The notes beneath the pieces are model-generated. The model saw only the letters and a program-made list of their open reading frames with translations. It searched no databases and was not told the DNA's origin. Source: a virus (lineage: Duplodnaviria; Caudoviricetes). Taken from it: a DNA stretch of 64,000 bases. This document shows, in pieces, positions 1 to 64,000 of this stretch. Where the stretch lies: IMG/VR virus record IMGVR_UViG_2850126897_000005, positions 1-64,000 of that record; one strand, given 5' to 3'. Within the stretch, counting starts at the first letter, position 1. The number at the start of each line of letters is the position of its first letter. The position numbers and the translations under genes were made by a program.

Positions 1-909
1 ATGATGAATATTAAAGCTAAACGAGATATTGCACATAAAACAAAAATCTTAAATCATGCCCGCGAAAGCAAAAACATTGCTAAAACATGTCGTCATTTTG
101 GGATCAGTAGAGAAACTTTTTATACTTGGAAAAGAGCTTATGAACGAGATGGCGAGAAAGGATTAATCAATAATAAACCCTGTCCTGAAAATCCAACCAG
201 AAGAGTTGCAAAACATATCGAAGAGCTGGTTATTTATCTGCGTACGACTTACCATTTTGGCCCCCAGCGCATCGCTTGGTATCTTCTGCGGTTTCATAAC
301 ATCAAAATATCACGCTCTGGCTGCTACTATGTATTACTAAGAAACAAATTAAACCAACTTCCCCAAAATCAGCGAAGTCGCTCTAAACCACTATTTAAAT
401 GTTATCAGAAACAAGTGCCTGGGCACCATGTTCAAGTTGATGTGAAGTTCCTATTTTTTAATACGCCAGATGGTCAACGAATTAAACGTTTTCAATATAC
501 GGCGATTGATGATGCGACACGGATCAGAGCACTTAAAATTTATGAAAAGCACAATCAGGCTAATGCCATTGATTTTATTAATTACGTTGTAAATAAATTT
601 CCCTTTAGAATCAAAACGATTAGAACGGATAATGGCCACGAATTCCAATCAAAATTTAATTGGCATATTCATGATCTCGGGATGGAGCATGTTTATATCA
701 AGCCAGCTACCCCCAGATTGAATGGGAAGGTAGAGCGTTCTCATTTAACAGATAAACAAGAGCTTTATCAATTAATCGATTATAAGGATGATGTCGATTT
801 ACATGAAAAATTAGCTGAATGGGAGGCTTTTTATAATTATCATCGCCCCCACTCAGCTCATGCTGGTAAAACACCGTATGAAGTGTTAAAAAATAAGCTT
901 GATCTTTAA
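1..909 (+). CDS. IS481-family transposase (HTH + rve/DDE core)
   Basis: N-terminal HTH (CRHFGISRETFYTWKR); DDE motifs VQVDVK, IRTDNGHEF, NGKVER. Confidence 0.9.
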   Translation: MMNIKAKRDIAHKTKILNHARESKNIAKTCRHFGISRETFYTWKRAYERDGEKGLINNKPCPENPTRRVAKHIEELVIYLRTTYHFGPQRIAWYLLRFHNIKISRSGCYYVLLRNKLNQLPQNQRSRSKPLFKCYQKQVPGHHVQVDVKFLFFNTPDGQRIKRFQYTAIDDATRIRALKIYEKHNQANAIDFINYVVNKFPFRIKTIRTDNGHEFQSKFNWHIHDLGMEHVYIKPATPRLNGKVERSHLTDKQELYQLIDYKDDVDLHEKLAEWEAFYNYHRPHSAHAGKTPYEVLKNKLDL

Positions 910-942
910 GACTTAACGTCAGCCGAGGTTCTGAGTGACACA
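1..942 (+). mobile_element. IS481-family insertion sequence, right part (left end outside window)
   Basis: Transposase followed by ...GAGTGACACA ending ~942, matching the 5'-TGT...ACA-3' ends of IS481. Confidence 0.7.
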
Positions 943-999
943 ATTAAGGGGAAATACCCTATTTAAACAAATAGTTATTTCCCTGTTTTTTTGCGGAAA

Positions 1000-2709
1000 C
1001 TAAGCATAGCTTGCTGTAATAATACGATATTCGCCCTCAATTATAGCTCCCTCATGTTGCCATTCATCGAAGGATTTTTTACGTTCAAATGATCTTTCAT
1101 TTGCTTGCAAAACAATGTTAAGGTTTTCTTGTAGTGCTTGATAAACAGGGAAAAGTTGATTGATAAAATCTTTATCGTTTAACGCTTCTAATAGGCCCTT
1201 ACGTTGCATTTCTAGCATTGAAACAATTTCTGCTACTAGATCTCTGAATTTAGCTTCTTCTTGGGCCTTTTTATAACTATCCCATGCTTCCAAAAGAAGA
1301 CCAGCCACAGCAATGGCCGCATTTGCTTTGGCGGCGAAGTTAACAGCTCCCCAGGGCTTAAATTTCATATATTTAGCCAAATCCACGCCGACCATTTTAC
1401 CTACAGAGACAATGCCGTCGCGAGCAGCTAATATATGAGTATTATTTAGTTTGATATTTTTTAGGCTAGAAATACCTTTGACAGCTAAATCAGCACCAAC
1501 TGAGGTTTCAAATCGAGCTATTTCATTATCAAAATCTAGGCTAATACGATGTAATCCACTAGAAATAGATTGACACTGACGACTAAATTCGGTTTCTATT
1601 TTTGTATTTAATACAATGCCTTCTGCACCAATTTCATTTTCATAAAAATCGTTAAACGTGGTTAGATCGGTACCTTTTACTTGGCGAATAAGTGAAGTGA
1701 AATGCTCATTAACAAAATTTATTAATTCTATACGAGTGCGGATAATTTTATTTTCTATCGATGCCAATTCATTTTTCAAATGTTGTGTTGTATCTGATAG
1801 CTGGTTCAATTTATCATCTAATAAACTCTGTTGTTGCCGTACGATTGGCATTTGTTTGCCTAATATGTCTTGAATAATGCTTTTTTGAGTTTCTATTACA
1901 ATAGGAGTGGCTCCTCCATTTTGTTCTATTGTTTGCTGTGTTGCTTTTTGCAAAGTTGCAATTCGGGATATTTCCTTAAATTCATCTAAATGCTCTAACC
2001 AATAGGATGTACCTTCACCAAATGGATTGGCTGAGATACCCACAATTTTTATGTTTTTTTCTTCTTGAACAGTCAACTTAATTAAGTTTTTTAAACGGGT
2101 AATTACATTTTGTTTTTTTATTTTTAGATTTTCGTGATAATCCCATTCATCTTCTATATCAGCGACTTCATCGAAGCGACTGAGAACAAAGATTGTACGA
2201 GGAAGTAGATTCAGTTCACGAAATAGCCAGGTTAAATCCTCTCCATGGCTTTCTTTCACTGGGTTAACTGAATTCATAACATACAGCACTAAATGTGCTT
2301 CACTAACATATTTTTTTGTTATTTCTTTATATTTTTCAATTTCTCCAGCACTATTGAGTTGTTCTTTAAAACCGAATAATCCAGGAGTATCAATTAGCTC
2401 AATGTCGTCATCTAAACGGTATACCTGCACTTCATTAGATGACTCCTGCTGGCTAATATTCATACTTTTATCTAAACGTTCTAACCAAGCGGATGCAATG
2501 GATGTTTTACCTTCAGAAAAACCACCAATCAAAGCTACTTTTAATATTTTTTCCTCTGCAGTTTTGAGTGCTGTTGTTAATTTTTTGATTAAATTTACAT
2601 CTGGCTCTAAACCAAAATCACGACCTTTTTCAATAAATTCAGCTAATTTTCGTAGTATTTGATAGTTCTTTTCTTGCTGATATTTAAATTCAGTTACAGT
2701 ATTACTCAT
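1000..2709 (-). CDS. leoA: LeoA/HP0731-family dynamin-like GTPase (Eleos LeoA-like)
   Basis: G1 IGGFSEGKTS, G3 DTPG, helical stalk, hydrophobic paddle near C-terminus. Confidence 0.85.
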   Translation of the reverse strand: MSNTVTEFKYQQEKNYQILRKLAEFIEKGRDFGLEPDVNLIKKLTTALKTAEEKILKVALIGGFSEGKTSIASAWLERLDKSMNISQQESSNEVQVYRLDDDIELIDTPGLFGFKEQLNSAGEIEKYKEITKKYVSEAHLVLYVMNSVNPVKESHGEDLTWLFRELNLLPRTIFVLSRFDEVADIEDEWDYHENLKIKKQNVITRLKNLIKLTVQEEKNIKIVGISANPFGEGTSYWLEHLDEFKEISRIATLQKATQQTIEQNGGATPIVIETQKSIIQDILGKQMPIVRQQQSLLDDKLNQLSDTTQHLKNELASIENKIIRTRIELINFVNEHFTSLIRQVKGTDLTTFNDFYENEIGAEGIVLNTKIETEFSRQCQSISSGLHRISLDFDNEIARFETSVGADLAVKGISSLKNIKLNNTHILAARDGIVSVGKMVGVDLAKYMKFKPWGAVNFAAKANAAIAVAGLLLEAWDSYKKAQEEAKFRDLVAEIVSMLEMQRKGLLEALNDKDFINQLFPVYQALQENLNIVLQANERSFERKKSFDEWQHEGAIIEGEYRIITASYA

Positions 2710-2725
2710 AACAATTCCTTTTTAT

Positions 2726-5104
2726 TTAGTATTTAATATGGTTAGCGATAGTCGTTAATTCAGTATTAGCTTGTCTTAATGAGTTATTGATAGCAGTACA
2801 TTGTTTTACTGGCAGCTCAAGTTCACTTTGGATCTTTTGCACTTCTACCAGCATTTCTTGCTGAATTTCTCCTATGATTTTATTTATCTCTTTTTCGATG
2901 GTTCCATTTGCATTACGTAAGATCTTATTAACTTCTTTTTTTTGTTGGGATTTTTTATAACCTGAGTCAAAAAATCCCCAAATAGATTTTGCTATACCAA
3001 CTAATGAACCAACTAGGGCGATAGCTCCTCCAACAAATGCTAGCGTCCATCCCACAGGATTTGTTGCCAAAAAAGCAATACCCAGAGCACCACCAACACC
3101 ACTAGCAATTAATCCACTTATTTGTAGTCCATTATCAACATTAATATTAAATTTAAAATTTTGTTGAAAATTAAGATTATTATTTTGTTTGATAACAATA
3201 TTCTTTAAATGTTGACTTGAACGGTCAATAATATTTCTAATTTTTTTACCAAAAATATTGGCTTCATTTTCAATGGCATGTTTAAGATCACTTTGTATAG
3301 TGATAGCTTTTTTTTCTAATATATTTTTTAGATCGCGTTTAAATTCATCATTGCTTATATCATTGTCAATTCTTTCGTAAATATGCGTTTGTACCTGATC
3401 GTGAAAATTACGGCAAATTTTACTCCCTATAGCATTTAATGTGCCGATAAATTCATCTAAAGCAGCATTAATTTTTGATTTTGCATTTGAAACTTCACTT
3501 TTTACATTTCTATTTAAATTAGAAAATTCAGTTTGCAATTTTTGTAATTCAGTTAAAGACTCTTTGAGTGTTTTATAAGCTTTATTTAAATTTGATTGCT
3601 TAATTTTATTTCTGTAATCGCCAATAATTGCAGTCTTTAAATGAGTGATAAAATCAGTCACACCACTTAATGATAAAATGGTTTTTGGGTCACCAAATTT
3701 GTCTAAAAACTTTTTTTGTTCTCTGGCTTCTTTGCTACCAGGTACGATACATTCTGTCAGTGCGAGATAAGCTGGGCGAGCACTTACAACTAAGCTTCCG
3801 TAGTATTGTTCTTGTAATTCTGATTTTAATTTTTCATTCATGGCCGCCAAACTGTTACGGTTATCTTCATTTAATAGTGGTGATGTGAGTTGACGCGGAC
3901 TGTTCGCAGGGTGGTTGTATATAGACCATACTTCACTTTGTGCGGCAAGATGTTTTTTAATTCTTTCCAGCGTTCCTTTTGTCGTTACATTTTCACCATC
4001 ACTCGTTTGTGGTGGGCGTGCTGTACGAGTAACATAAAATACAGCGTGGGCTTTGCGTACAGCCTCTTCAATTGGCGTACTTACAATCGTTTCATCACCT
4101 TCGATACCCGGAACATCAATTAAAGAAAATGCTTGTCCATCGACATTAAAGTCGAAAGAAGTATTATTACGAGTAAAATCAGAACGACCATCCCCAATAA
4201 TCTGCCCATCAGCAAAATCGGTTAATTTCTTAGCATCATTATCTAAACGGTTTTTTTCTCGCTCAGCTTGTTGTTGTTTTTGTTGTAGCTTTTGCTCCTT
4301 TTGACTTAATAGGGTGAGTTCTTGCTGTTTTTTCTCTTGTATTTGTTGCAGAGCCGCAGTTGCCTGTTGTTTTTCTTGTTGTTGGCATTGTAGGAGTTCT
4401 TGCTGCTCAATTTGTTGTTGTTTCTTCACTTGTGAACAGTGATCTTCAAGCTCAATAAGTTGTTTTTCTTCATGAGATTTGAAGAAGTAGGCTATTATTT
4501 TTTGTATCCAAGTTTGCTCTGCTTTTAGTTTTTCCAATAATTCACTTAAGTTAAAAATTTCAGACTCAATTTCGTTTATCGTATTGTTATGTCTTGTTGC
4601 CAATATTTTTGACTCTTGGATGTTTTTCTCTTTTGTTTGGCGAGTGGTTAACTCTGCTTGTATAATTGGCTCAGCATATTTTTTCGACAATTCGGTTATT
4701 TCTTGTTGTATTTCTTCAATCGCTTTCGTCATATCCATAATTATACGACAAACTTTATCAAATGCTTCTTGCGTTAATCCAAGCTGCTGTTGGATTTCTT
4801 TAAACTTTGACTGACTCTCTTTTTTAGTTTTTTCGCAGAGATATAAACGTAAAGCTTCAATTAAAGTTGATTTACCTGCATTGGTTTCACCATAAAAAGC
4901 AATAGTAAAACGATTCCATTCGCTATTTTCTTTTAATTTTTCTAGTTCTTCTTGAATATGGTTGTTGAGTAAACTTAAGTTGTCCATTGCATCAGAAATA
5001 TCTTCTGCTAATCGTTCATCAAGTTGTTCTTCTGTTAATTTTCCTGTAACCGTTTGTATTTGTTTCTGAATTTTCTCATATATTTCGTTAGATAGTTCGT
5101 ACAT
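2726..5104 (-). CDS. Dynamin-like GTPase, fused LeoB/LeoC-like (Eleos LeoBC-like)
   Basis: G1 YGETNAGKST, long Gln/Glu coiled-coil insert, G3 DVPG, Gly-rich membrane hairpin; likely start ATG 5104 (track gives 5158); 16 bp from leoA. Confidence 0.8.
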   Translation of the reverse strand: MYELSNEIYEKIQKQIQTVTGKLTEEQLDERLAEDISDAMDNLSLLNNHIQEELEKLKENSEWNRFTIAFYGETNAGKSTLIEALRLYLCEKTKKESQSKFKEIQQQLGLTQEAFDKVCRIIMDMTKAIEEIQQEITELSKKYAEPIIQAELTTRQTKEKNIQESKILATRHNNTINEIESEIFNLSELLEKLKAEQTWIQKIIAYFFKSHEEKQLIELEDHCSQVKKQQQIEQQELLQCQQQEKQQATAALQQIQEKKQQELTLLSQKEQKLQQKQQQAEREKNRLDNDAKKLTDFADGQIIGDGRSDFTRNNTSFDFNVDGQAFSLIDVPGIEGDETIVSTPIEEAVRKAHAVFYVTRTARPPQTSDGENVTTKGTLERIKKHLAAQSEVWSIYNHPANSPRQLTSPLLNEDNRNSLAAMNEKLKSELQEQYYGSLVVSARPAYLALTECIVPGSKEAREQKKFLDKFGDPKTILSLSGVTDFITHLKTAIIGDYRNKIKQSNLNKAYKTLKESLTELQKLQTEFSNLNRNVKSEVSNAKSKINAALDEFIGTLNAIGSKICRNFHDQVQTHIYERIDNDISNDEFKRDLKNILEKKAITIQSDLKHAIENEANIFGKKIRNIIDRSSQHLKNIVIKQNNNLNFQQNFKFNINVDNGLQISGLIASGVGGALGIAFLATNPVGWTLAFVGGAIALVGSLVGIAKSIWGFFDSGYKKSQQKKEVNKILRNANGTIEKEINKIIGEIQQEMLVEVQKIQSELELPVKQCTAINNSLRQANTELTTIANHIKY

Positions 5105-5440
5105 GGCTTCCCTTTCATTTATTACTTTTTTATTAATTTTATGGTGATGGTAAATCACTATATTGAAACTATTTTAGATAAGTATAAGATATTTTTAAAT
5201 GTTTTTAATATATTCTGATAAAATAATTATCAATACCTTATAAGCATATTTAGAATGTTTTTTGTTGATGAATAATCAGAAAGATAGTAAAAAATTTATT
5301 AAGAACCTATCCCTGAAGGGGCATGTATTCAATATTTATATCATCATTGTTCGAGTTCCATAAATGTCCCAATGAACTTACCATGTATTTCTGTTAACTT
5401 TGAGTATAGTACCAGCTAAATTTAGCTGGTACACAGTAAA

Positions 5441-6682
5441 TTACCCAACTAGCGATATCCCTCTTATCCCGCCTTCAATAATACTTCCTCTATCAGCCGC
5501 CTCGATAAAATCAGCCCACCATTGCATCATGGGGCGTCTTTGCTCTAGGTAGTCACTGCGATTATAGGCGCGTCTAACTTCGTTTTTATCGACGTGGGCG
5601 AGGGCGGCTTCAATCACATCAGGTGGGAAGCCTTGCTCATTGAGAGCGGTGCTGGCAATTGAGCGTAGGCCGTGTGAGACAAGTACACCGCCGAACCCAG
5701 CGCGTTTTAATGCTGCATTGACTGTTTGGCTATTCATCGGTTGGGTTGGCTTGATACGGCTAGGAAAGATAAACTCACGATTACCACTGAGTGGTTTCAT
5801 GAGTTCTAGAATAGCCAAAGCTGCACCAGATAACGGAACAGTATGTTCGCGGTTCATCTTCATTCTGGCAGCGGGTATCTTCCATTCCTTGGTTTCAAAG
5901 TTGATTTCGTCCCAACGGGCTTCAGCCGCTTCTGCAGGGCGGGAGATGGTGAGTAATTGCCACATGAACAAGCATCGAGTCGATAGGCTAATACTAGCTG
6001 TTCGCATTGTTTGCATGAGCTTTGGTAGCTGATCAGGGGGGATACTTGGCATATTCTTTTTCTTGGGCTTTTCAAAAGCCTTGCCAATGTTGATACTTGG
6101 AACGGCATCAATTAAGCCAGTATTTTGAGCATAGATCATCACTTCGTTAATACGCTGACAAAGGCGGCGAACAGTTTCAAGTGCGCCTCTGGCTTGAACG
6201 GGCTGTATTGCTTGAACCAATATATGGGCTTTGATATCGGTAACACTAATATCACCAATAGCGGGGAAGACATCTCTTTCAAGTGAACGCCAGATATCAT
6301 TACCATAATCTTCGGTTACGGTGGACTTCTTCACTTCCCACCAACGTTCAGCGACAAGTTGAAAGGTATTGGTTTTAGCCTCTTGAGAGTTTCTTATTTG
6401 ATCTTTTTGATATTCTTGAGGGTCAATATCTTTTACCAGTAATGAGCGAGACTCTGCTCTAAGTTTTCTAGCATCTGAAAGTGTGACCGCAGGGTAGGCC
6501 CCAAAACTTTGTTTGGTCCTTTGTTTTGTATACGGGCGGTAGTAACGGAATTGCCATAACTTGCTTCCGCTAGATTTGATTAGCAGTGTGAGTCCATCAC
6601 CATCATACAGCTGATAGTCCTTGTCCTGTGGTTTAGCTGCTTTGATTTCGGTATCGGTTAATGGCTTAGTTTTTCTTGCCAT
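5441..6682 (-). CDS. int: P4-family tyrosine integrase (IntA/CP4-57 type)
   Basis: MARKTKPLTDTEIKAAKP arm-binding N-terminus; ISR, HGLR, LAH and Y (RSDY) catalytic residues. Confidence 0.93.
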   Translation of the reverse strand: MARKTKPLTDTEIKAAKPQDKDYQLYDGDGLTLLIKSSGSKLWQFRYYRPYTKQRTKQSFGAYPAVTLSDARKLRAESRSLLVKDIDPQEYQKDQIRNSQEAKTNTFQLVAERWWEVKKSTVTEDYGNDIWRSLERDVFPAIGDISVTDIKAHILVQAIQPVQARGALETVRRLCQRINEVMIYAQNTGLIDAVPSINIGKAFEKPKKKNMPSIPPDQLPKLMQTMRTASISLSTRCLFMWQLLTISRPAEAAEARWDEINFETKEWKIPAARMKMNREHTVPLSGAALAILELMKPLSGNREFIFPSRIKPTQPMNSQTVNAALKRAGFGGVLVSHGLRSIASTALNEQGFPPDVIEAALAHVDKNEVRRAYNRSDYLEQRRPMMQWWADFIEAADRGSIIEGGIRGISLVG

Positions 6683-6863
6683 GAAAAATCTCCATGCGTT
6701 TAGGCCCAACAAAGATGTTAGTTCTTTTCGTTGGGCCTATCAATGGGCCTAAAGGAATTAGCTTGGGTGGGATAAAATAGGACAGTGTAGGACATAAAAA
6801 AACCCACAACTCATTGAGTTAGCGGGCTTTTCAGTCTTCTTTGGACGTCCTTAGAAGATAATT

Positions 6864-6896
6864 TGGTGGAGCTGGCGGGAGTTGAACCCGAGTCCG
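6864..6896 (-). repeat. att site: copy of tmRNA (ssrA) 3' end
   Basis: Minus strand CGGACTCGGGTTCAACTCCCGCCAGCTCCACCA matches the enterobacterial ssrA T-arm and acceptor end; terminator-like hairpin at ~6800-6830. Confidence 0.92.
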
Positions 6897-7054
6897 TAAT
6901 TTTTTAATTAATTGATTACTAAAGAGTATTTTAAAAGAGTGGCAATCATGTGCACTAGATGTGCACATGGAGGTCATAGTGTAGGGATCCCGAAGGCTAT
7001 TATATTAAATACTCATTAGAGTGGGATCTCTAGTTTATGCCGTTACATATGTTA

Positions 7055-7975
7055 TTAAAGATGAATAATTTTTGCATATTTATCCATACATCCTATCTCT
7101 ATATATAGTGGTTCTAAATCTTGTATTGGTGATGGAGGTACCCATATTGCTCTTACTTCATTTTGATATGAGTATCTAAAATGCTTGGAAAATAATATAT
7201 TAACATCTTGTGGATCACATATCAGTGGATCTAAATATTTGACTGGGGATACGAACCCAGTGTAATCAGAGATTTTTTTACGACAGGCTTTCATCATTTT
7301 TTGAAATAAAATTCTTGGGTCAGAAATAATAATACAGGAGTCTGCTTCAAAATCATCAAATTCTCTAAAAGTATATTTATTAGCAAAGCAATGAACGTAG
7401 TAATTAGTATTCGACTTAAGATGGAATATAACATTGCCATATGTCGGTATATTGTTATTATCATTATCTTTAATGATTACCTGCTCAGATTTTCTACTAA
7501 CAGAAAAAGAAAGCTCATCATCTTGTATCGCCTTGTTTAATGAAGGGTCATTGTAGAATGATGCAGGAGAAATTCTAATTCGACCATACTTAAACATTGG
7601 CATTAAGTGTGTAATTTTTCCAAATTTATATACATATCCTTCCTTCAGTCCATCAACTTGATCTATTATTTTCTTTGATGCGGGTATTTCCGGATAAGTA
7701 GGATTAACGGTAGGAAAATCTTGCAAAAAGCCAGAAGTAAAACCATTAGGATATGGGCCATACCGTAATCCAAACTCTTCTACTATATGAGTCCATTTAA
7801 TCATCCAAAATATGCCAGTATCATTGATGTCATGAAGACCAATTTGACCTTTAGGAGTAAGGGTAGACATGTTTGATATGATATCTTTAGTCCTTGTTTG
7901 TAATTCATCATCAGATATATGTTCCATATACCGATGCTGACGATATTCATTTCGCCAAAGTTCATGACGTTTCAC
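7055..7975 (-). CDS. Cargo protein; C-terminal domain resembles DUF2971/ADP-ribosyltransferase-like fold
   Basis: AT-rich ORF between int and att; motifs YVHCF, VKY, FSKHFRYSYQNEVR (cf. K..W.YE.E.R); family call is by eye. Confidence 0.5.
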   Translation of the reverse strand: MKRHELWRNEYRQHRYMEHISDDELQTRTKDIISNMSTLTPKGQIGLHDINDTGIFWMIKWTHIVEEFGLRYGPYPNGFTSGFLQDFPTVNPTYPEIPASKKIIDQVDGLKEGYVYKFGKITHLMPMFKYGRIRISPASFYNDPSLNKAIQDDELSFSVSRKSEQVIIKDNDNNNIPTYGNVIFHLKSNTNYYVHCFANKYTFREFDDFEADSCIIISDPRILFQKMMKACRKKISDYTGFVSPVKYLDPLICDPQDVNILFSKHFRYSYQNEVRAIWVPPSPIQDLEPLYIEIGCMDKYAKIIHL

Positions 7976-8237
7976 AATATTATCCTTAGCACAAAACTAT
8001 TATTAGGTTTTATTTTCATCTACCAGTATAGGTTAATCGTATGTATTCTCATTAACAACATGATTATTTTCAAATCAATTAATACCTTCTCATATATAAC
8101 TGAGCACATTTGCTTTTATTGTGATAACTACACTGATTTGAACTGAAGTATACCGTGAAGAGGCGGTTTTTGATGAAATAATTCTATTAAATACAAAGTT
8201 GCCTATTATTTGAAATTTAATTCAATTTAAATAAATC

Positions 8238-9419
8238 CTAGCTTAAAGATATTTGAGACATATTATTCACCGTCCCCCCATCATACTCCTTAAGATACCC
8301 TCCATAGTGCCTAAACAGCATCTCAGGCCCCTTATGCCCCATTTGTCCTGCTAGCCAAAATAGATTAGCGCCTTGGCTAATATGTCTCGTAGCAAAGGTA
8401 TGTCTCGTTTGGTAAGGATTGCGATATCTGATACCGGCTTTTTTCAATGTTGGTACCCATGCTTTCTTTCTGATTGCATCAGCTCCTGCCCAAGCCTTAT
8501 TTGTTTTCGGATCTTCAAAAATCACATCATCTTTCAGGAACGTGAATTGCTTCTGGTTATTTAGGGCGTTCAGGGCTTCACTATTCAACTCAACCTTTCT
8601 AGTACCAGCTTTAGTTTTGGTTTTCTTAATAACACCAACCACGCTGGCAGATTGCACGTGTGCAGTATTTTCTATGAAATCAATATCACTCCATCTTAAT
8701 GCACATAATTCAGAACTTCTTAACCCAGTATTAATGGCAAATTGAAATAGGGTTTTCCATTGTTCATATCTTGACGCAGCGAGTAGGGCAGAGACTTCTT
8801 TAGGTGACAACGGGTCGACTATATAACTGCTTTCATTATCACTATTATTTGATTGATACCTTGAAGCAGATACAAGGCTTACTGGGTTAATTGACACTAT
8901 CCCATCGGTAATGGCTTCATCCAGTGAGCTACGCAAAAACGAGAGCTGATTGCGGATGGTTTTTAATACTGTCGTTTGCTTTTGTATCCAGTTTTTTAGG
9001 ATTGCTGGTGTCAGTGATGAAACATGTAATTGGTGCAAATCAGACAGTGCACTTTTGCATTTTTTATAACCGCCAATCGTTGAGGGAGATAAATTTCGAG
9101 TTTCGCAAATAACTAAATACTCATCTAAATAATCAACCACTCTTTTCTCACGATTATTAACGCCAAAAAGCATTAATTTTTTAGAGTTAGGAAAATATTT
9201 AGCGTAATTAAAAGTGCCTTTTTCAATGTTATTTTGAATTTCAGCAAGTAACCTTTCAGCATATTTAATATTTTTATTATCGACGGTTAATCTAGAGAGA
9301 GGCTCTCTACAGAGCGCCCCTCTATAAGTAAACGTGATAACAATAGTTTGGCTGGTTTTGTTGTTACGAACCGTCACCCCTCTTGGTAGTGTGTAGCCTG
9401 TTTGTTTTTTCGCGCCCAC
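8238..9419 (-). CDS. int: Lambdoid tyrosine integrase with arm-binding domain
   Basis: TGLRSSEL, YQTRHTFAT, MGH and Y motifs. Confidence 0.93.
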   Translation of the reverse strand: MGAKKQTGYTLPRGVTVRNNKTSQTIVITFTYRGALCREPLSRLTVDNKNIKYAERLLAEIQNNIEKGTFNYAKYFPNSKKLMLFGVNNREKRVVDYLDEYLVICETRNLSPSTIGGYKKCKSALSDLHQLHVSSLTPAILKNWIQKQTTVLKTIRNQLSFLRSSLDEAITDGIVSINPVSLVSASRYQSNNSDNESSYIVDPLSPKEVSALLAASRYEQWKTLFQFAINTGLRSSELCALRWSDIDFIENTAHVQSASVVGVIKKTKTKAGTRKVELNSEALNALNNQKQFTFLKDDVIFEDPKTNKAWAGADAIRKKAWVPTLKKAGIRYRNPYQTRHTFATRHISQGANLFWLAGQMGHKGPEMLFRHYGGYLKEYDGGTVNNMSQISLS

Positions 9420-9583
9420 TTATTCACCTCAGCAATATCAATCCAACGTTCTTTTGAACCCTCAACTTTTAAAACATGTACACCGACTATCCAATATTGC
9501 CGTTGTATGCGCTTATTAATGGACTCTGGTGTTTCTCCGTACATATTGCAGTATGCGGAAATAGGCAAACATTCATATAACAT
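9374..9583 (-). CDS. xis: Excisionase
   Basis: Small wHTH-like ORF overlapping the int start; ATG at 9583. Confidence 0.7.
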   Translation of the reverse strand: MLYECLPISAYCNMYGETPESINKRIQRQYWIVGVHVLKVEGSKERWIDIAEVNKWARKNKQATHYQEG

Positions 9584-9656
9584 AATTTCCTCCCATATCC
9601 GCTTGCTTAATGTCGCGGAGAAATAAATCATAGCCTTCTGTGATATTTTGTCTCAT
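9573..9656 (-). CDS. 27-aa ORF overlapping xis start (not in track)
   Basis: GAGGCAAGACCAAG-ATG; MRQNITEGYDLFLRDIKQADMGGNYVI*. Confidence 0.45.
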   Translation of the reverse strand: MRQNITEGYDLFLRDIKQADMGGNYVI

Positions 9657-9834
9657 CTTGGTCTTGCCTCATCATTAATAAAATAAGTTGGTCAGCAATG
9701 TTGCAGGCATGCTTGATATCAGCTTTTGTACATGGTCTGTTTTTTACACTGGCAGCTAGCTTGCCTAACTTAATATCAAACTCAGTTAATAACTGTTCCT
9801 CGGGTGCCCAAGGGGTTAATTGTGGTTGTTTCAT
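9628..9834 (-). CDS. Phage hypothetical protein
   Basis: 68-aa ORF in leftward early operon. Confidence 0.55.
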   Translation of the reverse strand: MKQPQLTPWAPEEQLLTEFDIKLGKLAASVKNRPCTKADIKHACNIADQLILLMMRQDQDETKYHRRL

Positions 9835-9906
9835 GGTGGTTATCCATTGGTTTTGAATAAACCACCACAGTAAGAAAAAATGCAGAATAAAACTGATTAT
9901 GCTTAA

Positions 9907-10080
9907 TCAATTATTGGCCCGAATAATTGCTTCGATGGGATAGCATTCAGACAAAACACCTCGTTGAGTTAGGGCGTCTTTATCCATTAAACAATTCTGC
10001 TCATCGGGATAGGTATAGCCGTTAGATTTATATAAACAATCAGCACCACTGCAAATTAGCAGGAATAAACCATAAATCAT
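9907..10080 (-). CDS. DUF1482/YebW-like small protein (not in track)
   Basis: MIYGLFLLICSGADC...EQNCL...ECYPIE; ATGA overlap with upstream ORF. Confidence 0.6.
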   Translation of the reverse strand: MIYGLFLLICSGADCLYKSNGYTYPDEQNCLMDKDALTQRGVLSECYPIEAIIRANN

Positions 10081-10247
10081 TGTTTACTCCTTTGTAGTTC
10101 TGCCTGAGTAGGCTGTATTTCTATTCTAATATGTGCAGGAAAGTCATAAGAAACCTTGCAACGTCTATCTGTTGAAACAAACCCGTGCGAGCCATCGGGT
10201 AGGGTGATTTTGACTTCCTGGTCTTTTTGATGTTCGTGTCTTAGCAT
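10077..10247 (-). CDS. 56-aa phage protein (not in track)
   Basis: GAGGCAAGACCA-ATG; MLRHEHQKDQEVKITLPDGSHGFVSTDRRCKVSYDFPAHIRIE... Confidence 0.6.
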   Translation of the reverse strand: MLRHEHQKDQEVKITLPDGSHGFVSTDRRCKVSYDFPAHIRIEIQPTQAELQRSKQ

Positions 10248-10276
10248 TGGTCTTGCCTCGTTCGTGACATGTCACA

Positions 10277-10456
10277 TTAATGGATAACAGCCGGTGCCGT
10301 TGGGTAACCCAGTTGAAGTAACAACGCTTTTTTTACCAGTGATAGCGTTTGTTCTTCTTGGCGAGTGACTTGTTGAGTCGATGCTGTGGTCCACTCTACA
10401 CTGCATTTATTGTTAGCTTCATCGTGAGTGATGATGACTTCTAATTTCATGGCCAT
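10277..10456 (-). CDS. Phage hypothetical protein
   Basis: AGGAG RBS before ATG 10456. Confidence 0.55.
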   Translation of the reverse strand: MAMKLEVIITHDEANNKCSVEWTTASTQQVTRQEEQTLSLVKKALLLQLGYPTAPAVIH

Positions 10457-10501
10457 AAAAATATCTCCTGATAATGCGCCCATTGCAGGGCGCTATAGGT
10501 A

Positions 10502-11002
10502 TTAACGAACCTGTAGAGTACGTGCACCAGTTTCAAGGTGTGCACCATCTATAGTTTCACCTTTATCAATACGTTCTTTAATTGCTTTTTTATCGGGCGC
10601 AGTAATAGTTTGAACATCAACTAATTCGTCAGGAAGTAACGATTCATCATCAATGACAACGGATACAGTGCCTTTTCTTGCTGTAAAGGTATTTCTCAGT
10701 GTTTTTAAGCTATCTTTACCAGATGTTAATAAACACGTTAAGGCATACTGCTTTAAGTTTTTAATTTGATTATCAAATTGGTTTTTACGCTCAGCTAGGC
10801 GTTTAGATTCTTTACTTAGGGTTTCAGCTTGTCCTTCAATATTACGAACATGGACCATAATTGCGTCTAACTTGTCGCCTAATTCGCCCTCAAGACCCTC
10901 TAAGGTATCGGCAACATCCTCTGCTGTGAATTCACCTGTTTCGACGAGTTGTTGTAATTTGCTGTAGTCAGCAGCCATTGCAATAGCAGTTGTCTTGGTC
11001 AT
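10502..11002 (-). CDS. Siphovirus Gp157-family protein
   Basis: Coiled coil with DTLEGLEGE...K.D and C-terminal DKKAIKE...G.TIDGAHLE motif. Confidence 0.8.
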   Translation of the reverse strand: MTKTTAIAMAADYSKLQQLVETGEFTAEDVADTLEGLEGELGDKLDAIMVHVRNIEGQAETLSKESKRLAERKNQFDNQIKNLKQYALTCLLTSGKDSLKTLRNTFTARKGTVSVVIDDESLLPDELVDVQTITAPDKKAIKERIDKGETIDGAHLETGARTLQVR

Positions 11003-12966
11003 TAGATTGCCTCTTCTTTTTGTTTCAGTTGGTCTAAACACTCTTTTTCAATTTCATTTAGTCGGCGTAGACGGCCGTTTAAATATTTTTCATATTCACT
11101 GTCGCCACGTTGTTTGGCCAACTTGGCATGCGTTGATATTTCACGGGTGAGGGTGGATGTGATACCCCGTAATTCGTTTGGCGTCACTGCACTGCGCATC
11201 GTTTCAGTGTGTCGCGTGAACTTCTCATCTAACTCTTTGCGAATGCGGGTCGCATCTTCAGCGTTATCGCTGGCGGCTTTAATTTCATACTCGAGCTTAT
11301 TACTCGCCACATATTCAGGGTTATCATGCATTCCCATATAGACGTCAGAGCTAAAGCCAAGCATGGAAAGTGCTTTTTTGATGGAATCGGTGAGTGATTT
11401 TTTTATCACTTCACTGTCCGTTCTTATTCCTTGCTTGGTCTGATAGCGATAAGGTGTGGCACCGTAACTCTCAAACTCACCACGAGTTTCGCCTTCGATG
11501 ATGTACCAAAAGCGGATCTTGATTGAGTGATTTTGTTCAAAGAGTAATGTTCCATCCCCATCACGCAGGAACCTCATTGCGACTTGTTTATGGTGGGCAT
11601 CGAGTACGGGCTCGACAAGCGGCTTTCCATCAATCATTTTTTCTTCAATGATTTCATAACCCCAGCCTTCACCTATTGGGCCAAATATTTCAGTCGCACG
11701 CATAAACATATAGGTGCTGTTGATACTGGTACCAACAAAGCCCATACCATCAAGTGGTTTGGTAAAGCGTGAATCAGTACGTTGTACTTGCTTCCAAATA
11801 TTAAGGTGGTTTGTATTACCGCTATTAAGCACCTCATCAAGTACTGCTGCGCGTTGTTGAAAGTCATCTTGTTCAGTGGCAATTGGCGTAGGAACAACAG
11901 GTGTCTCAATCACAACTGGTTCTTTTTCTACTCTAGCCGGTGTGTCTTTTTTCTTGCTGGTGCGCTTTGGTTTCTCTGTTTTAGCCGGTTGCTCAGGTGT
12001 TTCATCATTAGCCGGCTTAGCATCTAAATTATCAACAGCGAAACGGCCACTACCGAGAGATGTTACTTTTGGGCTGTTGGCACTAAGTTTTGAATCGATA
12101 AACGCTTTACGGGCATTCGCATCATCAAATAGTTCGGGCTTTTCGCGTGCCTCAGCCACTAGTGCAAAGATGTTCTCGCGAGGGATATCTAGAACGCTAG
12201 GGAATGTGCGTAAATCCATTGATAAACGCTTCCATGCTTTATCTTCAGCGCTGATGAGTTCTTTTGCTTTGCGAATATCTGCACTTTTTGCATCGCTTGG
12301 TTTAACATCCATGAGAGCGAGGGCAATTTCGAGGTCAAGAGCGGCATAATCACGTTTAAGAACAGGCTCATCTTCAACGGGGGGTAGTTCAGGCTCCTCG
12401 GTTAACCAACTTTCACCAAGCGCCTTAGCTTCTTCGATAGTGACATTATCGTCAGCATACTCATAAACCGCCTGCGCGATTTCCATCGTGGCTTCAGCAT
12501 CCATTAATGAAACTTTGGTGATTTCAGCAAGGCCAGTGGCGATATGTCGAATCTTTGGCGCTTCTTTACTTTCATTGAGATATTTCAATGTTGAAGTGTA
12601 TTCATTATCAGTAATTTGAGTTTTACCAAACATCAGTAAAGCAGCTACGCGGGGTTTAGTTGCAAGCTTTTTAAATTCTTTATATTTAATGGGTTGCCAT
12701 TTTTCGCCGTCAAATTCATTTTCAACAGCAAATTTTTCATCGAACTGATCGAGCGCAGGGCGAGGGGAACCGACAGCATCCTCACAAATAATAGGCTCAT
12801 CGATATTAAAGTTATCCATAGAATCAGGGTAAGCTTCTGATAGCTTAATCATTGCTGTTGCTGCCGCAATTTTGGCATTCGCTGCATTGAAAGCGATGGT
12901 TAAAGGTATAGCGCCATTGGTTCGAGCCTCGGTCGTAGGCTCAAATACACAGATAAAAGTTGTCAT
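11002..12966 (-). CDS. RecE-N-like domain fused to Rad52/Sak-like single-strand annealing domain
   Basis: N-terminus resembles the exonuclease VIII N-region; C-terminal TSIN..Y...ATEIFGPIG.GWG and KK..TD.IKKALS.LGF..DVY motifs. Confidence 0.7.
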   Translation of the reverse strand: MTTFICVFEPTTEARTNGAIPLTIAFNAANAKIAAATAMIKLSEAYPDSMDNFNIDEPIICEDAVGSPRPALDQFDEKFAVENEFDGEKWQPIKYKEFKKLATKPRVAALLMFGKTQITDNEYTSTLKYLNESKEAPKIRHIATGLAEITKVSLMDAEATMEIAQAVYEYADDNVTIEEAKALGESWLTEEPELPPVEDEPVLKRDYAALDLEIALALMDVKPSDAKSADIRKAKELISAEDKAWKRLSMDLRTFPSVLDIPRENIFALVAEAREKPELFDDANARKAFIDSKLSANSPKVTSLGSGRFAVDNLDAKPANDETPEQPAKTEKPKRTSKKKDTPARVEKEPVVIETPVVPTPIATEQDDFQQRAAVLDEVLNSGNTNHLNIWKQVQRTDSRFTKPLDGMGFVGTSINSTYMFMRATEIFGPIGEGWGYEIIEEKMIDGKPLVEPVLDAHHKQVAMRFLRDGDGTLLFEQNHSIKIRFWYIIEGETRGEFESYGATPYRYQTKQGIRTDSEVIKKSLTDSIKKALSMLGFSSDVYMGMHDNPEYVASNKLEYEIKAASDNAEDATRIRKELDEKFTRHTETMRSAVTPNELRGITSTLTREISTHAKLAKQRGDSEYEKYLNGRLRRLNEIEKECLDQLKQKEEAI

Positions 12967-12978
12967 TGGTCTTGCCTC

Positions 12979-13311
12979 TTAATAAGGGATTTGTTCGTCA
13001 GTTTTAGAAATGGGTTTGCCTTCTAAACACAGCAGCATTTGGATCTGGTCTTCCAGTAAGCTTGATTTCACCTGCGCATCAGCAAGAATTTTGTTCTGCT
13101 CGGCTTTGAGTGCATTTATTTCTAACTGAACAAGTTCTGCATTGGTTGGTTCTGTAAAAGGAATTTCAGTAACGTGTTCAGCAATAACAAAGCCTAAACC
13201 TGATTTCACATCAGACTTAAATGCATAGGCGTTGAATTGATATGAACCATCAGGTTGCTTCTGTGCATGAATGTATAAGGTGACACTTAGGGTTTTAGGT
13301 TGTGCTTTCAT
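12979..13311 (-). CDS. Phage hypothetical protein
   Basis: AAGGAG RBS; 110 aa. Confidence 0.7.
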   Translation of the reverse strand: MKAQPKTLSVTLYIHAQKQPDGSYQFNAYAFKSDVKSGLGFVIAEHVTEIPFTEPTNAELVQLEINALKAEQNKILADAQVKSSLLEDQIQMLLCLEGKPISKTDEQIPY

Positions 13312-13334
13312 AGCAGCTCCTTTAAAATAACTGT

Positions 13335-13450
13335 GATCAGTGATTTATCATTGGTCTTGCCTCTTCTAGCGTTTGGTCGCGCTAGTAGAACTCTCGGTTA
13401 GCTTTGGTCGGCGACCCGAGGTAAAGGAACCCACTTCGGTGGGTTTTTTT
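13335..13450 (+). ncRNA. Candidate antisense small RNA
   Basis: Possible promoter TTGTGC(13300)-17 bp-TAAAAT(13323); anti-RBS segment; two hairpins with identical TTTGGTCG loops; cTTCGg terminator with T-run; 5' end inferred. Confidence 0.5.
13428..13450 (+). terminator. Intrinsic terminator, plus-strand oriented
   Basis: AACCCAC-TTCG-GTGGGTT followed by TTTTT. Confidence 0.8.
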
Positions 13451-13569
13451 ACGTCTATAATTTGTTGCCTGATTATTTAACCTCATCAGGCAGCTGAGGT
13501 TCTCGTGTACCCCTACAGCGAGAAATCGGCTAAAATATACTCTCCCCTACAGAATGAGAGTTTTTAGTT

Positions 13570-13788
13570 ATGAGTAATAACAGTATTCAACAGCAATTAG
13601 ATGCACAGCATATTTTAATAAAAGCGATTTTTAATGTGTTAACTTCCGAGCAAAAAGAAGAAGTTAAACATCAAATTGGGCATTTAAGTCAGGCTGCAAG
13701 ATATCCTCATATTTTGGAGTCGTTTAACTCAGAAAATGCGATAGAAGAAGCCCAGAATGCCGCATTGGATTTACTTCGTATTATATAA
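13570..13788 (+). CDS. Small cargo protein opposing the pL operon (sieB-like position)
   Basis: 72-aa ORF, opposite orientation, tail overlaps 13781-14095. Confidence 0.55.
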   Translation: MSNNSIQQQLDAQHILIKAIFNVLTSEQKEEVKHQIGHLSQAARYPHILESFNSENAIEEAQNAALDLLRII

Positions 13789-14095
13789 ATCCATCACCTA
13801 GCGACCAGTTATGCCTATTTTCTTTAATTATGGTCGCTATTTCTTCATCAATAATGGCTTGATGCTTGTTGATTTCCTCAATCAATTTACGTCCTTGGCC
13901 AATAACTTTGATTCTTGTGTAGAGAAACGCATCAGTCAGCAAATCGATCCTGTCTTTAATATCCTGAAGACTACTCCCTTCATTCGCCATTCTAGGTATC
14001 ATGCTTGTGGCAATAACATTAATGTCACTCAGCACAAACCCGACGTAGTTTTTTATTTTTGCTATTTCATCTTCGTTGTTAACTTTGTTGTCCAT
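13781..14095 (-). CDS. First ORF of leftward early operon, hypothetical
   Basis: AGGA RBS; 104 aa. Confidence 0.6.
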   Translation of the reverse strand: MDNKVNNEDEIAKIKNYVGFVLSDINVIATSMIPRMANEGSSLQDIKDRIDLLTDAFLYTRIKVIGQGRKLIEEINKHQAIIDEEIATIIKENRHNWSLGDGFI

Positions 14096-14227
14096 ATTTA
14101 TTTCCTATTTTGATTATATTGCCCGTCTTTCCGAACTGTCAGGTCTTGCCTCTGGCTTTGGTCTAAAAATCTTATCTGGTACTACTAAAAATTTGGTTTG
14201 AACACCTGACTAAACACTTGCTGTGTT

Positions 14228-14313
14228 TGTTTAAACAGTAAAACTTATTTAACTGAGATTAAGTTTAATTAATCAAACAGAAGAGTCAAGGAAAAAGTTC
14301 GTAAAATTAAACT
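14228..14313. promoter_or_regulatory. OL operators / pL region
   Basis: Three 18-bp sites of consensus WGTTY-N8-AAACW at 14228, 14262, 14296 (34-bp period); minus-strand TTGACT...TAAACT. Confidence 0.7.
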
Positions 14314-14329
14314 TATTTTCTTTGAGCGT

Positions 14330-14358
14330 AAAAAAACCCACGCACGGTGGGCTTTTCT
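14330..14358. terminator. Bidirectional terminator downstream of cI
   Basis: A-run, CCCAC-GCACG-GTGGG, T-rich tail. Confidence 0.7.
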
Positions 14359-14370
14359 TTAATTGTTGGT

Positions 14371-15027
14371 CTATATCAAATCTTGTTCTATTCGAACACA
14401 CACACCTATAATTTCACAGGCATCATCAAAAGGGATCGGTTTATAATTAGGGTTGATTGGCATTAAATATTCATTGGGCCCATCAACAACATATTGTTTT
14501 ACCGTTGTTTCATTACTATCTTTTAATCGGGCAACGACAATCCGACCATTATAAATATCCTTTTCAGGGTCTACTATGACAATAGCCCCTTCTGGTATTG
14601 AGATGCGACTACGACCAGTTGTATCTACCATTGAATTCCCTACTACTCGCAAGGAAAATGAACTACCTGAAACTTTAGCGGTTGTTTCAATCCACTCGGT
14701 AAACTCGTCAAAACGCTGCTCAATCATGTCTTTCCATCGCCCTGCTTGTACATAGGAAACTAGTGGAACTCTCCTAGTTATATCAGGACCAAGAGTTACA
14801 TTCCCTTTAATTTCCTCAATCAACCCTCCATCTATTAGCCACTTCTCAGTGACTCCAAGTACAGTTGCTAATGATGATAAGAATTTTGCAGACGGCTCGG
14901 TACCACCGTTAACCCACTGGCTGACGGTTCCTTTTGATGCGCCTGTCGCATCCATGATGTGCTTACTTTTTAATTTTAACTCCCGCATCCTCAGGTTAAT
15001 GCGGTCGCTCATTGTTTGTATTGTCAT
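14371..15027 (-). CDS. cI: CI-like repressor with S24 autopeptidase domain
   Basis: HTH (GASKGTVSQW), VQAG cleavage site, GNSM Ser and TVK Lys catalytic residues. Confidence 0.92.
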   Translation of the reverse strand: MTIQTMSDRINLRMRELKLKSKHIMDATGASKGTVSQWVNGGTEPSAKFLSSLATVLGVTEKWLIDGGLIEEIKGNVTLGPDITRRVPLVSYVQAGRWKDMIEQRFDEFTEWIETTAKVSGSSFSLRVVGNSMVDTTGRSRISIPEGAIVIVDPEKDIYNGRIVVARLKDSNETTVKQYVVDGPNEYLMPINPNYKPIPFDDACEIIGVCVRIEQDLI

Positions 15028-15090
15028 GTTTATATAATTAAACAAATTAAGTTTAATTTCTTGACTTTCTATAGTTTATTTATTTAAACT
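15027..15090. promoter_or_regulatory. OR operators / pR region
   Basis: Three related 18-bp sites at 15027, 15050 (degenerate) and 15073 (23-bp period); TTGACT at 15061 and TAAACT at 15085. Confidence 0.7.
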
Positions 15091-15119
15091 TTAGACCGTT
15101 TAAATAAATGGAGAAAACG

Positions 15120-15305
15120 ATGAAAAAGCAAGATGTCCTTAAATATTTTGGCGGTACAACAAAAACTGCCACTGCATTAGGTGTTTCAAAATCAACAGTA
15201 AGCCTATGGAAGGAAACTATCCCTTGGAAATATGCACTATTGATTGAAAAAATCACTAACGGTTCATTGTTAGCGAGTATACCTACAAATCCAGTTTTAA
15301 ATTGA
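15120..15305 (+). CDS. cro: Cro-like repressor
   Basis: KYFGG..KTA.ALGVSKSTVSLW HTH, divergent from cI. Confidence 0.85.
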   Translation: MKKQDVLKYFGGTTKTATALGVSKSTVSLWKETIPWKYALLIEKITNGSLLASIPTNPVLN

Positions 15306-15343
15306 TTTGTCTTAATCAATTTTGCGACAGGAGACGCGAGTAG

Positions 15344-15799
15344 ATGAATTTTGATATCGATATTGTCCGCTCTGAAATTGAGAGCTGGGCTACAGAACAT
15401 GGTCAAGAGCATGTGGCGATAGAGATAAGCCGTGCGTATTTGCAGATCACACGAGACAAATCACAGAGCCGCTTGCATGTGATTGAAGATGAACGAGGGC
15501 AAGCGGATTGGAAAGCGATTAACAATAACCGACAGCAGATATTTCGTTGGTTGCGAGGCGATTCGAACGCATCAATGAAGAAATTAGCAGAGCTGATGCC
15601 TGCGATTGAAATGGCGTTGCCAGCTTCGAGGTTAGCTCGAGTGCGAGGCGACACTAAAAACTATTTAGCATCAGTGGCCATACAGCGATTTGCAGAAGCT
15701 ATGACCGAAATTTTATTAGAGGGGCGTGACATGTCACACCGAATAAATAATGCCGTTAACGCACTCAATGCAATATCACGCCCGACCAGCGTGCACTAA
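15344..15799 (+). CDS. CII-position regulator, YdaT-like
   Basis: Position after cro; NNRQQIFRWL motif. Confidence 0.65.
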   Translation: MNFDIDIVRSEIESWATEHGQEHVAIEISRAYLQITRDKSQSRLHVIEDERGQADWKAINNNRQQIFRWLRGDSNASMKKLAELMPAIEMALPASRLARVRGDTKNYLASVAIQRFAEAMTEILLEGRDMSHRINNAVNALNAISRPTSVH

Positions 15800-15816
15800 T
15801 TCAAGAGGCAAGACCA

Positions 15817-16041
15817 ATGCTAAGAACGACTGAATTGATTACCTATTGCAATGGTTTTTTATTGAATGGAAAGCCAGCAGACAGAAAACAAATCGAAGAT
15901 ATTTTCGAGGGAAGAAGGGCGATAGCGCTCAATATTGGGGAGCAATACGAACAACAAAAACAAAAGCTACTTTTAAAGAAATTGTCGCCTGAGCAGTACC
16001 AGAACGCTTGTCGCGATATCGCTAAAGCGCTGGGGGTGTGA
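15817..16041 (+). CDS. Phage hypothetical protein abutting replication gene
   Basis: GAGGCAAGACCA-ATG; stop is 1 nt before the O start. Confidence 0.7.
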   Translation: MLRTTELITYCNGFLLNGKPADRKQIEDIFEGRRAIALNIGEQYEQQKQKLLLKKLSPEQYQNACRDIAKALGV

Positions 16042-16042
16042 A

Positions 16043-16873
16043 ATGAGACCATCAGACTTGTTACTCGATTTTGGGCGACCAGTGGCTTACTACCCTGGTC
16101 TTGTTAAACGCTTTGGTAGCGTCAATGCGGTGATATTTTTCAGCCAGATATTTTATTGGCAGGATAAAACGGATTCTGAATTAGGGGTCTATAAGTCATC
16201 TGAGGACATTACGGCCGAAACGGGGTTAAGCTATCGCGAGCAACTCACCGCCAGAAAGCACCTCGTTAAACGTGGGATTTTAATTGAAACGGATAGGCGT
16301 TTAGAACACAAAATATATTACCGTATAGATTGTGACCAACTTGACCAAATAATGTCGCAACCTATTGATAAAGTCCCAAATGCGCAAAGCGCAATCGGGG
16401 AAAGTCACAATGGGGATTTGGCGAAACAACAAAATGAACAGCCGCCACAAGACAAATTCGACGGTGGCGGTGAAACAAATCCGCAGTTCGATCCTACAGA
16501 GATTACAACAGAGAATACTACAGAGAATACTAATGGTACGTCAGGTCGTGCTGACGAACCCAAACCATCATCAAAAATAAAATTAGATTATGGCTCTATC
16601 CTTGAGGCTTATCACTGCATTCTGCCTGATATGCCATCGGTTAAAGTGATGACTGATGCACGAAAACGGACGCTGAGAAACTTTTGGCTAAAATTTAAAT
16701 TTAACCAGGAACGTTGGGAAAATTACTTGTCGTACATTGCGAATCATTGTCGCTGGATGACAGAAGATCGTGATAACGGCCGTGGTGGTTTATGGCGTCG
16801 CAAGAACTTGGATTACCTGATCACTGAACGCTGCTATGTGGCGGTCAAGGAGGAGCGAGCCAATGACAAATAA
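16043..16873 (+). CDS. Replication initiator (O-like)
   Basis: N-terminal wHTH; TEIT-TENT-TENT linker (12-bp repeats ~16496-16531); C-terminal YH.ILPDMP / NLDYL motifs. Confidence 0.8.
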   Translation: MRPSDLLLDFGRPVAYYPGLVKRFGSVNAVIFFSQIFYWQDKTDSELGVYKSSEDITAETGLSYREQLTARKHLVKRGILIETDRRLEHKIYYRIDCDQLDQIMSQPIDKVPNAQSAIGESHNGDLAKQQNEQPPQDKFDGGGETNPQFDPTEITTENTTENTNGTSGRADEPKPSSKIKLDYGSILEAYHCILPDMPSVKVMTDARKRTLRNFWLKFKFNQERWENYLSYIANHCRWMTEDRDNGRGGLWRRKNLDYLITERCYVAVKEERANDK

Positions 16874-18272
16874 TTATTTTGTTCCTCCCTGTAACCTTGA
16901 AGCTGAACAAGCGGTTTTAGGTGGTTTGATGATTAGCACAGACGAAGATAAGCGTCAGCATGTTATTTCGCTAATTAAACCTGAATCATTCTATCAGTGG
17001 TCACATAATCGGATTTTTGCAGAGATAGTTCGACTGATTAAAACCAATCAGCCTACTGATGTAATTACCGTAAGCGATGCGCTAACAGCTAATGGTGATT
17101 TAGACAATGTTGGTGGATTCGCCTATGTCGCTGAGCTTTGCATGTTACCAACAGCAGCAAACATAGTGAATTATGCAAGGATCATTCGTGATAAGGCCAT
17201 ACAGCGTTATGCGATTAATAATCTCAATAATTGCGTTGAAATGTTGATGGCCAATGATGGGCTTGAAGTGAGTAATAAACTCGCTAATGTACAGCAAGTT
17301 GTTTCAAGTATTATTGAACATGCGAAAACTGGAAAAAGTAAAGGGCTTAGACCTGCTCGTGATGTAGTAGAGGACTGGATTGAAGAAGTTGAAAGGCGTT
17401 TTGATGATCCGACGAATGCCGCTGGTTTTACTTTAGGTATCGAATCACTTGATGACTTAATGGCTCCCAAGCAAGCGCTAAGAGGATCTTTAATCGTTGT
17501 GGGTGCTAGACCTAAAATGGGAAAAACAGCTTTCTACAACCGCGTAGCCACACATTTTGCCCTAAACCATCGGTTACCTACATTGTTGTTTAGTTTGGAA
17601 ATGACGGACAGGGGGATCATTGAGCGCATGATTGCTCAAGAGGGGGGAGTCTCCGCAGATATATTCTATACCGGTGCGCATGATGATATGGAAATGGCGC
17701 GGGCGTTAGCAAGAGCTGAAGAAATCGCAGAGTCGAATATGTACATCGACAGCACTCCTGGTGTTGATTTGCACCATATTATTGCGGAGTGTCGAAAGGT
17801 AAAAAGAGTTAAAGGGAAAATTGGGCTCATTGCTGTGGATTACCTGACATTAATCAAAGCTGCCCCAGCAGAACGCCGCGATATTGCCTACGGTGACATT
17901 ACAACAGGTTTAAAAAACTTAGCCAAGGAAATGGATTGTGTGGTCCTGTTACTTACCCAGCTTAACCGTAAACTGGAAGAACGAGCTGATAAACGACCAA
18001 CACCTGCAGATAGTCGAGATACAGGACAAATTGAGCAAGATTGTGATGTTTGGATAGGTTTATACCGTGATGCGGTTTATAACAACAATGCAGATAAATC
18101 GTTGATGGAAATTATTCTTCGTTTAAATCGTGATGGTAACACTGGAACCGCTCATGGGCAGCTGGTGGATTCGTATATCAAAAATATTAGCCAAGGTGAG
18201 GTGGAAAGGTTGTCGTTTAAGGGGCTGGACAAAGGAAGAGGATATTTAAAGAAAGGGACGCAAGCGTTTTGA
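16863..18272 (+). CDS. Replicative DNA helicase, DnaB-like
   Basis: EAEQAVLGG, GARPKMGKT Walker A, DYL, QLNR, IEQDCD. Confidence 0.92.
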   Translation: MTNNYFVPPCNLEAEQAVLGGLMISTDEDKRQHVISLIKPESFYQWSHNRIFAEIVRLIKTNQPTDVITVSDALTANGDLDNVGGFAYVAELCMLPTAANIVNYARIIRDKAIQRYAINNLNNCVEMLMANDGLEVSNKLANVQQVVSSIIEHAKTGKSKGLRPARDVVEDWIEEVERRFDDPTNAAGFTLGIESLDDLMAPKQALRGSLIVVGARPKMGKTAFYNRVATHFALNHRLPTLLFSLEMTDRGIIERMIAQEGGVSADIFYTGAHDDMEMARALARAEEIAESNMYIDSTPGVDLHHIIAECRKVKRVKGKIGLIAVDYLTLIKAAPAERRDIAYGDITTGLKNLAKEMDCVVLLLTQLNRKLEERADKRPTPADSRDTGQIEQDCDVWIGLYRDAVYNNNADKSLMEIILRLNRDGNTGTAHGQLVDSYIKNISQGEVERLSFKGLDKGRGYLKKGTQAF

Positions 18273-18351
18273 GTTATTCGTTGATTAATAGATATAGCTT
18301 ATCTTTTAGGTATAATGTTTATAGTCATAAAATAGATGAAAGATAATATTA

Positions 18352-19041
18352 ATGAAAAAAAATTTTAGTAAATTGGAAGAAAAATTTAAACATTTCATAT
18401 CAACAAGTCTGGGGAGCATATGTTTAGATGATATGAAAGAAAGTTTTGAAAAAGGAGATGGCAGGCAATATCAAATGGCTGATTTTCTTCTCAAAAAGGA
18501 TAAAATTATTTTAGAAATGAAGACATTATTTAGCGATAGAAGTCAAATTGTTAATGAAAAGCTTAATGATTTAACAAAAACAGATTTGTGGTTGAAAAAT
18601 AATTGGTATGGTGAAGTTCCTTTAGAGGAGTTAATTGAAAAACATCCTAATTCTGTTCAGTTTAGACAAAAAATATTAGATTTTGCGTATAGAAATATTA
18701 AAGAAAATATATTAAAAAAAGCGAACGAACAATTAGGGATTACAAAAAAAATTCTATCTATACCCAAAACGATAGGGGGGTTAGTATTACTGAATGACAA
18801 AGTCGTATCTTATGATTCAAACCACCTTAGTACTGAAATATTATTTCACCTTAAAACTGGTAAATTTGAAAGTATTGATTTTGTTATATTTATATCGGAA
18901 ATAAATGAAGGTTATATTGACCTTAATTTACTTTTAAATAGCAGTACAGGTAATGATGAGTATGTTAAATGGTATTTTGAAAGCAACTTTATGTTCAAAT
19001 GGGCATCATATAATAATGCGGGAATACAAATGCATAGATAA
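18352..19041 (+). CDS. Cargo protein, possible PD-(D/E)xK nuclease fold
   Basis: ADFLLKKDKIILEMK (D-x9-E-x-K); AT-rich. Confidence 0.45.
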   Translation: MKKNFSKLEEKFKHFISTSLGSICLDDMKESFEKGDGRQYQMADFLLKKDKIILEMKTLFSDRSQIVNEKLNDLTKTDLWLKNNWYGEVPLEELIEKHPNSVQFRQKILDFAYRNIKENILKKANEQLGITKKILSIPKTIGGLVLLNDKVVSYDSNHLSTEILFHLKTGKFESIDFVIFISEINEGYIDLNLLLNSSTGNDEYVKWYFESNFMFKWASYNNAGIQMHR

Positions 19042-19077
19042 AAGCATGGAGTATAAATTTAAAATGGAACAGAAATA

Positions 19078-19896
19078 ATGAATATTAAAGATATAGAGTC
19101 AGAAGAAGGAATGATTTTATGGAGAGGATGTTTAAATAGCCATTTAAATCATTTGATTGAAAATTTAGAAGTTGTTAGAAATAGTAATAACTATAGAGTC
19201 GTTAAGTTATATCCATTGTATGCATCTATTATAGAAGATATTATTTCGTTAGATATTCTGACAAAACACTCTAGGTTAAATCAATGCTATATAATATCGA
19301 GGGCTCTCTTGGAAAGAGTAATCAATTATTGTTATTTGCTTTATGCCTCAAATGAAGAGTATGAATCATATGTTGATTATACTAAAAATAAAGCAGCCCG
19401 AAGCTTGTCTAGAAGTATAGAACTAGATGGCGTTAAGAAAGTTAGCGTGGAGTTTGCTAATGGTTATTATGAATTACCAGAAGATTATAAAAAAGCCGTT
19501 GATAAATTTACTAGTAAAAATGGAAAGGAAATACCTCGATGGACAAGTTTAAATATAGATAAAAGAGCTATTTTTCTTGATGAAAAGTCAGGGAAGAATC
19601 TGCTATTACATGTTCTTATGATATATGGTGACGCGTCAGAAGCTTTACATGGTACCCTTTACGGGGCATTGTTTCATTTGGGAACCTATAATATTGGTTC
19701 AATACCAACAGATCAAAATTCACTTGATGAACATAGAAACAGCGCATTATCTTTTTTATATTTCATGGCAAGCTCTGCTATTGGAACGTTATTTTTTGCT
19801 TTAAAGGATAATGGCGTTGAAGTTAATGAGTCATATGAGCAGATGGAATCTAAATTTAAAAGTGTGACTATTAATACTGGTCTGGCTAAATCATAA
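19078..19896 (+). CDS. Cargo protein, DUF5677/HEPN-like
   Basis: SRALLE.VIN..YL and YGDASEALHG motifs; all-helical. Confidence 0.55.
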   Translation: MNIKDIESEEGMILWRGCLNSHLNHLIENLEVVRNSNNYRVVKLYPLYASIIEDIISLDILTKHSRLNQCYIISRALLERVINYCYLLYASNEEYESYVDYTKNKAARSLSRSIELDGVKKVSVEFANGYYELPEDYKKAVDKFTSKNGKEIPRWTSLNIDKRAIFLDEKSGKNLLLHVLMIYGDASEALHGTLYGALFHLGTYNIGSIPTDQNSLDEHRNSALSFLYFMASSAIGTLFFALKDNGVEVNESYEQMESKFKSVTINTGLAKS

Positions 19897-19906
19897 TTAG
19901 GCTGAG

Positions 19907-20617
19907 GTGATTATGGATGTTAATTGGATGAGTAAGTTTGATTGGGGTATTGCCATTGCAATTTTATCACTGTTATTTACTACAGTTGTTAGCTTTATTA
20001 CAATCCGATATACAAAAAAATCTTTAGAGTACACCAAAAAGTCTGTACAGATTGCAAATGATTCATTAGATGCAACGACAAAATCAGTTGTTACCTCGAT
20101 CGAGATTTATGAACGCCAAAAAAAAGACGATTTTGAAAAAGAAAATACAATAACAAGATCGGAGAAGAAAGCTTTGAATTATTTGATTTATACTGAAGCT
20201 AATGGTAATTTTATTGTTTTTCAGCCTGTTTTCGATTTTTGTACTTTTATTAGAAGTAATAAAGTAAAATACTATTTATATAATAACAAGGGGAGCGAAT
20301 CATTTTTAAAGTACGCTGTAAATGATAATGAAGAGATTGCTTTCTTGTTTTCAAAACAATCTTTAGATGTAATAGATAAATATTTACTTGATACTGCCAG
20401 AGTAGACAGCATATTAGTTGAAAAGTTAGTTTTACTAAAAATTAGTACATTAACATATAATAACTCATTTATTATCGCCTTAGAAACCATGATGAAAGCT
20501 AATTTAGATAAAAATGAATTAATGGATTTTATAAATAAGTGGATGGTGTTTGTTTCAGCATATAATAAACAATATAAAGATATAATAGACTATTGTAAGC
20601 TAAACATGAAATTGTGA
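19907..20617 (+). CDS. Cargo protein with N-terminal TM helix and coiled coil
   Basis: WGIAIAILSLLFTTVVSFITI hydrophobic segment. Confidence 0.6.
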   Translation: MIMDVNWMSKFDWGIAIAILSLLFTTVVSFITIRYTKKSLEYTKKSVQIANDSLDATTKSVVTSIEIYERQKKDDFEKENTITRSEKKALNYLIYTEANGNFIVFQPVFDFCTFIRSNKVKYYLYNNKGSESFLKYAVNDNEEIAFLFSKQSLDVIDKYLLDTARVDSILVEKLVLLKISTLTYNNSFIIALETMMKANLDKNELMDFINKWMVFVSAYNKQYKDIIDYCKLNMKL

Positions 20618-20701
20618 TATGATTATATTTAATATATAATAGTTACACTATTGGTTTGAACACCCAATCTTAACACTTGCTGTGTCTACTGAGAGAAACG
20701 T

Positions 20702-21295
20702 ATGGCACAGCATAGCTTTATCAAAATGTCTAACGACACTCTTGTACCGGCTAATCCAGCGGCAAGGGATTTTTTGCATTCCAAAATCAAGTGTGGTGAT
20801 GTGCTTTCGGCTGATTTCAAGAAAGCTCGTAACCCTCGTTTTCACCGTAAATACTTCGCTTTACTCAATCTAGGGTATGAATACTGGGAACCAACCGGCG
20901 GTACCATTTCGCCTGAAGAAAAAGAATTGGTTCGTGGTTACGTTAAATTCCTTGCTTACTACACAGATAACGACGATGCCCTCCAATCCGCTGCAGATGT
21001 TTACTTAGACGATGTAGCACAGAAACGCGCTCACAATATTTCAGCGACCAAATCCTTTGATGCTTTCCGCTATTGGGTAGTAGAGCAATCAGGCCATTAT
21101 GAAACTTTTGAAATGCCAGACGGTAGCCTACGCCGCGTGGCTAAATCAATCAGCTTTGCCAAAATGGATGACCTAGCCTTTGGCGAACTCTACAAATCCA
21201 CACTTGATGTGCTCTGGAACTTCATTTTATTCCGCAAATTCCCCACTCAAGAAGCTGCTGAAAATGCGGCGGCTCAGTTATTAGATTTTACCTAG
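20702..21295 (+). CDS. DUF1367-family phage protein
   Basis: KARNPRFHRKYFALLNLGYEYWEP...SISFAKMD. Confidence 0.8.
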   Translation: MAQHSFIKMSNDTLVPANPAARDFLHSKIKCGDVLSADFKKARNPRFHRKYFALLNLGYEYWEPTGGTISPEEKELVRGYVKFLAYYTDNDDALQSAADVYLDDVAQKRAHNISATKSFDAFRYWVVEQSGHYETFEMPDGSLRRVAKSISFAKMDDLAFGELYKSTLDVLWNFILFRKFPTQEAAENAAAQLLDFT

Positions 21296-21306
21296 AGGCA
21301 AGACCA

Positions 21307-21621
21307 ATGACCAAGAAATCAAAGACCAAAGAAGATAAACAGTGGCTATCAGATGTGGCCGCACTTGGCTGTATCTGCTGCCGCAATATGGGATATGGCG
21401 CAACCCTCGCGGAAATCCATCATGTAAGAACAGGGCAGGGAATGGCGCAGCGAGCTAGCCATAAAGACGTTTTACCGTTATGCCCACATCATCACAGGCC
21501 TAGTTATGACACTGGTTTTCATGCAGCGCCTAAAACATGGCAGGAAATTCACGGTACCGAAATCGAGTTACTGGAACAAACGAAAAGAGAAGTCATGGAG
21601 CTGCGCGCATGTCGAGTATAA
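21307..21621 (+). CDS. Ref-like HNH nuclease
   Basis: CICC...EIHH...LPLCPHHH. Confidence 0.7.
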   Translation: MTKKSKTKEDKQWLSDVAALGCICCRNMGYGATLAEIHHVRTGQGMAQRASHKDVLPLCPHHHRPSYDTGFHAAPKTWQEIHGTEIELLEQTKREVMELRACRV

Positions 21622-22142
21622 AAAGTATTTCTGATGGACTCGTACTCGGTGCAGAGCAAGAAGCTTGGTTGCAAGGTTGGCTATCCAAATTCGGTGCTTG
21701 GGTTTACAGTGGTAGATTAGAAAAACGCCAAAGCAGTATCATTGCTGAATTTATGGCAACGGTAGAAAAACGTGATTATCCAGAAAGGGAAATGTGTAAC
21801 GATGACGACGGAATGTTAATCACCAAGGTGGTTGATAAAATTTATCATATAGACCGAATTGCATTCACGTTATTGTTATTACGTTATGCCTTTGTGAGCT
21901 CTGACCGTGCCATTGCTCGTTATTATTATGGTATTGCACAGCCACGCCAGATGGTTCGTAGGAATCGTACGCTTGAATATCGAAAACCCTCGATGGCCAC
22001 ATGCCGCCGTGAGGTAAAAGAAATCATCCGTTCTGCAGAGTATTTAATTTACCCACATCTCTATAATGCATTTAAAATACGCGATAATGAGTGGAAAAAG
22101 AAAAATAATAGTAAGAACGTGTTGACTTCCTTGATCCAATGA
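21609..22142 (+). CDS. Q: Late antiterminator Q
   Basis: W..GWLSKFGAWVYSG and CNDDDG.LI motifs; position before the late promoter region. Confidence 0.8.
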   Translation: MSSIKSISDGLVLGAEQEAWLQGWLSKFGAWVYSGRLEKRQSSIIAEFMATVEKRDYPEREMCNDDDGMLITKVVDKIYHIDRIAFTLLLLRYAFVSSDRAIARYYYGIAQPRQMVRRNRTLEYRKPSMATCRREVKEIIRSAEYLIYPHLYNAFKIRDNEWKKKNNSKNVLTSLIQ

Positions 22143-22213
22143 GCCACTATTTCAAGGTAAGTTGCCATTTTAGTAACTTCACCAACTAACCCAGCCAATG
22201 CGCTGGGTTTTTT
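22122..22213 (+). promoter_or_regulatory. Probable pR' late promoter and tR'-like terminator
   Basis: TTGACT at 22122; hairpin AACCCAGC-CAATGC-GCTGGGTT with T-run at 22188-22213; -10 weak. Confidence 0.5.
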
Positions 22214-22284
22214 GTTTTTATCTACAGACAAAAACTTATGCTTAAGTAAAATATAGTTTTAATATCTTACTTGAGGATGAGTTA

Positions 22285-22896
22285 ATGTCAGATTGTGTTG
22301 AAGGTACAATAGAAAAACTGCTATGTGATGTCTATAACGAAATGTTTTCTAAGAAAAAAGACCATTTCTTGTATTTTGCAGAAGAAGGTATTTCGTTTGA
22401 ATTGTGGCTAACCACTGAGTTAGCGATGTATTTTAGGAATGAGAAATATAACGTTGATTTCACACCAGGAGTGGTTATTAAAGAAGAGGTTGTTGGTGTT
22501 GAGAATCAAATTAAAACTAAATATAGCTGTAGATACCTAGATTTATTTGTTTCAAACGAAATAGATCAGTGTGCAATTGAATTAAAAATAGCAACGCCTG
22601 CAACTCAATCAAAATATAATATTGCTTGTAGAAATGATATCACTAAGTTATCCAACATAAGTAAGATATCGACTAAAGCGAAGATTGCAGATTATAACAA
22701 AATGAAGAAGCTATTTGTTCTGGTTGTTGTTTCTAAGCGTAATGAAGTTGGATATAAGGCCAACTGGAATGAATGGCTAGATAAAATATACGAAGATTCA
22801 AATGAAAAAGCGGAAAGTTTAATTAAATATTCAGAGTTTTCAGAGAAAGATAATGAAGATTTAACAGCGGTGGTTTACCACAAATTTGTCAAATAA
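22285..22896 (+). CDS. Cargo protein, PD-(D/E)xK restriction-like nuclease
   Basis: FELWL..EL helix then YLDLFVSNEIDQCAIELK. Confidence 0.55.
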   Translation: MSDCVEGTIEKLLCDVYNEMFSKKKDHFLYFAEEGISFELWLTTELAMYFRNEKYNVDFTPGVVIKEEVVGVENQIKTKYSCRYLDLFVSNEIDQCAIELKIATPATQSKYNIACRNDITKLSNISKISTKAKIADYNKMKKLFVLVVVSKRNEVGYKANWNEWLDKIYEDSNEKAESLIKYSEFSEKDNEDLTAVVYHKFVK

Positions 22897-22969
22897 AGCT
22901 TGCTGTCACCTTTGTTCAGAGTTACATGTGTGTTCACGACCAATAACTGACCAAAGGTATAGAAATATC

Positions 22970-23167
22970 ATGTTAAAACAGATTGATATGACAGAAGAGG
23001 CAAAAATTGTTTTAGAAGTTGTTCCACACTCCTGGTGGGCAACAATAGAAGAAATCTCAAGTTACACTGAATTAGCAAAATCACGCTGTCAGTTGATATT
23101 AACGCAACTAGCAATGGCGGGATTTATCAAAGAAAACATCGAAGAAAATACATTTCAAAATATCTAG
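22970..23167 (+). CDS. Small winged-helix protein
   Basis: TIEEISSYTELAKSRCQLILTQL..AGFIK. Confidence 0.6.
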   Translation: MLKQIDMTEEAKIVLEVVPHSWWATIEEISSYTELAKSRCQLILTQLAMAGFIKENIEENTFQNI

Positions 23168-23310
23168 CACTGTGAAAATGGGCGGCTGGTGGGTGTTGGT
23201 AGCACCTTACCAGCCATTCGCCCGTTCAGATACGGATCACGGACAAACTAAAGCCCACTGCTTATGTGCACAAAGCAAGTGAAGCTTATCAAAAAAGGTT
23301 TCCCTGATCT

Positions 23311-24360
23311 ATGAAAAACACTGTGAATTTAAACAGTATCAATTTAGTCAATGACGACTCACTAAACTACATAAAAACACTTCCAGACAACTGTATTGAT
23401 TTAATCGCAACTGACCCGCCATACTTTCAAGTAAAGTCGTGCAGTTGGGATAATCAGTGGGAAAATGTCACGTCTTATCTATTATGGCTTGATGAAATGC
23501 TTGCGGAGTTTTGGCGCGTTCTGAAGCCGAATGGCAGCTTATATATGTTCTGCGGTTCAAAACTTGCAGCAGATACTGAGTTGTTATTGAGAGAACGCTT
23601 TAACGTCCTGAATCATATCATATGGGCAAAACCATCAGGACCATGGCGTAGAGCATGTAAAGCTGACCTACGCAGTTTCTTTCCAAGTACTGAAAGAATT
23701 CTTTTCGCTGAACATTATCAAGGCCCATACAAAGGCAAAAGTAGTGATTATTTACAGCAATGTAAGCAGCTAAAAGAAAACGTGCTCAAGCCTTTGATTG
23801 AGTATTTCAAGCAGTCGCGTGAATCGCTTGGGATAACAGCGAAAGAAATAAAGCAAGTAACCGGTAAGCAAATGGCGTCTCATTGGTTCAGCTACAGCCA
23901 ATGGCAATTACCTAATGAGTCTGATTACCAAAAGCTACAAGAATTATTTCGCCGTGTAGCAAGTGAAAAGCACAGTGAAAACCCGTTAAATCGAAGTCAT
24001 TCAGATTTAGCAGAAACTCAAGTAACACTTAACCGAGAATATCGAGAGCTTGCCGAGCAGTATCAACTGTTACGCCGTCCTTTCTCGGTTACTGTTGATG
24101 TTCCTTATACTGATGTTTGGACCTATCCGCCTGTGCAATATTACCCGGGTAAACACCCTTGCGAAAAGCCAGCCATGATGATGGAACACATTATTAATAG
24201 CAGTAGCCGAGAGGGTGATGTTGTTGCCGATTTCTTCATGGGCTCTGGCGCCACAATAAAAGCGGCATTAAAGCTTAATCGCAGTGTTGTCGGGGTAGAG
24301 CTTGAAACTGAGCGATTTGAGCAAACAAGATTAGAGATCTGGAGGGATATTATTATCTAA
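23311..24360 (+). CDS. DNA methyltransferase (N6-A/N4-C, beta class)
   Basis: TDPPY; HPCEKP; DFFMGSGAT. Confidence 0.92.
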   Translation: MKNTVNLNSINLVNDDSLNYIKTLPDNCIDLIATDPPYFQVKSCSWDNQWENVTSYLLWLDEMLAEFWRVLKPNGSLYMFCGSKLAADTELLLRERFNVLNHIIWAKPSGPWRRACKADLRSFFPSTERILFAEHYQGPYKGKSSDYLQQCKQLKENVLKPLIEYFKQSRESLGITAKEIKQVTGKQMASHWFSYSQWQLPNESDYQKLQELFRRVASEKHSENPLNRSHSDLAETQVTLNREYRELAEQYQLLRRPFSVTVDVPYTDVWTYPPVQYYPGKHPCEKPAMMMEHIINSSSREGDVVADFFMGSGATIKAALKLNRSVVGVELETERFEQTRLEIWRDIII

Positions 24361-24459
24361 TTCATAGGATCTTGCATTATATCTTGAAATCTTCCATCGT
24401 AGCAAAATTTAAGATAAGGATTATAATAGAATAAATATTTTTCGCTGAATGGATTTATT

Positions 24460-24840
24460 ATGGAAATCACAACTGAAAAAGAGTTGGCTCAAGCTCTTAA
24501 AGGAAATATTGATACAATCACAGTGACTGGTAATCTAGCTAAAGCCACCATTAAAATTAAGGCAACAGGGAGTGTTGCATGGGCAGTTGCTTTTGGGGCA
24601 ATCGGTATCGCTGCATTTGCTACATATGCTACAGTGGGAACAGGAGGAGCCGCTACTCCTGTCACTGGGTTTGCTGCTATTGGTGGTTCTGGCGCAGCAG
24701 TAGGGATATTAGGTACAGCAACCACATGGAGCGCAATATCTATTGCTGTTGCTGCTGGTGGTGTAGGTGTTTTAAACAAACTAAGAAAATATAAAATAGT
24801 TGAAAAAACGGGTGATAGGATTGTACTTAAAAGAAAGTAA
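24460..24840 (+). CDS. Gly/Ala-rich hydrophobic cargo protein
   Basis: Long GxxxG-rich hydrophobic core, basic C-terminus; terminator at ~24858-24887. Confidence 0.7.
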   Translation: MEITTEKELAQALKGNIDTITVTGNLAKATIKIKATGSVAWAVAFGAIGIAAFATYATVGTGGAATPVTGFAAIGGSGAAVGILGTATTWSAISIAVAAGGVGVLNKLRKYKIVEKTGDRIVLKRK

Positions 24841-24923
24841 TTCTATTACGATTAGAAAGGGCTGCGCAATTGCGTGGCCTTTTTTATTAACTCAATCTCG
24901 GGCACTCCGTAGGGGGTGAAATC

Positions 24924-25193
24924 ATGCGTATGGATAAATATAGCAACGCAGCCTACGGTAGTGCTGGGCTTACAGCATTCTTTGCGAGCTTATCGCTTTA
25001 TGAATGGGGCTTTATTATTGGGATGGCGTTCAGCATCATTCTTGGTCTCGCTACTTTCTTTATGAATCGACGAGAGCAACGAAAGCGAACACGTTTATTT
25101 GAAGAACTCGTTAATAAAACCGACCCACAGAACCCTTCAGCTACTGCACGAAAAGCCGCCGAACTTATGGCGAAAGCACCTAAGGATATCTAA
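24924..25193 (+). CDS. Holin
   Basis: Hydrophobic N-terminal half, basic C-terminus, precedes lysozyme; M-R-M dual start. Confidence 0.8.
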   Translation: MRMDKYSNAAYGSAGLTAFFASLSLYEWGFIIGMAFSIILGLATFFMNRREQRKRTRLFEELVNKTDPQNPSATARKAAELMAKAPKDI

Positions 25194-25663
25194 TGTCACT
25201 TAAACAAAAATTAACTGTGCTTGTTGGCGCAGGGGCTTCGGCTATCGCTTTAACAGTGATTGCACATTTTGAAGGTGTTAGATATGAACCTTATGAAGAT
25301 GTGGGAGGGGTATTAACGGTCTGCTATGGCCATACGGGAAAAGACATTGTCCCTAATAAAGTTTATTCAAATGAAGAATGCAACGAGCTGTTAGAGCTAG
25401 ATTTTATGAGAACTAAACTGCAGGTCGATCGCCTGGTTAAAGTTCCTGTTGATGAACATACAAAAGCCGCTCTTTATTCATTTGCTTTTAACGTTGGTAC
25501 CGGGGCATTCGCTAAGTCGACAATGCTAAAAAAGCTAAATGCAGGCGACCAATACGGAGCTTGTGAAGAATTGAAAAAATGGGTTTACGCTGGTGGAAAG
25601 GTATGGCGTGGACTAGTTAATCGCAGAGAAGCGGAGGCGGCAATATGCCATGGAAATCTATAG
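25193..25663 (+). CDS. SAR endolysin (GH24 lysozyme)
   Basis: N-terminal SAR helix; FEG..YEPYED.GGVLTVCYGHT. Confidence 0.92.
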   Translation: MSLKQKLTVLVGAGASAIALTVIAHFEGVRYEPYEDVGGVLTVCYGHTGKDIVPNKVYSNEECNELLELDFMRTKLQVDRLVKVPVDEHTKAALYSFAFNVGTGAFAKSTMLKKLNAGDQYGACEELKKWVYAGGKVWRGLVNRREAEAAICHGNL

Positions 25664-25818
25664 TGGTTGTAATTTGCTTTATGCTACTCGCGATATCAAT
25701 TATTGCTTTTGGCGCTTACCGTTTGACAGATAACACATGCGGCATTGATAAGGCCAGTTTAGAAAAGCGCTGCCAGAAAGCTATCGATCACTACAAAGGT
25801 CAGCAAGTTAATTTTTAA
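25645..25818 (+). CDS. 57-aa membrane protein in lysis cassette (not in track)
   Basis: MPWKSIVVVICFMLLAISIIAFGAYRL...KRCQKAIDHYKGQQVNF*. Confidence 0.5.
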   Translation: MPWKSIVVVICFMLLAISIIAFGAYRLTDNTCGIDKASLEKRCQKAIDHYKGQQVNF

Positions 25819-25838
25819 TCTTCTATATGGTAATCACC

Positions 25839-26288
25839 ATGAATACAGTCAGAGTCGCGTTATTTATCGCTGCGTGGGTGGCCATATGGGGAATGTGGAA
25901 ACAACATGAAAGGATAGGTGAGCTAAACACCAAGAATACCGAACTACTCGTTGAGCTGACAGAGCAAGTCAAAATCAATGAAGATTATCAAGAGCGCGTC
26001 CAATCCCTTCATAAACTTGATACTAAACATACTCAAGAGCTAACAAATGCAAAAGCTGAAATTGATAAGTTGCGTATTGCTGCTGAGCGCAATCCTGAGC
26101 GGGTGTACATCAGAGCCAGTTGCCCGAAAGGCGAAACCAATTCCACCTCCGGCTTGGATGATGGAACAGCCGCCCGACCTACTGAGTCCGCTATCCGAAA
26201 TTATTGGTTACTCAGACAACGAATTGCAGAGTCAGAGCAAATGATCAAGGGGCTGCAGGAATATATCGCCTCAACTTGCATGCAATAA
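25839..26288 (+). CDS. Rz: i-spanin (Rz)
   Basis: N-terminal TM, coiled coil, RVYIRASCP. Confidence 0.85.
   Translation: MNTVRVALFIAAWVAIWGMWKQHERIGELNTKNTELLVELTEQVKINEDYQERVQSLHKLDTKHTQELTNAKAEIDKLRIAAERNPERVYIRASCPKGETNSTSGLDDGTAARPTESAIRNYWLLRQRIAESEQMIKGLQEYIASTCMQ
26047..26244 (+). CDS. Rz1: o-spanin lipoprotein (Rz1), embedded in Rz
   Basis: Lipobox LSGC, Pro-rich PPPAW. Confidence 0.8.
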   Translation: MQKLKLISCVLLLSAILSGCTSEPVARKAKPIPPPAWMMEQPPDLLSPLSEIIGYSDNELQSQSK

Positions 26289-26348
26289 AAAAGGCTATGT
26301 TATTATCTCTGGGTTAATTACATAATTCTGAGGTTAATAAGATAAGTT

Positions 26349-26651
26349 ATGACTGCTGAACTAATTTGCAAAACTATTGGTGCTATTTTAGGGGGGAGTG
26401 GTTCGATACTGATTGCATGGAGAGCCTACAATATACTTAAATGGATAAAAAATACTGTAGATAGTCACGAGTTATCGCTAATAGCAATTACTCAGGTTAT
26501 TAACCGAGAACCGCAAACCGTACCTATGATAACCGGCATGACGACACATCTGGATAACTATGAAAAAGGATGGGGGATTAAGTTATTTGTTATAGGATTT
26601 ATTATGATAATTCTAGGGGTTATTTTTACTGTAATCTCATTTTGGTTATAA
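26349..26651 (+). CDS. Small two-TM cargo protein
   Basis: Hydrophobic ends; terminator at ~26679-26703. Confidence 0.6.
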   Translation: MTAELICKTIGAILGGSGSILIAWRAYNILKWIKNTVDSHELSLIAITQVINREPQTVPMITGMTTHLDNYEKGWGIKLFVIGFIMIILGVIFTVISFWL

Positions 26652-26726
26652 CAGGTTGTAATTTATAAACCCATTACAAAGCCTACTTTCGAGTGGGCTT
26701 TTTAATAGGTTAAGGAGATAAACACG

Positions 26727-27749
26727 ATGGCTAAACCGGATTGGGGGACGCTACAGCAACAGTTCCTCACCGAACATGCTAAATCAGGAATATCCCCTAA
26801 AGAGTGGTGTGAAGACCAGGGACTTAATTACGCAACAGCAAGGCGATATATTAAAAGGCCAGCTGCGCAATCTGCACAAAAAACTGCGCAAAAGAAATTG
26901 CGCACTGCGCACGATAAAGAATGCGCGAAAGAGCCTATGTGTAATGGTCCTATACCAACTGCGCAAATTAGCGAACAAGATAATGCGCACGATGATGAAA
27001 ACACATTTAACCTGCGCAACTACGGGCTTAACGATATGCAGTTCAGATTCGTCAATGAGTATCTTGTCGATTTAAATCGGACGGCAGCTTATAAGAGAGC
27101 CGGTGGAAATGGCGAAGGTAATACTGCTTATGTTGGCGCTAGTCGGATGTACAGAAATGCTAAGGTCAATCGCGCAATTACAGACGCATTAGCGGATAGA
27201 GAACGCAGAACTCAAATTACCCAAGATGCCGTATTGAAAATGTGGTGGGATATTGCGACCGCAGACGTTAATGAACTAACTGAATATCGTCGATTATGTT
27301 GTCGTCATTGTTGGGGCTTTGGATTTAATTATCAGTGGCGTGATGCGGTTGAATATGATGATGCAGTGAAAAAAGCCATGGCAGCAAGTAAACCACCTCC
27401 GCAAGATGTGGGTGGTTACGGTTACGATGACACATTAGACCCTAACCCTGATTGCCCTCGATGTAATGGCACGGGTATTGGCCGTGCGTATTTTCATGAT
27501 ACGCGTGACTTAACTGGTGCGGCTCGTCGTTTATTCGCTGGTGTGAAAGAGGGTAAGTTTGGTGTAGAGATGATCACTCGTAATCAAGACGATGCGCTTA
27601 AAATGGTCGCACAACATTTAGGAATGGTTAAGAACAAGACTGAGATAACTGGTGCTGATGGTGGACCCATTCAATCAACAGGGATAGACCTTAGTCATTT
27701 GAGTTTTGAGCAGCTTTTGCAATTGAGAAGCAAAAATAAGAAATATTAA
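26727..27749 (+). CDS. Terminase small subunit
   Basis: FVNEYLVDLN.TAAYKRAG Terminase_2-like motif, CxxC pairs, EITGADGGPI tail. Confidence 0.85.
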   Translation: MAKPDWGTLQQQFLTEHAKSGISPKEWCEDQGLNYATARRYIKRPAAQSAQKTAQKKLRTAHDKECAKEPMCNGPIPTAQISEQDNAHDDENTFNLRNYGLNDMQFRFVNEYLVDLNRTAAYKRAGGNGEGNTAYVGASRMYRNAKVNRAITDALADRERRTQITQDAVLKMWWDIATADVNELTEYRRLCCRHCWGFGFNYQWRDAVEYDDAVKKAMAASKPPPQDVGGYGYDDTLDPNPDCPRCNGTGIGRAYFHDTRDLTGAARRLFAGVKEGKFGVEMITRNQDDALKMVAQHLGMVKNKTEITGADGGPIQSTGIDLSHLSFEQLLQLRSKNKKY

Positions 27750-27816
27750 TATAATTTGCATATTTATCAACTAGGTATTATAAATTACATTCTAAATTTT
27801 TAATAGGCTAAATTCA

Positions 27817-28533
27817 ATGCAGAATAACTCAAAAAAAATAATTATAGATAGTTTTATTTCGTTTATAGAAAACATAGAAAGATTAAGCAAAAGTAAAAAT
27901 CTGGTTTTATTTAGAGGGCAGTCAGTAAAAGGAAATTTACTGCCGGGCATATGTAGAAAAAATCCTGAGATAAATACTACAAACATTGAAAAAAATAAGT
28001 TAGATGAATTAAGACGAATGGGGAGTTCTTTTTTTATTGATTCTAATATGAATGATTGGGATTTGTTAGTTCTAGCTCAACATTTTGGAATGAAGACTAG
28101 GTTACTTGATTGGTCAAGTAATCCTTTAGTTGCATTATGGTTTGCTTGCGACGGTGATTCTGTAAAGGATAGATATGTTTATGCTTTAGTGCCTGAAAAA
28201 TATTCAACGGATAAAAAAGGTCCATTTGAGCTCGGTGCTACACAAGTATTTAAACCTAATCTAAATAACCCTAGAATAATAGCACAGCAAGGATGGTTTA
28301 CTTGTCATAGATATTCTAGAAAAAATAAAAAATTTATTCCCCTTGAAAAAAATATTGATATAAAAAATCAAGTAATCGAAATGAAAATAAAATCAGAATG
28401 TCTTATGGATATACAAATTTCATTAAATAGGTGTGGGATTAATAGTCGCTCTATATATCCAGATATGGAGGGGTTATGTAAATATTTAAATAGGGATGAA
28501 TTTAATTTTGAGGTAAACGGTGATGATATTTAA
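27817..28533 (+). CDS. FRG-domain cargo protein
   Basis: LFRGQ; AQHFGMKTRLLDWS.NPLVALWFA; RIIAQQG.F. Confidence 0.9.
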   Translation: MQNNSKKIIIDSFISFIENIERLSKSKNLVLFRGQSVKGNLLPGICRKNPEINTTNIEKNKLDELRRMGSSFFIDSNMNDWDLLVLAQHFGMKTRLLDWSSNPLVALWFACDGDSVKDRYVYALVPEKYSTDKKGPFELGATQVFKPNLNNPRIIAQQGWFTCHRYSRKNKKFIPLEKNIDIKNQVIEMKIKSECLMDIQISLNRCGINSRSIYPDMEGLCKYLNRDEFNFEVNGDDI

Positions 28534-28649
28534 CATAAGGTATGAACTAACACTTTAAATGTCATCATATGTACATGGGAGGTATATCTTTTATAAAGAT
28601 ATACCTATGTTTATATTTCATTATTAATCTTCAATACCAAGTGATAGCT

Positions 28650-30047
28650 ATGAATATCGATTTCAGCTTGTTTGATGAAGAGATCGAAAGGGAGATAGCG
28701 CGCCGCAGTTTGCATGAATTCATTCAGTATATAAACCCTGAATACATTACAAGCCATTTCTCTCAAACAGTGTGTGATGCGCTCGACCAGTTCTTGGTTG
28801 ATATGATGGACGGGAAGCGCCCTAAGTTAATATTAGGGGCACCGCCACAGCACGGTAAATCTGATATTGTTTCCCGTTATCTTCCCGCTTACTTCTTTGG
28901 AAAATACCCTAACATGCGTGTTGGGGCGCTGTCGTATTCGTCTGATTTAGCCGGTGATATGAACACCGATGTTCAGCGAATTATGATGTCGGCTGAATAT
29001 CGTGTGTTATTTCCTAAGAGCTGGTTAGGTAACAAGCCCGAGAATGGCATCGCTGTTAAACGTAACTCTGATGAGTTCGGCATTGCCAATCACAAAGGCA
29101 GCTATGTATGTGCGGGTGTTGGTGGACCATTAACGGGTAAGAAAGTTGACCTCGGGATTATTGATGACCCGATAAAGAACTCGAAAGAAGCACTTAGCCC
29201 AACGGTTAAAAAGTCGATTTGGAACTGGTACGTTTCGACCTTTAAGACTCGCTTATCAAAAAACAGCGGTGAAATCATCATGGCCACTCGTTGGGCGACC
29301 GATGATTTATCTGGCCAATTAAAAGAAAAAGCCCCTGAAACCAAGGTACTTGCATTCCCTGCCATTAATGAGCAAGGGGAAGCGTTGGTACCTGAACTTC
29401 ACCCTATCGATAAGCTGTTGGAAACCAAAGCAATACTGGGTGATTATTTCTGGTCTGCGATGTATCAACAGTCACCGAAGCCGGGCGACGGTCAAATCTT
29501 CCACGAAGAGTTTGTACGCTATTACTTACCTAAAGACCTACCTGATAAATTCGACAAGGTTATTCATAGTTGGGATATGACCTTTAAAGACAGCGACGGT
29601 ACCGACTATGTAGTGGGGCAGGTTTGGGGCAAGAAAGATGCCAATGCCTATTTGCTCTATCAAATCCGAAAACGCATGAGCTTCACCCAAACTAAGGATG
29701 CGGTGAAGCTGCTAGCGGAAAAATTCCCTGAAGGTCGGCGTAAGCTGGTGGAAGACAAAGCCAATGGCCCTGCAGTTATCGACTCTCTTAAATCATCGGT
29801 ATCAGGACTAATCCCCGTTGAGCCTGACGGCAGTAAAATCGCACGTGCTCATGCCTGCACCGCTGAGTGGGAGGCTGGCAATGTGTGGTTACCGCACAAA
29901 GACATTGCACCGTGGATAGTGGAAACCGTGGAGGAAATTACCACGTTCCCGTTCGCTGGCCATGACGATACGGTGGATGCGATGACGCAGGCGCTGCGTG
30001 ATTTATACCAGAAGAAAAAAGGCGGTTTCTTCACAACCAAGAGGTAA
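28650..30047 (+). CDS. Terminase large subunit
   Basis: PPQHGKS Walker A; IIDDP; C-terminal HDDTVDA. Confidence 0.92.
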   Translation: MNIDFSLFDEEIEREIARRSLHEFIQYINPEYITSHFSQTVCDALDQFLVDMMDGKRPKLILGAPPQHGKSDIVSRYLPAYFFGKYPNMRVGALSYSSDLAGDMNTDVQRIMMSAEYRVLFPKSWLGNKPENGIAVKRNSDEFGIANHKGSYVCAGVGGPLTGKKVDLGIIDDPIKNSKEALSPTVKKSIWNWYVSTFKTRLSKNSGEIIMATRWATDDLSGQLKEKAPETKVLAFPAINEQGEALVPELHPIDKLLETKAILGDYFWSAMYQQSPKPGDGQIFHEEFVRYYLPKDLPDKFDKVIHSWDMTFKDSDGTDYVVGQVWGKKDANAYLLYQIRKRMSFTQTKDAVKLLAEKFPEGRRKLVEDKANGPAVIDSLKSSVSGLIPVEPDGSKIARAHACTAEWEAGNVWLPHKDIAPWIVETVEEITTFPFAGHDDTVDAMTQALRDLYQKKKGGFFTTKR

Positions 30048-30051
30048 TTCT

Positions 30052-31554
30052 ATGTGGCCGTTTAAAAGGCGAAAAATTGCAGAGCAGATTGCACCGCTGA
30101 AGCGGTCAGCGTTTACCACAGATTTGTACCCTGCATTAGCAAAAGAGAATGGATTTAACGGGTTAGTTCTACCACCGCCGATGATTAACGGTGTGGGGAT
30201 GGACAGTATTGATACTTCTGTTCCTTCATTCAAAGGCGAGCAAGTTTATGGTGTGCCTGAATCGCAAGCGGCTTGGTATGCCTCGCAAATGTTTATTGGC
30301 AACAATATGTGCGCCATCATTGCGAAACATTGGCTAGTGGATAAGGCCTGTAATATGCCTGCTCGTGATGCCATTCGCCAAGGGTATGATATTGATTGCG
30401 ATAATGACGATGACAGCGCTATCAGCAAGAAGCTACGCAAGCGCGATAAAAAGTACCGCATACAGCATCATTTGAAAGAGCTTATTCACTTTGGGCGTGT
30501 GTATGGCGGCCGATTAGCACTGTTTGTTGTAGAGACATCAAACCCGAAAGAATGGTACGAAAACCCGTTTAACCTCGATGGCGTGACTAAAGGGATGTAC
30601 AAGGGGATCAAGCAAATTGACCCACAATGGGTGACGCCTGATTTAACTGATTCCAATATCCAAGACCCTGCCAGCATGGATTTTTACGACCCAACCTATT
30701 ATGTGATCGCGGGTCGCAAATACCATAAATCGCACTTTATTAAGTTTGTCCCGTTCCCCGTGCCTAACGTGCTGAAGCCGCTGTATAACTATTTCGGCGT
30801 ATCCGTGCCAGAGCGTATTTATGAGCGTGTCTATGCTTCAGAACGGACAGCCAATGAAGCGCCACAACTGGCGATGACCAAACGGTTATTAACTATCGGT
30901 ATGGCTGACCCTGAAGGTGCAGATAAGAACACCATTCAGGAAAACATGCTTTATTTTATGGAGATGCGCGATAACTATGGCGTGCAGGTAATGGGGAAAG
31001 AGGACGTTGCACAGCAGTTCGACACCTCGTTAGCGGATTTAGACGCCACCATTATGACGCAATACCAGTTAGTCGCAGCGGCGGCAAACGTGCCTGCAAC
31101 TAAGTTACTCGGTACCACGCCAAAGGGCTTTAATGCGACGGGTGAGTATGAAGAGTCGAACTACCGTGAAGAGCTAGAAAGCGTCCAATCAAACGACTTA
31201 GAAGAACTTTTGCAGCGTCATTACGACATGTTGATGCGTAGCGAAGAACTACCACTGACTGAAATATCGGTCACGTGGGCGCCACTCGATAGCCCAACGG
31301 CGGCCGAGAGCGCTGATATTGAGTTGAAATCTGCTCAGACGGATGCGGCTCTAGCGGCTACGGGCGCAATTGATGGGTTGGATATCCGTAAAAAACTGGC
31401 GGCTGATAAAGAGTCGAGCTATTACGGCATTGATGTGAACGAGAGTGACTATGTCGAGACGAATGCGAGTCCGAACGAAAAAGGCGAAGTGGGCAACCTC
31501 CCGCCAAGCAGTATTGAAGGGCAAACCTCTGCAGTATTCAGCAGCGCCATCTAG
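30052..31554 (+). CDS. Portal protein (DUF1073)
   Basis: Follows terL; GR.YGG and P.TKLLG..PKG.NATGE motifs. Confidence 0.85.
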   Translation: MWPFKRRKIAEQIAPLKRSAFTTDLYPALAKENGFNGLVLPPPMINGVGMDSIDTSVPSFKGEQVYGVPESQAAWYASQMFIGNNMCAIIAKHWLVDKACNMPARDAIRQGYDIDCDNDDDSAISKKLRKRDKKYRIQHHLKELIHFGRVYGGRLALFVVETSNPKEWYENPFNLDGVTKGMYKGIKQIDPQWVTPDLTDSNIQDPASMDFYDPTYYVIAGRKYHKSHFIKFVPFPVPNVLKPLYNYFGVSVPERIYERVYASERTANEAPQLAMTKRLLTIGMADPEGADKNTIQENMLYFMEMRDNYGVQVMGKEDVAQQFDTSLADLDATIMTQYQLVAAAANVPATKLLGTTPKGFNATGEYEESNYREELESVQSNDLEELLQRHYDMLMRSEELPLTEISVTWAPLDSPTAAESADIELKSAQTDAALAATGAIDGLDIRKKLAADKESSYYGIDVNESDYVETNASPNEKGEVGNLPPSSIEGQTSAVFSSAI

Positions 31555-32320
31555 CCGTTATCAACGTGACATGTCACGGTTAATCAGCTCAATGATTAAA
31601 GACTATGAAAACGTATTTAGTGAACTGAGTGATGATTTTGACGGTGCCACGATGGATGCCAGCATTGCGAGTCAAACGCGAATTTGGCTCAACCGGTTAA
31701 AACGCAAGTGGGATAAAATCTTTAGTACGCAATCGAGCACCATGGCTGATAAGTTTGTTTCCCAAGTCGATATCGGTGCGCAGCGTAATTTAGATGATTC
31801 CCTTAAACAGCTTTCCGGTGGTATCACAATTAAAACTCCTGTCATGCCGGACGCGTTAAAAGACCGAATGATAGCCGCCATGGCTGAAAATGTTTCCCTG
31901 ATTAAATCCATTCCTAGCCAATTTCATCAACGTATCGAAAGTGCCGCCTTGCGTTCTATCTCACAAGGAGGCGAGGGTGCGAAAACCTTATTAGATGAAA
32001 TCAGGCACACTGGCAGCGTCACAGAAAGCCGAGCGAATTTTATCGCCGTTGACCAAACGCGAAAAATTACGACTGCAGCAAACTATGAACGCATGAAATC
32101 AGCGGGAATTCGTAAGGCTATTTGGCATCACTCCGGTGGAAGCGCCGAGCTGAGAGAGTGGCATCTACAGTTAGACGGTGAAGTATTTGATTTAGATAAC
32201 CCGCCAATTATTGACCCCAAAACGGGCGAGCGTGGATTGCCGGGTCAATTACCTAACTGCAAATGCTTTTGGACGCCTGTTATCGATTTTAGTGGGGAAG
32301 AAAGTGGCGAGGAGACATGA
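31445..32320 (+). CDS. Head morphogenesis protein (Mu F/SPP1 gp7-like)
   Basis: IAVDQTRK; PGQLPNCKC. Confidence 0.8.
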   Translation: MTMSRRMRVRTKKAKWATSRQAVLKGKPLQYSAAPSSRYQRDMSRLISSMIKDYENVFSELSDDFDGATMDASIASQTRIWLNRLKRKWDKIFSTQSSTMADKFVSQVDIGAQRNLDDSLKQLSGGITIKTPVMPDALKDRMIAAMAENVSLIKSIPSQFHQRIESAALRSISQGGEGAKTLLDEIRHTGSVTESRANFIAVDQTRKITTAANYERMKSAGIRKAIWHHSGGSAELREWHLQLDGEVFDLDNPPIIDPKTGERGLPGQLPNCKCFWTPVIDFSGEESGEET

Positions 32321-33573
32321 CAAAACGAACCTATGACAACAACGGCTGGCTCGAAGTGACAGATAACCCCATCTCTAAAGTTGGGGTTTTTGATTATTTG
32401 GGGGCAGAAATTGGTGCGCCAGTACCCGATAAAATCTATCGCGTATTGCGGCCACCGGAAGAACTGGCCAGCGAAGCGACAATTAACTCTTTCAAACTCA
32501 CCCCGTTCATCATTGAACATGAAATGTTAGGCAAGCACGCGACCCCAGCGGAGAAAAAAGGCATTCAAGGGGTGATTGGTGAGAATGTCTATTTTGACCC
32601 TCCGTATCTTAGAGCCAATATCAAGATCTTTTCAGATGTGGCGCTTAGCAATATCGATAGCGGCAAAATCGACCTTTCACCCGGTTATCGCAGTAAATAT
32701 GAATTCACCTCTGGCATTTATGAAGGCCAACACTATGACGCAATCCAGCGTCACTTACGTGGCAATCACCTCGCATTAGTGGACGAAGGGCGAACTGGCC
32801 CTGACGTCGCTGTGCAAGATCACCTCGTTATCACTATCGACACAAAGGAACTTATTCGCATGAACGAAGAAGAAAACAAAGAGAAGCAAACTACCGATGA
32901 AGGTGCGTTTACAGCGGAGCAAGTCACTGCGCTGAAAAGCATTATTGCAGAGGTGATTGCACAAACTAAGCCTTCAACCGATGAAAATCCGGAAGAAGAA
33001 AAGAAATCCACTGATGCTGATCCCGAAGAAGAACAAAAAGCGGAAGAAGCCGTGACAGCTGCCGAAGTTGCAGCGGAAGAAGCAACAACGGGTACACCTG
33101 AAGCGGTAGAAGCTGCCGAAGTTGCGATTGAGACTGCCGTTGAAGCTATCGAAGAAGCCAAAGAGCATCTCGACCAAGCGACCACGGATAGCTTAAACCG
33201 TCGACTCAAACGCCTAAAAAACGGCATCGGCACAATGGATGAGATTGCATCTTTAAAGCGCAAAATTAAGCGTTTGGAAGCGTCAAAACCCACCATGGAC
33301 ACTGGAGTGCTGTTAAAGCAAATCGGCGAACGCGATTCATTAGCTCATAAGCTGACCCCATTCCTTGGCGTATTTGACCATGCAGCCATGACCAAGCAAC
33401 AAGTGGCGGAGTATGGCGTTGATAAGCTGGGTATCCAGTGTGGTAAGGGCAATGAAGCCATTGCGCTAGATGCGTGGATGCAAGGGCGTGTGCCAGATTC
33501 ACAGAAAGCCACAGTGACGATGGATTCCGCGGTAAATAACCAATCAATTTTAGACAAATGGAGTGCGAAATAA
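32317..33573 (+). CDS. Prohead protease/scaffold (DUF2213)
   Basis: LSPGY, GNHLALVDEGR, acidic scaffold region. Confidence 0.8.
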   Translation: MTKRTYDNNGWLEVTDNPISKVGVFDYLGAEIGAPVPDKIYRVLRPPEELASEATINSFKLTPFIIEHEMLGKHATPAEKKGIQGVIGENVYFDPPYLRANIKIFSDVALSNIDSGKIDLSPGYRSKYEFTSGIYEGQHYDAIQRHLRGNHLALVDEGRTGPDVAVQDHLVITIDTKELIRMNEEENKEKQTTDEGAFTAEQVTALKSIIAEVIAQTKPSTDENPEEEKKSTDADPEEEQKAEEAVTAAEVAAEEATTGTPEAVEAAEVAIETAVEAIEEAKEHLDQATTDSLNRRLKRLKNGIGTMDEIASLKRKIKRLEASKPTMDTGVLLKQIGERDSLAHKLTPFLGVFDHAAMTKQQVAEYGVDKLGIQCGKGNEAIALDAWMQGRVPDSQKATVTMDSAVNNQSILDKWSAK

Positions 33574-34070
33574 TGGCAATTCCTAAATCAGTGGCGCATG
33601 GCTTAACGTCTGGCGTAGTGGGTGAAATCAGCCATGCAGGGCCTATTCGTGCTGTTGCCGCCATTCTCAGCTCAGCAGATGAAAAGCAAAATATCTTCGG
33701 TCGGGCTTACACCTACAAAGATGATTCGGTGGAGTCTGTGCAAGTGGGCGGTAAAGGGGCGTTCGCGGGGATCATGATTAGCCCGAAAGCGTATCGTGTT
33801 GAAGTGGGTTATGCGCGTAACGGTACGCAGGGTGAGTTTTTGGCAATGGGCGAGGTGTACGTCGAACTTAAGGAAGGGGTAGGTAAGATCAATGCGCCAG
33901 TTGTCTTTGATGAAACTGACGGTTCTTTATCTTCTAAATCCGTACCTGCAGCTGGCGATCGCGTGATTGGTTTTGTCAGTCGTCACGTTGAATCCAGCGA
34001 ATCAGCCCATTTGAGCGTTATTCGCTTAACGGAAATCCCATACCCAGCGGCAGTAAAGGAAGGTGAATAA
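33573..34070 (+). CDS. Capsid decoration/cement protein
   Basis: Position before capsid gene; FGRA..Y motif. Confidence 0.65.
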   Translation: MAIPKSVAHGLTSGVVGEISHAGPIRAVAAILSSADEKQNIFGRAYTYKDDSVESVQVGGKGAFAGIMISPKAYRVEVGYARNGTQGEFLAMGEVYVELKEGVGKINAPVVFDETDGSLSSKSVPAAGDRVIGFVSRHVESSESAHLSVIRLTEIPYPAAVKEGE

Positions 34071-35137
34071 TGCCAGTTAGCAAGCAAAAGTTTTATATGT
34101 CTGGCCGCGATATTCGCAAGCATGGTCAACTTAATATCCAACCTAACCAACAGTGGACGTATCGCGAACTTGAGCAAATTGGTTTTGGTGGCTTGGCGTC
34201 GATGGACTCCGCGATTAGCGGTGCGGCAATGCAAGGGGGGTTAATTCAGCGTGAAATGTTGCAACATGTTCTCCCTGGTCTGATTCGTACTGCAACCCGT
34301 GTTCGTGTGTTGGATGAAATCACCGGTGTATTGAATGCGGGTGAATGGCACGATGAGGAAATCATTCTGAACGTGGCAACACCAACCGGTAAAGCCGAGC
34401 TCTACGGCGACCATACCAACGTGCCGTTAGCATCATACATTCAAGACCAAGAACGCCGCGGTATCGTGCGTTTTGAACAAGGTTTTCAAGTCGGTAAGTT
34501 AGAGGAAGCGCGCCAGTCTGCAGCTGGGTTTGAAGCCGCCGCAGAAAAGCGTAACTCAGCGACAGAATCCTTAGAACAAGGGCGTGAGCGGATTGGTTAC
34601 TATGGGTTTAATAGCCCTGAAACCCGTGTATTTGGCTTGATGAATGAACCGAATCTACCCGCTTATGAAACCGCATCGAAAAAATGGAAGGGCGGCACGT
34701 TTGCCGATATCACCCAAGATATTACCGATATGTTCTCGCGCATTGAAATGAGTTCAGGCGGGATTATCAAAGACGATATCGCGATCACGTTGACGTTACC
34801 GCTGGGCTATCGTTCAACGCTCAATGTCGCTAACCCTGTGGCGCGTGGTGAAACGGTGTATCAATGGGTGAAAGAAAACTATCCAAACCTGCGCTTTGTG
34901 TTCTCACCTGAATTTGTCGGGGCGAATGGTGGTGCGGATGTGGCGTATATGTTCGCAGATACCATCGATGATGGCTCAACTGCAACCAGCGCGACTATCT
35001 TACAAGTGGTACCCGTTAAGTACCAATTATTGGGTTCACAAGCACAAATCAAAGGGTATTTAGAGGATGCGACCAACGCGACAGCGGGTGTCTTTGTCAC
35101 GCGCCCTTGGGCTATCACCCGCCTAACTGGCATTTAA
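34070..35137 (+). CDS. Major capsid protein (DUF2184-like)
   Basis: Size, position, G.YG..S...FGL.N.PNL motif; terminator at ~35158-35180. Confidence 0.8.
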   Translation: MPVSKQKFYMSGRDIRKHGQLNIQPNQQWTYRELEQIGFGGLASMDSAISGAAMQGGLIQREMLQHVLPGLIRTATRVRVLDEITGVLNAGEWHDEEIILNVATPTGKAELYGDHTNVPLASYIQDQERRGIVRFEQGFQVGKLEEARQSAAGFEAAAEKRNSATESLEQGRERIGYYGFNSPETRVFGLMNEPNLPAYETASKKWKGGTFADITQDITDMFSRIEMSSGGIIKDDIAITLTLPLGYRSTLNVANPVARGETVYQWVKENYPNLRFVFSPEFVGANGGADVAYMFADTIDDGSTATSATILQVVPVKYQLLGSQAQIKGYLEDATNATAGVFVTRPWAITRLTGI

Positions 35138-35193
35138 CCTGACCACTTCCTTTTTTACGCCCTCAAATGAGGGCTTTTTTATTGGAGAAAACC

Positions 35194-35535
35194 ATGTCTC
35201 TCTATGTCTATTGCACGTTATCCAACGATCAAAACTACTCGGTCACGGATGGCAAAGTGTTTATTGCAGGTCAAGCCAATATCATGACCAAGCATATGTA
35301 TACCCCGCGTGGGCGCGTTACGGAAATCAGTGATGAGCAATACGCCCAGCTTAAAGATAACCACGTTTTTCAGTTACACAAAGAAAACGGGTTTATTAGC
35401 GTTGAAAACCGCAAAGAAGATCCTGAAAAAGTGGCTACCAATATGGAGGCTAGCGATAAGTCAGCGCCAGATACCGTGGAATCTTTGGAAGCAGAAAAAC
35501 AGGAAGTCCCTAAAACCAACAAAAAGGGTAAATAA
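35194..35535 (+). CDS. Virion-associated hypothetical protein
   Basis: GGAG RBS; conserved position after capsid. Confidence 0.6.
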   Translation: MSLYVYCTLSNDQNYSVTDGKVFIAGQANIMTKHMYTPRGRVTEISDEQYAQLKDNHVFQLHKENGFISVENRKEDPEKVATNMEASDKSAPDTVESLEAEKQEVPKTNKKGK

Positions 35536-35969
35536 TGATGGAGGCGAGCACATTTCCCCTAACGTCATTTCGTGTGCTCTATCCATCGTTTAATGGTGTG
35601 AGTGATGATGACATTTATATTATTGCTCAATCTGCCCTGAACTATTTTTCGCATTGTCGCGGCGTTTGCACTAACGAACTATGGATGTTGGTTGTTGCTC
35701 ATATGCTATCACTGCGAAAGTGGATTGCGGATGATGAATCCCCAACCGGTGTTGTGACTAGTGTGACCATCGATAAAGTCAGCGTGTCATTCTCTGCGCC
35801 CCCTGCGGGGTCTGATTGGTCACACTGGTTCAAAATGACCACCTATGGCCAACAGTTCTTAGCACTGATAAAACGCTGTAGTGTGCCGCAATACATCGGT
35901 GGAGCTGGTGAACGCTCGGCATTTCGCGGTGTGGGTGGGCGATTTACGCGCGGGGGTCGATTACGTTAA
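35535..35969 (+). CDS. Head-tail adaptor (DUF4054)
   Basis: FR..YP.F, VAH.L, T.YGQ.FL motifs. Confidence 0.75.
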   Translation: MMEASTFPLTSFRVLYPSFNGVSDDDIYIIAQSALNYFSHCRGVCTNELWMLVVAHMLSLRKWIADDESPTGVVTSVTIDKVSVSFSAPPAGSDWSHWFKMTTYGQQFLALIKRCSVPQYIGGAGERSAFRGVGGRFTRGGRLR

Positions 35970-36427
35970 TGACCAAATTAGCGCAGTTAAAAGCGGTTTA
36001 CGATGAGTTAGCCAAGAAACAACTGAAAGTGGGTTTCTTTGAACACTCGAAGTATCCCGATGGTACGCCCATTGCCTATATTGCGGCTATTCAAGAATTG
36101 GGTTACCCCGCCGGTGGCATTCCTCCCCGTTCGTTTTTTCGCCCGACGATGAGTGATAAAAAAGCAGAGTATGGTCAGTTAATTTTCCGTGTGGTCAAAG
36201 CGGCGGCCGCTGGCAATATTTCCGTTACCGATGGGCTAATCCAAGTAGGCGCAAAAGCGGCTGGGGATGTGAAACTGGCCATTAAAGCGGTAACCACACC
36301 TGCCTTGGATGATTCAACGATAAAAGCCAGAGCGCGGCGCCATAGCAAAGGGAAATCCACCGATAAGCCCTTAGTCGACACAGGGCAGATGTTACAAGCC
36401 GTCAGTTTTACCGTGGAGGATAAGTAA
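35969..36427 (+). CDS. Neck/virion morphogenesis protein
   Basis: IPPRSFFRPT; KPLVDTGQML. Confidence 0.7.
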   Translation: MTKLAQLKAVYDELAKKQLKVGFFEHSKYPDGTPIAYIAAIQELGYPAGGIPPRSFFRPTMSDKKAEYGQLIFRVVKAAAAGNISVTDGLIQVGAKAAGDVKLAIKAVTTPALDDSTIKARARRHSKGKSTDKPLVDTGQMLQAVSFTVEDK

Positions 36428-36795
36428 TGTTCGGAAATTTACACCGTATCGCTTCTCGATATATTCCTCAGCAAACAGCCCAGTGGTTTCGCTTTAAAAA
36501 CCGTGAGCCCGATGAGCGAGGGCATGACCAAAACCAATATCATGAGCCAGTGGATATTCGGGGGAGTTGGCAAGCCGTCGATACCCAAGATGCACAATCA
36601 ATGGGCTTTGATTCAAACACGGTTTATCGGCGTTTTTATACCTCCCATGATATCAAAGGCATTCAGCGCGGTACGTCCCCCGATTACCTTGTTTTTAATG
36701 GCAAGAAATATGATGTGATGGGGGATGCGGATTGGTATGAGCAGGACGGCTGGAAATCGGTGATTTGCATTGAGGTAGGGGCCTATGACGGATAA
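36427..36795 (+). CDS. Head-tail connector protein
   Basis: Position; GSWQAV and D.L.F.G..Y.V motifs. Confidence 0.6.
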   Translation: MFGNLHRIASRYIPQQTAQWFRFKNREPDERGHDQNQYHEPVDIRGSWQAVDTQDAQSMGFDSNTVYRRFYTSHDIKGIQRGTSPDYLVFNGKKYDVMGDADWYEQDGWKSVICIEVGAYDG

Positions 36796-37300
36796 TGACG
36801 TTGATATTGCCATTCGCAAGCAGTTATTACGGCAGCTGGCCGAAGTCGGTATTGATATCCCTGTGAAAGCGGGTTTTCAATCCACTAAACAAGGCCGTGA
36901 AGATAATATGGTGATGTTCTTTTCCATCAATGAAAGTGGGCATGGTTGGCAAGGTCGCAATTACAATGTCCAAGGCAACAATGCCAATCACCAAGAAACC
37001 CAATTATCGGAGAAAACGTACCAAGTTCAGGCATTCATTACCCAATTAGGCCCATATACAGCTAATGATATTACCGCCATTGCTCGAATGGTTGTCAATT
37101 CACTGCCTTTTGTGACCACACTGAGAAAGCAAGGTATTGGTGTACAACGGGCAACATCCGTTCGCCAGCCTTACTTTGTGAATGATCATGGCGACTACGA
37201 ACAAAACCCCTCGTTTGATTTTAATGTGACGTTTAAACGCTCTCTTTTCCCTGATACAGCTGCCATAAGCGCGCTCTATCCTGATATCCACCGCATATAA
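36785..37300 (+). CDS. Tail completion/terminator protein
   Basis: Position before sheath. Confidence 0.6.
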   Translation: MTDNDVDIAIRKQLLRQLAEVGIDIPVKAGFQSTKQGREDNMVMFFSINESGHGWQGRNYNVQGNNANHQETQLSEKTYQVQAFITQLGPYTANDITAIARMVVNSLPFVTTLRKQGIGVQRATSVRQPYFVNDHGDYEQNPSFDFNVTFKRSLFPDTAAISALYPDIHRI

Positions 37301-37309
37301 GGTTTTACT

Positions 37310-38797
37310 ATGCCAATTAAACAAACTCGATACGTTGATATCGCATCGGCGGTTATTGGCGCATCTGCTGTTCCGATGCGTAAATTAACCGGTCGCTTAT
37401 TTTCCACTAACCCCAAAATTCCTGCAGGTAAAGTTTTAGAGTTTGCCAGTGGTCAAATAGATGATTTGCTGGGTGTTGATTCTCCCGAGGCCCACTTTGC
37501 ACGACAATATTTTAGCTATGTCAGCCCTGCACCGGTGAGTAAGCCGAAGGAATTACAAATTGCGTCTTATGAGCCCGTCGGGCGAGCGCCTACGCTATTT
37601 GGGACAAAAGCCGCCGCATTAGCAGATTTAAAAATCATTGCGGATGGGACGCTATCAGTCACGATTGGTACCGTCACTAAAAGCTACAAAGACATTGATT
37701 TGTCCGAAGCGAAGTCTTATGCGGATATTGCGTCCACCATTCAAGCAAAACTCAATGCAGAAAGAGAACCTCAATTTTCCAGTAGCTACTTGACGTTTAA
37801 TTCACTCGACAGCGCCTTTGAGCTGAGTGGCGGTGTGCAAGAACGCGCATCCATTAGTGTTGAATATTCGGTGCTGGCGAATGCCATGGGGCTGTCTTCC
37901 GGTACGGCATCTGAAGGTAACCCCGCACAAACGCCACTTGAAGCGTTTATGGTGGCAGAGCAGGTTTCCGATTCATTTGGTAGTGCGACATTCTTGGATG
38001 AGTTGACGTTAGAGCAAGTAGTGCCACTGGCGCAGTATGTTTCCGGTGAGAACGTCAAATACCAGTTGCACATTAGCGTGAGTGAAAAGCAGGTTGAAGA
38101 TTTTAGCGCAGCGTTGATGGGAACGGCTTCGGTGGGGTTAAACCTCAAAACAGATACCAACTATTTTATTCAAGCCTTACCCATGGCCGTTATGGCGGCG
38201 ACTGATTACGACCGCACTAATGCCACGACAAACTACATGTTCCGTCAGTTAGGTGTGACGTTCCCTGCGCAAGTGACCACAGACAAAGCGGCTGACCGAT
38301 TCGATAAGCTGCGCGTGAACTATTACGGTGAAACCGCGATAGCCGGCTCACAAATTCGTTTTTATCAGCGGGGCTTCTTGTGCGGTGGTGCGTCTAATCC
38401 ACTGGATATGAGTGTTCACGCCAATGAGCAATGGTTAAAAGCCTATATTGCTCAGCAATGGTTTAACGTGTTGTTGGCCACACGCGGGGTTCCTGCGAAT
38501 AAAGATGGTGAAGCGCGTGCGTTGATGGTGATTGCCGGTGCGGTCACCAAAGCGATAAATAACGGCACGATTTTAGCCGGTAAAACGCTGAGCGACGTGC
38601 AAAAGCTTGCTATTGCGGATGCGTCGGGTGATGACCTTGCGTGGTATGACGTACAGGATAAAGGCTATTGGTATAACGCGCAGATTGTTGAAAACACGGG
38701 TGAAAGCGACTTGCCTGAGTATGTCATGAAATACGTGCTGATTTACGGCAAAGGCGATTGGGTTCGTAAGGTCGAAGGCTCTCATAATTTAGTCTAG
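37310..38797 (+). CDS. Tail sheath (DUF3383)
   Basis: 495 aa; NYYGET, NEQWLK motifs. Confidence 0.8.
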   Translation: MPIKQTRYVDIASAVIGASAVPMRKLTGRLFSTNPKIPAGKVLEFASGQIDDLLGVDSPEAHFARQYFSYVSPAPVSKPKELQIASYEPVGRAPTLFGTKAAALADLKIIADGTLSVTIGTVTKSYKDIDLSEAKSYADIASTIQAKLNAEREPQFSSSYLTFNSLDSAFELSGGVQERASISVEYSVLANAMGLSSGTASEGNPAQTPLEAFMVAEQVSDSFGSATFLDELTLEQVVPLAQYVSGENVKYQLHISVSEKQVEDFSAALMGTASVGLNLKTDTNYFIQALPMAVMAATDYDRTNATTNYMFRQLGVTFPAQVTTDKAADRFDKLRVNYYGETAIAGSQIRFYQRGFLCGGASNPLDMSVHANEQWLKAYIAQQWFNVLLATRGVPANKDGEARALMVIAGAVTKAINNGTILAGKTLSDVQKLAIADASGDDLAWYDVQDKGYWYNAQIVENTGESDLPEYVMKYVLIYGKGDWVRKVEGSHNLV

Positions 38798-38806
38798 GAG
38801 TAGAAC

Positions 38807-39259
38807 ATGCATGATGTATCTGCAACCGGCTTGAGTTTTACCATTCAAGCCAGCAAAACCTTTCCCACTGGGATTTTAATTACCGCCTTTGCTGACGATG
38901 CTGACCCGCTGGATTTACCGGCTGTCGATATTGCGCAAACGGGTATGGACATTAACGGTAACTTGGTGAGTTGGTCCACACCGACACCACAAACCGTCAC
39001 GATTAACGTATTGGCGGGCAGTGAAGAAGATCAAAACTTGTCTATTTTGCTCGAGGCGAATACCGCGAAAAAAGGGCGCCGACACGCAGGGGATATTATT
39101 ACTTTTGTTGCGTCTTATGGCGATGGCTCAACGGTCACGGCGCGCAATGGCAAAATCACCAATGGTAGTCGTGGCAACTCAGCCGCCTCGGCAGGGCGTT
39201 TGAAATCTAAAGCCTATACCTTTGTGTTTCAGGATTTCGACAGTACGCGTATCCGTTAA
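38807..39259 (+). CDS. Tail tube protein
   Basis: FADDADP...G.L..W motif; terminator at ~39276-39297. Confidence 0.75.
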   Translation: MHDVSATGLSFTIQASKTFPTGILITAFADDADPLDLPAVDIAQTGMDINGNLVSWSTPTPQTVTINVLAGSEEDQNLSILLEANTAKKGRRHAGDIITFVASYGDGSTVTARNGKITNGSRGNSAASAGRLKSKAYTFVFQDFDSTRIR

Positions 39260-39309
39260 TTTATTTCAATTTCTGGCGGGGTTTCCCGCCTTTTTTATTG
39301 GTGTTTACC

Positions 39310-39768
39310 ATGATGATTAAACCTAAAGAAGTCGCTATCAAAGACGTTGATGGCGTTGAAAAACTATTCATTATTAGTCGCCTACCCGCCACAGTCGGGC
39401 GTGAAATCCTAGCCAAATACCCGTTATCTAACGCCCCCAAAATTGGTGACTATGAGGTCAGCAAAGAGGCCATGCTCAAAATGATGGCCTATGTGTGTGT
39501 CACTATCGACGGTGAAGAAATCCCCCTTAAAACACAAACACTTATTGATAACCATGTGCCTGATGGCGAATCGTTGATCCGCTTAGAGTTGGAAATGTTG
39601 AAATATAACACCAGTTTTTTCGGCAACGACGGGAGCCAAGGTTTCCTCCACTTCCTGCTCAGCAAGGTAAGCGGTTCACTCCCGTCGATTATAAAAACGC
39701 TGATGGGTTCTTTGCCGTCATCGTCAGCGAACGCCTCGCCACCTTCACCGAACTCAAAACCTCAATAG
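39310..39768 (+). CDS. Tail assembly chaperone
   Basis: Lies between tube and tape measure genes. Confidence 0.75.
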   Translation: MMIKPKEVAIKDVDGVEKLFIISRLPATVGREILAKYPLSNAPKIGDYEVSKEAMLKMMAYVCVTIDGEEIPLKTQTLIDNHVPDGESLIRLELEMLKYNTSFFGNDGSQGFLHFLLSKVSGSLPSIIKTLMGSLPSSSANASPPSPNSKPQ

Positions 39769-39851
39769 ATTTAGAAGAGGCAATGGACTTGTGGGAAATT
39801 GCCATCACTAACCGTTATAACGAAGCCCTTGCGGCTTCAAAGGATAGATAA
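39615..39851 (+). other. Programmed -1 frameshift site (T TTT TTC) and extension frame of tail chaperone
   Basis: Slippery heptamer at 39615-39621; -1 frame open to TAA 39849-39851 (...VIVSERLATFTELKTSIDLEEAMDLWEI...). Confidence 0.75.
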
Positions 39852-42361
39852 TGTCATTAATGGATACCTTTGTGCAGGTCTTTGAGTTTGATACGAGGCA
39901 AGCGGATGGGGCATTTAAAAAGGTGCAACGTTCGACCGATGACATTATCGATGGTATGAAACAAACCCAACAGGCGGCGCAGCAAAGTTCACTGACCATC
40001 GGGAGTGTAATGACAGAGCTTTGGCAATCACTGCAGGGATTGTCGACCGAACATGTCATTCAGTTCACTACCAATGCCAGCGAGGTCAGTGCTGAGACAA
40101 GCCAAATCGTGGCTCGGTTAGATGCGGTGAGCTCATCATTAAGCACATTGGATGAGCAACGGCAAAATGCAGACGCAGCTTGGGTCTTTGCGGGGGATGC
40201 GCTAGGGGAGTGGGGGCAATCACTGCAAGCTGAAATCAGCCAACTGAAAAATGATCTCGGCTCGTTATCGGTGGGTGACCAAAAAAACGCATTAGAACAG
40301 GTAAAAGGCTCAGTCAGTGAGTATATTAATGAGCTGCAAAAAATCCCGACCACTACTGCCGATGGCGCCGCTGAAATTGAACGTGTGATGGCAGACTTAC
40401 GCCAATCGGTGCAAGGCTTATCGATTGAACATTCGATTGATTTTGTCACTAATGCAGATGAGGTTATTGCCCAAACAGGCTCGGTTAAAACACAATTAGA
40501 GACAGTAACAGATTCGATGGCCAACCTTGAGGTACAGCGGTCAATATCTGATGCAGGCATGCAATCCACACAGGTTGTTTTGGGCGAACTTGATGCAAAC
40601 TACCAGGCACTGCAGCAAAATGTTATTCAACTTAATCAAGGTGTCACCGACCTTACGTTAGCCGAACACCAAGGTATCACCGCGAAGCAACTGTCCAACG
40701 CCATTATTCAGGCACTGCAAGGTAATTACAGCGAGTTAATTCGCCTTGTGGAGTCGATGAAAGTGAAGGGAATTGAAGCAGCGACCAGTGAAATTAAAGC
40801 TCAGCAATCCGTGCAAAAAGCCCTTGAGAATACCGAAACCAAATACCAGCAAGCGGGTAATACGGTCATGTCGTTTGCCAAAAAGGCATTGGGGGCGGTT
40901 GGCTTATTGATGGGGGCGACTGCCTTGGTGGGGGAATCGATTTCACGTTTGGCTGATATTGAAACCCTCGATAAACTGGGTAAAAAAATCAATGTAGCGA
41001 CTGCCGATGTGGACGCTTTCGCGGGTTCAATGGCTGAACTGGGCGGTACGCGTGATGCGGCGCAAGCGGATTTATCCGCGATGGCCAAATCGTTTGGTTT
41101 TGCGAAAAATATCATGGAAAAAGTGCTTCAGACTGCCGATAAAGTGCAGGGCATGAAGTTCGACAAAGCTAAGGCAACGCTTGCGGGGCTGGGCGTGACG
41201 GATGATAAAACCGTCGAGATGATGATGAAGGGACGCAAAGAGCTCGAGCGCATGATAGGCATTCAAAAAGAATACTCAGGTATTAACAAAGAGAGTATTG
41301 AACAATCCATCAAATTCAACAAAGCCATGCAAGGCTTTAAGCAATCATCAGGTTTGCTGAAAAACAGCTTTCTTGAAATGGTGATCCCGATTTTAACCAA
41401 AGGGCTAGAGTGGGTTAACCGCTTTGTGAGCTTTTGCAAAGAAAACAAATCGCTCATTGTGGGGTTCTTTATTGCGATAGGTTCGGCTATTGCGGTGTTT
41501 TATGTGCCTGCCATGTTATCGGCGGCAGCCGCGACCTTGGCAGCAACATGGCCCATCTTGGCGATTATCGCGGTTATTGCCTTACTGGCTGCGGCGTTTG
41601 CCTTAGTTTATGACGATATCATGAATTTTATTGATGGCAATGATTCGATGATAGGGCGTATTTTGGATGAATACCCCGAACTTAAAGCGGTCATTATTGC
41701 GCTGTGGGAAGCCTTTAAAGCCTTCTTTGATTTTGTCATCGCCTTGTCTCAGGTCGTCGCCGATGTGGCGGTGGCTGCTTTTCACTTTATTATTGATGGT
41801 GGCAAGCAGTTATGGGCATGGCTCACGGGGTTTATTCGCGATGTAGTGGATTGGGGCAAGCAATTTGAAGGCGTTTTTACGGTGGCTTCTGATGCCGTTG
41901 TAGGGATTTTTAAGTGGCTATGGGCGCAAATCAAACAGTATTTAGGTTGGATTAATGACGGCTTAGACGCGATTAAAAATGGTTGGAGCACTGTCAAAGG
42001 GGGGTTTGGTTTTGAGGATGCACAAATGACTCAAACGGTTGAACGCAGAGTCACGTCTGATGGCACGATAGAGCACCAAATTCCCGAACAGCCCAAGTTA
42101 TCTGAAGAAGATACTGCATTGTTAGTAAAAGGACTGAGCCAACAAATTAACGGCATGTCGAACAATCCAATCAACTCGATAACCAGCCAAGCTATCAGTA
42201 ATCAATCCAATACCACCAATGAAACTAATTTGTCGATTGGTGAAATCAAAGTGGAAACCCAAGCGACGGATGCGCAAGGCATGGCCAGTGGCACGAAAGA
42301 TGCGTTGCAATCCCAGCTACAAGATTTAGCCCATCAAACCAGTTCGGGGGTAAGCAAATGA
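39851..42361 (+). CDS. Tape measure protein
   Basis: Long helical protein; internal duplication at 40005 and 40383 (378-nt spacing). Confidence 0.85.
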   Translation: MSLMDTFVQVFEFDTRQADGAFKKVQRSTDDIIDGMKQTQQAAQQSSLTIGSVMTELWQSLQGLSTEHVIQFTTNASEVSAETSQIVARLDAVSSSLSTLDEQRQNADAAWVFAGDALGEWGQSLQAEISQLKNDLGSLSVGDQKNALEQVKGSVSEYINELQKIPTTTADGAAEIERVMADLRQSVQGLSIEHSIDFVTNADEVIAQTGSVKTQLETVTDSMANLEVQRSISDAGMQSTQVVLGELDANYQALQQNVIQLNQGVTDLTLAEHQGITAKQLSNAIIQALQGNYSELIRLVESMKVKGIEAATSEIKAQQSVQKALENTETKYQQAGNTVMSFAKKALGAVGLLMGATALVGESISRLADIETLDKLGKKINVATADVDAFAGSMAELGGTRDAAQADLSAMAKSFGFAKNIMEKVLQTADKVQGMKFDKAKATLAGLGVTDDKTVEMMMKGRKELERMIGIQKEYSGINKESIEQSIKFNKAMQGFKQSSGLLKNSFLEMVIPILTKGLEWVNRFVSFCKENKSLIVGFFIAIGSAIAVFYVPAMLSAAAATLAATWPILAIIAVIALLAAAFALVYDDIMNFIDGNDSMIGRILDEYPELKAVIIALWEAFKAFFDFVIALSQVVADVAVAAFHFIIDGGKQLWAWLTGFIRDVVDWGKQFEGVFTVASDAVVGIFKWLWAQIKQYLGWINDGLDAIKNGWSTVKGGFGFEDAQMTQTVERRVTSDGTIEHQIPEQPKLSEEDTALLVKGLSQQINGMSNNPINSITSQAISNQSNTTNETNLSIGEIKVETQATDAQGMASGTKDALQSQLQDLAHQTSSGVSK

Positions 42362-42885
42362 TCACCGAGGTGAAAATCTTCAATGTCGATAACTTTTCGA
42401 CGTTATTTGAAACGGCCAATCCAATTCAAATTAACGTGCGTGACGAACACAAAGCAACACAATTTACCGTTGAGTCGGGGGAAACACGCAGTGACCATGT
42501 GGTAGTTCAGCCCGTTGAAATTGGCATGGATTTAATTTTAGCTGGCGAAATGAAAAGCGCCTTTGAAACCCTACAGCAAGCCTACGATAAACATCAGTTA
42601 GTGGGTATCCAAACGCGGGTGAAAACCTACCAACCGATGTTGTTAGTGAATCTCTATCACGATGAAATTCCAGAGATGACCGATGCGATTAAACTCTCGC
42701 TGCGCTTTAGTGAGTGGCGAACGGTTGAGCCAGAATATGGCGACCTGCCGCCCCGTAAGGTGGAAAAAAAAGAGCAATCGAGCACAGTGAATCGCGGGAA
42801 AGTGCAAACATCCACGGTGCCAGAGAAAAAGAAAAAATCGGCAGCAACCAAAATTGCTGACGGTGAATTGACGTTAGGGTGGTAA
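42358..42885 (+). CDS. Baseplate/tail initiator protein
   Basis: VESG...SDH.V.QP motif, follows tape measure gene. Confidence 0.7.
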   Translation: MITEVKIFNVDNFSTLFETANPIQINVRDEHKATQFTVESGETRSDHVVVQPVEIGMDLILAGEMKSAFETLQQAYDKHQLVGIQTRVKTYQPMLLVNLYHDEIPEMTDAIKLSLRFSEWRTVEPEYGDLPPRKVEKKEQSSTVNRGKVQTSTVPEKKKKSAATKIADGELTLGW

Positions 42886-42888
42886 TCC

Positions 42889-43182
42889 ATGCAAGAGATC
42901 CCTTTAAATGCCGTACCTAATCAACGTTTGCGCGTGAGCCTTGGCGGTGATGAGTGGGAGCTGACGATTAAAGCGGCGCGAACAACAATGTGCTGCGATA
43001 TCAAACGCAACGATGTGGTTTTACTGCAAGGCATTCGTGTGATGCCCAATCAACCGCTGATCCCCTACCGCTATTTATCAGGTAACGGTAATTTTGCCTT
43101 TATCACAGAAAATGATGAATATCCGTGGTGGGCGCAATTTGGTCAATCGCAGTATTTGGTGTGGTGGGGTGAAAATGATTGA
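42889..43182 (+). CDS. Baseplate plug-like protein
   Basis: IPL.AVPNQ motif. Confidence 0.65.
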   Translation: MQEIPLNAVPNQRLRVSLGGDEWELTIKAARTTMCCDIKRNDVVLLQGIRVMPNQPLIPYRYLSGNGNFAFITENDEYPWWAQFGQSQYLVWWGEND

Positions 43183-43990
43183 TTTACGCCGCATACGATT
43201 AGGGATTGAAGTTAATGGTCGGCTGCAATGGTATGAAGGACTGCGTATTCGTGCCAACGGCACTAAATATGCCAATCCCCTGCAAAATGAATGCACGGTC
43301 AATATCGATGGCCTCAATGCGACAACACGCAATATGTTGCTGACCGAAACCAGCCCTTATACCCAAGCGAAGAAACCGCATCGTTTAATTGTCGAAGCTG
43401 GTCGTGTTAGCACCGGTATTTTTCGCATTTATGTCGGGGATATTGTTAGTGCAGAAATCGCCTCACCGCCGGATGTGAAATTGACCTTAAAAGCGAAAAC
43501 CAACAATACAACCGCACGTGATATTGTTTCTTCATCGGGTAGTGCCATAAGCAAAATGAGCGAGCTGGCTAAGAACATAGCGCAGGATTGCGGGGTTAAA
43601 TTGGACTTTCAGGCCACCGATAAAAATATTGCCAATTGGTATTTTTGTGGGCCGGCACTCAAACAAGTGGAACGACTGCAAGACACGGGCAATGTGAAAG
43701 CGTTTATTGACGATGACATGCTGTATGTGAAAGACCAGGACAAAGCGTTAAGTGGCCGCTTGCGTATTCTGAACCAAAAATCGGGTATGGTCGGTATTCC
43801 TAAAGCCACTGAGAAGGGCGTCGATGTCACTTATTTAATTGATAGTGAGTCGTCATTGGGCGGCATATTACGCCTTGAAAGCAAGTTTAATCCCGCCTTG
43901 AATGGTGATTATATTATTGAGCAACTTAAGTTTGATATAGCGTCTCACGACGATCCCTTCTTTTACCAAGCGACCTGCAAACGAGTGTAA
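43175..43990 (+). CDS. Baseplate hub protein
   Basis: GMVGIP, L.S.FNP.LNG.Y. Confidence 0.75.
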   Translation: MIDLRRIRLGIEVNGRLQWYEGLRIRANGTKYANPLQNECTVNIDGLNATTRNMLLTETSPYTQAKKPHRLIVEAGRVSTGIFRIYVGDIVSAEIASPPDVKLTLKAKTNNTTARDIVSSSGSAISKMSELAKNIAQDCGVKLDFQATDKNIANWYFCGPALKQVERLQDTGNVKAFIDDDMLYVKDQDKALSGRLRILNQKSGMVGIPKATEKGVDVTYLIDSESSLGGILRLESKFNPALNGDYIIEQLKFDIASHDDPFFYQATCKRV

Positions 43991-43993
43991 ATC

Positions 43994-44686
43994 ATGAACC
44001 AACCCAATAATGATATTGCTAGCGAAGGCAGCTTGGCAGGGCAGTTTATGGCTGCGTTTCGTAGCCTATTGATGAATATTGACGACATGCTCCCCGCGAC
44101 GGTGGTGAGTTATGACGATAAAACTAACCGCGCTGTGATTAAGCCACTCGTCATGATGGTATCGACGGAGGGGCAAAAAGTCGGGCGAGCGGCAGTGCTG
44201 AATATTCCTGTTTTCCGTTTTGGTGGCGGGGGCTTTTTTATCCGTATGCCGATCAAGGCGGGTGATTTCGGTTGGTTAAAAGCCAATGACCGTGATATCA
44301 GCTTAATCTTTCAGCGTGGCGGCTTAGAGGATGAACCGAATACGGCTCGTTTACATACCTTTAGCGATGCGATGTTTTTCCCTGACACACTTAAAGGCTG
44401 GTTGATTGATGGCAAAAATACGGATGCCTTGGTGATTCAGTCCATGGATGGCTCCGTATGTTTGTCACTGCATGAGGGTAAAGCGGTTTTAGATTCGCCC
44501 GTTCTTGAAGTCAATGTGCCCGAAACCACGTTTAACGGCAATGTTACGGTTAATGGTAATCAGGCTATAAACGGTAACAGCGATTCAAACGGCGGTACGA
44601 TGAAACACAACGGTAAAGATATCGGCTCAACACATAAACACAGCGGTATTCAAAGTGGTAATAGCAATTCAGGAGTCCCCGTATGA
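43994..44686 (+). CDS. Baseplate spike (Gp138-like)
   Basis: PATVVSYD; C-terminal HKHSG metal site. Confidence 0.8.
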   Translation: MNQPNNDIASEGSLAGQFMAAFRSLLMNIDDMLPATVVSYDDKTNRAVIKPLVMMVSTEGQKVGRAAVLNIPVFRFGGGGFFIRMPIKAGDFGWLKANDRDISLIFQRGGLEDEPNTARLHTFSDAMFFPDTLKGWLIDGKNTDALVIQSMDGSVCLSLHEGKAVLDSPVLEVNVPETTFNGNVTVNGNQAINGNSDSNGGTMKHNGKDIGSTHKHSGIQSGNSNSGVPV

Positions 44687-45027
44687 AGACATTTAATGTC
44701 AACAGCAGTAACGACATCCATCTTGGCAATGACGGAAACTTGTCGATTGTGAGTGGTGAACGGGCATCTAAAAACCGTTGTGAACATTATGCCAAAGCAC
44801 TCCGCGGTGAAATGCTGCATAAGCTCGATATGGGGATTCCTTACTGGAAAACCACCTTTGGGCGACAGGCGGACATTCCGTTATTTGAAGCGGCGTTTCG
44901 TGACCGAATACGTGACTTGGATGATGTGATATCGGTGGTGTCATTTTCGGCATTAATCGCAGATAACTCGCTGAACTATACCGCGGTGATCCAAACCATT
45001 TATGGGGAGATAACGCTTAATGGCTGA
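44683..45027 (+). CDS. Baseplate wedge (gp25/W-like)
   Basis: GE......GIPY and T.YG motifs. Confidence 0.7.
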   Translation: MKTFNVNSSNDIHLGNDGNLSIVSGERASKNRCEHYAKALRGEMLHKLDMGIPYWKTTFGRQADIPLFEAAFRDRIRDLDDVISVVSFSALIADNSLNYTAVIQTIYGEITLNG

Positions 45028-46207
45028 TTATCAATATCTCACATCACAGGGTGTAATTGTGCCGGATACCAGCACCTTACGTGATGACGTTGAAAACGAA
45101 TTTAAAAGTGTCTTTGGCCAGCAACTGGATGTTAACCCCGAAACCCCGCAAGGCGCATTGATCACCATGGAGGTCGAAAATCGGGACGCCGTTGTACGCA
45201 ATAATGCAGAGTTGGCCAATCAAATTAACCCCGATTTAGCCGGTGGTATTTTCCTTGATGCAATATGGGCCTTAATGGGCGGGCAGCGTTTTGATGCGAC
45301 CCACTCCTTTTTATCGCAGGTGAAATTCACTGGGATTGCCGAGACCATTATCCCCAAGGGGTCACAAGCAGCCACGCTGAATGGCGACTTATTCGAAACC
45401 ACCAAAACTTTAATTATCGGTAAAGATGGCTCAGTCACTGGGGATATGCGCGCCATTGAAACGGGAGCGATTGAGTGCGGTGTGGGCCAACTCAATAAAG
45501 TGGCCAGTTCGGTATTAGGTTGGGAAACCGTTCATAACCCCAGCAATGCGGTGTTGGGTCGAGATGCCGAATCAGACCTACAATCAAGGCGACGACGTAA
45601 GCAGACACTAGCCAAAAACACCGTCAGTGTGGGAGAAGCGATTACTTCGGCACTGTATGAGTTAGAAGGGGTGCGTTCGTTAGCCTATCGAGAAAACTAC
45701 ACTGACCAACCGATGATGTTTGATGGGATCACGTTAGTGCCTCATAGCATTTATGTGTGTGTTGAAGGGGGCGATAAAGAGGCAATTGCTCGTTCGCTAC
45801 TGCGCACAAAAACGCTCGGTGCGGCTTTTAATGGCAGTGAAGAAGTGGAGGTATTGGAAAACATCAGCGGCCAAATTTATCCCGTTAAATTCGATAGGGC
45901 GAAAGAAATTGTGTTGTTCTGCCGAGTAACGGTGAAAAAAGCCACCGTCGATGCACAAACGATTATTCCCGCCGCGGTTGAGTCATGGGCAAATGGGGAT
46001 ATCGATGGCGAGGGCGGTTTAGTGGTGGGGCGCGATGTATCACCTTTCGAAATATCAGCCGGTATCAATGCCGTCGAGCCTCGGTTGTTTATTACACGTG
46101 TCGAACTTTCAACGGATGGCAAAGCCTGGTCTTCAAATAATTATGAAATCAAAATGAATGAGGTGGCAAGGCTCAAACGCAGTGCGGTACAGGTGGTGTT
46201 GGTATGA
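45020..46207 (+). CDS. Baseplate J-like protein
   Basis: PETPQG.LI; G...ESD...R.R. Confidence 0.85.
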   Translation: MADYQYLTSQGVIVPDTSTLRDDVENEFKSVFGQQLDVNPETPQGALITMEVENRDAVVRNNAELANQINPDLAGGIFLDAIWALMGGQRFDATHSFLSQVKFTGIAETIIPKGSQAATLNGDLFETTKTLIIGKDGSVTGDMRAIETGAIECGVGQLNKVASSVLGWETVHNPSNAVLGRDAESDLQSRRRRKQTLAKNTVSVGEAITSALYELEGVRSLAYRENYTDQPMMFDGITLVPHSIYVCVEGGDKEAIARSLLRTKTLGAAFNGSEEVEVLENISGQIYPVKFDRAKEIVLFCRVTVKKATVDAQTIIPAAVESWANGDIDGEGGLVVGRDVSPFEISAGINAVEPRLFITRVELSTDGKAWSSNNYEIKMNEVARLKRSAVQVVLV

Positions 46208-46863
46208 GTAAAATTCAATCATTTGATTTTCACTCTGATTTATTAAAGGCGATCCTTTGGCAATATGAGGATGCGACAAACCTTAAGGCGTTAGCCAAGT
46301 ACAAAGCGGACTATTTTGAACAATCCACAGTCCAGTTTTGGCGCGATTGGTACCGTGATGTGTTTAATATCGATACTGCGAACGAGTTTGGGCTAAATAT
46401 TTGGGCGCGCATACTCGATGTGCCGTTGGGGATTGATGTCCCGCCTAGTGATAAAACGAAAATCGGCTTTGGTTTTGGTAAAAAGAACGCTAATTTTAAA
46501 GCCAACTTTCGGCGTAATGCCGATTACACCTTATCGCTGACAGTCGACCAAAAACGTCTCATCGTGCGTATGCGCTATTTTAACCTCACGCAAAGCCCAA
46601 CGGTCACCAATATTAATGAATTTCTTAAACGGTTCTTTTGGCAAGCCGACAGCAAAGTGTTTGTGCTTGATCCGCTGGATATGACCTATCTGTATTACGT
46701 GTTTAATTTCAACCCGGACGAACGTTTACGGGTTCTTCTTGAAAACTTTGATCTTATGCCTCGCCCATCGGGTGTGGGTGTCAAATACCGTATCGTGACA
46801 AAGAAAGCCTTCGGTCACGGTCAACATCGTAAAAACTTCCTTAGCAGTAATTTCGGAGCTTAA
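46204..46863 (+). CDS. Baseplate protein (DUF2612)
   Basis: ILWQY, GL.IW.RILD, PRPSGV. Confidence 0.8.
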   Translation: MSKIQSFDFHSDLLKAILWQYEDATNLKALAKYKADYFEQSTVQFWRDWYRDVFNIDTANEFGLNIWARILDVPLGIDVPPSDKTKIGFGFGKKNANFKANFRRNADYTLSLTVDQKRLIVRMRYFNLTQSPTVTNINEFLKRFFWQADSKVFVLDPLDMTYLYYVFNFNPDERLRVLLENFDLMPRPSGVGVKYRIVTKKAFGHGQHRKNFLSSNFGA

Positions 46864-46868
46864 AACTC

Positions 46869-48386
46869 ATGACAAAAATCTTTAAAATCCCCTTTGCAAC
46901 ACAAGGGGATAGAACTTCTATTCCTGATGATGTGCAAGCCGATGGCGCAGTTTCTTACACGCAAGGCTATAGTTACGATTATGAGCGTGACCAACAAACT
47001 GACCCTGCGGCCAAAGATATCGAACGTGAGAAGATGAACGGGATATTTCACGATATCACGGAAGCGATAGGCGAGTTGCAGAGCTTTGGTTTCCCTAAGT
47101 GGGCGACAGAAGGCAAGCCATACCCAATCCGTGCGATTGTTCATCATAAAAACAAAACGTGGCAGTCGAAGATTGAAAATAACAATGTTGAACCTGTCGC
47201 AGGCACAGCATGGCAGGAACTGAAAGCCGATTTAAGCGCCGGTGATATCAATGTTTATACCAAAACGGAGTCTGACAAGCGTTTCCAGCCATTAGGCAAC
47301 TATCAGCCTGCTGGCTACAGCTACTCTAAAGCAGAATCTGACACCAATTATCAACCCAAAGGTAACTATGCCCCCGCAGGCAACTACGCACTTAAAGGTG
47401 AAAGCTATACGAAGGCAGAAGGGGATACACGATATCAGCCAAAAGGCAGCTATCAGCCATCAGGGGATTATGCCTTAAAAGGAGATAGTTATACCAAGGC
47501 TGAAACTGATAGTAAGTATCAGCCCAAAGGTAGCTATCAAGCGGCGGGCTATAGTTATTCAAAAGCGGAGTCTGATACCAATTACCAACCCAAAGGTAAT
47601 TATGCTCCGGCGGGTAATTATGCACTTAAAGGTGAAAGTTACACCAAGGCCGAAGGGGATACACGATATCAGCCAAAAGGCAGTTATCAACCATCGGGGG
47701 ATTATGCAACAAACACAGCACTTAATAACGGCCTCAATACTAAACTCAATACGAGCAGTGTCGTTCAGGCAACGGGCGCATCAACAACAAATGTGATGAG
47801 CCAAAAAGCCGTCACCGATGCATTACAAAATGCGGTCAATCTTAATACCATTTACCCTATTGGTATTGTTGTGTGGTTTGCACAAAATAAGAACCCCAAT
47901 ACATTATTCCCTGGTACGAAATGGCAATACATCGGCGAAAATAAAACAATTCGTTTAGCTGCTGCAAGTGGTGCGAATGTGTTAACAACCGGTGGTTCGG
48001 ATTCAGTTACTATAGGTAAAGGCCACCTTCCTGCGGTATCACTTAAGTATTCGGGTACAACTGTTTCAAGTGGAGGGCATACCCACACACGTGGGACAAT
48101 GAATATTACGGGGGAGTTTGGATATATCCGGAGTGATAATGCTATTCACTCCATGGCAACAGGCGCTTTTAGTCTTACTAACGGGGGAACTGGCTATAAT
48201 GGTAATAACACTACTGGTGGCTATAAATATGTATTTAACGCATCTAAAACATGGTCAGGTGAAACGTCTAATAGTGGAGCGCATACGCATACCTATTCAG
48301 GTAACACGGAAAACCTCGGTTCAGGAACGGCCTTAACAGTTACCAATGCCTATATCATGCTGATGGGGTGGTATCGATTAAGTTAA
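46869..48386 (+). CDS. Tail fibre protein with YQPKG repeats
   Basis: PFA.QGD N-terminus; tandem repeats; IYPIG...HTH C-terminal domain. Confidence 0.85.
   Translation: MTKIFKIPFATQGDRTSIPDDVQADGAVSYTQGYSYDYERDQQTDPAAKDIEREKMNGIFHDITEAIGELQSFGFPKWATEGKPYPIRAIVHHKNKTWQSKIENNNVEPVAGTAWQELKADLSAGDINVYTKTESDKRFQPLGNYQPAGYSYSKAESDTNYQPKGNYAPAGNYALKGESYTKAEGDTRYQPKGSYQPSGDYALKGDSYTKAETDSKYQPKGSYQAAGYSYSKAESDTNYQPKGNYAPAGNYALKGESYTKAEGDTRYQPKGSYQPSGDYATNTALNNGLNTKLNTSSVVQATGASTTNVMSQKAVTDALQNAVNLNTIYPIGIVVWFAQNKNPNTLFPGTKWQYIGENKTIRLAAASGANVLTTGGSDSVTIGKGHLPAVSLKYSGTTVSSGGHTHTRGTMNITGEFGYIRSDNAIHSMATGAFSLTNGGTGYNGNNTTGGYKYVFNASKTWSGETSNSGAHTHTYSGNTENLGSGTALTVTNAYIMLMGWYRLS
47257..47710 (+). repeat. 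Intragenic tandem repeats in tail fibre (234-bp higher-order period)
   Basis: ACACCAATTA at 47341 recurs as ATACCAATTA at 47575; sub-repeats Y(S/T)KAE.D..YQPKG.Y. Confidence 0.9.
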
Positions 48387-48442
48387 GTGATATTAATAAA
48401 TAAAAGTGTGGCGTGCATTGTAATATGCACACCACACTTAAA

Positions 48443-50065
48443 TTAAAAGATCACTTGTTGTTCAATTGTTTTTTTGTTATCCATATCTACAATGAAATTA
48501 ATGGATTTTATATTTTTAGGTGAAACTGGAATAGTGAAACCAACTAAATTCATACCATAAATAGAGTCTATCTTGTTATTCTCTTCAGTATGTATTTTGT
48601 TTTTGTCATCCATTACTATTATTCTATAGCTTTCATTTGACATTAACTTTTTGTTATCAACAAGTTGTAGGGCTATAGTTGTTCCTTTCAAAAATCTATC
48701 TTTACCTAAGAATAGATTTGAAACATTTGTATTTGTTACATTAGGTAGTGGCAGTTTTATCCCATCTAAAATAACTGCGTAGTTATAGTCTATTTTATAG
48801 GTTTCAATCGGATGGCTAATGTTAAAGTATTCAGCCATTGCATTAGGATTATGATATAAATCCATTTCGTCACCACCTCTGAAAGAGCGTGGATAGTAAT
48901 ACTCGGGTATCTTATCGGTTTTAGAATCACCAATTATTTCTTCGTTTATTGCATAAATTCTTATTTTCTCTTGAGTCGTTATTGCATTATATGAATAGAC
49001 CATTTGAATATATGAAAAAATGAAACCACAAAGAGTTAAAATACCAATAAAATATGTAATTGCGATTCCTCTTTTATTTTTCATACTAAATGCGTATCCA
49101 ATAGAAAAGGAGCATGAAATAACATAAAAAAGGTGAGCGCCACTCAAAGACCTAGTAGGAAATGTTGGGGATGCAACCATGGAAAATATACTTAAAAAGC
49201 CTAATACGATAAACAATAATGAAAGATAAAAGCTTTTTGACTTCTTTTCACCTACATAAGTTAGCAGTAAAAGTAATGAAGCAACTAGTACACCCCACGT
49301 TTTAGTAAATGAATGTGAAAGTTTATCCGATAAAAAATATGTGATTTTTTCTATCGTACTGAGGGAGTAAAAGTCAGTGAAAAGAGCGGCTCGATGAAAA
49401 TTGCCAGGGCTCGAAATCAAAGTTACAAATCCAAGTATAACAAGTACAGATGAAAAGATAATAAGTCTGTTTTTATGTTTAAAAAAAACATAACAGGAGG
49501 TAATTACTGAAATGGCAACTATAATCCAACTCGTATTTTCATTACTGCATCCAGCAAAAAAAGAACTGATTATGAGAGGGATTAGACACTTTTTATCATC
49601 AAGATAACGAAATAAAAAATAAAGATAAATAACAATAAATAAATTTGTGACAAGATAATTTGCTGCACCAACAACCCAAAAAACAATTTGACCAAGAGCT
49701 GGGTTTGTAACCCAGTAAATTGAAAATAAAACAATAAACTGTAAAAAAAATGTTTTTTTACTTGTGTCAGAGTTACTACTTATTTTAGTAATTAAAAAGA
49801 TCATCATTGTTAATACAAATGCAATCATACTATTTTTTAGTATGTTAGAGCCTGATGTAAGAACTAGAGTGCTAAAATAGTCTGATACAAATCTTCCACT
49901 CCATGAAAGGTAGTGAGATACATGAGCAGATAATGAATTTCCTTTAATATAATACACATAGTCATCAGAATGCATAGGTGTATAGTATTCGACTAAAAAA
50001 ATAAGCGAAAAGACAATTAGGACACTTATGTAGCCTAAATTAATACGTTTTAAGTAGTTAGTCAT
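48443..50065 (-). CDS. Serotype-specific glucosyltransferase (GtrC-position, DUF6056-like)
   Basis: Polytopic membrane protein; DDY...W.GR GT-C signature; third gene of gtr operon. Confidence 0.75.
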
Positions 50066-50996
50066 TTTTGTTCTCAATATAATCTGTCTTTTTTAGCAAG
50101 TATCTAGGCCTTGCTTTGCTTTCAGTATAAATACGACCAATATACTCACCGAGTACACCAATACCAATAAGCTGAACTCCACCTAAAAATAGAATAGAAA
50201 CAAGTAATGAAGGATAACCAGGAACAGGATTACCCCAAATTAATTTATCTACCATCATCCAACCACCATAGATAAAAGATGCAAAAGCAACAAATAAACC
50301 AATGTAAGTCCAAACGCGTAATGGAAAAGTAGAAAAACTCGTTATACCTTCTAAGGCTAAGTTCCATAATTTCCAGCCATTGAATTTACTTTCTCCAGCA
50401 GATCTTTCTGCTCTGTTGTATTCAACAACATCAATTTTTCCACCCACCCATGAAAGGATACCTTTCATGAATAAATTACGCTCAGGTAATAATTTTATAT
50501 ATTCGACACTCTGACGAGATATCAACCTAAAATCGCCAACATTTTCTTCAATTTCAGGCGCGCTAATTTTATTATGGAGCTTGTAAAACCATTCAGCTGT
50601 TTTGCGTTTTAACCATGTATCACTAGTACGATTAGCTCTTTTTGCGAGAACAATATCTGCGCCTTGTTGCCATTTATCTATGAGCTGTGGAATAACATCA
50701 ATAGGATCTTGAAGGTCTACATCAATAGGTATTACAGCTTCTCCAGTTGCGTATTCAAGGCCCGCAAACAAAGCCGGTTCCTTACCAAAATTTCGCGTGA
50801 AGTTTAAAGGGAGCACTAAAGGGTCAGCAATAGCTAATGCATTGATAATATTTTCAGTGCTGTCTTTACTTCCATCATTTATGAAGACTATTTCGATATC
50901 ATATTGATTAAGAATCGGGTGTTCTCTTACTGACTTATAAAATATAGGGATAGCTTCTTCTTCGTTATAAACGGGCACTACTAATGATATTTTCAT
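50058..50996 (-). CDS. gtrB: Bactoprenol glucosyltransferase
   Basis: [13 protein letters not shown]; NDGS.D; RNFGKE; DVDLQDP. Confidence 0.92.
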
Positions 50997-51367
50997 TGTG
51001 GAGTATCTCTGAAAACAAAGATTTTGGAGTAAAGAAAACCTAATACGAGGCTAATCGAAGAAAAAATTATTAAAGTTGCGATAGGGGGGAATCGTAGCTG
51101 GTCTGAAACATAACCAGTCAAATAACTTAATAGCCCCATAAATAAGGTAAATGATAAGTATCGTGCTGTAGTCGCTTTAGCTTTGAACGTGAATTTTGCA
51201 TTAGCAAAAAAGGAAAAACTGACAGCAGCTATGAAGCCTATTAAGTTAGCTATAGCTTGAGAGGTTGAAAGGAACACTGTCAGTAGCCCAAAAATGGACC
51301 AATGTATAAGAGTGTTTAAAATTCCAACCGAAAAGTATTTAGTGAATAACTTAATCATTTCAATCAT
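50993..51367 (-). CDS. gtrA: GtrA flippase
   Basis: Four TM; [21 protein letters not shown]. Confidence 0.9.
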
Positions 51368-51587
51368 TCGTATTGAGAAGAGAATAAGTAATTTAGTATA
51401 CCTGAATATACCTACTGATGCAGCAAACTGATAAGGAGAGTTTATGTGAAATGTCGTGTTAGTCTTACTTTATTCTCCACCAAATTGTGAGGCGGAAAAG
51501 CAAGCCTATATTATAAAATAGGGGAAATGGGATTTTACTACAGTACCACTACGAACTATTTATATTTTGGTAGGTGTACTCAGAAAG

Positions 51588-51617
51588 CAATAAAAAAGCC
51601 CACCGAAGTGAGCTTTT
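51588..51617 (-). terminator. Element-supplied terminator downstream of the ssrA 3' copy
   Basis: Minus strand AGCTCAC-TTCG-GTGGGCT followed by T-run. Confidence 0.7.
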
Positions 51618-51744
51618 AGTAACTTTCAAATGCGCGTGCATTTCACGTGCACTTTCTAGTCTTAATGTTGCCAGTGTCTAGTCCAACTGATTTTGCTAAC
51701 TTCCTGTTTTTAAACCTGTTGTCCTATCACTGACCCACCAAATT

Positions 51745-51788
51745 TGGTGGGCTGGCGGGAGTTGAACCCGCGTCCGAAATTTCTACAT
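51745..51788 (-). repeat. att site: ssrA 3'-end copy with 1-nt deletion
   Basis: Minus strand TGTAGAAATTTCGGACGCGGGTTCAACTCCCGCCAGC-CCACCA. Confidence 0.92.
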
Positions 51789-51901
51789 TCTTTATTGTAT
51801 GTTGTGAATTTATTTATTTAATATAATTTTCAATTGGTTGCGTTACATTGGTGGACATTGATTTACAACTGTTATAAAACTATATGGACACATACTGGAC
51901 A

Positions 51902-52957
51902 TTAAAGGTATGCGATTGGCTCCCCTGTGTGATTTTTAATAAGACCATAATCAAAATTATTTGTTATGAGGGTCACATCATTATACATATATTGTTCTAC
52001 CCAAAAGAAATCTATACTCTTTATTGGTTCTTTATTAACAAACATAAAAATATCAAGAGTAATAGAATGCAAAGATTTTAATAAACTTTTCAGAAAAATA
52101 TTATCTAATAATTTGGTGTTAAATAGTGAATAGTGATAATTTGATGATTTATCAGAGGAATAAGATAATTTCGATATATCTATTTCAAGTGCTTCCATTA
52201 GCCTAATTATAGTTGATTCTAGGGATAAAATGAAATCTTTATATTTACTAGGTTCTTCATATGACGTTGGTATGATGTATTTACCAAATATAATATTAAT
52301 ATCTACCCATGACTGGTTTATTTCATCAAAATAATGAGTGGATATTCCAGATAATTCACTGGTTAACCCTCTTGAATCATTGGAAAAAATAAACATTTTA
52401 TTGTATAGATAATATGGGTTCTTAATATTAATTAGTGTTTTTATTTCTAATTCATTCGGGGTTTCTTTTTTATTATTTAGTGGGTGTTTTTTTACAATAG
52501 TAATTATTTCATGTTTTAAGTTTTTCTCAAAGTACTCTATAGCTGATTTTTTATGGTTTAAATAAAAGTCAATGCTATTTTTAGACTGGGTTTGGCTTAT
52601 TTGCTCATTTGTTTGAATTGTTCTATGTATGTTATTAACAATAGCAGTAAACGGTATTGAGAGCGACAACAAACCTAGAGGGAACGCATTGTTAACAATG
52701 AAATCTTTGTAATTATCTCCTCCTAACTGTATATCAAAAGGGTACCATGAAAAAATACCAAAATATAAAAATGAAAATATGGGGATAATTATAGCAAGCC
52801 AAAATAATGATTGTTGCGTTAACGGCTTTGAGTCCATCCCAAAGGGTTTGGCAACATATGCAACTGTCATAATTGTAGCAATAGCATGAAAGTATATAAA
52901 AATTGCTAAAAAGGAGTCATGAAATTTTTCTACCCAAAGAGAAAAAAAAGCATTCAT
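51902..52957 (-). CDS. Membrane-anchored cargo protein, NIHRTIQT family (paralogue 1)
   Basis: About 3 TM; LFWLAIIIPIFSF...PLGLLSLS...NNIHRTIQT; starts 2 bp after int stop. Confidence 0.75.
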   Translation of the reverse strand: MNAFFSLWVEKFHDSFLAIFIYFHAIATIMTVAYVAKPFGMDSKPLTQQSLFWLAIIIPIFSFLYFGIFSWYPFDIQLGGDNYKDFIVNNAFPLGLLSLSIPFTAIVNNIHRTIQTNEQISQTQSKNSIDFYLNHKKSAIEYFEKNLKHEIITIVKKHPLNNKKETPNELEIKTLINIKNPYYLYNKMFIFSNDSRGLTSELSGISTHYFDEINQSWVDINIIFGKYIIPTSYEEPSKYKDFILSLESTIIRLMEALEIDISKLSYSSDKSSNYHYSLFNTKLLDNIFLKSLLKSLHSITLDIFMFVNKEPIKSIDFFWVEQYMYNDVTLITNNFDYGLIKNHTGEPIAYL

Positions 52958-52959
52958 CT

Positions 52960-53976
52960 TTAATCTTCCATAAAATTCAAAGGGTTTTTAGTCACTGCAT
53001 CTTCTAAATGACTTGGTGCAAAGTGTGCGTAAATCATCGTCATTTTGATATCAGAGTGTCCGAGAATATCTCTTAAAACTAAAATATTGCCGCCGTTCAT
53101 CATAAAATGGCTGGCGAAAGTATGGCGTAAAACGTGGGTGCATTGTCCTTCAGGTAATTCAATTCCTGCTTTATTGACAGTGCGCTCGAATGTTTTACGG
53201 CAAGGGGTGAATAGCTTCCCACGCTTCTTAGGAATTTCATCATATAATTCCTTTGAAATCGGAACGGTACGCACCTTTTTACTTTTGGTATTTCTGTAGG
53301 TAATACGGTAGGGCGTGACTTGGCTACTTTCTAAATTTTCGGCTTCACTCCAACGAGCTCCTGTTGCCAGGCAAATTTTGGAGATCATCAAAACGCTTTC
53401 GCTATTAGATTCTGAAAGTGCTTCAAGTAATAATTTAATTTCATCTTGATATAAAAACGTCACCATACTTTCATCAACTTTGAAAGTAGGTAGCCCAGCT
53501 AATGGGTTGGCCAATGACCAATGACCTAATTTTTTTAGCGTACCAAAAACCGCAGATAAATTACGTTGCTCATGATTTACAGTAACGGGCTTAATTGCCA
53601 TTAATCGACCGTTAATATCAGGAATTTCACCCTTTAGGCGTCCTTCACGATAAAGGCTAAAATCAGAAGCGGTTAACTGGGATGCAATAGGATCACCAAG
53701 CCCTGCACAAATGGCCTTGAGTTTTGACATCATTCTGTCAGCATCGGTTAACGTTCTGCCATATAAATCATGCCACTGCGTGATTAAATCCGATAATCGC
53801 CTGTTATCCTGTTTTTCACCTAGCCACGGTTTATCTTCCATTTGTCCCAGGATATATTTTTCATAGGATAAGGCTTCGCCTTTGGTCACGAACTTTTTGC
53901 GAATACGTTTACCATTGACGCCATTCGGTCTTAAATCACACAGCCATTCGCCAGACTCAATTTTTCTTACAGTCAT
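52960..53976 (-). CDS. int: P2-family tyrosine integrase
   Basis: TGARWSEA; HVLRHTFASHF; LGH; YAH. Confidence 0.93.
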   Translation of the reverse strand: MTVRKIESGEWLCDLRPNGVNGKRIRKKFVTKGEALSYEKYILGQMEDKPWLGEKQDNRRLSDLITQWHDLYGRTLTDADRMMSKLKAICAGLGDPIASQLTASDFSLYREGRLKGEIPDINGRLMAIKPVTVNHEQRNLSAVFGTLKKLGHWSLANPLAGLPTFKVDESMVTFLYQDEIKLLLEALSESNSESVLMISKICLATGARWSEAENLESSQVTPYRITYRNTKSKKVRTVPISKELYDEIPKKRGKLFTPCRKTFERTVNKAGIELPEGQCTHVLRHTFASHFMMNGGNILVLRDILGHSDIKMTMIYAHFAPSHLEDAVTKNPLNFMED

Positions 53977-53984
53977 CTCTATAT

Positions 53985-54596
53985 CTATTGGTTTTCAATA
54001 ATCGTCACTACACGACCTAACACGGTTAAGTCTTCTAAATCACAATCAAATGGAATTCCAACGCCTGAAACACGGACTTTTTTAATTGGAATTCTTGTTA
54101 GCTCACGAACGCTAATTTTCCCCTCAATATTGACAAGCCATTTGCCATCAAAAACATCTGCAAATTTTTTATCGACGATTGAATAGGTATCGCCATCTTG
54201 AACACTCATTGGTTCATCAGGGAGTGGGGCGGTATTTTTAAACATGACCTTATCGAACATCACGCTACTGGCTGGTATTAATTCACCATTCATTAAACGG
54301 AAATTAGACAGTTTGAGGATATCTATTTTTACATTTTCAAAAGGTTTTCCTTTACCAAATGTAAGCCATTCAATATTTGCACCAGTTTCTATAGTACAAC
54401 GAACTACCATATCAGCAGGGAAAACAGCACGTTTGTAGCGCCCTGAAATTCCACTAGACCCCATATTGAAATGCTCAGCCATCTGTAATTTTGATGAAAA
54501 ACCATAGGCTTCCATGATTCTATCTAAAACGCTTGCATTATCAGGGCATGAAATAAAATCAAATGTCTCGCACATCGAAAACTCCAAATCTCTCAC
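53985..54596 (-). CDS. cI: 186-type CI repressor
   Basis: VLDRI.EAYGF..K..MAEH HTH; C-terminal DG.WLV.IEG domain. Confidence 0.85.
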   Translation of the reverse strand: MRDLEFSMCETFDFISCPDNASVLDRIMEAYGFSSKLQMAEHFNMGSSGISGRYKRAVFPADMVVRCTIETGANIEWLTFGKGKPFENVKIDILKLSNFRLMNGELIPASSVMFDKVMFKNTAPLPDEPMSVQDGDTYSIVDKKFADVFDGKWLVNIEGKISVRELTRIPIKKVRVSGVGIPFDCDLEDLTVLGRVVTIIENQ

Positions 54597-54622
54597 TTCG
54601 TGAGATTAATTCACGAATCGAA

Positions 54623-54651
54623 TTGACATTTCACGATTCGCGAGTTAAATT
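54623..54651 (+). promoter_or_regulatory. Lytic promoter pR of P2-like prophage
   Basis: TTGACA-17 bp-TAAATT, overlapped by TTCACGAWTCG repeats (probable operators). Confidence 0.65.
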
Positions 54652-54722
54652 CTCTCATGTTGATAGATAACAAAGGTTGGCATTAATTCGCACTTAATGC
54701 GCATAACAGGAGATTTTGCCTC

Positions 54723-54914
54723 ATGAAACAAAATACCGCAACAGTTTCACATTCTGAGAATCGTTGGGTTCCTTTAAAGACGTTCTGTGAACGTACAGAT
54801 ATCAAAATTCGCACAGCGAGATACTACATTCATACTGGAAAGCTAAAAATTAAACCTAAGACAAAACCAAATGAGCGTGTCTTTGTTGACTGGTTTGCTT
54901 GGAATAATGGCTAG
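54723..54914 (+). CDS. Apl/Cox-like excisionase-repressor
   Basis: Small wHTH divergent from cI. Confidence 0.7.
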   Translation: MKQNTATVSHSENRWVPLKTFCERTDIKIRTARYYIHTGKLKIKPKTKPNERVFVDWFAWNNG

Positions 54915-54975
54915 TATTGTTCGCGTTTAGTGAATATTGCTAAACGAATAGTGAAATAATTAACAGGAAAACACC

Positions 54976-55485
54976 ATGTTTGATTATCAGGTTTCCAAAC
55001 AAGCACACTTTGATAATGCCTGTCGGGCATTTGCCACATCACACAAAGGTGAGCTTGTTCAGATTGCGAATGATATCGGCATGAACCCACAAATGTTACG
55101 CAATAAGCTAAACCCCGAACAGCCGCACTTAGTTACCTGTGCAGACTTGTTTAAGCTAACCGATGCCACCAAAGACCCATCATTGTTAGATGGTGTACTG
55201 GAGCAACTGAATTGCCAGCCATCTGTCCCGATGACAGATATTGGTGATAACAATGTGCAAGGTTATCTATTAGGGGCAACCGCTGAGGTCGGTAAATTAG
55301 CCAATCATGTGGTTGATGGCGGCCATATCAACAGTATACGGTCAGCAGAAATTAAGCAAAGCGTGAACAATGCAATCCGTTGTTTAGCCTTAGTTGGCGT
55401 GACTATCTCAGAACGTTTTCATTCAAACCCTGCATTAGTATCCGCGATTGATACGGTAGTAGGCTTTGGCCAATCAATGGTGTGA
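54976..55485 (+). CDS. cII: 186-type CII activator
   Basis: MFDYQVSKQAHFDNACRAF; LRNKLNPEQPH. Confidence 0.88.
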   Translation: MFDYQVSKQAHFDNACRAFATSHKGELVQIANDIGMNPQMLRNKLNPEQPHLVTCADLFKLTDATKDPSLLDGVLEQLNCQPSVPMTDIGDNNVQGYLLGATAEVGKLANHVVDGGHINSIRSAEIKQSVNNAIRCLALVGVTISERFHSNPALVSAIDTVVGFGQSMV

Positions 55486-55492
55486 GGACAAT

Positions 55493-55627
55493 ATGACTCA
55501 AGCACACAAGCAGCAATATAAATACAAAGTTACAGGCGATTCATTTAAAGCAAAATCTAACAATGATTTAAAAGTGATCATCCCTGTAATTGTTTTTGCC
55601 ACTATCTATTTACTAGCAAGAATATAG
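55493..55627 (+). CDS. 44-aa protein with C-terminal TM (not in track)
   Basis: GAGG RBS; ...VIIPVIVFATIYLLARI*. Confidence 0.5.
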   Translation: MTQAHKQQYKYKVTGDSFKAKSNNDLKVIIPVIVFATIYLLARI

Positions 55628-55987
55628 GTGGAAATTATGTATCAGAACCCAATAGAGCTAGAACAACGCGCCCAATATATGCAGTTAGACCAGCGTATTA
55701 ATGGGCTTAATAAAACATCAGAAATTAAATCAAAACACTTTGGTTTAAAAAATGATGAGCTGAAATATTTTATAAAAGAAATGCGCGACCGTTTTAATGA
55801 GCATCACGAAGAAAATAAAAAGTTTTTAGGCGTAATTTTCTATATGGCGAATATTGATAAAAGCCGCCACGATTGCCAATTTGAAGATCTCACTACGAAA
55901 GAGATTTTTAATATCGTCAAAGCCATTAATCACATAAAAGCGATTAGTGCATTTTTACCAAAAAACTTAGCTTTACCTCTTAATTAA
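55628..55987 (+). CDS. P2-family early protein (DUF5347-like)
   Basis: Conserved position; FYMANI motif. Confidence 0.65.
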   Translation: MEIMYQNPIELEQRAQYMQLDQRINGLNKTSEIKSKHFGLKNDELKYFIKEMRDRFNEHHEENKKFLGVIFYMANIDKSRHDCQFEDLTTKEIFNIVKAINHIKAISAFLPKNLALPLN

Positions 55988-56057
55988 ATAACCGACAAAA
56001 ATTAATGACATTGATTTGTCAGGGTTTTTTACACGCTAAATTTAGGAAAACAGATAA

Positions 56058-56309
56058 ATGAATATACCAGAACCGATGTTTACGCCTGTATATGATTTAG
56101 GTAATGGCGAAGATACCACGATGCTTGCTGTCATAAAGCAGAACCGTGAAGATGAAAAAAATACACGTTCGATCATTTTCGCTTCTCGCTTACGTCGCCT
56201 TTCCAATCAAGTCATGAAAGACAAGCTGGATTATGCGCAAATAGCTCAACTGTTAGAGAGTGAAGCCAATCACATCGAACACCAGGCGCAAGAACTGAAT
56301 TATGTTTGA
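56058..56309 (+). CDS. DUF2732-like protein
   Basis: R..E.K.....F.SRL..L...ELL..EA. Confidence 0.65.
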   Translation: MNIPEPMFTPVYDLGNGEDTTMLAVIKQNREDEKNTRSIIFASRLRRLSNQVMKDKLDYAQIAQLLESEANHIEHQAQELNYV

Positions 56310-58359
56310 AGCGCAGGAACACAATAGCGACGTATATATTTCAATACGTCGCCATCAAGAAGCCAATAAGCCAGAGTTGCCGAAATCAGCGACTCTGGCT
56401 GAACGCATTATGTGGGATGCCAATAGAGATGATGCCGAGTGGCGTCATGAAATTATTGCGCACGTCCCCGATTTCCTTGCCATCTATTTTGCTACCAAAT
56501 ACGCCAAAATCTTTAAAAAATCAGGTCGTCGTCGTGCCAATGAATTTTTACGCAAAACCGCTAAGAATGTATTGCCACGATTTGAACGTGTGATGAAACA
56601 GTATGAGTTTAAACACTATGCATCGGGTAACGTGCCATTTCCTTTTATCGAACAACTGGAAAATATTGCGCAGTTAGATAGAACGGTTATCAAATCACTA
56701 GCCAGTGATATTGCTAGCTTTATGAGTGAAAACTACCAATCAGCAACAGAGCAATACGCGAACAACGACCCACAAAATGAATATGAAGCCCGTGAGCGTT
56801 TAGATAAAACCTATTCATTTATCGCTAAATTAACGCTGCAATCAGGCACACAGCCCCCTTATTGGCAACAATTCATGCATGGCCGCAAGAAACCAACCGA
56901 CGATCAGCTATGTGCTGCACTGCTACGCATGTTTGATGCTGCGTGGTGGTACCGTCGTTTAAAACGTTTGTGCGATGTAAAACGTGAACACCTCGCCATT
57001 GCGATTGGTCAGGTACAAAAATCAGCATCGCCTTATGTCTCTAAAACGACATTGCATCGATGGGTAGAACAAAAGCGCGCTAACTGGCAATACCTAAAAG
57101 ATTTTGAGTTAGAAGATGAGGACGGTAACCGTTCTGATTTATCAAAAATGGTATTGGGTAGCGTGGCAAATCCTGCCGTTCGTCGTTGCGAATTGATGGC
57201 GCGAATGCGTGGCTTTGAGGATTTAGCAGATGAAATGGGTTGTGTGGGCGAGTTCTATACCATCACCGCACCTTCAAAATACCATTCAGCCTACCAAGCA
57301 GGCGGCTTTGTCACTAATTGGATGGGAAATGATCCGCGCGCAACACAAAAGTACCTTTGTGGCGTTTGGCAAAAAATCAGAGCGGCTTACGCAAGAGCTG
57401 GCATTCGTGTGTTTGGCTTTCGCGTTGTTGAACCCCACCACGATGGCACACCACATTGGCATATGTTGTTATTTGTTCGCCCTGAACAGGTAGACGAGCT
57501 GCGCGATATCTTTTGTTATTACGCTCGGTTGGAAGATTCGGAAGAACTGCAATCTTATAAAGCGCTAAAAGCCCGTTTTCATGTAGAGCCTATCGATAAA
57601 GAGAAAGGCAGTGCCACAGGTTATATCGCTAAGTACATCAGTAAGAATATTGATGGCTATGCTATGGATGATGAAATTGATGAAGAAACAGGACAGAAAG
57701 CCAAAGAAATGGCGCGTTCGGTTTCGGCTTGGGCATCACATCATAAAATTAGACAGTTTCAACAAATAGGCGGTGCACCTGTGTCTGTATGGCGTGAATT
57801 ACGTCGTATGGGTGATGACGTCGAAGCATCAACAGGTTTAGATGTTGAGTTTGCCGAGGTTCACAAAGCGGCAGATACAAGCAATTGGAGCGAGTACACG
57901 AAATTACAAGGTGGTGCATTTGTACGACGAGCTGACCTTATTGCGCGCCTTTGGTATGAGCGTGAAGAAAAGACCAACGCATACGGTGAGCCCGTCGATT
58001 GCATCAAGGGGGTTTACTGTACTTTGGTGGGTAACGACTCCCCAATTATCACACGCATTAAGAACTGGCAGATTGTGCCGAAGTTAGCCGAAGCGACAGC
58101 GGAGGCTGGTTTTGATGGCGCGATTAGCGCCCCTTGGAGTTCTGTCAATAACTGTACGGAGGTTCTCGGTACGGTTAAAGATAGAAATGTGGCCATCAAT
58201 AATATTGTGGATGCAGCCAAGTCGATTGGGATAATTTTTGACCCTGATAAGGATAAACCAATGTTGCTTTCATTATGGAAAGGAGCTGTTTATACAGAGA
58301 ATGGCCAAAGCGTGAGGTTTCACGGGAATGGCCATATTCAGAGGGTAGCGACTAAGTAA
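56302..58359 (+). CDS. A: Replication endonuclease gpA
   Basis: FYTITAPSKYH; VEPHHDGTPHWH; GYIAKYISKNIDG. Confidence 0.93.
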   Translation: MFEAQEHNSDVYISIRRHQEANKPELPKSATLAERIMWDANRDDAEWRHEIIAHVPDFLAIYFATKYAKIFKKSGRRRANEFLRKTAKNVLPRFERVMKQYEFKHYASGNVPFPFIEQLENIAQLDRTVIKSLASDIASFMSENYQSATEQYANNDPQNEYEARERLDKTYSFIAKLTLQSGTQPPYWQQFMHGRKKPTDDQLCAALLRMFDAAWWYRRLKRLCDVKREHLAIAIGQVQKSASPYVSKTTLHRWVEQKRANWQYLKDFELEDEDGNRSDLSKMVLGSVANPAVRRCELMARMRGFEDLADEMGCVGEFYTITAPSKYHSAYQAGGFVTNWMGNDPRATQKYLCGVWQKIRAAYARAGIRVFGFRVVEPHHDGTPHWHMLLFVRPEQVDELRDIFCYYARLEDSEELQSYKALKARFHVEPIDKEKGSATGYIAKYISKNIDGYAMDDEIDEETGQKAKEMARSVSAWASHHKIRQFQQIGGAPVSVWRELRRMGDDVEASTGLDVEFAEVHKAADTSNWSEYTKLQGGAFVRRADLIARLWYEREEKTNAYGEPVDCIKGVYCTLVGNDSPIITRIKNWQIVPKLAEATAEAGFDGAISAPWSSVNNCTEVLGTVKDRNVAINNIVDAAKSIGIIFDPDKDKPMLLSLWKGAVYTENGQSVRFHGNGHIQRVATK

Positions 58360-58413
58360 TAGTAAAGTAGAAGCATATAAGATAATGGTTAATAAACTAT
58401 ATTACGTAGTTTA

Positions 58414-59514
58414 TTAGCCATAGTGAAATTCAAAATATTCATTAAGGGCATTTTTAGATTCTATTTTTATTTCTTTTAATTCTATGCAAAGATTAAATAA
58501 TTTAGTTATTAAAATGTTTTTTGTTTCAATGAAATAACTAGGAGGTGGTTCGTTAATTATATCCAAAATACTATTATATACTAACACTAGCATTCCTATA
58601 TAATTACTAACCGCAGTCATGAGATAATATATATTTTTATAATTCAAATAATCCATTGTTAAAGCCATTAATTTCTCTTCCTCAGGGTCAATACGTTCAA
58701 TTTCATTTATTCCCTCATCTTTTAATGATTTAATTACTGTATCCAAATAATATTCTAGTTGGCTATCTTTGTTTTGTAAGTAACATAGAGTTATTATTTC
58801 TTTTATTTTCCTGGATAATTTATTGTTAATATCCACTATGCGTATTTTTTCTTTATTACAATGAATAAAACCACTGTATATTTGTTGAATAATTTTATCC
58901 ACTTCAACGTTTAAAGAAAAGAAATTGTTTTTTATTTTTGAAATAAATTCACGATCTACGGAATTATTTGCTCCTAATACAGGGTTACTTTTCTTATATA
59001 TTTCGGAGTACAATGTGTTAGGTGATAATATAGATATTTCCAATTCTGTTTCTGGTTGTTTTTTTATAACTGATTTAAACTCATCAATAATAAATTTATG
59101 ATGAGCATAAAAACTATCTGAAATATTTTTTTGCTCAGAAACGGAAATTTGTTTTTCAGTTTGTATCGTTCTATGAATATTCGAGACTATAACTCCAAAG
59201 ATCGGAGATAGTGCCAGTACACCTAATGGGAGCTTACTTTCATCAAAAAAAACACTAAATCCAGCTGAGTCAAAATTTATCTCGTTTGAAAGAAATACAA
59301 AATATTCAAGGTAAAAGAAAACACCGATAGGCACTATAATTCCTAACCAAAACAAGTATTGCTTATCTAAGCTATCTGATTTTATCTCAAAAGAAACCTC
59401 TCTAGTTCCTTTTAAGGATGCATCAGTTACTAAATAAGATATGGCAAAAAGTACTGCTATTGTGACTAGTAGCATAATCACTGGAATTTGTTCAATAGGT
59501 GATGTTCCCTTCAT
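58414..59514 (-). CDS. Membrane-anchored cargo protein, NIHRTIQT family (paralogue 2)
   Basis: LFWLGIIVPI...PLGVLALSP...SNIHRTIQT. Confidence 0.78.
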   Translation of the reverse strand: MKGTSPIEQIPVIMLLVTIAVLFAISYLVTDASLKGTREVSFEIKSDSLDKQYLFWLGIIVPIGVFFYLEYFVFLSNEINFDSAGFSVFFDESKLPLGVLALSPIFGVIVSNIHRTIQTEKQISVSEQKNISDSFYAHHKFIIDEFKSVIKKQPETELEISILSPNTLYSEIYKKSNPVLGANNSVDREFISKIKNNFFSLNVEVDKIIQQIYSGFIHCNKEKIRIVDINNKLSRKIKEIITLCYLQNKDSQLEYYLDTVIKSLKDEGINEIERIDPEEEKLMALTMDYLNYKNIYYLMTAVSNYIGMLVLVYNSILDIINEPPPSYFIETKNILITKLFNLCIELKEIKIESKNALNEYFEFHYG

Positions 59515-60530
59515 TTTACATCCTTGTTATATTTTACTGATGCTTGCCCTAACTGTTTTCTAATCATATATTTACCATAAAAATTTTGAGTAAACTTATT
59601 TTCGATTGAAAAATCATACCCTATAGAATAGAGTAATTTTTCTATGAATTTATCAATTTCTCGTAGTGCTTCCCATATATTATGCATGATATTTAATTGA
59701 TGATAAGTTTCACCCTTATCATAATCATAAGTAAAATCTAAGTATTTGTAATTCTCTTGCTCTAAACCAAAGTGCTCAAATAGATAAATTATGCTATCGT
59801 GTATGTCATAAATAATTTTGTTTATTCTTGTTTCATTTCCTACATACCTTATTATTGTTTCATCTGAGTTAATATGAAAATTCATCAGGTAACTCGTGGA
59901 ATGTTTGTATAAATCACCATATAGCTTATCTAGTTCAGTAATGAAATTATTAGATATGGCATTATTAGCACCTGCTAGAACAGATGACTCTTTGAAAATA
60001 TCTCTATATAATTTCATTCTGCTTTTTATTGTATATTCACATGATAAAAACCCAACTTTAAATTCTTTTAATTCATCACATATTATTTTCATGTGGGAGT
60101 TAAAAGAATCAAAGTTGTTTTTTAATTTTGTTATTTTTATTTGATCTTCCGTTCTTTCAATTTGTTCTTTTGTTTGTATAGTTCTATGAATATTTGATAC
60201 GAATACCCCAAATATTGGAGAGAATGCTAGAATACCCAAAGGTAATTTACTTATTTCAAGAAATTTATTATATCCTTGCCAAGAGCTATCTAATTCAGTT
60301 CCATACCAAGCAACAATCCCAAATAAAATAAAAGAGAATATTGGTAATAATATAGCTATCCAAAATAAATTTTGTTTATCTAAACTATCAGGTGTTAATT
60401 TGACCATCTCCCTAGCTCTTTTACAAAAAAGAATGAGAAGAATAGTTGGTGGAAAAATACACACGATGAGTATGAACCACCAATTTAACTGCGTTTGTTT
60501 TTTATTTTTTTTATTTTGTTCAATATCCAT
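59511..60530 (-). CDS. Membrane-anchored cargo protein, NIHRTIQT family (paralogue 3)
   Basis: LFWIAILLPIFSF...PLGILAFSP...SNIHRTIQT; ATGA-coupled to paralogue 2; start 60530 or 60554. Confidence 0.78.
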   Translation of the reverse strand: MDIEQNKKNKKQTQLNWWFILIVCIFPPTILLILFCKRAREMVKLTPDSLDKQNLFWIAILLPIFSFILFGIVAWYGTELDSSWQGYNKFLEISKLPLGILAFSPIFGVFVSNIHRTIQTKEQIERTEDQIKITKLKNNFDSFNSHMKIICDELKEFKVGFLSCEYTIKSRMKLYRDIFKESSVLAGANNAISNNFITELDKLYGDLYKHSTSYLMNFHINSDETIIRYVGNETRINKIIYDIHDSIIYLFEHFGLEQENYKYLDFTYDYDKGETYHQLNIMHNIWEALREIDKFIEKLLYSIGYDFSIENKFTQNFYGKYMIRKQLGQASVKYNKDVK

Positions 60531-60610
60531 ACCACCCCCTATCAAAATTTGCACAGAATTCTAATCGATCAAAAAATTTTAAACTACCTCTTTCATACTA
60601 GGTAAATTTA

Positions 60611-60626
60611 CTGTATAAATAACCAG
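60611..60626. promoter_or_regulatory. LexA (SOS) box
   Basis: TA-CTGTATAAATAACCAG-TA fits CTG-N10-CAG. Confidence 0.85.
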
Positions 60627-60657
60627 TAAAGTGATTTTATGTAAGAGGATCATGTAG

Positions 60658-60864
60658 ATGCTAGAGGCGTCAGTGGCGTTGGAACGGATAGAAATCATCG
60701 CCAGGTTTGGGAGTTTGGATTTATGTAATGATAAAGAGCGCCAAGTTGTATTAGCGCTGATTATGGAAATCGCAGAGGACACACGCAGAATTGAGAAACA
60801 TAAAATAAAAAAGTCACTCGAAAGTGACCAACGGAAAGCAGCTTTAAACGGGGCTGGACTTTAA
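60658..60864 (+). CDS. tum: Tum-like SOS-inducible antirepressor
   Basis: LERIEIIAR...C...ERQVVLALI.EIA resembles phage 186 Tum; LexA box upstream. Confidence 0.75.
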   Translation: MLEASVALERIEIIARFGSLDLCNDKERQVVLALIMEIAEDTRRIEKHKIKKSLESDQRKAALNGAGL

Positions 60865-61107
60865 CAAGTCTAGCGCCATTTGGCGCTGTTCAGGGTTTAA
60901 ATTCTGTATCATCGAACCAATCATTTTATTACTTTTCGCGCTTGGGCTAATCGTATGGTCAAACGTCAGGCTTAATACATAAGTATGGCCGCATTCGACG
61001 TCACTACATGCACAATAGAGATCTGAAATTTCACGATGCTTTCTATTTGATTTACGAATAATCGCCTTTTCCCCACACTCAGGGCAGAATATTTTTAATA
61101 CTCGCAT
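60844..61107 (-). CDS. ogr: Ogr/Delta zinc-finger late activator
   Basis: CPECG...LYCAC...CGHTY. Confidence 0.88.
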   Translation of the reverse strand: MRVLKIFCPECGEKAIIRKSNRKHREISDLYCACSDVECGHTYVLSLTFDHTISPSAKSNKMIGSMIQNLNPEQRQMALDLLKSSPV

Positions 61108-61217
61108 GTTCCAAATCTCCGCTTGATAATGACCCCGTAATTTTAGCTTATTTTTACACATTTTTCATTTCCCTATGAACATTAAATTCCGTAAACATCA
61201 TTAATTTTGCGTTATTT

Positions 61218-62243
61218 TTAATTAAATTGGTGGCTATCTTCTTGAAAAGTGATCTTTAAATGATCGGGCACCTCACCATCATTATTTATCGCGTTTGCAA
61301 ACATGCGCTGAACAGGAATAATTTCATCTTGTCGGTACGCTTCACGGGCATTGCGCGGGTCACCTAAGCCGCCAACATTGCCAGGAATAATCCCTGCCAA
61401 CCCCGCAGGGAAACGATGTGCGGTTAAAATATCCTGCGCACTGATGTTTTTCACATTACTAAATTCATCATTGGCCGAAATATCACCAACAGGAATAAAC
61501 TTGATACCGTCCGCATCCCCATTGGGAATATGCACAAACATGGTTTCAAAGTTACCAATCCCTTTGCTTTGCTCTAATTTTTTGGTGATCATCACTTCCA
61601 CTTCATCGGTGAGCATTGGATCATTACAAAAAATCATTCCCCCAGTATGTGCCCCGTTGTGGTAGTAACGACGACGAAAGATGGTGGCCTCACTGTTTAA
61701 CATGGCCGCATGAATGCCCCCGATATAATCAGGAATGCCATAAACTTGCTGTTGGGGGTCATACTGTTTTATGTAAATCACATCGTCGGGGGTATACACC
61801 ATCGGCTCACCTTCTTGCAAAATCACAAAATCATCGTTTTTGCGACGACGCATAAACAGCGCTGGCAGCACATACAGCCCAACCACTTCCCCGTAATAAT
61901 TGCGCAGCTTTAAGATGGGCGTATCACCAAACACAATATAATCCAACACGCTGGCACGCAGCTCCTGATGCGTGAGGCCACCGCCTTGGTAATCCGATAA
62001 CACCATATTGGCACGCGCATGAATAACGCCCCCGTGTTGGCCATTTAAATTCACCAATTGCGCCAAGGCGGTGCGGTCTATCGGTAAGCTGTAATGGTCA
62101 TAATCATTGTCATACCAAATGTTTTGGTATTCCGTATGGGTGGTTAAAATGGGTTCTGGCTTGCCTAATGTGATGATGTTCATCGATTTTTGGCTCGTAG
62201 TTTGCTTTTGTGCGGTTTTCCGTAACTTTTTCTTACTCATCAT
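61218..62243 (-). CDS. Q: P2-type portal protein gpQ
   Basis: YDPQQQVYGIPDY; FRRRYYHNGAH; AHRFPAGLAG. Confidence 0.92.
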   Translation of the reverse strand: MMSKKKLRKTAQKQTTSQKSMNIITLGKPEPILTTHTEYQNIWYDNDYDHYSLPIDRTALAQLVNLNGQHGGVIHARANMVLSDYQGGGLTHQELRASVLDYIVFGDTPILKLRNYYGEVVGLYVLPALFMRRRKNDDFVILQEGEPMVYTPDDVIYIKQYDPQQQVYGIPDYIGGIHAAMLNSEATIFRRRYYHNGAHTGGMIFCNDPMLTDEVEVMITKKLEQSKGIGNFETMFVHIPNGDADGIKFIPVGDISANDEFSNVKNISAQDILTAHRFPAGLAGIIPGNVGGLGDPRNAREAYRQDEIIPVQRMFANAINNDGEVPDHLKITFQEDSHQFN

Positions 62244-64000
62244 GCAGCCTTTTGAAATTTATATTTAGATTTACGCTGTCTTTCATTGTTTAGCGGTTCG
62301 TTGGCCACGGCGTGTGAGGTGGCAAAAAACACGTCTGCGTGACCCGTTTCCTTACTGCGATCCGCGATAAAGGTCATTGAGCCCCCTTTACCCGTGGTGG
62401 TGTGCCGAATGGCTAAGAAGCTGGCCATAATTTCTTTTTGCTCGACGTCCCAGGCAATGCGCTGCTCATCCACCAAATCAATCATTTTGAGCACCAGTTG
62501 AGTTTTGGTGTTTTGGCTGTAGTGAATGGCGGTAGTGACGCGCGGAGCAAAGTCGGCCACCATCTCATATACCCCGTGACCAATCCCTGTGGTATCGATG
62601 CCGATGTGGGTAAAACGGTATTGGCTGTACAGGTCTTGGATTTGTTTGGCTTGGTGTTTCCAGCTCATGCCTTGCCAATAAAAAGTGGCGAGGACGCGAA
62701 AATATTCCCCTGCCACCAAAGGCGGTGCAACTATCACAAAGGTGGACGTATCCCCTGAACGTGCAGGGTCGTAACCGCCCCAAACCTCTTTATCACCAAA
62801 CGGCCGTGGGGCATTAATATCGTGATCATCCCAAACACCAATATCGATGGCACATTTTTCAAGGTCGTTATATTTGAAAACCGACGCACCACTGTCGACA
62901 AACACGCACATATACAGCATATTAAAGGTGTCTTTGTTATAGCGGTTGCGCAGTTTTTCAATGGATGCCAGGTTAAACCCGTTTCGGACGGCATCTTCAA
63001 TTGTAATGACATATCGCCACTGGCCATCGGGGCAATCACGGCCACCGTCTTGCATCTCTTCAAAGCTTGGGAATTCCACATTCTTACGTTTGGCATCACT
63101 GCCGCGCCACTCGTCACCTGTCCAAAATGGGTAAGCAGGATGGGTTTTGGCGCTGGGCGTGGAAAAATAAGTGGTGCGCCATTTATCGTGGGTCGCCATC
63201 GCAGAGGCCACTTCATTCAGGCGTTTAAAATCAGGTACCCAAAAGTATTCATCGCAATACAAATGGCCACTGTATGACTGTGCGGTGTTTTTATTGGTGG
63301 ATAAGAAGCGCAGCTCTGCGCCATTGCTTAAACGGATAGGGTTACCCGTGAGCGTGACACCAAAGAATTTGTCCGCGATATTGACGATATAAGAACGGAA
63401 CACCTCCGCTTGTGGTCGTGAAGCGGATAAAAAGATTTGCGGGTCGCCAGTGAGTACCGCGTCTTCAAACGCTTCAAAGGCAAAATACCAGGTCGCCCCA
63501 ATTTGGCGTGACTTGAGGATATTGCGAATGACCTTTTTAATATTAATGCGCAGGTGTTTTTGGTAGCCAAATAGCATTTCATCCGCGAATTTTTGAAAGT
63601 CTTCAGGGGTCAGTTCAGAGATATCATTTTTCTTATAACGACGTTTTTTCTTACTTTCGCCATCGTCGCTTGTACTGTATTCCCCGCCAGACTCCGCTTG
63701 CGCTTTGATTTCAGCCAGCTTTTCTTTGTGCTTATTGGCCTGCGCCATCAATTTGACGTGATGGGCTATCAGTCTGTCGAGCTCCTCCAGTTCAAGTTCC
63801 GTTTTTTTATTGCGCTCCGATAACAGCGCAATGCGCCGGTTAATTGCCTCTAACACGCTCTCATGGTTGAGCATATCCGCCCAGCACCACTTTTGCGCCC
63901 AATAGTAGACAATCCGCCTGTTAGGCAGGTTAAGTTCCTCCGCGATTTCAGCAGGGGTATAGCGTCGCAAGTAAAGTGACTTGGCGACCTGTATTTTTGC
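62240..64000 (-). CDS. P: P2-type terminase ATPase gpP (5' end beyond window)
   Basis: LKSRQIGATW; YCDEYFW; GHADVFFA; frame open to window edge. Confidence 0.92.
   Translation of the reverse strand, partial: AKIQVAKSLYLRRYTPAEIAEELNLPNRRIVYYWAQKWCWADMLNHESVLEAINRRIALLSERNKKTELELEELDRLIAHHVKLMAQANKHKEKLAEIKAQAESGGEYSTSDDGESKKKRRYKKNDISELTPEDFQKFADEMLFGYQKHLRINIKKVIRNILKSRQIGATWYFAFEAFEDAVLTGDPQIFLSASRPQAEVFRSYIVNIADKFFGVTLTGNPIRLSNGAELRFLSTNKNTAQSYSGHLYCDEYFWVPDFKRLNEVASAMATHDKWRTTYFSTPSAKTHPAYPFWTGDEWRGSDAKRKNVEFPSFEEMQDGGRDCPDGQWRYVITIEDAVRNGFNLASIEKLRNRYNKDTFNMLYMCVFVDSGASVFKYNDLEKCAIDIGVWDDHDINAPRPFGDKEVWGGYDPARSGDTSTFVIVAPPLVAGEYFRVLATFYWQGMSWKHQAKQIQDLYSQYRFTHIGIDTTGIGHGVYEMVADFAPRVTTAIHYSQNTKTQLVLKMIDLVDEQRIAWDVEQKEIMASFLAIRHTTTGKGGSMTFIADRSKETGHADVFFATSHAVANEPLNNERQRKSKYKFQKAA

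Follow-up and report, generated by a model that had tools for sequence, protein, structure and literature searches.

A repeated translation-start tag in the early region of a lambdoid prophage and the complementary, predicted IsrB-family small RNA encoded in the same prophage

IsrB is a small RNA of the Salmonella prophages Gifsy-1 and Gifsy-2 (Rfam RF01386), where its gene adjoins one for a RecE-type exonuclease and runs antisense to the flanking genes (PMC2330248). In Cluster K mycobacteriophages, repeated elements named Start-Associated Sequences (SAS) have been described (PMC3203893). The c4 antisense RNA of P1/P7 (immI) pairs around a ribosome-binding site and, through coupling, shuts off the downstream gene, and its sequence specificity defines immunity groups (PMC12197685). 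The stoperators of mycobacteriophage L5 are DNA sites of the immunity repressor, 13 bp long and asymmetric, which recur in short gaps between genes and point in the direction of transcription; these traits recall the motif reported here, which, in contrast, is independent of the immunity module and fixed relative to an ATG.

The window analysed is a stretch of 64,000 nucleotides of viral DNA, from a prophage of the Providencia/Proteus type. An earlier, sequence-only reading had reported in it seven exact copies of GAGGCAAGACC, confined to the early region and each co-oriented with transcription, and all of this was confirmed, with copies at 9660, 10249, 12968, 13353 and 14142 on the minus strand and at 15805 and 21295 on the plus strand. 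Dinucleotide shuffles lead to an expectation of 0 copies, and a search of the whole 83-kb provirus record gave no eighth one; by allowing up to two mismatches, just four additional matches were obtained, which is the chance level. The 11-mer is the core of a translation start of 15-18 nt, (A)AGAGGCAAGACCAAUG(A), in which GAGG, as the Shine-Dalgarno sequence, is separated from the AUG by an invariant spacer of 8 nt. Five of the seven copies read GAGGCAAGACCAATG, the copy at 9660 reads ...ACCAAGATG, and the one at 14142 has no ATG. The tag stands before five or more early genes, located in both arms of the early region; the copies and related sites are as follows:

9660..9670, minus strand: motif copy 1; its ATG (9656-9654) opens orf27
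10249..10259, minus strand: motif copy 2, translation start of orf56 (10077-10247, phrog_2482)
11007..11017, minus strand: partial tag AGAAGAGGCAA, preceding the Gp157 ATG (11002)
12968..12978, minus strand: motif copy 3, translation start of the 654-aa exonuclease exo654 (11002-12966)
13353..13363, minus strand: motif copy 4, opening only the 4-codon MINH*, an antisense imprint of the sRNA seed
14142..14152, minus strand: motif copy 5, in the predicted pL leader
15777..15793, plus strand: hairpin CACGC-CCGACCA-GCGTG, at the 3' end of the cII-like gene and just upstream of copy 6
15805..15815, plus strand: motif copy 6, translation start of orf74 (15817-16041, phrog_2465)
21295..21305, plus strand: motif copy 7, translation start of the Ref-like HNH gene (21307-21621)

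The arrangement of reading frames that had been drawn around xis, O, Q and Gp157 proved correct by coordinates. Thus, orf27 (9573-9656) overlaps the xis start at 9631, the stop of orf74 at 16041 lies 1 nt before the start of O (16043), and the Ref-like ORF (to 21621) overlaps the start of Q, with no Shine-Dalgarno sequence at either of its candidate positions, 21537 and 21609. The stop of exo654 and the Gp157 ATG overlap as TAATG at 11002, with GAGGCAATCTA just before; the 654-aa protein had been taken for a recombinase, and its matches are instead to phage exonuclease families (phrog_2489). Copy 1 is located inside the 3' end of a 68-aa gene (9628-9834), copy 3 directly follows the TAA stop of orf110, and copy 5, which may be a decoy site, abuts a strong promoter-like site (CTGACA-18-TATAAT, 14142-14113). 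Copy 4 was rejected as a gene start, as the coding of its mini-ORF is not conserved and its nucleotide sequence is; this “seventh copy” is the other strand of an sRNA gene. The proposal that one signal gates excision, recombination, replication and late antitermination stands insofar as several tag-opened ORFs are placed to pass translation to xis, Gp157, O and Q, but it missed the likely gatekeeper, a plus-strand IsrB-family sRNA complementary to the motif.

The view of the motif as a translation-start element is supported by relatives: of 314 copies there, 297 have an ATG at +0 to +3, and no fewer than 12 recurrent ORF families, unrelated to one another, have a copy in front. Over 742 kb, the mismatch spectrum comprises 269 exact copies, 38 with one mismatch (control, 3) and 92 with two (control, 92). 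By using loci fetched by protein and not by motif, the per-site diversity was estimated at 0.02-0.04 in the motif, whereas first and second codon positions gave 0.08-0.13 and third positions 0.29-0.37. In homologues with 39-40% protein identity and unrelated upstream DNA, the tag is kept with one change; the motif of exo654 is retained at this same distance (39-40%), and most of 80 homologues of the Ref-like gene, at 72-98% protein identity, have the exact motif. Both motif and layout are common to prophages of Providencia, Proteus, Xenorhabdus and Photorhabdus, despite differing cI and cro. The motif is an analogue of the SAS and not a member: both are short asymmetric repeats with a Shine-Dalgarno core inside, located a few nucleotides upstream of an ATG, in one orientation, before non-structural genes of unrelated families only, and both are conserved beyond the needs of rRNA pairing, while the SAS, with the consensus GGGATAGGAGCCC, are unrelated to the motif in sequence, phage group and host phylum. 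The copy number is 7 in the window versus 11-19 for SAS, and the phage described here itself encodes a complementary sRNA, whereas SAS have no known partner.

This sRNA gene has the following elements, all on the plus strand:

13300..13328: candidate sigma-70 promoter of the sRNA (TTGTGC, 17 nt, TAAAAT)
13335-13449: IsrB-family sRNA of ~115 nt, a predicted transcript (Rfam isrB, covariance model, covariation)
13335-13356: hairpin SL0
13349-13363: anti-tag CATTGGTCTTGCCTC
13357-13361: exposed UUGCC
13362-13389: hairpin SL1, loop UUGGUC
13390-13422: hairpin SL2, loop UUUGGUCG
13428-13445: intrinsic terminator, followed by a U run

The Rfam isrB model matched the plus strand at 13324-13449 with 30.3 bits, below the RF01386 gathering score of 35 (E value of 0.036 over 14 kb and of 0.00082 over 321 nt). 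With the covariance model R1, 58 matches were found, and the element is present in every multi-copy locus covering the left arm. One common set of four hairpins appeared in the folds of 13/13 representatives; 98.3% of the cells are paired and 15 pairs changed on both sides, the covariation score was reached by none of 500 shuffles, and slid controls were 27-47% paired. Read as the minus strand, the same alignment is 87.4% paired against 98.3% for the plus strand, a difference due to G.U pairs, which place the hairpins on the plus strand; the pL operon is on the other strand. Since compensatory and G.U changes preserve SL0, in which the anti-tag is included, the anti-tag belongs to a structured RNA. 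The candidate promoter overlaps the Shine-Dalgarno sequence and ATG of orf110 on the opposite strand, and a -10 hexamer (TAAAAT, TATATT or TATACT) occurs at the same position in every lineage; the expression, 5' end and abundance of the sRNA are predictions. The minus-strand CGACCAAA loops, put forward earlier as sponge or nut-like sites, turn out to be the reverse complement of the UUGGUC loops of this RNA.

Like IsrB, the element lies in a lambdoid prophage, within the leftward early operon, adjoining a RecE-type exonuclease gene and antisense to both flanks: in the window, the sRNA is on the plus strand and orf110 and, downstream, exo654 are all on the minus strand, and in Gifsy-2 IsrB, which scores 99.3 bits, lies between STM1009 (exonuclease VIII) and STM1010. 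Both have a promoter, here a candidate one, overlapping the start of the downstream gene, and both have SL2 with a GCUUUGGUCGG loop followed by the CCCACUUCGGUGGG terminator and a U run, conserved in the 58 matches. However, the element here is longer (~115 nt versus 88/94 nt) and has an extra 5' domain with SL0, the anti-tag and SL1, which IsrB lacks. No repeated ribosome-binding tag was found in Gifsy-2, and the complementarity of IsrB to the early region of that prophage does not exceed 10 nt, so tag pairing is not the general mode of action of the IsrB family.

The 5' domain UCAUUGGUCUUGCCUCUU of the sRNA is the perfect complement of the tag, and at every copy other than the one on its own opposite strand the contiguous complementarity extends over 12-18 nt:

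Copy 1 (9660): 13 nt, cofold ddG -15.3
Copy 2 (10249): 15 nt, ddG -18.9
Gp157 partial tag: 11 nt, to the exposed part of the sRNA, ddG -10.8
Copy 3 (12968): 18 nt, ddG -16.0
Copy 5 (14142): 12 nt, ddG -12.3
Copy 6 (15805): 17 nt, ddG -21.8
Copy 7 (21295): 17 nt, ddG -15.3

The net cofold gain is -15 to -22 kcal/mol at tagged starts, in comparison with 0 to -8 at 19 untagged early starts. Half of the anti-tag is sequestered within SL0, and the toehold of the sRNA is ~0.9 unpaired. In a distant lineage represented by four contigs (sRNA GC ~62%), each contig has 4-6 tags and every one is GAGGCAAAACC; in 4/4 of them the sRNA seed is UUGGUUUUGCCUC and the SL1 loop has changed from UUGGUC to GUGGUU. 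This covariation of seed and target comes from one evolutionary lineage, and gene conversion among repeats could in principle be its source, although it leaves the change of the SL1 loop without explanation.

These observations suggest that the motif is probably an address tag for trans-repression by the sRNA. The exposed UUGCC(UCUU) would dock onto the GAGGCAA of the tag, SL0 would open and the duplex would grow across the spacer and AUG (12-18 bp), thereby blocking 30S binding at orf27, orf56, exo654, orf74 and the Ref-like gene, and translational coupling would carry the repression to Gp157, O, Q and possibly xis. A single sRNA would then probably be able to shut down excision, recombination, replication and late-gene activation at once. 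On this reading the spacer would be invariant because all copies must remain complementary to one RNA. Its role might be that of a lock against leaky early transcripts in lysogens, or that of a timing device titrated by pL transcripts, which carry its full complement and the 14142 site.

The parallel with c4 concerns a phage antisense RNA acting at ribosome-binding sites with shut-off mediated by coupling, which is a prediction here. While c4 is processed from the transcript of its target, acts in one operon and uses two short loop sequences, the sRNA has its own promoter-like site on the opposite strand and matches 5-7 sites in both early operons; the Rfam search returned no C4 match at E values up to 1, and membership of the c4 type was therefore rejected. 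By analogy with immI/c4 of P1/P7, it may tentatively be proposed that tag and sRNA form an RNA-based second immunity system of lambdoid prophages. The sRNA of a resident prophage would then block the translation of all tagged early genes, both on the prophage's own leaky transcripts and on those of superinfecting relatives that share the tag but differ in their cI/cro module. Prophages with the G-to-A tag and the seed that fits it would fall into an RNA-immunity group of their own. Once induction sets in, the sRNA would be titrated by the leader site of pL together with the complete antisense stretch, and a switch would result.

If true, repression through the tag would mean that a prophage sRNA of the IsrB family has, for the first time, a predicted function and a set of targets, and it would give a concrete answer to what reads repeated, over-conserved ribosome-site motifs, the question raised by SAS-type elements. 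It would also represent a compact post-transcriptional layer over the cI/Cro switch, by which excision, recombination, replication and late antitermination are reached via one tag, conserved in prophages of the clinically and ecologically important Morganellaceae. The natural G/A pairs of tag and seed are ready orthogonal pairs, which makes the idea directly testable.

Rather unlikely, though the likeliest of the alternatives, is that the motif is a cis-acting, optimised ribosome-binding cassette, SAS-like and read by the ribosome or another factor, with the complementarity arising as a by-product of an sRNA gene that overlaps an ancestral orf110 start and with an sRNA acting only in cis on the pL transcript. 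In 5 loci the 13353-type ATG opens an N-extended orf110 of 123-126 aa, so a copy of this type was once a real start, and in Salmonella IsrB is a cis-antisense RNA overlapping the 5' end of the flanking gene (PMC2330248), without trans targets in Gifsy-2. The SAS are themselves repeated motifs linked to ribosome-binding sites and have no known partner (PMC3203893). Orphan tags function without a detectable sRNA: the tag of the Ref-like gene is present as well in prophages and genomes that gave no sRNA match (3 of 5 genomes), where it thus works as an ordinary ribosome-binding site. Also at odds with the sRNA reading, the Ref-like genes of Photorhabdus have a tag variant with two mismatches, while the sRNA seed is the standard one. 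However, a Shine-Dalgarno sequence and its spacing need no invariant 8-nt spacer, and the motif is tighter than codon positions 1 and 2. Moreover, the variant lineage changed tags, seed and SL1 loop together, and the compensatory and G.U maintenance of SL0 makes the anti-tag part of a structured RNA.

It was also suggested that the motif is mainly a short boundary or linker promoting the exchange of gene modules between related phages through homologous recombination, its identity being kept by repeated recombination or gene conversion, as proposed for short conserved flanking sequences in lambdoid phages (PMC2327257). The proposal captures the position of five of the seven copies, at or near recurrent breakpoints. 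Four coincide with recurrent homology breakpoints at 9652-9654 (where homology starts in 32 loci), 10257-10264, 12972-12983 and 14153 (where homology ends in 13 loci), and a fifth cluster lies ~100 nt from the 13353 copy, a coincidence inflated by the partly motif-based selection of the loci. The int-xis module, with its junction at copy 1 (9660), and the immunity region, the left edge of its swap being at 14153 beside copy 5, are exchanged exactly at a copy. Nevertheless, at least eight equally strong clusters at gene boundaries are motif-free (15299, 16047, 18223, 20650, 20702, 21620, 22213 and 22890), and no breakpoint falls at the copies at 15805 and 21295. Second-order selection can hardly be expected to keep 11-15 nt invariant in four genera, and both the sRNA and the constant placement of the motif with respect to the ATG are left unexplained, making a boundary function improbable.

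CsrA/RsmA sites have a GGA core, usually in a hairpin loop and overlapping the Shine-Dalgarno sequence; no GGA was found in GAGGCAAGACCAAUG, the hairpins are on the opposite strand, and GACCAA is enriched on the coding strand window-wide, late genes included, and is not early-specific, so the earlier suggestion of a CsrA-like protein reading GACCAA is not supported. A protein site of any kind, whether for such an RNA-binding protein or for a DNA-binding repressor as at the L5 stoperators, whose asymmetry, co-orientation with transcription and short intergenic gaps it would share (contrasted in PMC3203893), is very improbable, since prophages whose cI, cro and operators are unrelated have the motif in unchanged form (the swap being bounded at 14153 and 15299), which means that the immunity repressor is not its reader, and searches of Pfam, PHROGs, PDB and Atlas gave no candidate motif-binding protein.

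The hairpin at 15777..15793, just upstream of copy 6, has a stem that covaries and a loop, nnGACCA, that is retained in relatives. Its GACCA is complementary to the UGGUC of the sRNA loops, and from this match we infer that the hairpin might be a kissing partner of these loops.

The window contains exactly seven copies of the 11-mer GAGGCAAGACC, and an exact search confirmed the positions and strands reported in the sequence-only reading:

9660, minus strand: copy at the start of orf27
10249, minus strand: copy at the start of orf56
12968, minus strand: copy at the start of exo654, the 654-aa exonuclease gene
13353, minus strand: copy at a very short ORF
14142, minus strand: copy without an ATG
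15805, plus strand: copy at the start of orf74
21295, plus strand: copy at the start of the Ref-like gene

Dinucleotide shuffles of the window gave no copy, the whole 83-kb provirus record holds none beyond the seven, and allowing two mismatches added only four matches, which is the chance level. Read in the direction of the motif, the sequence continues as GAGGCAAGACCAATG in five of the seven copies and as ...CCAAGATG in one. These continuations define the unit, or tag: GAGG as the Shine-Dalgarno sequence, then a spacer fixed at 8 nt and a start codon. In many cases the tag directly abuts the stop of the preceding gene. In every published paper that contains the 11-mer, it serves as a primer for human GPX4 and has no bearing here. 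The early genes are organized in two divergent sets:

Leftward: integrase, excisionase, small ORFs, Gp157, 654-aa exonuclease, orf110, cI-type repressor
Rightward: Cro, cII-like YdaT-family protein, orf74, O, DnaB, three unknown genes, NinB, Ref-like HNH protein, Q

The gene overlaps described from the sequence alone are correct; the identification of the 654-aa protein as a recombinase was not borne out, gene identification giving an exonuclease. When the 15-kb early region was compared with deposited phages by megablast, the sole DNA-level match was a lambda-like stretch of about 100 nt.

The one match from an Rfam search of the early region was to isrB (13324-13449, plus strand), scoring 30.3 bits against a gathering score of 35. 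It spans a hairpin whose loop is GCUUUGGUCGG and the CCCACUUCGGUGGG terminator, followed by a U run. Positions 13349-13363 of the plus strand read CATTGGTCTTGCCTC, the exact complement of the 15-mer that extends the motif, and the 13353 copy opens an ORF of only four codons that is not conserved as coding sequence; this copy is therefore predicted to be the other strand of a gene for a small RNA (sRNA) of about 115 nt, at 13335-13449. Representatives from four genera, 13 in all, share one fold of four hairpins (SL0, SL1, SL2 and the terminator), and a covariance model found the element in every multi-copy locus covering the left arm. Among 27 distinct sequences, 98.3% of cells were paired, with 15 pairs changed on both sides; none of 500 shuffles reached the covariation score, and slid controls were 27%–47% paired. 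With G.U in 106 of the 962 cells, the plus strand accommodates the helices better (98.3%) than does the minus strand (87.4%). A −10 hexamer (TAAAAT, TATATT or TATACT), at 13323-13328 in the window, stands at the same position in all lineages. The alignment was made with the covariance model, as RNAalifold on a plain MAFFT alignment, in which the region was misaligned, missed SL1. A blastn search of deposited phages with the 3′ half of the sRNA gave no match; among 151 genomes of the order, a search with a covariance model scored few candidates and yielded only four weak matches of 31–34 bits. The genes orf110 and orf74 always accompany the sRNA; both found nothing in PDB sequence searches, and an Atlas search with orf110 returned unnamed clusters only. 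In one sub-lineage of related prophages (loci L035, L121 and others) the sRNA reads CCGUUGGUCUUGCCUC and so lacks the anti-AUG; there the 5′ arm of SL0 has changed in compensation, which preserves the hairpin and alters the extent of pairing.

Contiguous perfect complementarity to the 5′ domain of the sRNA extends over 18 nt at exo654, 17 at both orf74 and the Ref-like gene, 15 at orf56, 13 at orf27 and 12 at the 14142 site; AGAAGAGGCAA, which precedes Gp157, has 11 complementary nt. By cofolding, which includes the cost of opening SL0 and any structure in the target, tagged starts gave −15 to −22 kcal/mol, Gp157 −10.8 and the 14142 site −12.3, against 0 to −8 for 19 untagged early starts. These cofold differences and the contiguous-match counts were used instead of RNA duplex energies with the whole sRNA, which discriminated poorly (background median −23 kcal/mol). 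Between SL0 and SL1, UUGCC is predicted to be about 0.9 unpaired, so that it could plausibly act as a toehold.

The seed and the tags also change together. In a distant lineage, whose sRNA has a GC content of about 62%, each contig has four to six tags, all of which read GAGGCAAAACCAATG; several copies of this variant occur in just four contigs of the viral collection, and all four have the sRNA seed UCAUUGGUUUUGCCUC, a covariation that counts as one evolutionary lineage. Gene conversion could have homogenised the 15-mers in these contigs. Such a process would leave the SL1 loop unchanged, yet in all four this loop reads GUGGUU rather than UUGGUC, and its complementarity to the variant tag is kept. 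Repression in trans of the tagged starts by the predicted sRNA is, in our judgement, the somewhat favoured reading. No account of the sRNA or of such a tag-and-sRNA arrangement was found in the literature searched, nor any paper linking IsrB to Morganellaceae.

The 15-mer was found in at least 119 stretches of viral contigs, many of them multi-copy; single-hit contigs carry little meaning, since a control scan with a one-letter variant gave about 100 single matches as chance background. In 297 of 314 copies the motif is followed by an ATG at +0 to +3, and the ORFs so opened group into 32 clusters, of which 12 recur and are unrelated to one another. Over 742 kb of multi-copy loci the mismatch spectrum is very sharp, with 269 exact copies, 38 with one mismatch (3 for the reversed motif) and 92 with two (92 for the reversed motif). 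Because these loci had been selected by the motif, homologues of three downstream genes were also fetched by protein. In them, per-site diversity was 0.02–0.04 in the motif, 0.19–0.29 upstream, 0.08–0.13 at codon positions 1 and 2, and 0.29–0.37 at position 3, and GAGGCAAAACCAATG is still present before exonuclease homologues of 39%–40% identity with unrelated upstream DNA. Mapping in related prophages, as the sequence-only reading had suggested, showed its early-only, co-oriented layout recurring in Providencia, Proteus, Xenorhabdus and Photorhabdus (one genome per species), where copies on the minus strand lie to the left of the immunity region, those on the plus strand lie to its right and the late genes are free of exact copies. 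These relatives have cI and cro genes unrelated to those of the window. The motif is thus under direct selection, and it is not a site read by the immunity repressor. The tag also works as an ordinary ribosome site, since that of the Ref-like gene occurs where the sRNA was not found and has drifted in Photorhabdus.

The proposal that the motif marks recombination boundaries was weakly supported when breakpoints were mapped. Four copies fall on recurrent ends of homology between phages, among them 9652-9654, where the int-xis junction falls, and 14153, which bounds the immunity swap on its left. Another breakpoint cluster, the fifth, is some 100 nt away from the copy at 13353. However, at least eight clusters of equal strength sit at motif-free boundaries, and the copies at 15805 and 21295 are not breakpoints; the motif may thus serve as microhomology now and then, which is insufficient as an explanation. 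The minus-strand CGACCAAA loops, earlier proposed as nut-like or sponge sites for an RNA-binding protein, are the reverse complement of the plus-strand UUGGUC loops of SL1 and SL2, and a nut/boxB reading was rejected for three reasons: the hairpins come after one that resembles a terminator, pL does not begin with an N-like gene, and the G.U pattern indicates the other strand. Pairing with 16S rRNA past the Shine-Dalgarno sequence is an unlikely explanation of the motif and was set aside.

Among known systems, IsrB belongs to the same family by synteny and 3′ structure, although the sRNA of the window lies below the family threshold and has a new 5′ domain. In Salmonella Gifsy-2, the start of IsrB lies downstream of the sbcA ribosome site, no target is repeated, and complementarity between IsrB and the Gifsy-2 early region does not exceed 10 nt; the multi-target 5′ domain is therefore specific to the present lineage. 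That ribosome site, GAGGACAAAACAATG (5955-5993 of the Gifsy-2 locus L288), has the layout of the tag (GAGG, 8 nt, ATG), lies under the IsrB promoter and is not repeated elsewhere in Gifsy-2. The c4 RNA of P1 and P7 follows the same principle, with a blocked ribosome site and effects through coupling. The SAS repeats of Cluster K mycobacteriophages are the same kind of motif as the tag and have no known partner (PMC3203893).

Several further features were observed. On the plus strand at 15777-15793, within the last codons of the cII-like gene, lies a hairpin (CACGC-CCGACCA-GCGTG) whose stem covaries in relatives (ATGCGC-ATGACCA-GCGCAT) with the GACCA loop kept; because CCGACCA exactly complements UGGUCGG of the SL2 loop, the two loops may make contact. 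Outside the early region, the plus strand has matches of 11–12 nt to the exposed part of the sRNA at 22993-23003 and 39772-39783 (AGAAGAGGCAA and TAGAAGAGGCAA; about 0.5 expected by chance). In Proteus loci L266, L268, L269 (11017) and L270 (11682), a one-mismatch copy, GAGGCAAGACT, is followed by TGTTTT, without an ATG, about 1–1.7 kb downstream of the Ref-like gene. On the minus strand, 14113-14142 holds a promoter-like site close to consensus (CTGACA-18-TATAAT, 11 of 12 matches), its −35 element abutting the 14142 copy and the orf104 start lying about 10 nt downstream. In relatives the equivalent copy and the sRNA copy are separated by only about 135 nt, so that orf104 and the plus-strand 72-aa ORF (13570-13788) appear to be an insertion. 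The lambda-like stretch, at 13462-13561 between the sRNA terminator and the 72-aa ORF, shares 82%–84% identity with phage lambda 34393-34490, directly upstream of sieB, as well as with many lambdoid phages; a lysogen-expressed gene may have its conserved promoter or leader here.

Follow-up and report, generated by a model that had tools for sequence, protein, structure and literature searches.

A predicted small RNA related to Salmonella IsrB is complementary to a tag at several early-gene start sites of a lambda-like provirus

In the immI region of phages P1 and P7, the C4 RNA pairs through exposed sequences with a ribosome-binding region, and icd is coupled to ant, so that polarity spreads the repression. 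This RNA is excised from the transcript of its own target and acts on essentially one target operon, and P1 and P7 differ in the matched RNA and target sequences. Sar of P22 and OOP of lambda are short cis-encoded antisense RNAs of the early or immunity region, with their own promoter and terminator; both act solely on the transcript that they overlap, Sar covering the ribosome-binding site of ant, and to our knowledge no dispersed tag regulon has been described for either. In phage T4, it is a protein, RegA, that represses many early genes at their start sites, with loose sequence specificity.

The closest described relative of the RNA reported here is IsrB of the Salmonella prophages Gifsy-1 and Gifsy-2. 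It was detected as 88- and 94-nt species by Northern blot and primer extension, and found to be induced by starvation (PMC2330248); its expression in lysogens has been reported (PMC7067206), and it is among the ProQ-associated sRNAs listed in another study (PMC5391140). In Table 1 of Padalon-Brauch et al. 2008 (PMC2330248) it is placed between sbcA and STM1010 in the orientation <- -> <-, and Gifsy-2 IsrB indeed sits between the exodeoxyribonuclease VIII gene and STM1010, antisense to both. No assigned function or target was found in the literature that we searched on IsrB. The E. coli "IsrB" (IS092/AzuCR) has the same name and is a different RNA.

The window analysed here is a stretch of 64,000 nucleotides (positions 1 to 64,000 of the IMG/VR virus record IMGVR_UViG_2850126897_000005), part of an 83 kb provirus with a lambda-like early region at its left end. 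All the genes from 8238 to 13311 are on the minus strand, and the predicted sRNA cassette is on the plus strand. The landmarks of the region are the following:

8238-9419, minus strand: integrase gene
9374-9631, minus strand: excisionase gene
10502-10999, minus strand: Gp157-family gene
11002-12966, minus strand: RecE-like exonuclease gene (phrog_2489)
12979-13311, minus strand: gene for a 110-aa protein (phrog_2479), between the sRNA and the exonuclease gene
14262-14289, minus strand: candidate PL promoter (TTGACT, 16-bp spacer, TAAACT)
14371-15045, minus strand: CI-like repressor gene
15061-15090, plus strand: candidate PR promoter, mirror image of the PL candidate
to the right of the repressor gene, plus strand: cro, CII-like, O-like, helicase, NinB and Q-like genes

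The gene that starts at 12966 had been called a recombinase in the original prediction and is here assigned to the RecE-like exonucleases. Transcripts from the candidate PL promoter would cross the sRNA gene in antisense, and the orientation of this gene and its two neighbours, <- -> <- in a lambdoid prophage, is that found in Gifsy-2.

Several other features of this region were recorded. The ORFs 13781-14095 (minus strand) and 13570-13788 (plus strand), between the PL leader and the cassette, gave no PHROG or Pfam match, and they look like an accessory insertion because the leader adjoins the cassette directly in most relatives. No N-like gene was found, the ORF at 13781-14095 being without a family hit and not arginine-rich. 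About 100 bp located just past the sRNA terminator (13466-13560) show 80-85% identity to lambda 34393-34490, upstream of sieB, and to the corresponding place in some 120 phages of Salmonella and E. coli, with no other match to those phages within 7 kb; in the blastn comparison of the window region with deposited phages, this flanking 100 bp alone matched lambda. The segment precedes the unrelated 72-aa ORF 13570-13788 here and different small ORFs in relatives, and has the look of a portable promoter-leader unit that serves accessory genes expressed in the lysogen. A hairpin at 14330-14355 (CCCAC-GCACG-GTGGG, bordered by A7 and, at its opposite end, by a T-rich run), located between the repressor gene's end and PL, probably terminates transcription in both directions; its stem is similar to the one in the sRNA terminator.

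A plus-strand sRNA gene at about 13335-13450 is, in our assessment, very probably real. The positions originally given for its promoter, seed, hairpins and terminator were all right on recheck, and the gene is made up of the following parts:

13300-13328, plus strand: sRNA promoter read from the sequence, with -35 TTGTGC (13300-13305), 17-bp spacer and -10 TAAAAT (13323-13328)
13335-13450, plus strand: predicted sRNA of about 115 nt, with an estimated 5' end and a 3' end at the T-run
13335-13356, plus strand: predicted 5' hairpin H0, GAUCAGUGA (13335-13343) paired with UCAUUGGUC (13348-13356)
13348-13365, plus strand: seed UCAUUGGUCUUGCCUCUU (DNA TCATTGGTCTTGCCTCTT), antisense of a Shine-Dalgarno, spacer and AUG
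13366-13385, plus strand: hairpin H1, hexaloop UUGGUC at 13373-13378, closed by U-G
13393-13420, plus strand: hairpin H2, hexaloop UUGGUC at 13404-13409, common to Salmonella IsrB
13423-13450, plus strand: Rho-independent terminator, CCCAC/GUGGG at 13430-13443 with loop UUCG, U7 at 13444-13450, and an extension of A/U pairs

Folded on the plus strand, the cassette forms four hairpins (z = -5.5). Its promoter overlaps the start codon and ribosome-binding site of the minus-strand gene 12979-13311, and the conservation of the -35 element, which is weak (3/6), is confounded by coding constraint because of this overlap. A -10-like hexamer (TAAAAT, TATATT, TATAAT or TATACT, some with a TG extension) was found in every lineage shortly 5' of the conserved GAUC of the RNA, and in the relative L118 a 25-nt insertion carries its own TATAAT, which travels with the RNA and not with the start of the neighbouring coding sequence. 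The terminator of phage BUCT708 is unrelated in sequence to that of the window and likewise works on the plus strand only. Both promoter and terminator are maintained in all the lineages even where their sequence differs, which agrees with the claim that the RNA has its own. In the deposited record of BUCT708 (L155, OM816834.1), a 114-nt hypothetical CDS (4096-4209) is annotated on the wrong strand across the sRNA gene.

An alignment of 51 distinct homologues was assembled from viral contigs and genomes, some of them adjoining phrog_2479 genes only 40-44% identical to that of the window. Over these homologues, the four hairpins were paired in 99.3% of the cells on the plus strand versus 80.6% on the minus strand: the 1616 pair cells comprise 1300 Watson-Crick pairs, 304 G-U pairs and 12 mismatches in the former, and 1300, 2 and 314, respectively, when the identical helices are read on the latter. 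Shuffled controls gave 92.6% paired cells, with 0 of 500 attaining the observed value, and slid controls reached 56% at most. RNAalifold returned the four helices, with compensatory changes in 13 of 32 pairs. Such changes affect all six pairs of H1, in which at least six different stems carry an invariant UUGGUC loop, and H2 presents the variants CUCGG/CCGAG, CCCGA/UCGGG and CCAGA/UCUGG. The stems drift, and within the RNA conservation is highest in the seed, with UUGGUCUU(G/U)CCUC invariant across the 51 homologues. The pair counts, the persistence of the -10 element and the plus-only terminators thus place the sRNA gene on the plus strand, convergent with PL, and the structured plus-strand RNA that had been proposed is borne out by the G-U counts and the compensatory pairs.

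The seed was originally described as unpaired over the whole of 13348-13365. This holds for UUGCC at 13357-13361, a free toehold with an unpaired probability of about 0.95; since 13348-13356 is predicted to pair with 13335-13343 in the 5' hairpin, only UUGCC and the two UUGGUC loops are clearly free. H0 would thus mask the AUUGGUC half of the seed, and the predicted cost of opening all 18 nt is about 12.9 kcal/mol, against about 3.3 kcal/mol for the 3' half. The 5' arm of H0 varies (CAGUGA, CGAUGA, CAAUGA), with pairing kept through G-U on the plus strand only, and in all lineages this arm (GAUCAGU, GAUCGAU and similar) pairs AUUGGUC with two G-U pairs, so that it would amount to the target GACCAAU in weakened form. 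H1 and H2 both show TTTGGTCG, and UUGGUC can itself pair with GACCAA in the tag described below, as had been noted for both loops.

The RNA was not recognised in the original prediction. Its best Rfam match is isrB (RF01386), which aligns over model positions 1-87 with an insertion of 46 nt and scores 30.3 bits (E 5e-4 on 201 nt), below the gathering cut-off of 35 bits; two relatives with the same seed as the window, L117 and L118, pass this cut-off with 38.4 bits. Positions 13393-13450, that is, the hairpin with the CUUUGGUCGG loop followed by the terminator, align column by column to the RF01386 consensus, H2 falling on its hairpin GCUUUGGUCGG. In the reciprocal direction, a model built from the 51 homologues (R1) scored 153 bits on the window, 56 bits on BUCT708, 38.6 bits on phage HK225 and 33.1 bits (E 3e-7) on Gifsy-2 IsrB. 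Like IsrB-1 and IsrB-2 (Gifsy-2 and Gifsy-1, respectively), the window RNA would be a prophage sRNA located before a recE/sbcA-type exonuclease gene and antisense to both neighbours; in both cases the promoter overlaps the start of the downstream gene, and the CUUUGGUCGG-loop hairpin is followed by a terminator of the CCCAC-UUCG-GUGGG type. Salmonella IsrB differs in its length of 88 or 94 nt, its single UUGGUC hairpin, its unrelated 5' part and the absence of an anti-start-site seed. Since the 3' part is shared but the Salmonella and HK225 RNAs are without seed, H0 and H1, we regard the window RNA as an enlarged IsrB variant and not as a plain member of the family. By sequence comparison, it is a divergent, enlarged relative of IsrB, in which the 3' half is shared and a 5' half, consisting of the masking hairpin, the seed and a second UUGGUC hairpin, is added. 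In the Gifsy-2 and HK225 loci, no repeated complement of their own IsrB of at least 11 nt was found; as these RNAs have neither the seed nor a repeated tag, the conserved UUGGUC loops must have another function.

Prophages of Providencia, Proteus and Morganella carry the system, as do a few E. coli genomes and at least one deposited phage. A scan with exact patterns detected the cassette in six species genomes of Providencia, four of Proteus and one of Morganella, as well as in 68 viral contigs, and blastn with the window cassette matched neither the 5426 E. coli genomes searched nor deposited phages.

The complement of the seed, which we refer to as the tag, is repeated along both early operons of the window, where the following sites were identified:

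12963-12980, minus strand: start of the exonuclease gene (11002-12966), 18 nt complementary to the seed
15803-15819, plus strand: start of the 74-aa ORF 15817-16041 (phrog_2465), 17 nt complementary
21294-21310, plus strand: start of the RecA-dependent-nuclease-like ORF 21307-21621, 17 nt complementary
10245-10259, minus strand: start of the 56-aa ORF 10077-10247 (phrog_2482), 15 nt complementary
9658-9670, minus strand: tag before the 27-codon ORF 9573-9656, 13 nt complementary
14142-14153, minus strand: PL-leader copy AGAGGCAAGACC, 12 nt complementary, with no start codon
14155-14163, minus strand: GACCAAAGC, beside the PL-leader copy and complementary to the H2 loop
11007-11017, minus strand: incomplete tag AGAAGAGGCAA at the Gp157-family start site (ATG 10999), complementary over 11 nt to the seed portion left free

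The first five sites had been predicted, and their complementarity of 18, 17, 17, 15 and 13 nt was reproduced exactly; that list was incomplete, and with the PL-leader copy added, exact complementarity of 12-18 nt to the seed occurs at six sites of the window. Allowing up to three mismatches, the 17-mer AAGAGGCAAGACCAATG occurs 6 times in the window versus 0.22 expected, and the 9-mer GGCAAGACC 7 times versus 0.30 expected. All the tag copies of the window are in the sense of early transcription, and the copy within the cassette itself precedes a mini-ORF located ahead of phrog_2479. This 4-codon ORF is not conserved, and its role as a leader peptide was discarded. The short ORFs that follow several tags are closely joined to larger genes: the 27-codon ORF overlaps the start of the excisionase gene (9374-9631), the 74-aa ORF ends 2 nt before the O-like replication gene (16043), and the ORF 21307-21621 overlaps the start of the Q-like antiterminator ORF 21537-22142, which suggests that translational coupling is a general design here. 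In the PL leader, the order of AGAGGCAAGACC and GACCAAAGC would permit a two-site antiparallel pairing with the seed and the H2 loop.

The PL leader also contains a hairpin (GUUCG-GAAAGA-CGGGC, 14120-14135) whose pairing through U-G is restricted to the minus strand. In the E. coli and BUCT708 relatives, the leader is free of ORFs, is 0.6-0.9 kb long and has four or five such hairpins with a GAAAGA loop (L220, 6170-6790; L155, 4160-4745). This loop does not switch with the class of the seed, and no hairpin matching it was found downstream of PR.

The relationship between seed and tags was followed across genomes. In a 4.1-Mb Providencia genome, the core tag GAGGCAAGACC is present in eight copies, all of them within 12.4 kb of the prophage early region, four per strand and diverging. 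A set of 117 non-redundant cassette-bearing loci was divided into 98 of type C and 19 of type A according to the seed. The tag copies to the left of the cassette (191) and those of the leader (33, detected by the exact core in 33 of the 117 loci) are all on the minus strand, and the 148 copies located more than 1 kb to its right are all on the plus strand. None of these 372 non-cassette copies is of the wrong type, and no mixed genome was found among the 117 loci. The type-A lineage, made up of 19 loci, 10 of 5426 E. coli genomes and phage BUCT708, has the seed GGUCUUUCC / GGUCUUUCCUC and the tag GAGGAAAGACC in every case, so that the C-to-A change affects seed and targets together, the co-variation that the original prediction had proposed to look for. 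Next to the core, the base immediately preceding GAGG also changes with the RNA: for RNAs with U it is A in 78 of 110 distinct targets, and for those with G it is C in 13 of 26 type-A targets and in 4 of 7 targets of L186. The early-region layout of 'Stenotrophomonas phage vB_SmeS_BUCT708' is that of the E. coli prophages with the type-A system.

The tag was not found to persist without the RNA, a situation that had been put forward as a refutation: among the matches listed, every contig with at least two tags has the cassette wherever the region is present, L178 being a 5.4-kb fragment that ends before the cassette position. Two sequences (G003 and G004) with a single exact 17-mer and no cassette were judged to be chance occurrences in unrelated phages, and a scan for seeds of a third class, with A or C in the variable place, gave 14 stretches that were all unrelated chance matches.

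As the 5' end of the RNA mirrors the tag at the ribosome-landing sites of several early genes, one RNA probably holds them down, and we consider it reasonably probable that it represses the tagged genes in trans, a reading well supported by comparison. The RNA has what is found in trans-acting sRNAs of the anti-Shine-Dalgarno type: a conserved, partly exposed seed against several start sites, with seed and targets changing together. We infer that the sRNA is transcribed from its own sigma-70 promoter towards PL, antisense to the leftward early operon. Its free UUGCC(UCUU) would then land on AAGAGGCAA, the Shine-Dalgarno portion of tagged start sites, and the duplex would extend over GACCAAUG, displacing the weaker, G-U-containing 5' arm, as the pairing with the target is all Watson-Crick. 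With Shine-Dalgarno and AUG covered, the ribosome would be excluded and initiation blocked. Because the short tagged ORFs overlap or abut xis, O and Q, blocking them should also lower these genes, whose expression would be reduced through lost translational coupling and Rho polarity. In cis, the sRNA is fully complementary to the PL transcript before the first leftward genes, in addition to its two-site pairing with the PL leader. In the lysogen, the likely role of the RNA is to restrain lytic expression that is leaky or early. Duplex energies of the whole sRNA were also computed against all start regions, with scores that are inflated by long discontinuous duplexes.

Compared with the systems described above, the predicted RNA resembles C4 in its start-site pairing and in the logic of coupled ORFs, and the P1/P7 pair resembles the C and A classes; unlike C4, it has its own convergent promoter and at least six dispersed predicted targets in both early operons. 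An RNA of the P1/P7 C4 type was in fact discarded, given the presence of its own -10 element, a strand opposite to that of the left-operon targets, and an origin other than excision from the target transcript. Sar and OOP share with it the possession of their own promoter and terminator and differ in their action on a single transcript. In RegA, one factor likewise acts on many start sites, whereas an RNA would play this part here, with a tag that is an exact 11-17-mer.

The most serious alternative, which we hold to be rather unlikely, is that the sRNA acts in cis only on the PL transcript, for example through RNase III processing or transcriptional interference, and that the tag is a standard start site spreading with gene modules by recombination at short conserved junctions, so that the remaining complementarity is a by-product. 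As the RNA gene overlaps one copy of the tag, its match to the other copies comes free; yet the seed is the part of the RNA that stays constant while the stems drift, and in all lineages the 5' arm has the form of a G-U-weakened copy of the target. The tag stands upstream of 110 distinct gene contexts, and in L140 an inserted gene is bordered by two copies of it, as expected of module junctions, but the cassette and leader copies keep the core even in several lineages where no start codon is found at a usable distance. The switch between C and A probably represents a single evolutionary event, which any force keeping the tag copies alike could yield, and the RNA of type-A phages does not match the conserved AAC that flanks their targets, both of which count against action in trans; a ribosome, however, would need neither C nor A at the switched position, and all four to eight copies per genome agree with the RNA. 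Salmonella IsrB, for its part, has been described as cis-antisense to its flanking genes (PMC2330248), with no repeated tag there. The weight of the co-variation between seed and tags is therefore limited, since it probably reflects one event and the seed overlaps a tag copy, and for these same reasons, automatic complementarity and a possibly single C/A change, action restricted to the PL transcript stays a serious rival to repression in trans.

It appears improbable that the main function resides in the two UUGGUC loops, as sites for proteins of the ProQ/Hfq type or for contacts with host RNAs, the 5' seed being a secondary addition. The CUUUGGUCGG loop is kept from phages of Morganellaceae to the seedless Gifsy-2 and HK225, and IsrB is associated with ProQ (PMC5391140), but the invariant seed, the tags and their co-variation would be left unexplained, and UUGGUC is complementary to GACCAA of the tag. 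A main function in the loops and repression in trans could hold together. Finally, that there is no sRNA, and that hairpins and tag are sense-strand signals of the PL transcript (nut-, put- or boxB-like, or sites for a phage RNA-binding protein), is hardly credible, because, although all the tags including the cassette copy are in the sense of early transcription and the hairpin of the nearby leader (14120-14135) forms on the minus strand, the mismatches among the 1616 pair cells rise from 12 on the plus strand to 314 on the minus strand, the T7 run and the unrelated terminator of BUCT708 work on the plus strand only, and the locus is homologous to the experimentally mapped IsrB, antisense to its neighbours. 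As nut/boxB or put sites, H0, H1, H2 and the terminator were ruled out by this strand test. A sponge for the protein CsrA of the CsrB/RsmX type was also rejected, as the UUGGUC loops are without GGA and the rsmX model, whose cut-off is 56 bits, gave 21.7 bits.

The expression of IsrB from prophages has been on record since 2008, and the enlarged form of this sRNA supplies a concrete set of candidate targets, with exact tags of 11-18 nt at the start sites leading to xis, the exonuclease gene, O and Q, and with C and A classes that constitute a natural compensatory-mutation experiment. Taking repression in trans one step further, we put forward, tentatively and as a possibility with the odds against it, that the RNA and its tags form a second, RNA-based layer of immunity with exchangeable specificity, gating excision, recombination, replication and late transcription through the blocked leader ORFs, polarity on xis, O and Q and two-site pairing with the PL leader, in which the two mutually non-matching seed/tag classes (G-C and U-A) would behave as heteroimmune groups. 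If so, the RNA of a resident prophage would also silence incoming phages of its own class, and a first function would be available for the orphan IsrB family. If repression in trans is confirmed, one RNA and a common tag would control both early operons post-transcriptionally, alongside CI/Cro, and phage gene modules would enter the regulon merely by carrying the tag.

Follow-up and report, generated by a model that had tools for sequence, protein, structure and literature searches.

Prophage architecture and genomic setting of the three copies

The analyzed stretch of 64,000 nucleotides (positions 1 to 64,000 of IMG/VR record IMGVR_UViG_2850126897_000005; hereafter, the window) contains a prophage of the 186/P2 type, from a Providencia-like host, with three diverged members of one membrane-protein family. 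All three open reading frames (ORFs) listed in an initial sequence-only reading are present, each on the minus strand, and their translations carry the NIHRTIQT sequence together with the other listed motifs. These paralogs of 339–366 aa comprise copy A (51902–52957; 351 aa), copy B (58414–59514; 366 aa) and copy C (59511–60530; 339 aa). Their genes share a low GC content of 25–30%, versus 42–47% in the phage core. For copy C, the proposed ATG at 60530 was upheld by a homolog with 86% identity (P0135) that begins at this position and by a GGGGGTGG ribosome site upstream.

Copy A follows the genes for a 186-type CI repressor (53985–54596, minus strand; Pfam Phage_CI_repr and Phage_CI_C, 186 annotation) and a 186-type tyrosine integrase (52960–53976, minus strand; Pfam Int_N and Phage_integrase), with cI as the first gene of a cI-int-copy A lysogenic operon. 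The int stop codon is separated from the copy A start by 2 nt (TAA-ag-ATG), matching the spacing first reported. Placement of copy A on the lysogenic transcript is likewise supported by its position in the cI-int operon, for which phage 186 has the order cI-int-orf69. Downstream lies the att junction, a 3′ fragment of ssrA (51745–51790, minus strand) recognized by an Rfam tmRNA match at 51745–51834 and by megablast to tmRNA ends, which is common to a neighboring lambda-like prophage. Beyond att, a terminator-like hairpin (51594–51617, minus strand) could mark where the lysogenic transcript ends, by analogy with phage 186, whose annotation places the operon terminator beyond attP.

Copies B and C occupy the interval between the genes for replication protein A (gpA; 56302–58359, plus strand; Pfam Phage_GPA, E = 2e-109), its left border, and the portal protein (gpQ; 61218–62243, minus strand; Pfam Phage_portal), its right border. 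The copy C stop and copy B start overlap as ATGA, as described earlier. The original placement of the pair between rep A and portal Q also held, with the correction that further elements lie between copy C and Q: the Ogr/Delta late activator gene ogr (60844–61161, minus strand; Pfam Ogr_Delta) and a 68-aa Tum-like ORF (60658–60864, plus strand) matching the N terminus of 186 Tum (BLASTP, E = 2e-8). The divergent interval that separates copy C from the Tum-like ORF contains a putative LexA (SOS) box, TACTG-N10-CAGTA (60609–60628), assigned from the sequence and by analogy with 186 p95/LexA. A simple consensus scan revealed no convincing promoter for the B/C pair. The B/C interval had been described as a known antiviral hotspot; both this gpA–gpQ slot and the int–att slot of copy A are published P2 defense hotspots (PMC13586616).

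Protein architecture and structure models

Copies A, B and C have in common a membrane and stalk module of ~160 aa in which NIHRTIQT is invariant, with 43% identity between B and C across residues 35–194 (E = 4e-36). The distal ~150 aa are unalignable in pairwise comparisons, consistent with the dissimilarity of the C-terminal halves noted before. AlphaFold models of A and B are confident (pLDDT of 88 and 86) and agree in N-terminal architecture but differ in their distal domains. On the basis of these predictions, each would be an inner-membrane protein built from two conserved transmembrane (TM) helices preceded by a less conserved N-terminal one, a stalk, a β-hairpin/helix unit and a distal domain, the last modeled in copy B as an all-helical bundle. 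In the hydropathy analysis, B and C each show three hydrophobic segments, and A shows two above threshold; its third, below that threshold, was taken from the AlphaFold model. Across 69 family members, invariant positions (copy A numbering) are P59, F86, L97, N109, H111, R112, T113, Q115, Q119, D130 and H135, and an H-R-T-x-Q-T polar stripe marks the membrane-proximal end of the long stalk helix.

Beyond the small conserved β-hairpin/helix unit, the ~150-aa distal domain evolves fast, with a top-residue frequency of 0.26 versus 0.58 in the TM2–TM3 loop. Since profile matches extend over the full length, the distal halves are still family-homologous and have diverged rapidly rather than been swapped for foreign domains. 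The modular layout suggested initially stands in its conserved module and divergent distal domains. A cytoplasmic location of the distal domain is an assumption, because loop charges in the positive-inside analysis are nearly neutral and copy C is positive on both sides of TM1.

The structure searches proposed at the outset named no function. Foldseek returned no match for model A in the PDB or BFVD at E ≤ 0.001 and none for model B in the PDB. In VIA wide, the matches of model A were all generic helical ones (Z ≤ 7.2, residues 14–129), while the distal bundle of model B resembled FAT-like four-helix bundles at Z 7.9, below the meaningful level for helical bundles. No fold match to either model named a sensor or a pore, and a language-model atlas search with the copy B distal domain yielded no usable match.

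Family extent, clades and coupling to int

The family comprises 1142 cluster representatives at 50% identity. Named members belong mostly to Enterobacterales (Providencia, Morganella, Proteus, E. coli, Klebsiella, Salmonella and Citrobacter), and a small number come from Pseudomonas and further Gammaproteobacteria. All three window copies match phrog_17460 well above chance level (E = 2.3e-38, 4e-34 and 9.9e-28), a PHROGs cluster label with no function attached. Scans of A, B and C gave zero matches in Pfam and NCBIfam and no PADLOC-DB v2 family at E ≤ 1; PADLOC-DB v2 likewise matched none of the hotspot copies from two other loci, L040 and L121, at E ≤ 0.01.

The genomic-context survey called for earlier revealed a tight association with int. 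A 186-type int precedes a family member in 77 of 80 IMG/VR loci, in most cases with its stop codon overlapping the start codon of the member. For 73 of 74 loci, the distance from int stop to member start lies between −23 and +11 nt. Family members occupy about a third of the int–att slot. Next to int pairs that are 95–98% identical, the adjoining members have a median identity of just 26%. Most members are single, not paired, and fused or longer forms were not found among the sequences surveyed, itself weak evidence. The same slot also houses a protein with a P-loop motif, read from the sequence, and a cytidine-deaminase domain, a combination that resembles dCTP-deaminase defense, and additionally genes of unknown role. 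In one sister prophage, a TIR-like gene is inserted within the cI-int operon.

Copies located between repA and the portal gene form a clade apart. Copy A falls into the int-adjacent clades, and B and C belong to the hotspot clade, which argues against the initial idea of one modular system built from all three. Within their clade, B and C are not sister sequences. In the sister prophage L121, with core genes 98% identical and the same leader kept, copy C is replaced by an unrelated 267-aa protein with one TM helix ahead of a B-like gene. L040 contains one hotspot copy only, and another locus (L090) has a tandem pair of family copies after int. L121 was the only locus with close relatives of B and C recovered from IMG/VR; a metagenome scan for such relatives added six distant loci, of which four are int-adjacent. 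The B/C pairing is not a conserved two-gene system, and with the pair absent or altered in L121 and L040, hetero-oligomerization of B and C is not required.

Relationship to the retron Ec48 effector

Four profiles were compared using hhalign: A2, representing the family; A5, built from relatives with an HRSEQT motif; A4, from four true Ec48 effectors adjoining a reverse transcriptase (RT); and the merged, mostly NIHRTIQT-type profile A9. A2 aligned to A5 over 190 columns with 99.6% probability (E = 1.5e-23), A5 to A4 with 95.3% (E = 2.3e-8) and A9 to A4 over 130 columns with 90.5% (E = 1.4e-6). As the direct comparison of A2 with A4 is weak (7%), the Ec48 link rests on the intermediates and the merged profile. 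The resemblance to the Ec48 effector, first described as one of layout, thus extends to remote homology. Individual intermediates connect to both sides: G127 scored 4.4e-11 against A2 and 1.1e-8 against NF038235, and G238 scored 4.1e-8 and 5e-7, respectively. The NCBIfam model retron_Ec48_2TM matched one intermediate at 5e-9, with intermediates scoring 36 bits, and PADLOC 2TM_IV matched intermediates at 7.8e-9 and 4.9e-5. In the language-model atlas, ‘retron Ec48 family effector’ was among the nearest clusters (score of 0.90). Against the PDB, profiles A2, A4 and A5 produced only compositional helical matches, so that no Ec48 effector structure was available. Taken at the level of remote homology only, these comparisons place the family within an Ec48-effector-like superfamily.

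Several features are shared with the Ec48 2TM effector (NF038235; PADLOC PDLC02912 2TM_IV; Pfam 38 PF28197): a hairpin of two TM helices, then a stalk that carries an N..H/..H..F..Y pattern, an (L/W)Y..F..S..G unit and alignability over 110–130 columns. The window proteins differ in being 100–130 aa longer owing to the extra fast-evolving distal domain, in the additional N-terminal hydrophobic helix of most of them and in the invariant HRTxQT stripe of the NIHRTIQT family, which is absent from Ec48 effectors. The unnamed HRSEQT-motif relatives (L016, L018, L019, L026 and others), which come from further genomes within the sampled GTDB order, resemble the window copies in size and have the same H-R-[ST]-x-Q-T..QI stripe but carry HRSEQT or HRSAQT variants, lie outside 186-type prophage slots and are closer to Ec48 effectors. 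One of them adjoins an ‘FNWK’-type membrane coiled-coil protein.

True Ec48 loci (L030–L033) each have an ORF of 319–421 aa upstream of the effector gene; for L030 it was verified to be an RT (RVT_1), and the effector of that locus scored 2.4e-80. Assignment of a curated effector was defined by at least 65 bits against NF038235 or by PADLOC 2TM_IV; copies A, B and C fall short of this cutoff, and neither model matched them at E ≤ 1. In agreement with the lack of an RT reported initially, PF00078 found no retron RT in the entire 83,415-bp provirus record. A general Rfam scan of 48000–64000 at E ≤ 0.1 returned only the tmRNA fragment and a chance miRNA match. Judged by RT and curated effector, the three copies would, therefore, not constitute a retron type IV system.

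A second early suggestion, a loose resemblance to putative Abi proteins, found no support. For putAbiC (Pfam PF16872), an atlas lead with a score of 0.78, there was no Pfam match, and hhalign probabilities against eight putAbiC proteins were 3% for A5 and 1% for A2.

Proposed function and alternative explanations

From the sequence relationships and genomic context, we infer a defensive function of the family, with A, B and C probably acting as stand-alone anti-phage proteins. The best explanation, to which we assign a probability of roughly 55%, is that they are relatives of the retron Ec48 (type IV) 2TM effector that lack an RT, act as abortive-infection or exclusion proteins and sense through their distal domains. 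Retron Ec48 is triggered by inhibitors of RecBCD such as lambda Gam and T7 gp5.9. The Ec48 effector is needed for abortive defense, which depends on its TM helices (bioRxiv 10.1101/2020.06.21.156273). By this model, a lysogen would make the proteins, copy A from the cI-int transcript; the distal domain would detect a signal that a superinfecting phage provides, to be relayed by the stalk to the membrane module. The module would then disturb the membrane or block infection, such that the infected cell no longer supports phage growth, resulting in abortive infection or exclusion. The three distal domains would probably cover different phages, with or without co-assembly of B and C. An analogy exists to repressor-operon membrane defense genes such as lambda rexB. 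RexB is a membrane protein whose gene shares a transcript with the repressor gene in lysogens and whose proposed mode of action is through the membrane; it needs RexA, whereas A, B and C have no conserved partner.

Superinfection exclusion without cell death, in which inner-membrane proteins block the entry of incoming phage DNA, is an unlikely alternative, although membrane proteins from a lysogenic operon would suit it. P22 SieA, T4 Imm and HK97 gp15 block DNA entry in this way without killing the cell, and co-transcription with the repressor is a classic trait of prophage exclusion genes. According to its annotation, 186 Orf97 from the equivalent A–cos region blocks 186 infection from a plasmid; Orf97 is, however, unrelated to the family (hhalign probability of 0.4%) and was ruled out as a relative. 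Variability also resides in the large distal domain and not in the comparatively conserved TM2–TM3 loop, and the Ec48 effector, a homolog, works by killing its own cell.

An obligate two-subunit system of B and C, with copy A separate and homo-oligomeric, has a still smaller chance of being correct. The ATGA overlap, the common clade of B and C and the recurrence of tandem pairs, as in L090, would fit such an arrangement, but the unrelated protein in the place of C in L121, the single hotspot copy of L040, the solitary occurrence of most members and the non-sister relationship of B and C speak against it. Least probable among the alternatives is a lysogenic-conversion role outside defense, for example, in host physiology, envelope stress or prophage maintenance or addiction. 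While no defense HMM matches the window copies and genes of unknown role share the int–att slot, this reading contrasts with a divergence break at the int stop codon that is typical of arms-race genes, with the occupation of two published defense hotspots and with homology to a defense effector.

Implications

Beyond the preferred reading of Ec48-related stand-alone defense proteins, a broader scenario can be put forward tentatively, as one we consider possible yet somewhat doubtful. NIHRTIQT proteins may represent a large class of single-gene membrane abortive proteins in which a built-in sensor, the hypervariable distal domain, is joined to an Ec48-type killing module, as a free-living sibling or source of the type IV effector. 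186-type prophages would keep one allele coupled to int at the level of translation and stack others in the gpA–gpQ hotspot, possibly forming mixed oligomers, and thereby widen the range of phages covered.

Int coupling in 77 of 80 loci, the divergence break beside near-identical int genes, the hotspot clade and the Ec48 link are new here. Tight coupling to int combined with extreme allelic divergence offers a clean setting in nature in which to study how diversifying selection acts on a prophage gene. If defensive, a widespread family missed by PADLOC, Pfam and NCBIfam would join the defense catalog. A relative that works without RT and msDNA, through a variable domain of its own, would, if these proteins do defend against phages, make the membrane module an autonomous killing unit recruited by retrons and shed light on the action and control of the Ec48 effector.

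Three paralogues in a 186/P2-type prophage

A 186/P2-type prophage takes up the right third of the window, which comes from an 83,415-bp IMG/VR provirus record; Providencia names are attached to close homologues. On the minus strand, cI (53985-54596) and int (52960-53976) are followed to the left by one extra gene, copy A (51902-52957), and then by a 3′ fragment of ssrA that forms the att junction (51745-51790), with a terminator-like hairpin beyond it (51594-51617). In the prophage gene order, cII, DUF5347 and DUF2732 genes come after int and before plus-strand gpA (56302-58359), while portal Q and the terminase come after minus-strand ogr (60844-61161). The interval from gpA to ogr holds copies B (58414-59514) and C (59511-60530), both oriented opposite to gpA. 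The three copies have a GC content of 25-30% versus 42-47% in the phage core.

As the sequence-only reading had proposed, all three proteins have the NIHRTIQT signature and the other listed motifs in common, and all match phrog_17460. The conserved N-terminal module and dissimilar distal parts that it described were recovered: B and C share 43% identity across residues 35-194 (E = 4e-36), and past residue 194 no pairwise similarity is left in any of the three comparisons. Its gene boundaries also held, with copy A starting 2 nt from the int stop and the C stop overlapping the B start in ATGA. For copy C the start codon is the ATG at 60530: the 86%-identical homologue P0135 begins there too, and a GGGGGTGG ribosome-binding site lies in front.

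A scan with a simple consensus gave no convincing promoter candidate for B and C. Copy C and a Tum-like ORF of 68 aa (to 60864) are separated by a region with a consensus LexA box (60609-60628), 30 nt before the ORF and, on the other strand, 79 nt before copy C; SOS control of B and C is conceivable. The ORF aligns with the N-terminal end of 186 Tum (E = 2e-8), which suggests an SOS-inducible antirepressor far shorter than 186 Tum. Beyond the att junction, gtrA, gtrB and a gtrC-like DUF6056 gene form an O-antigen glucosylation cassette (48443-51367, minus strand) that ends a second, lambda-like prophage, whose tail fibre gene comes next. Because the cassette abuts the same ssrA fragment, the two prophages have one att junction in common.

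A conserved membrane module with a fast-evolving distal half

A profile search over 1.84 billion cluster representatives returned 1142 family members at E ≤ 0.001, of which 259 also pass E ≤ 1e-30. All source names recorded for members read 'hypothetical protein', and a literature search found no paper describing the family. Most members have ~320-400 aa and match over almost their whole length, so the distal half is homologous family-wide yet fast-evolving, with a mean top-residue frequency of 0.26 versus 0.62-0.77 in TM2, TM3 and the stalk. Among 69 members, P59, F86, L97, N109, H111, R112, T113, Q115, Q119, D130 and H135 are invariant and K126, N127, K137 and Y185 nearly so; H111, Q115 and Q119, spaced i, i+4 and i+8, therefore fall on one helix face. 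At 972-1172, the small (8.5 kb) Vibrio phage VALG_phi6 (MN719123/NC_073759) encodes a segment weakly similar to the conserved module (67 aa aligned at 36% identity, E = 4e-4).

Predicted structures of copies A (pLDDT 88) and B (pLDDT 86) are built alike at the N-terminus: helix 1 and TM2 are followed by two short helices and then by a helix of 46-47 residues comprising TM3 and the motif-bearing stalk; next come a beta-hairpin and a short helix with the conserved Tyr. The predicted distal domains are unlike, mixed alpha/beta in A and a bundle of long helices in B, and fold searches with both models gave no informative match. Loop charges are almost neutral, with copy C positive on both sides of helix 1; from the positively charged stalk and the Ec48 analogy, we assume that the C-terminal domain is cytoplasmic.

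Remote homology to the retron Ec48 effector

Sampling 401 genomes of the same GTDB order yielded weaker relatives that bear HRSEQT or HRSAQT where the family has HRTIQT. These intermediates match the family with an hhalign probability of 99.6% (E = 1.5e-23); one matches NCBIfam retron_Ec48_2TM at 5e-9 (36 bits, cut-off 65) and two match PADLOC 2TM_IV (7.8e-9 and 4.9e-5). As reference we used four true Ec48 effectors, each well above the cut-off and preceded by a 319-421-aa ORF, which at locus L030 was confirmed as a reverse transcriptase (RVT_1). Against these, the intermediates scored 95.3% (E = 2.3e-8) and a merged profile of mostly NIHRTIQT-type sequences 90.5% (E = 1.4e-6) over 130 columns, from TM2 to the (L/W)Y..F..S..G unit; the direct family comparison was weak (7%), though in the same register. 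Independently of these profile comparisons, 'retron Ec48 family effector' clusters are among the nearest neighbours in a protein atlas (score 0.90). From these comparisons we conclude that the family and the Ec48 effector are remote homologues in their membrane and stalk module, which gives substance to the loose likeness noted earlier.

Membership of the Ec48 family itself was ruled out: the window proteins fail its models, are longer and carry a motif that Ec48 effectors lack, and the absence of a reverse transcriptase noted for the window extends to the entire provirus. No link to putative Abi proteins was detected, a comparison with putAbiC giving no sign of relation.

The slot between int and the attachment site

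In 77 of the 80 best IMG/VR loci, a 186-type int has a member immediately after it (cI-int-member), and the provirus record usually ends there; of six species genomes and six metagenome loci, four each show this position. In 73 of 74 loci the member starts −23 to +11 nt from the int stop, most commonly with a 4-nt overlap. Because the lysogenic operon of phage 186 runs cI-int-orf69 with its terminator beyond attP, copy A is, by analogy, very probably expressed in lysogens. Divergence breaks sharply at the int stop codon: in locus pairs with int proteins 95-98% identical, median member identity is 26%, and in 64% of these pairs the members are <50% identical.

In an unbiased survey of the 80 closest relatives of int, 72 records had sufficient sequence for a call, and 25 of these have the family directly after int. 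Second commonest is an unnamed 395-aa family (L151:4022-5209 (+), 16 loci) with no Pfam match, in which an R...Y..G.P.LY...S pattern looks RES-like by eye. Also found in the slot are a family of 514 aa and, at L180:4028-5785 (−) and two more loci, a protein of 585 aa with a cytidine-deaminase domain and a P-loop motif read from sequence, resembling known dCTP-deaminase anti-phage defence. A pyocin-S/colicin pore-forming bacteriocin gene (L146:5074-6774 (−)) lies ~1 kb beyond a 186-type int. Some 1.4 kb beyond the 186-type int at 16 loci (L147:5353-6549 (+)) is another integrase, whose N-terminal domain is Arm-DNA-bind_3 and whose sequence reads as P4-type; a further element may thus have integrated here in tandem. 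At L121, a sister prophage whose int is only 51% identical to that of the window, a 319-aa gene inserted between cI and int (13489-14448 (+)) matches PADLOC's model for TIR effectors (E = 1.5e-9). According to a 2026 survey (PMC13586616), the main defence hotspot of P2-like prophages is gpA-gpQ; int-att is a minor one, with 3% of systems.

Hotspot copies and candidate function

In a tree, the hotspot copies (B, C and those of the sister prophages L040 and L121) form one clade apart from int-adjacent copies, within which B and C are not sisters. L121, with core genes 98-100% identical to those of the window prophage and the leader peptide start kept, has an unrelated 267-aa 1-TM protein in the place of C, then a gene 48% identical to B; in L040, copy A is 99% identical and the hotspot holds just one copy, and L090 has two tandem copies after int. 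Multi-copy carriage thus recurs, but B and C, earlier read as a coupled pair, are not a conserved unit, which makes an obligate B/C hetero-oligomer, as a variant of the membrane-protein reading, improbable. Membrane and coiled-coil proteins with a common N-terminal NP....F..SW..FNW motif (E about 1e-7; L040:658-2382 (−), L035:2083-3069 (−)) adjoin members of the family both in a P2 hotspot and at an HRSEQT relative, two settings unrelated to each other. Neither Pfam nor PADLOC gives a meaningful match for these proteins, which are a possible partner family.

The analysis shows a chain of homology, conserved synteny and coupling with int, hypervariable members, placement in hotspots and no reverse transcriptase. 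Superinfection exclusion, in which the proteins would act non-lethally, seems to us rather unlikely, and a role other than defence very improbable. We favour, at a probability of about 55%, self-contained membrane anti-phage proteins in which an Ec48-type membrane module is joined to a distal domain that evolves fast. That domain would act as the sensor, the output would be membrane damage and the topology is inferred; the prophage would express these proteins and stack three alleles.
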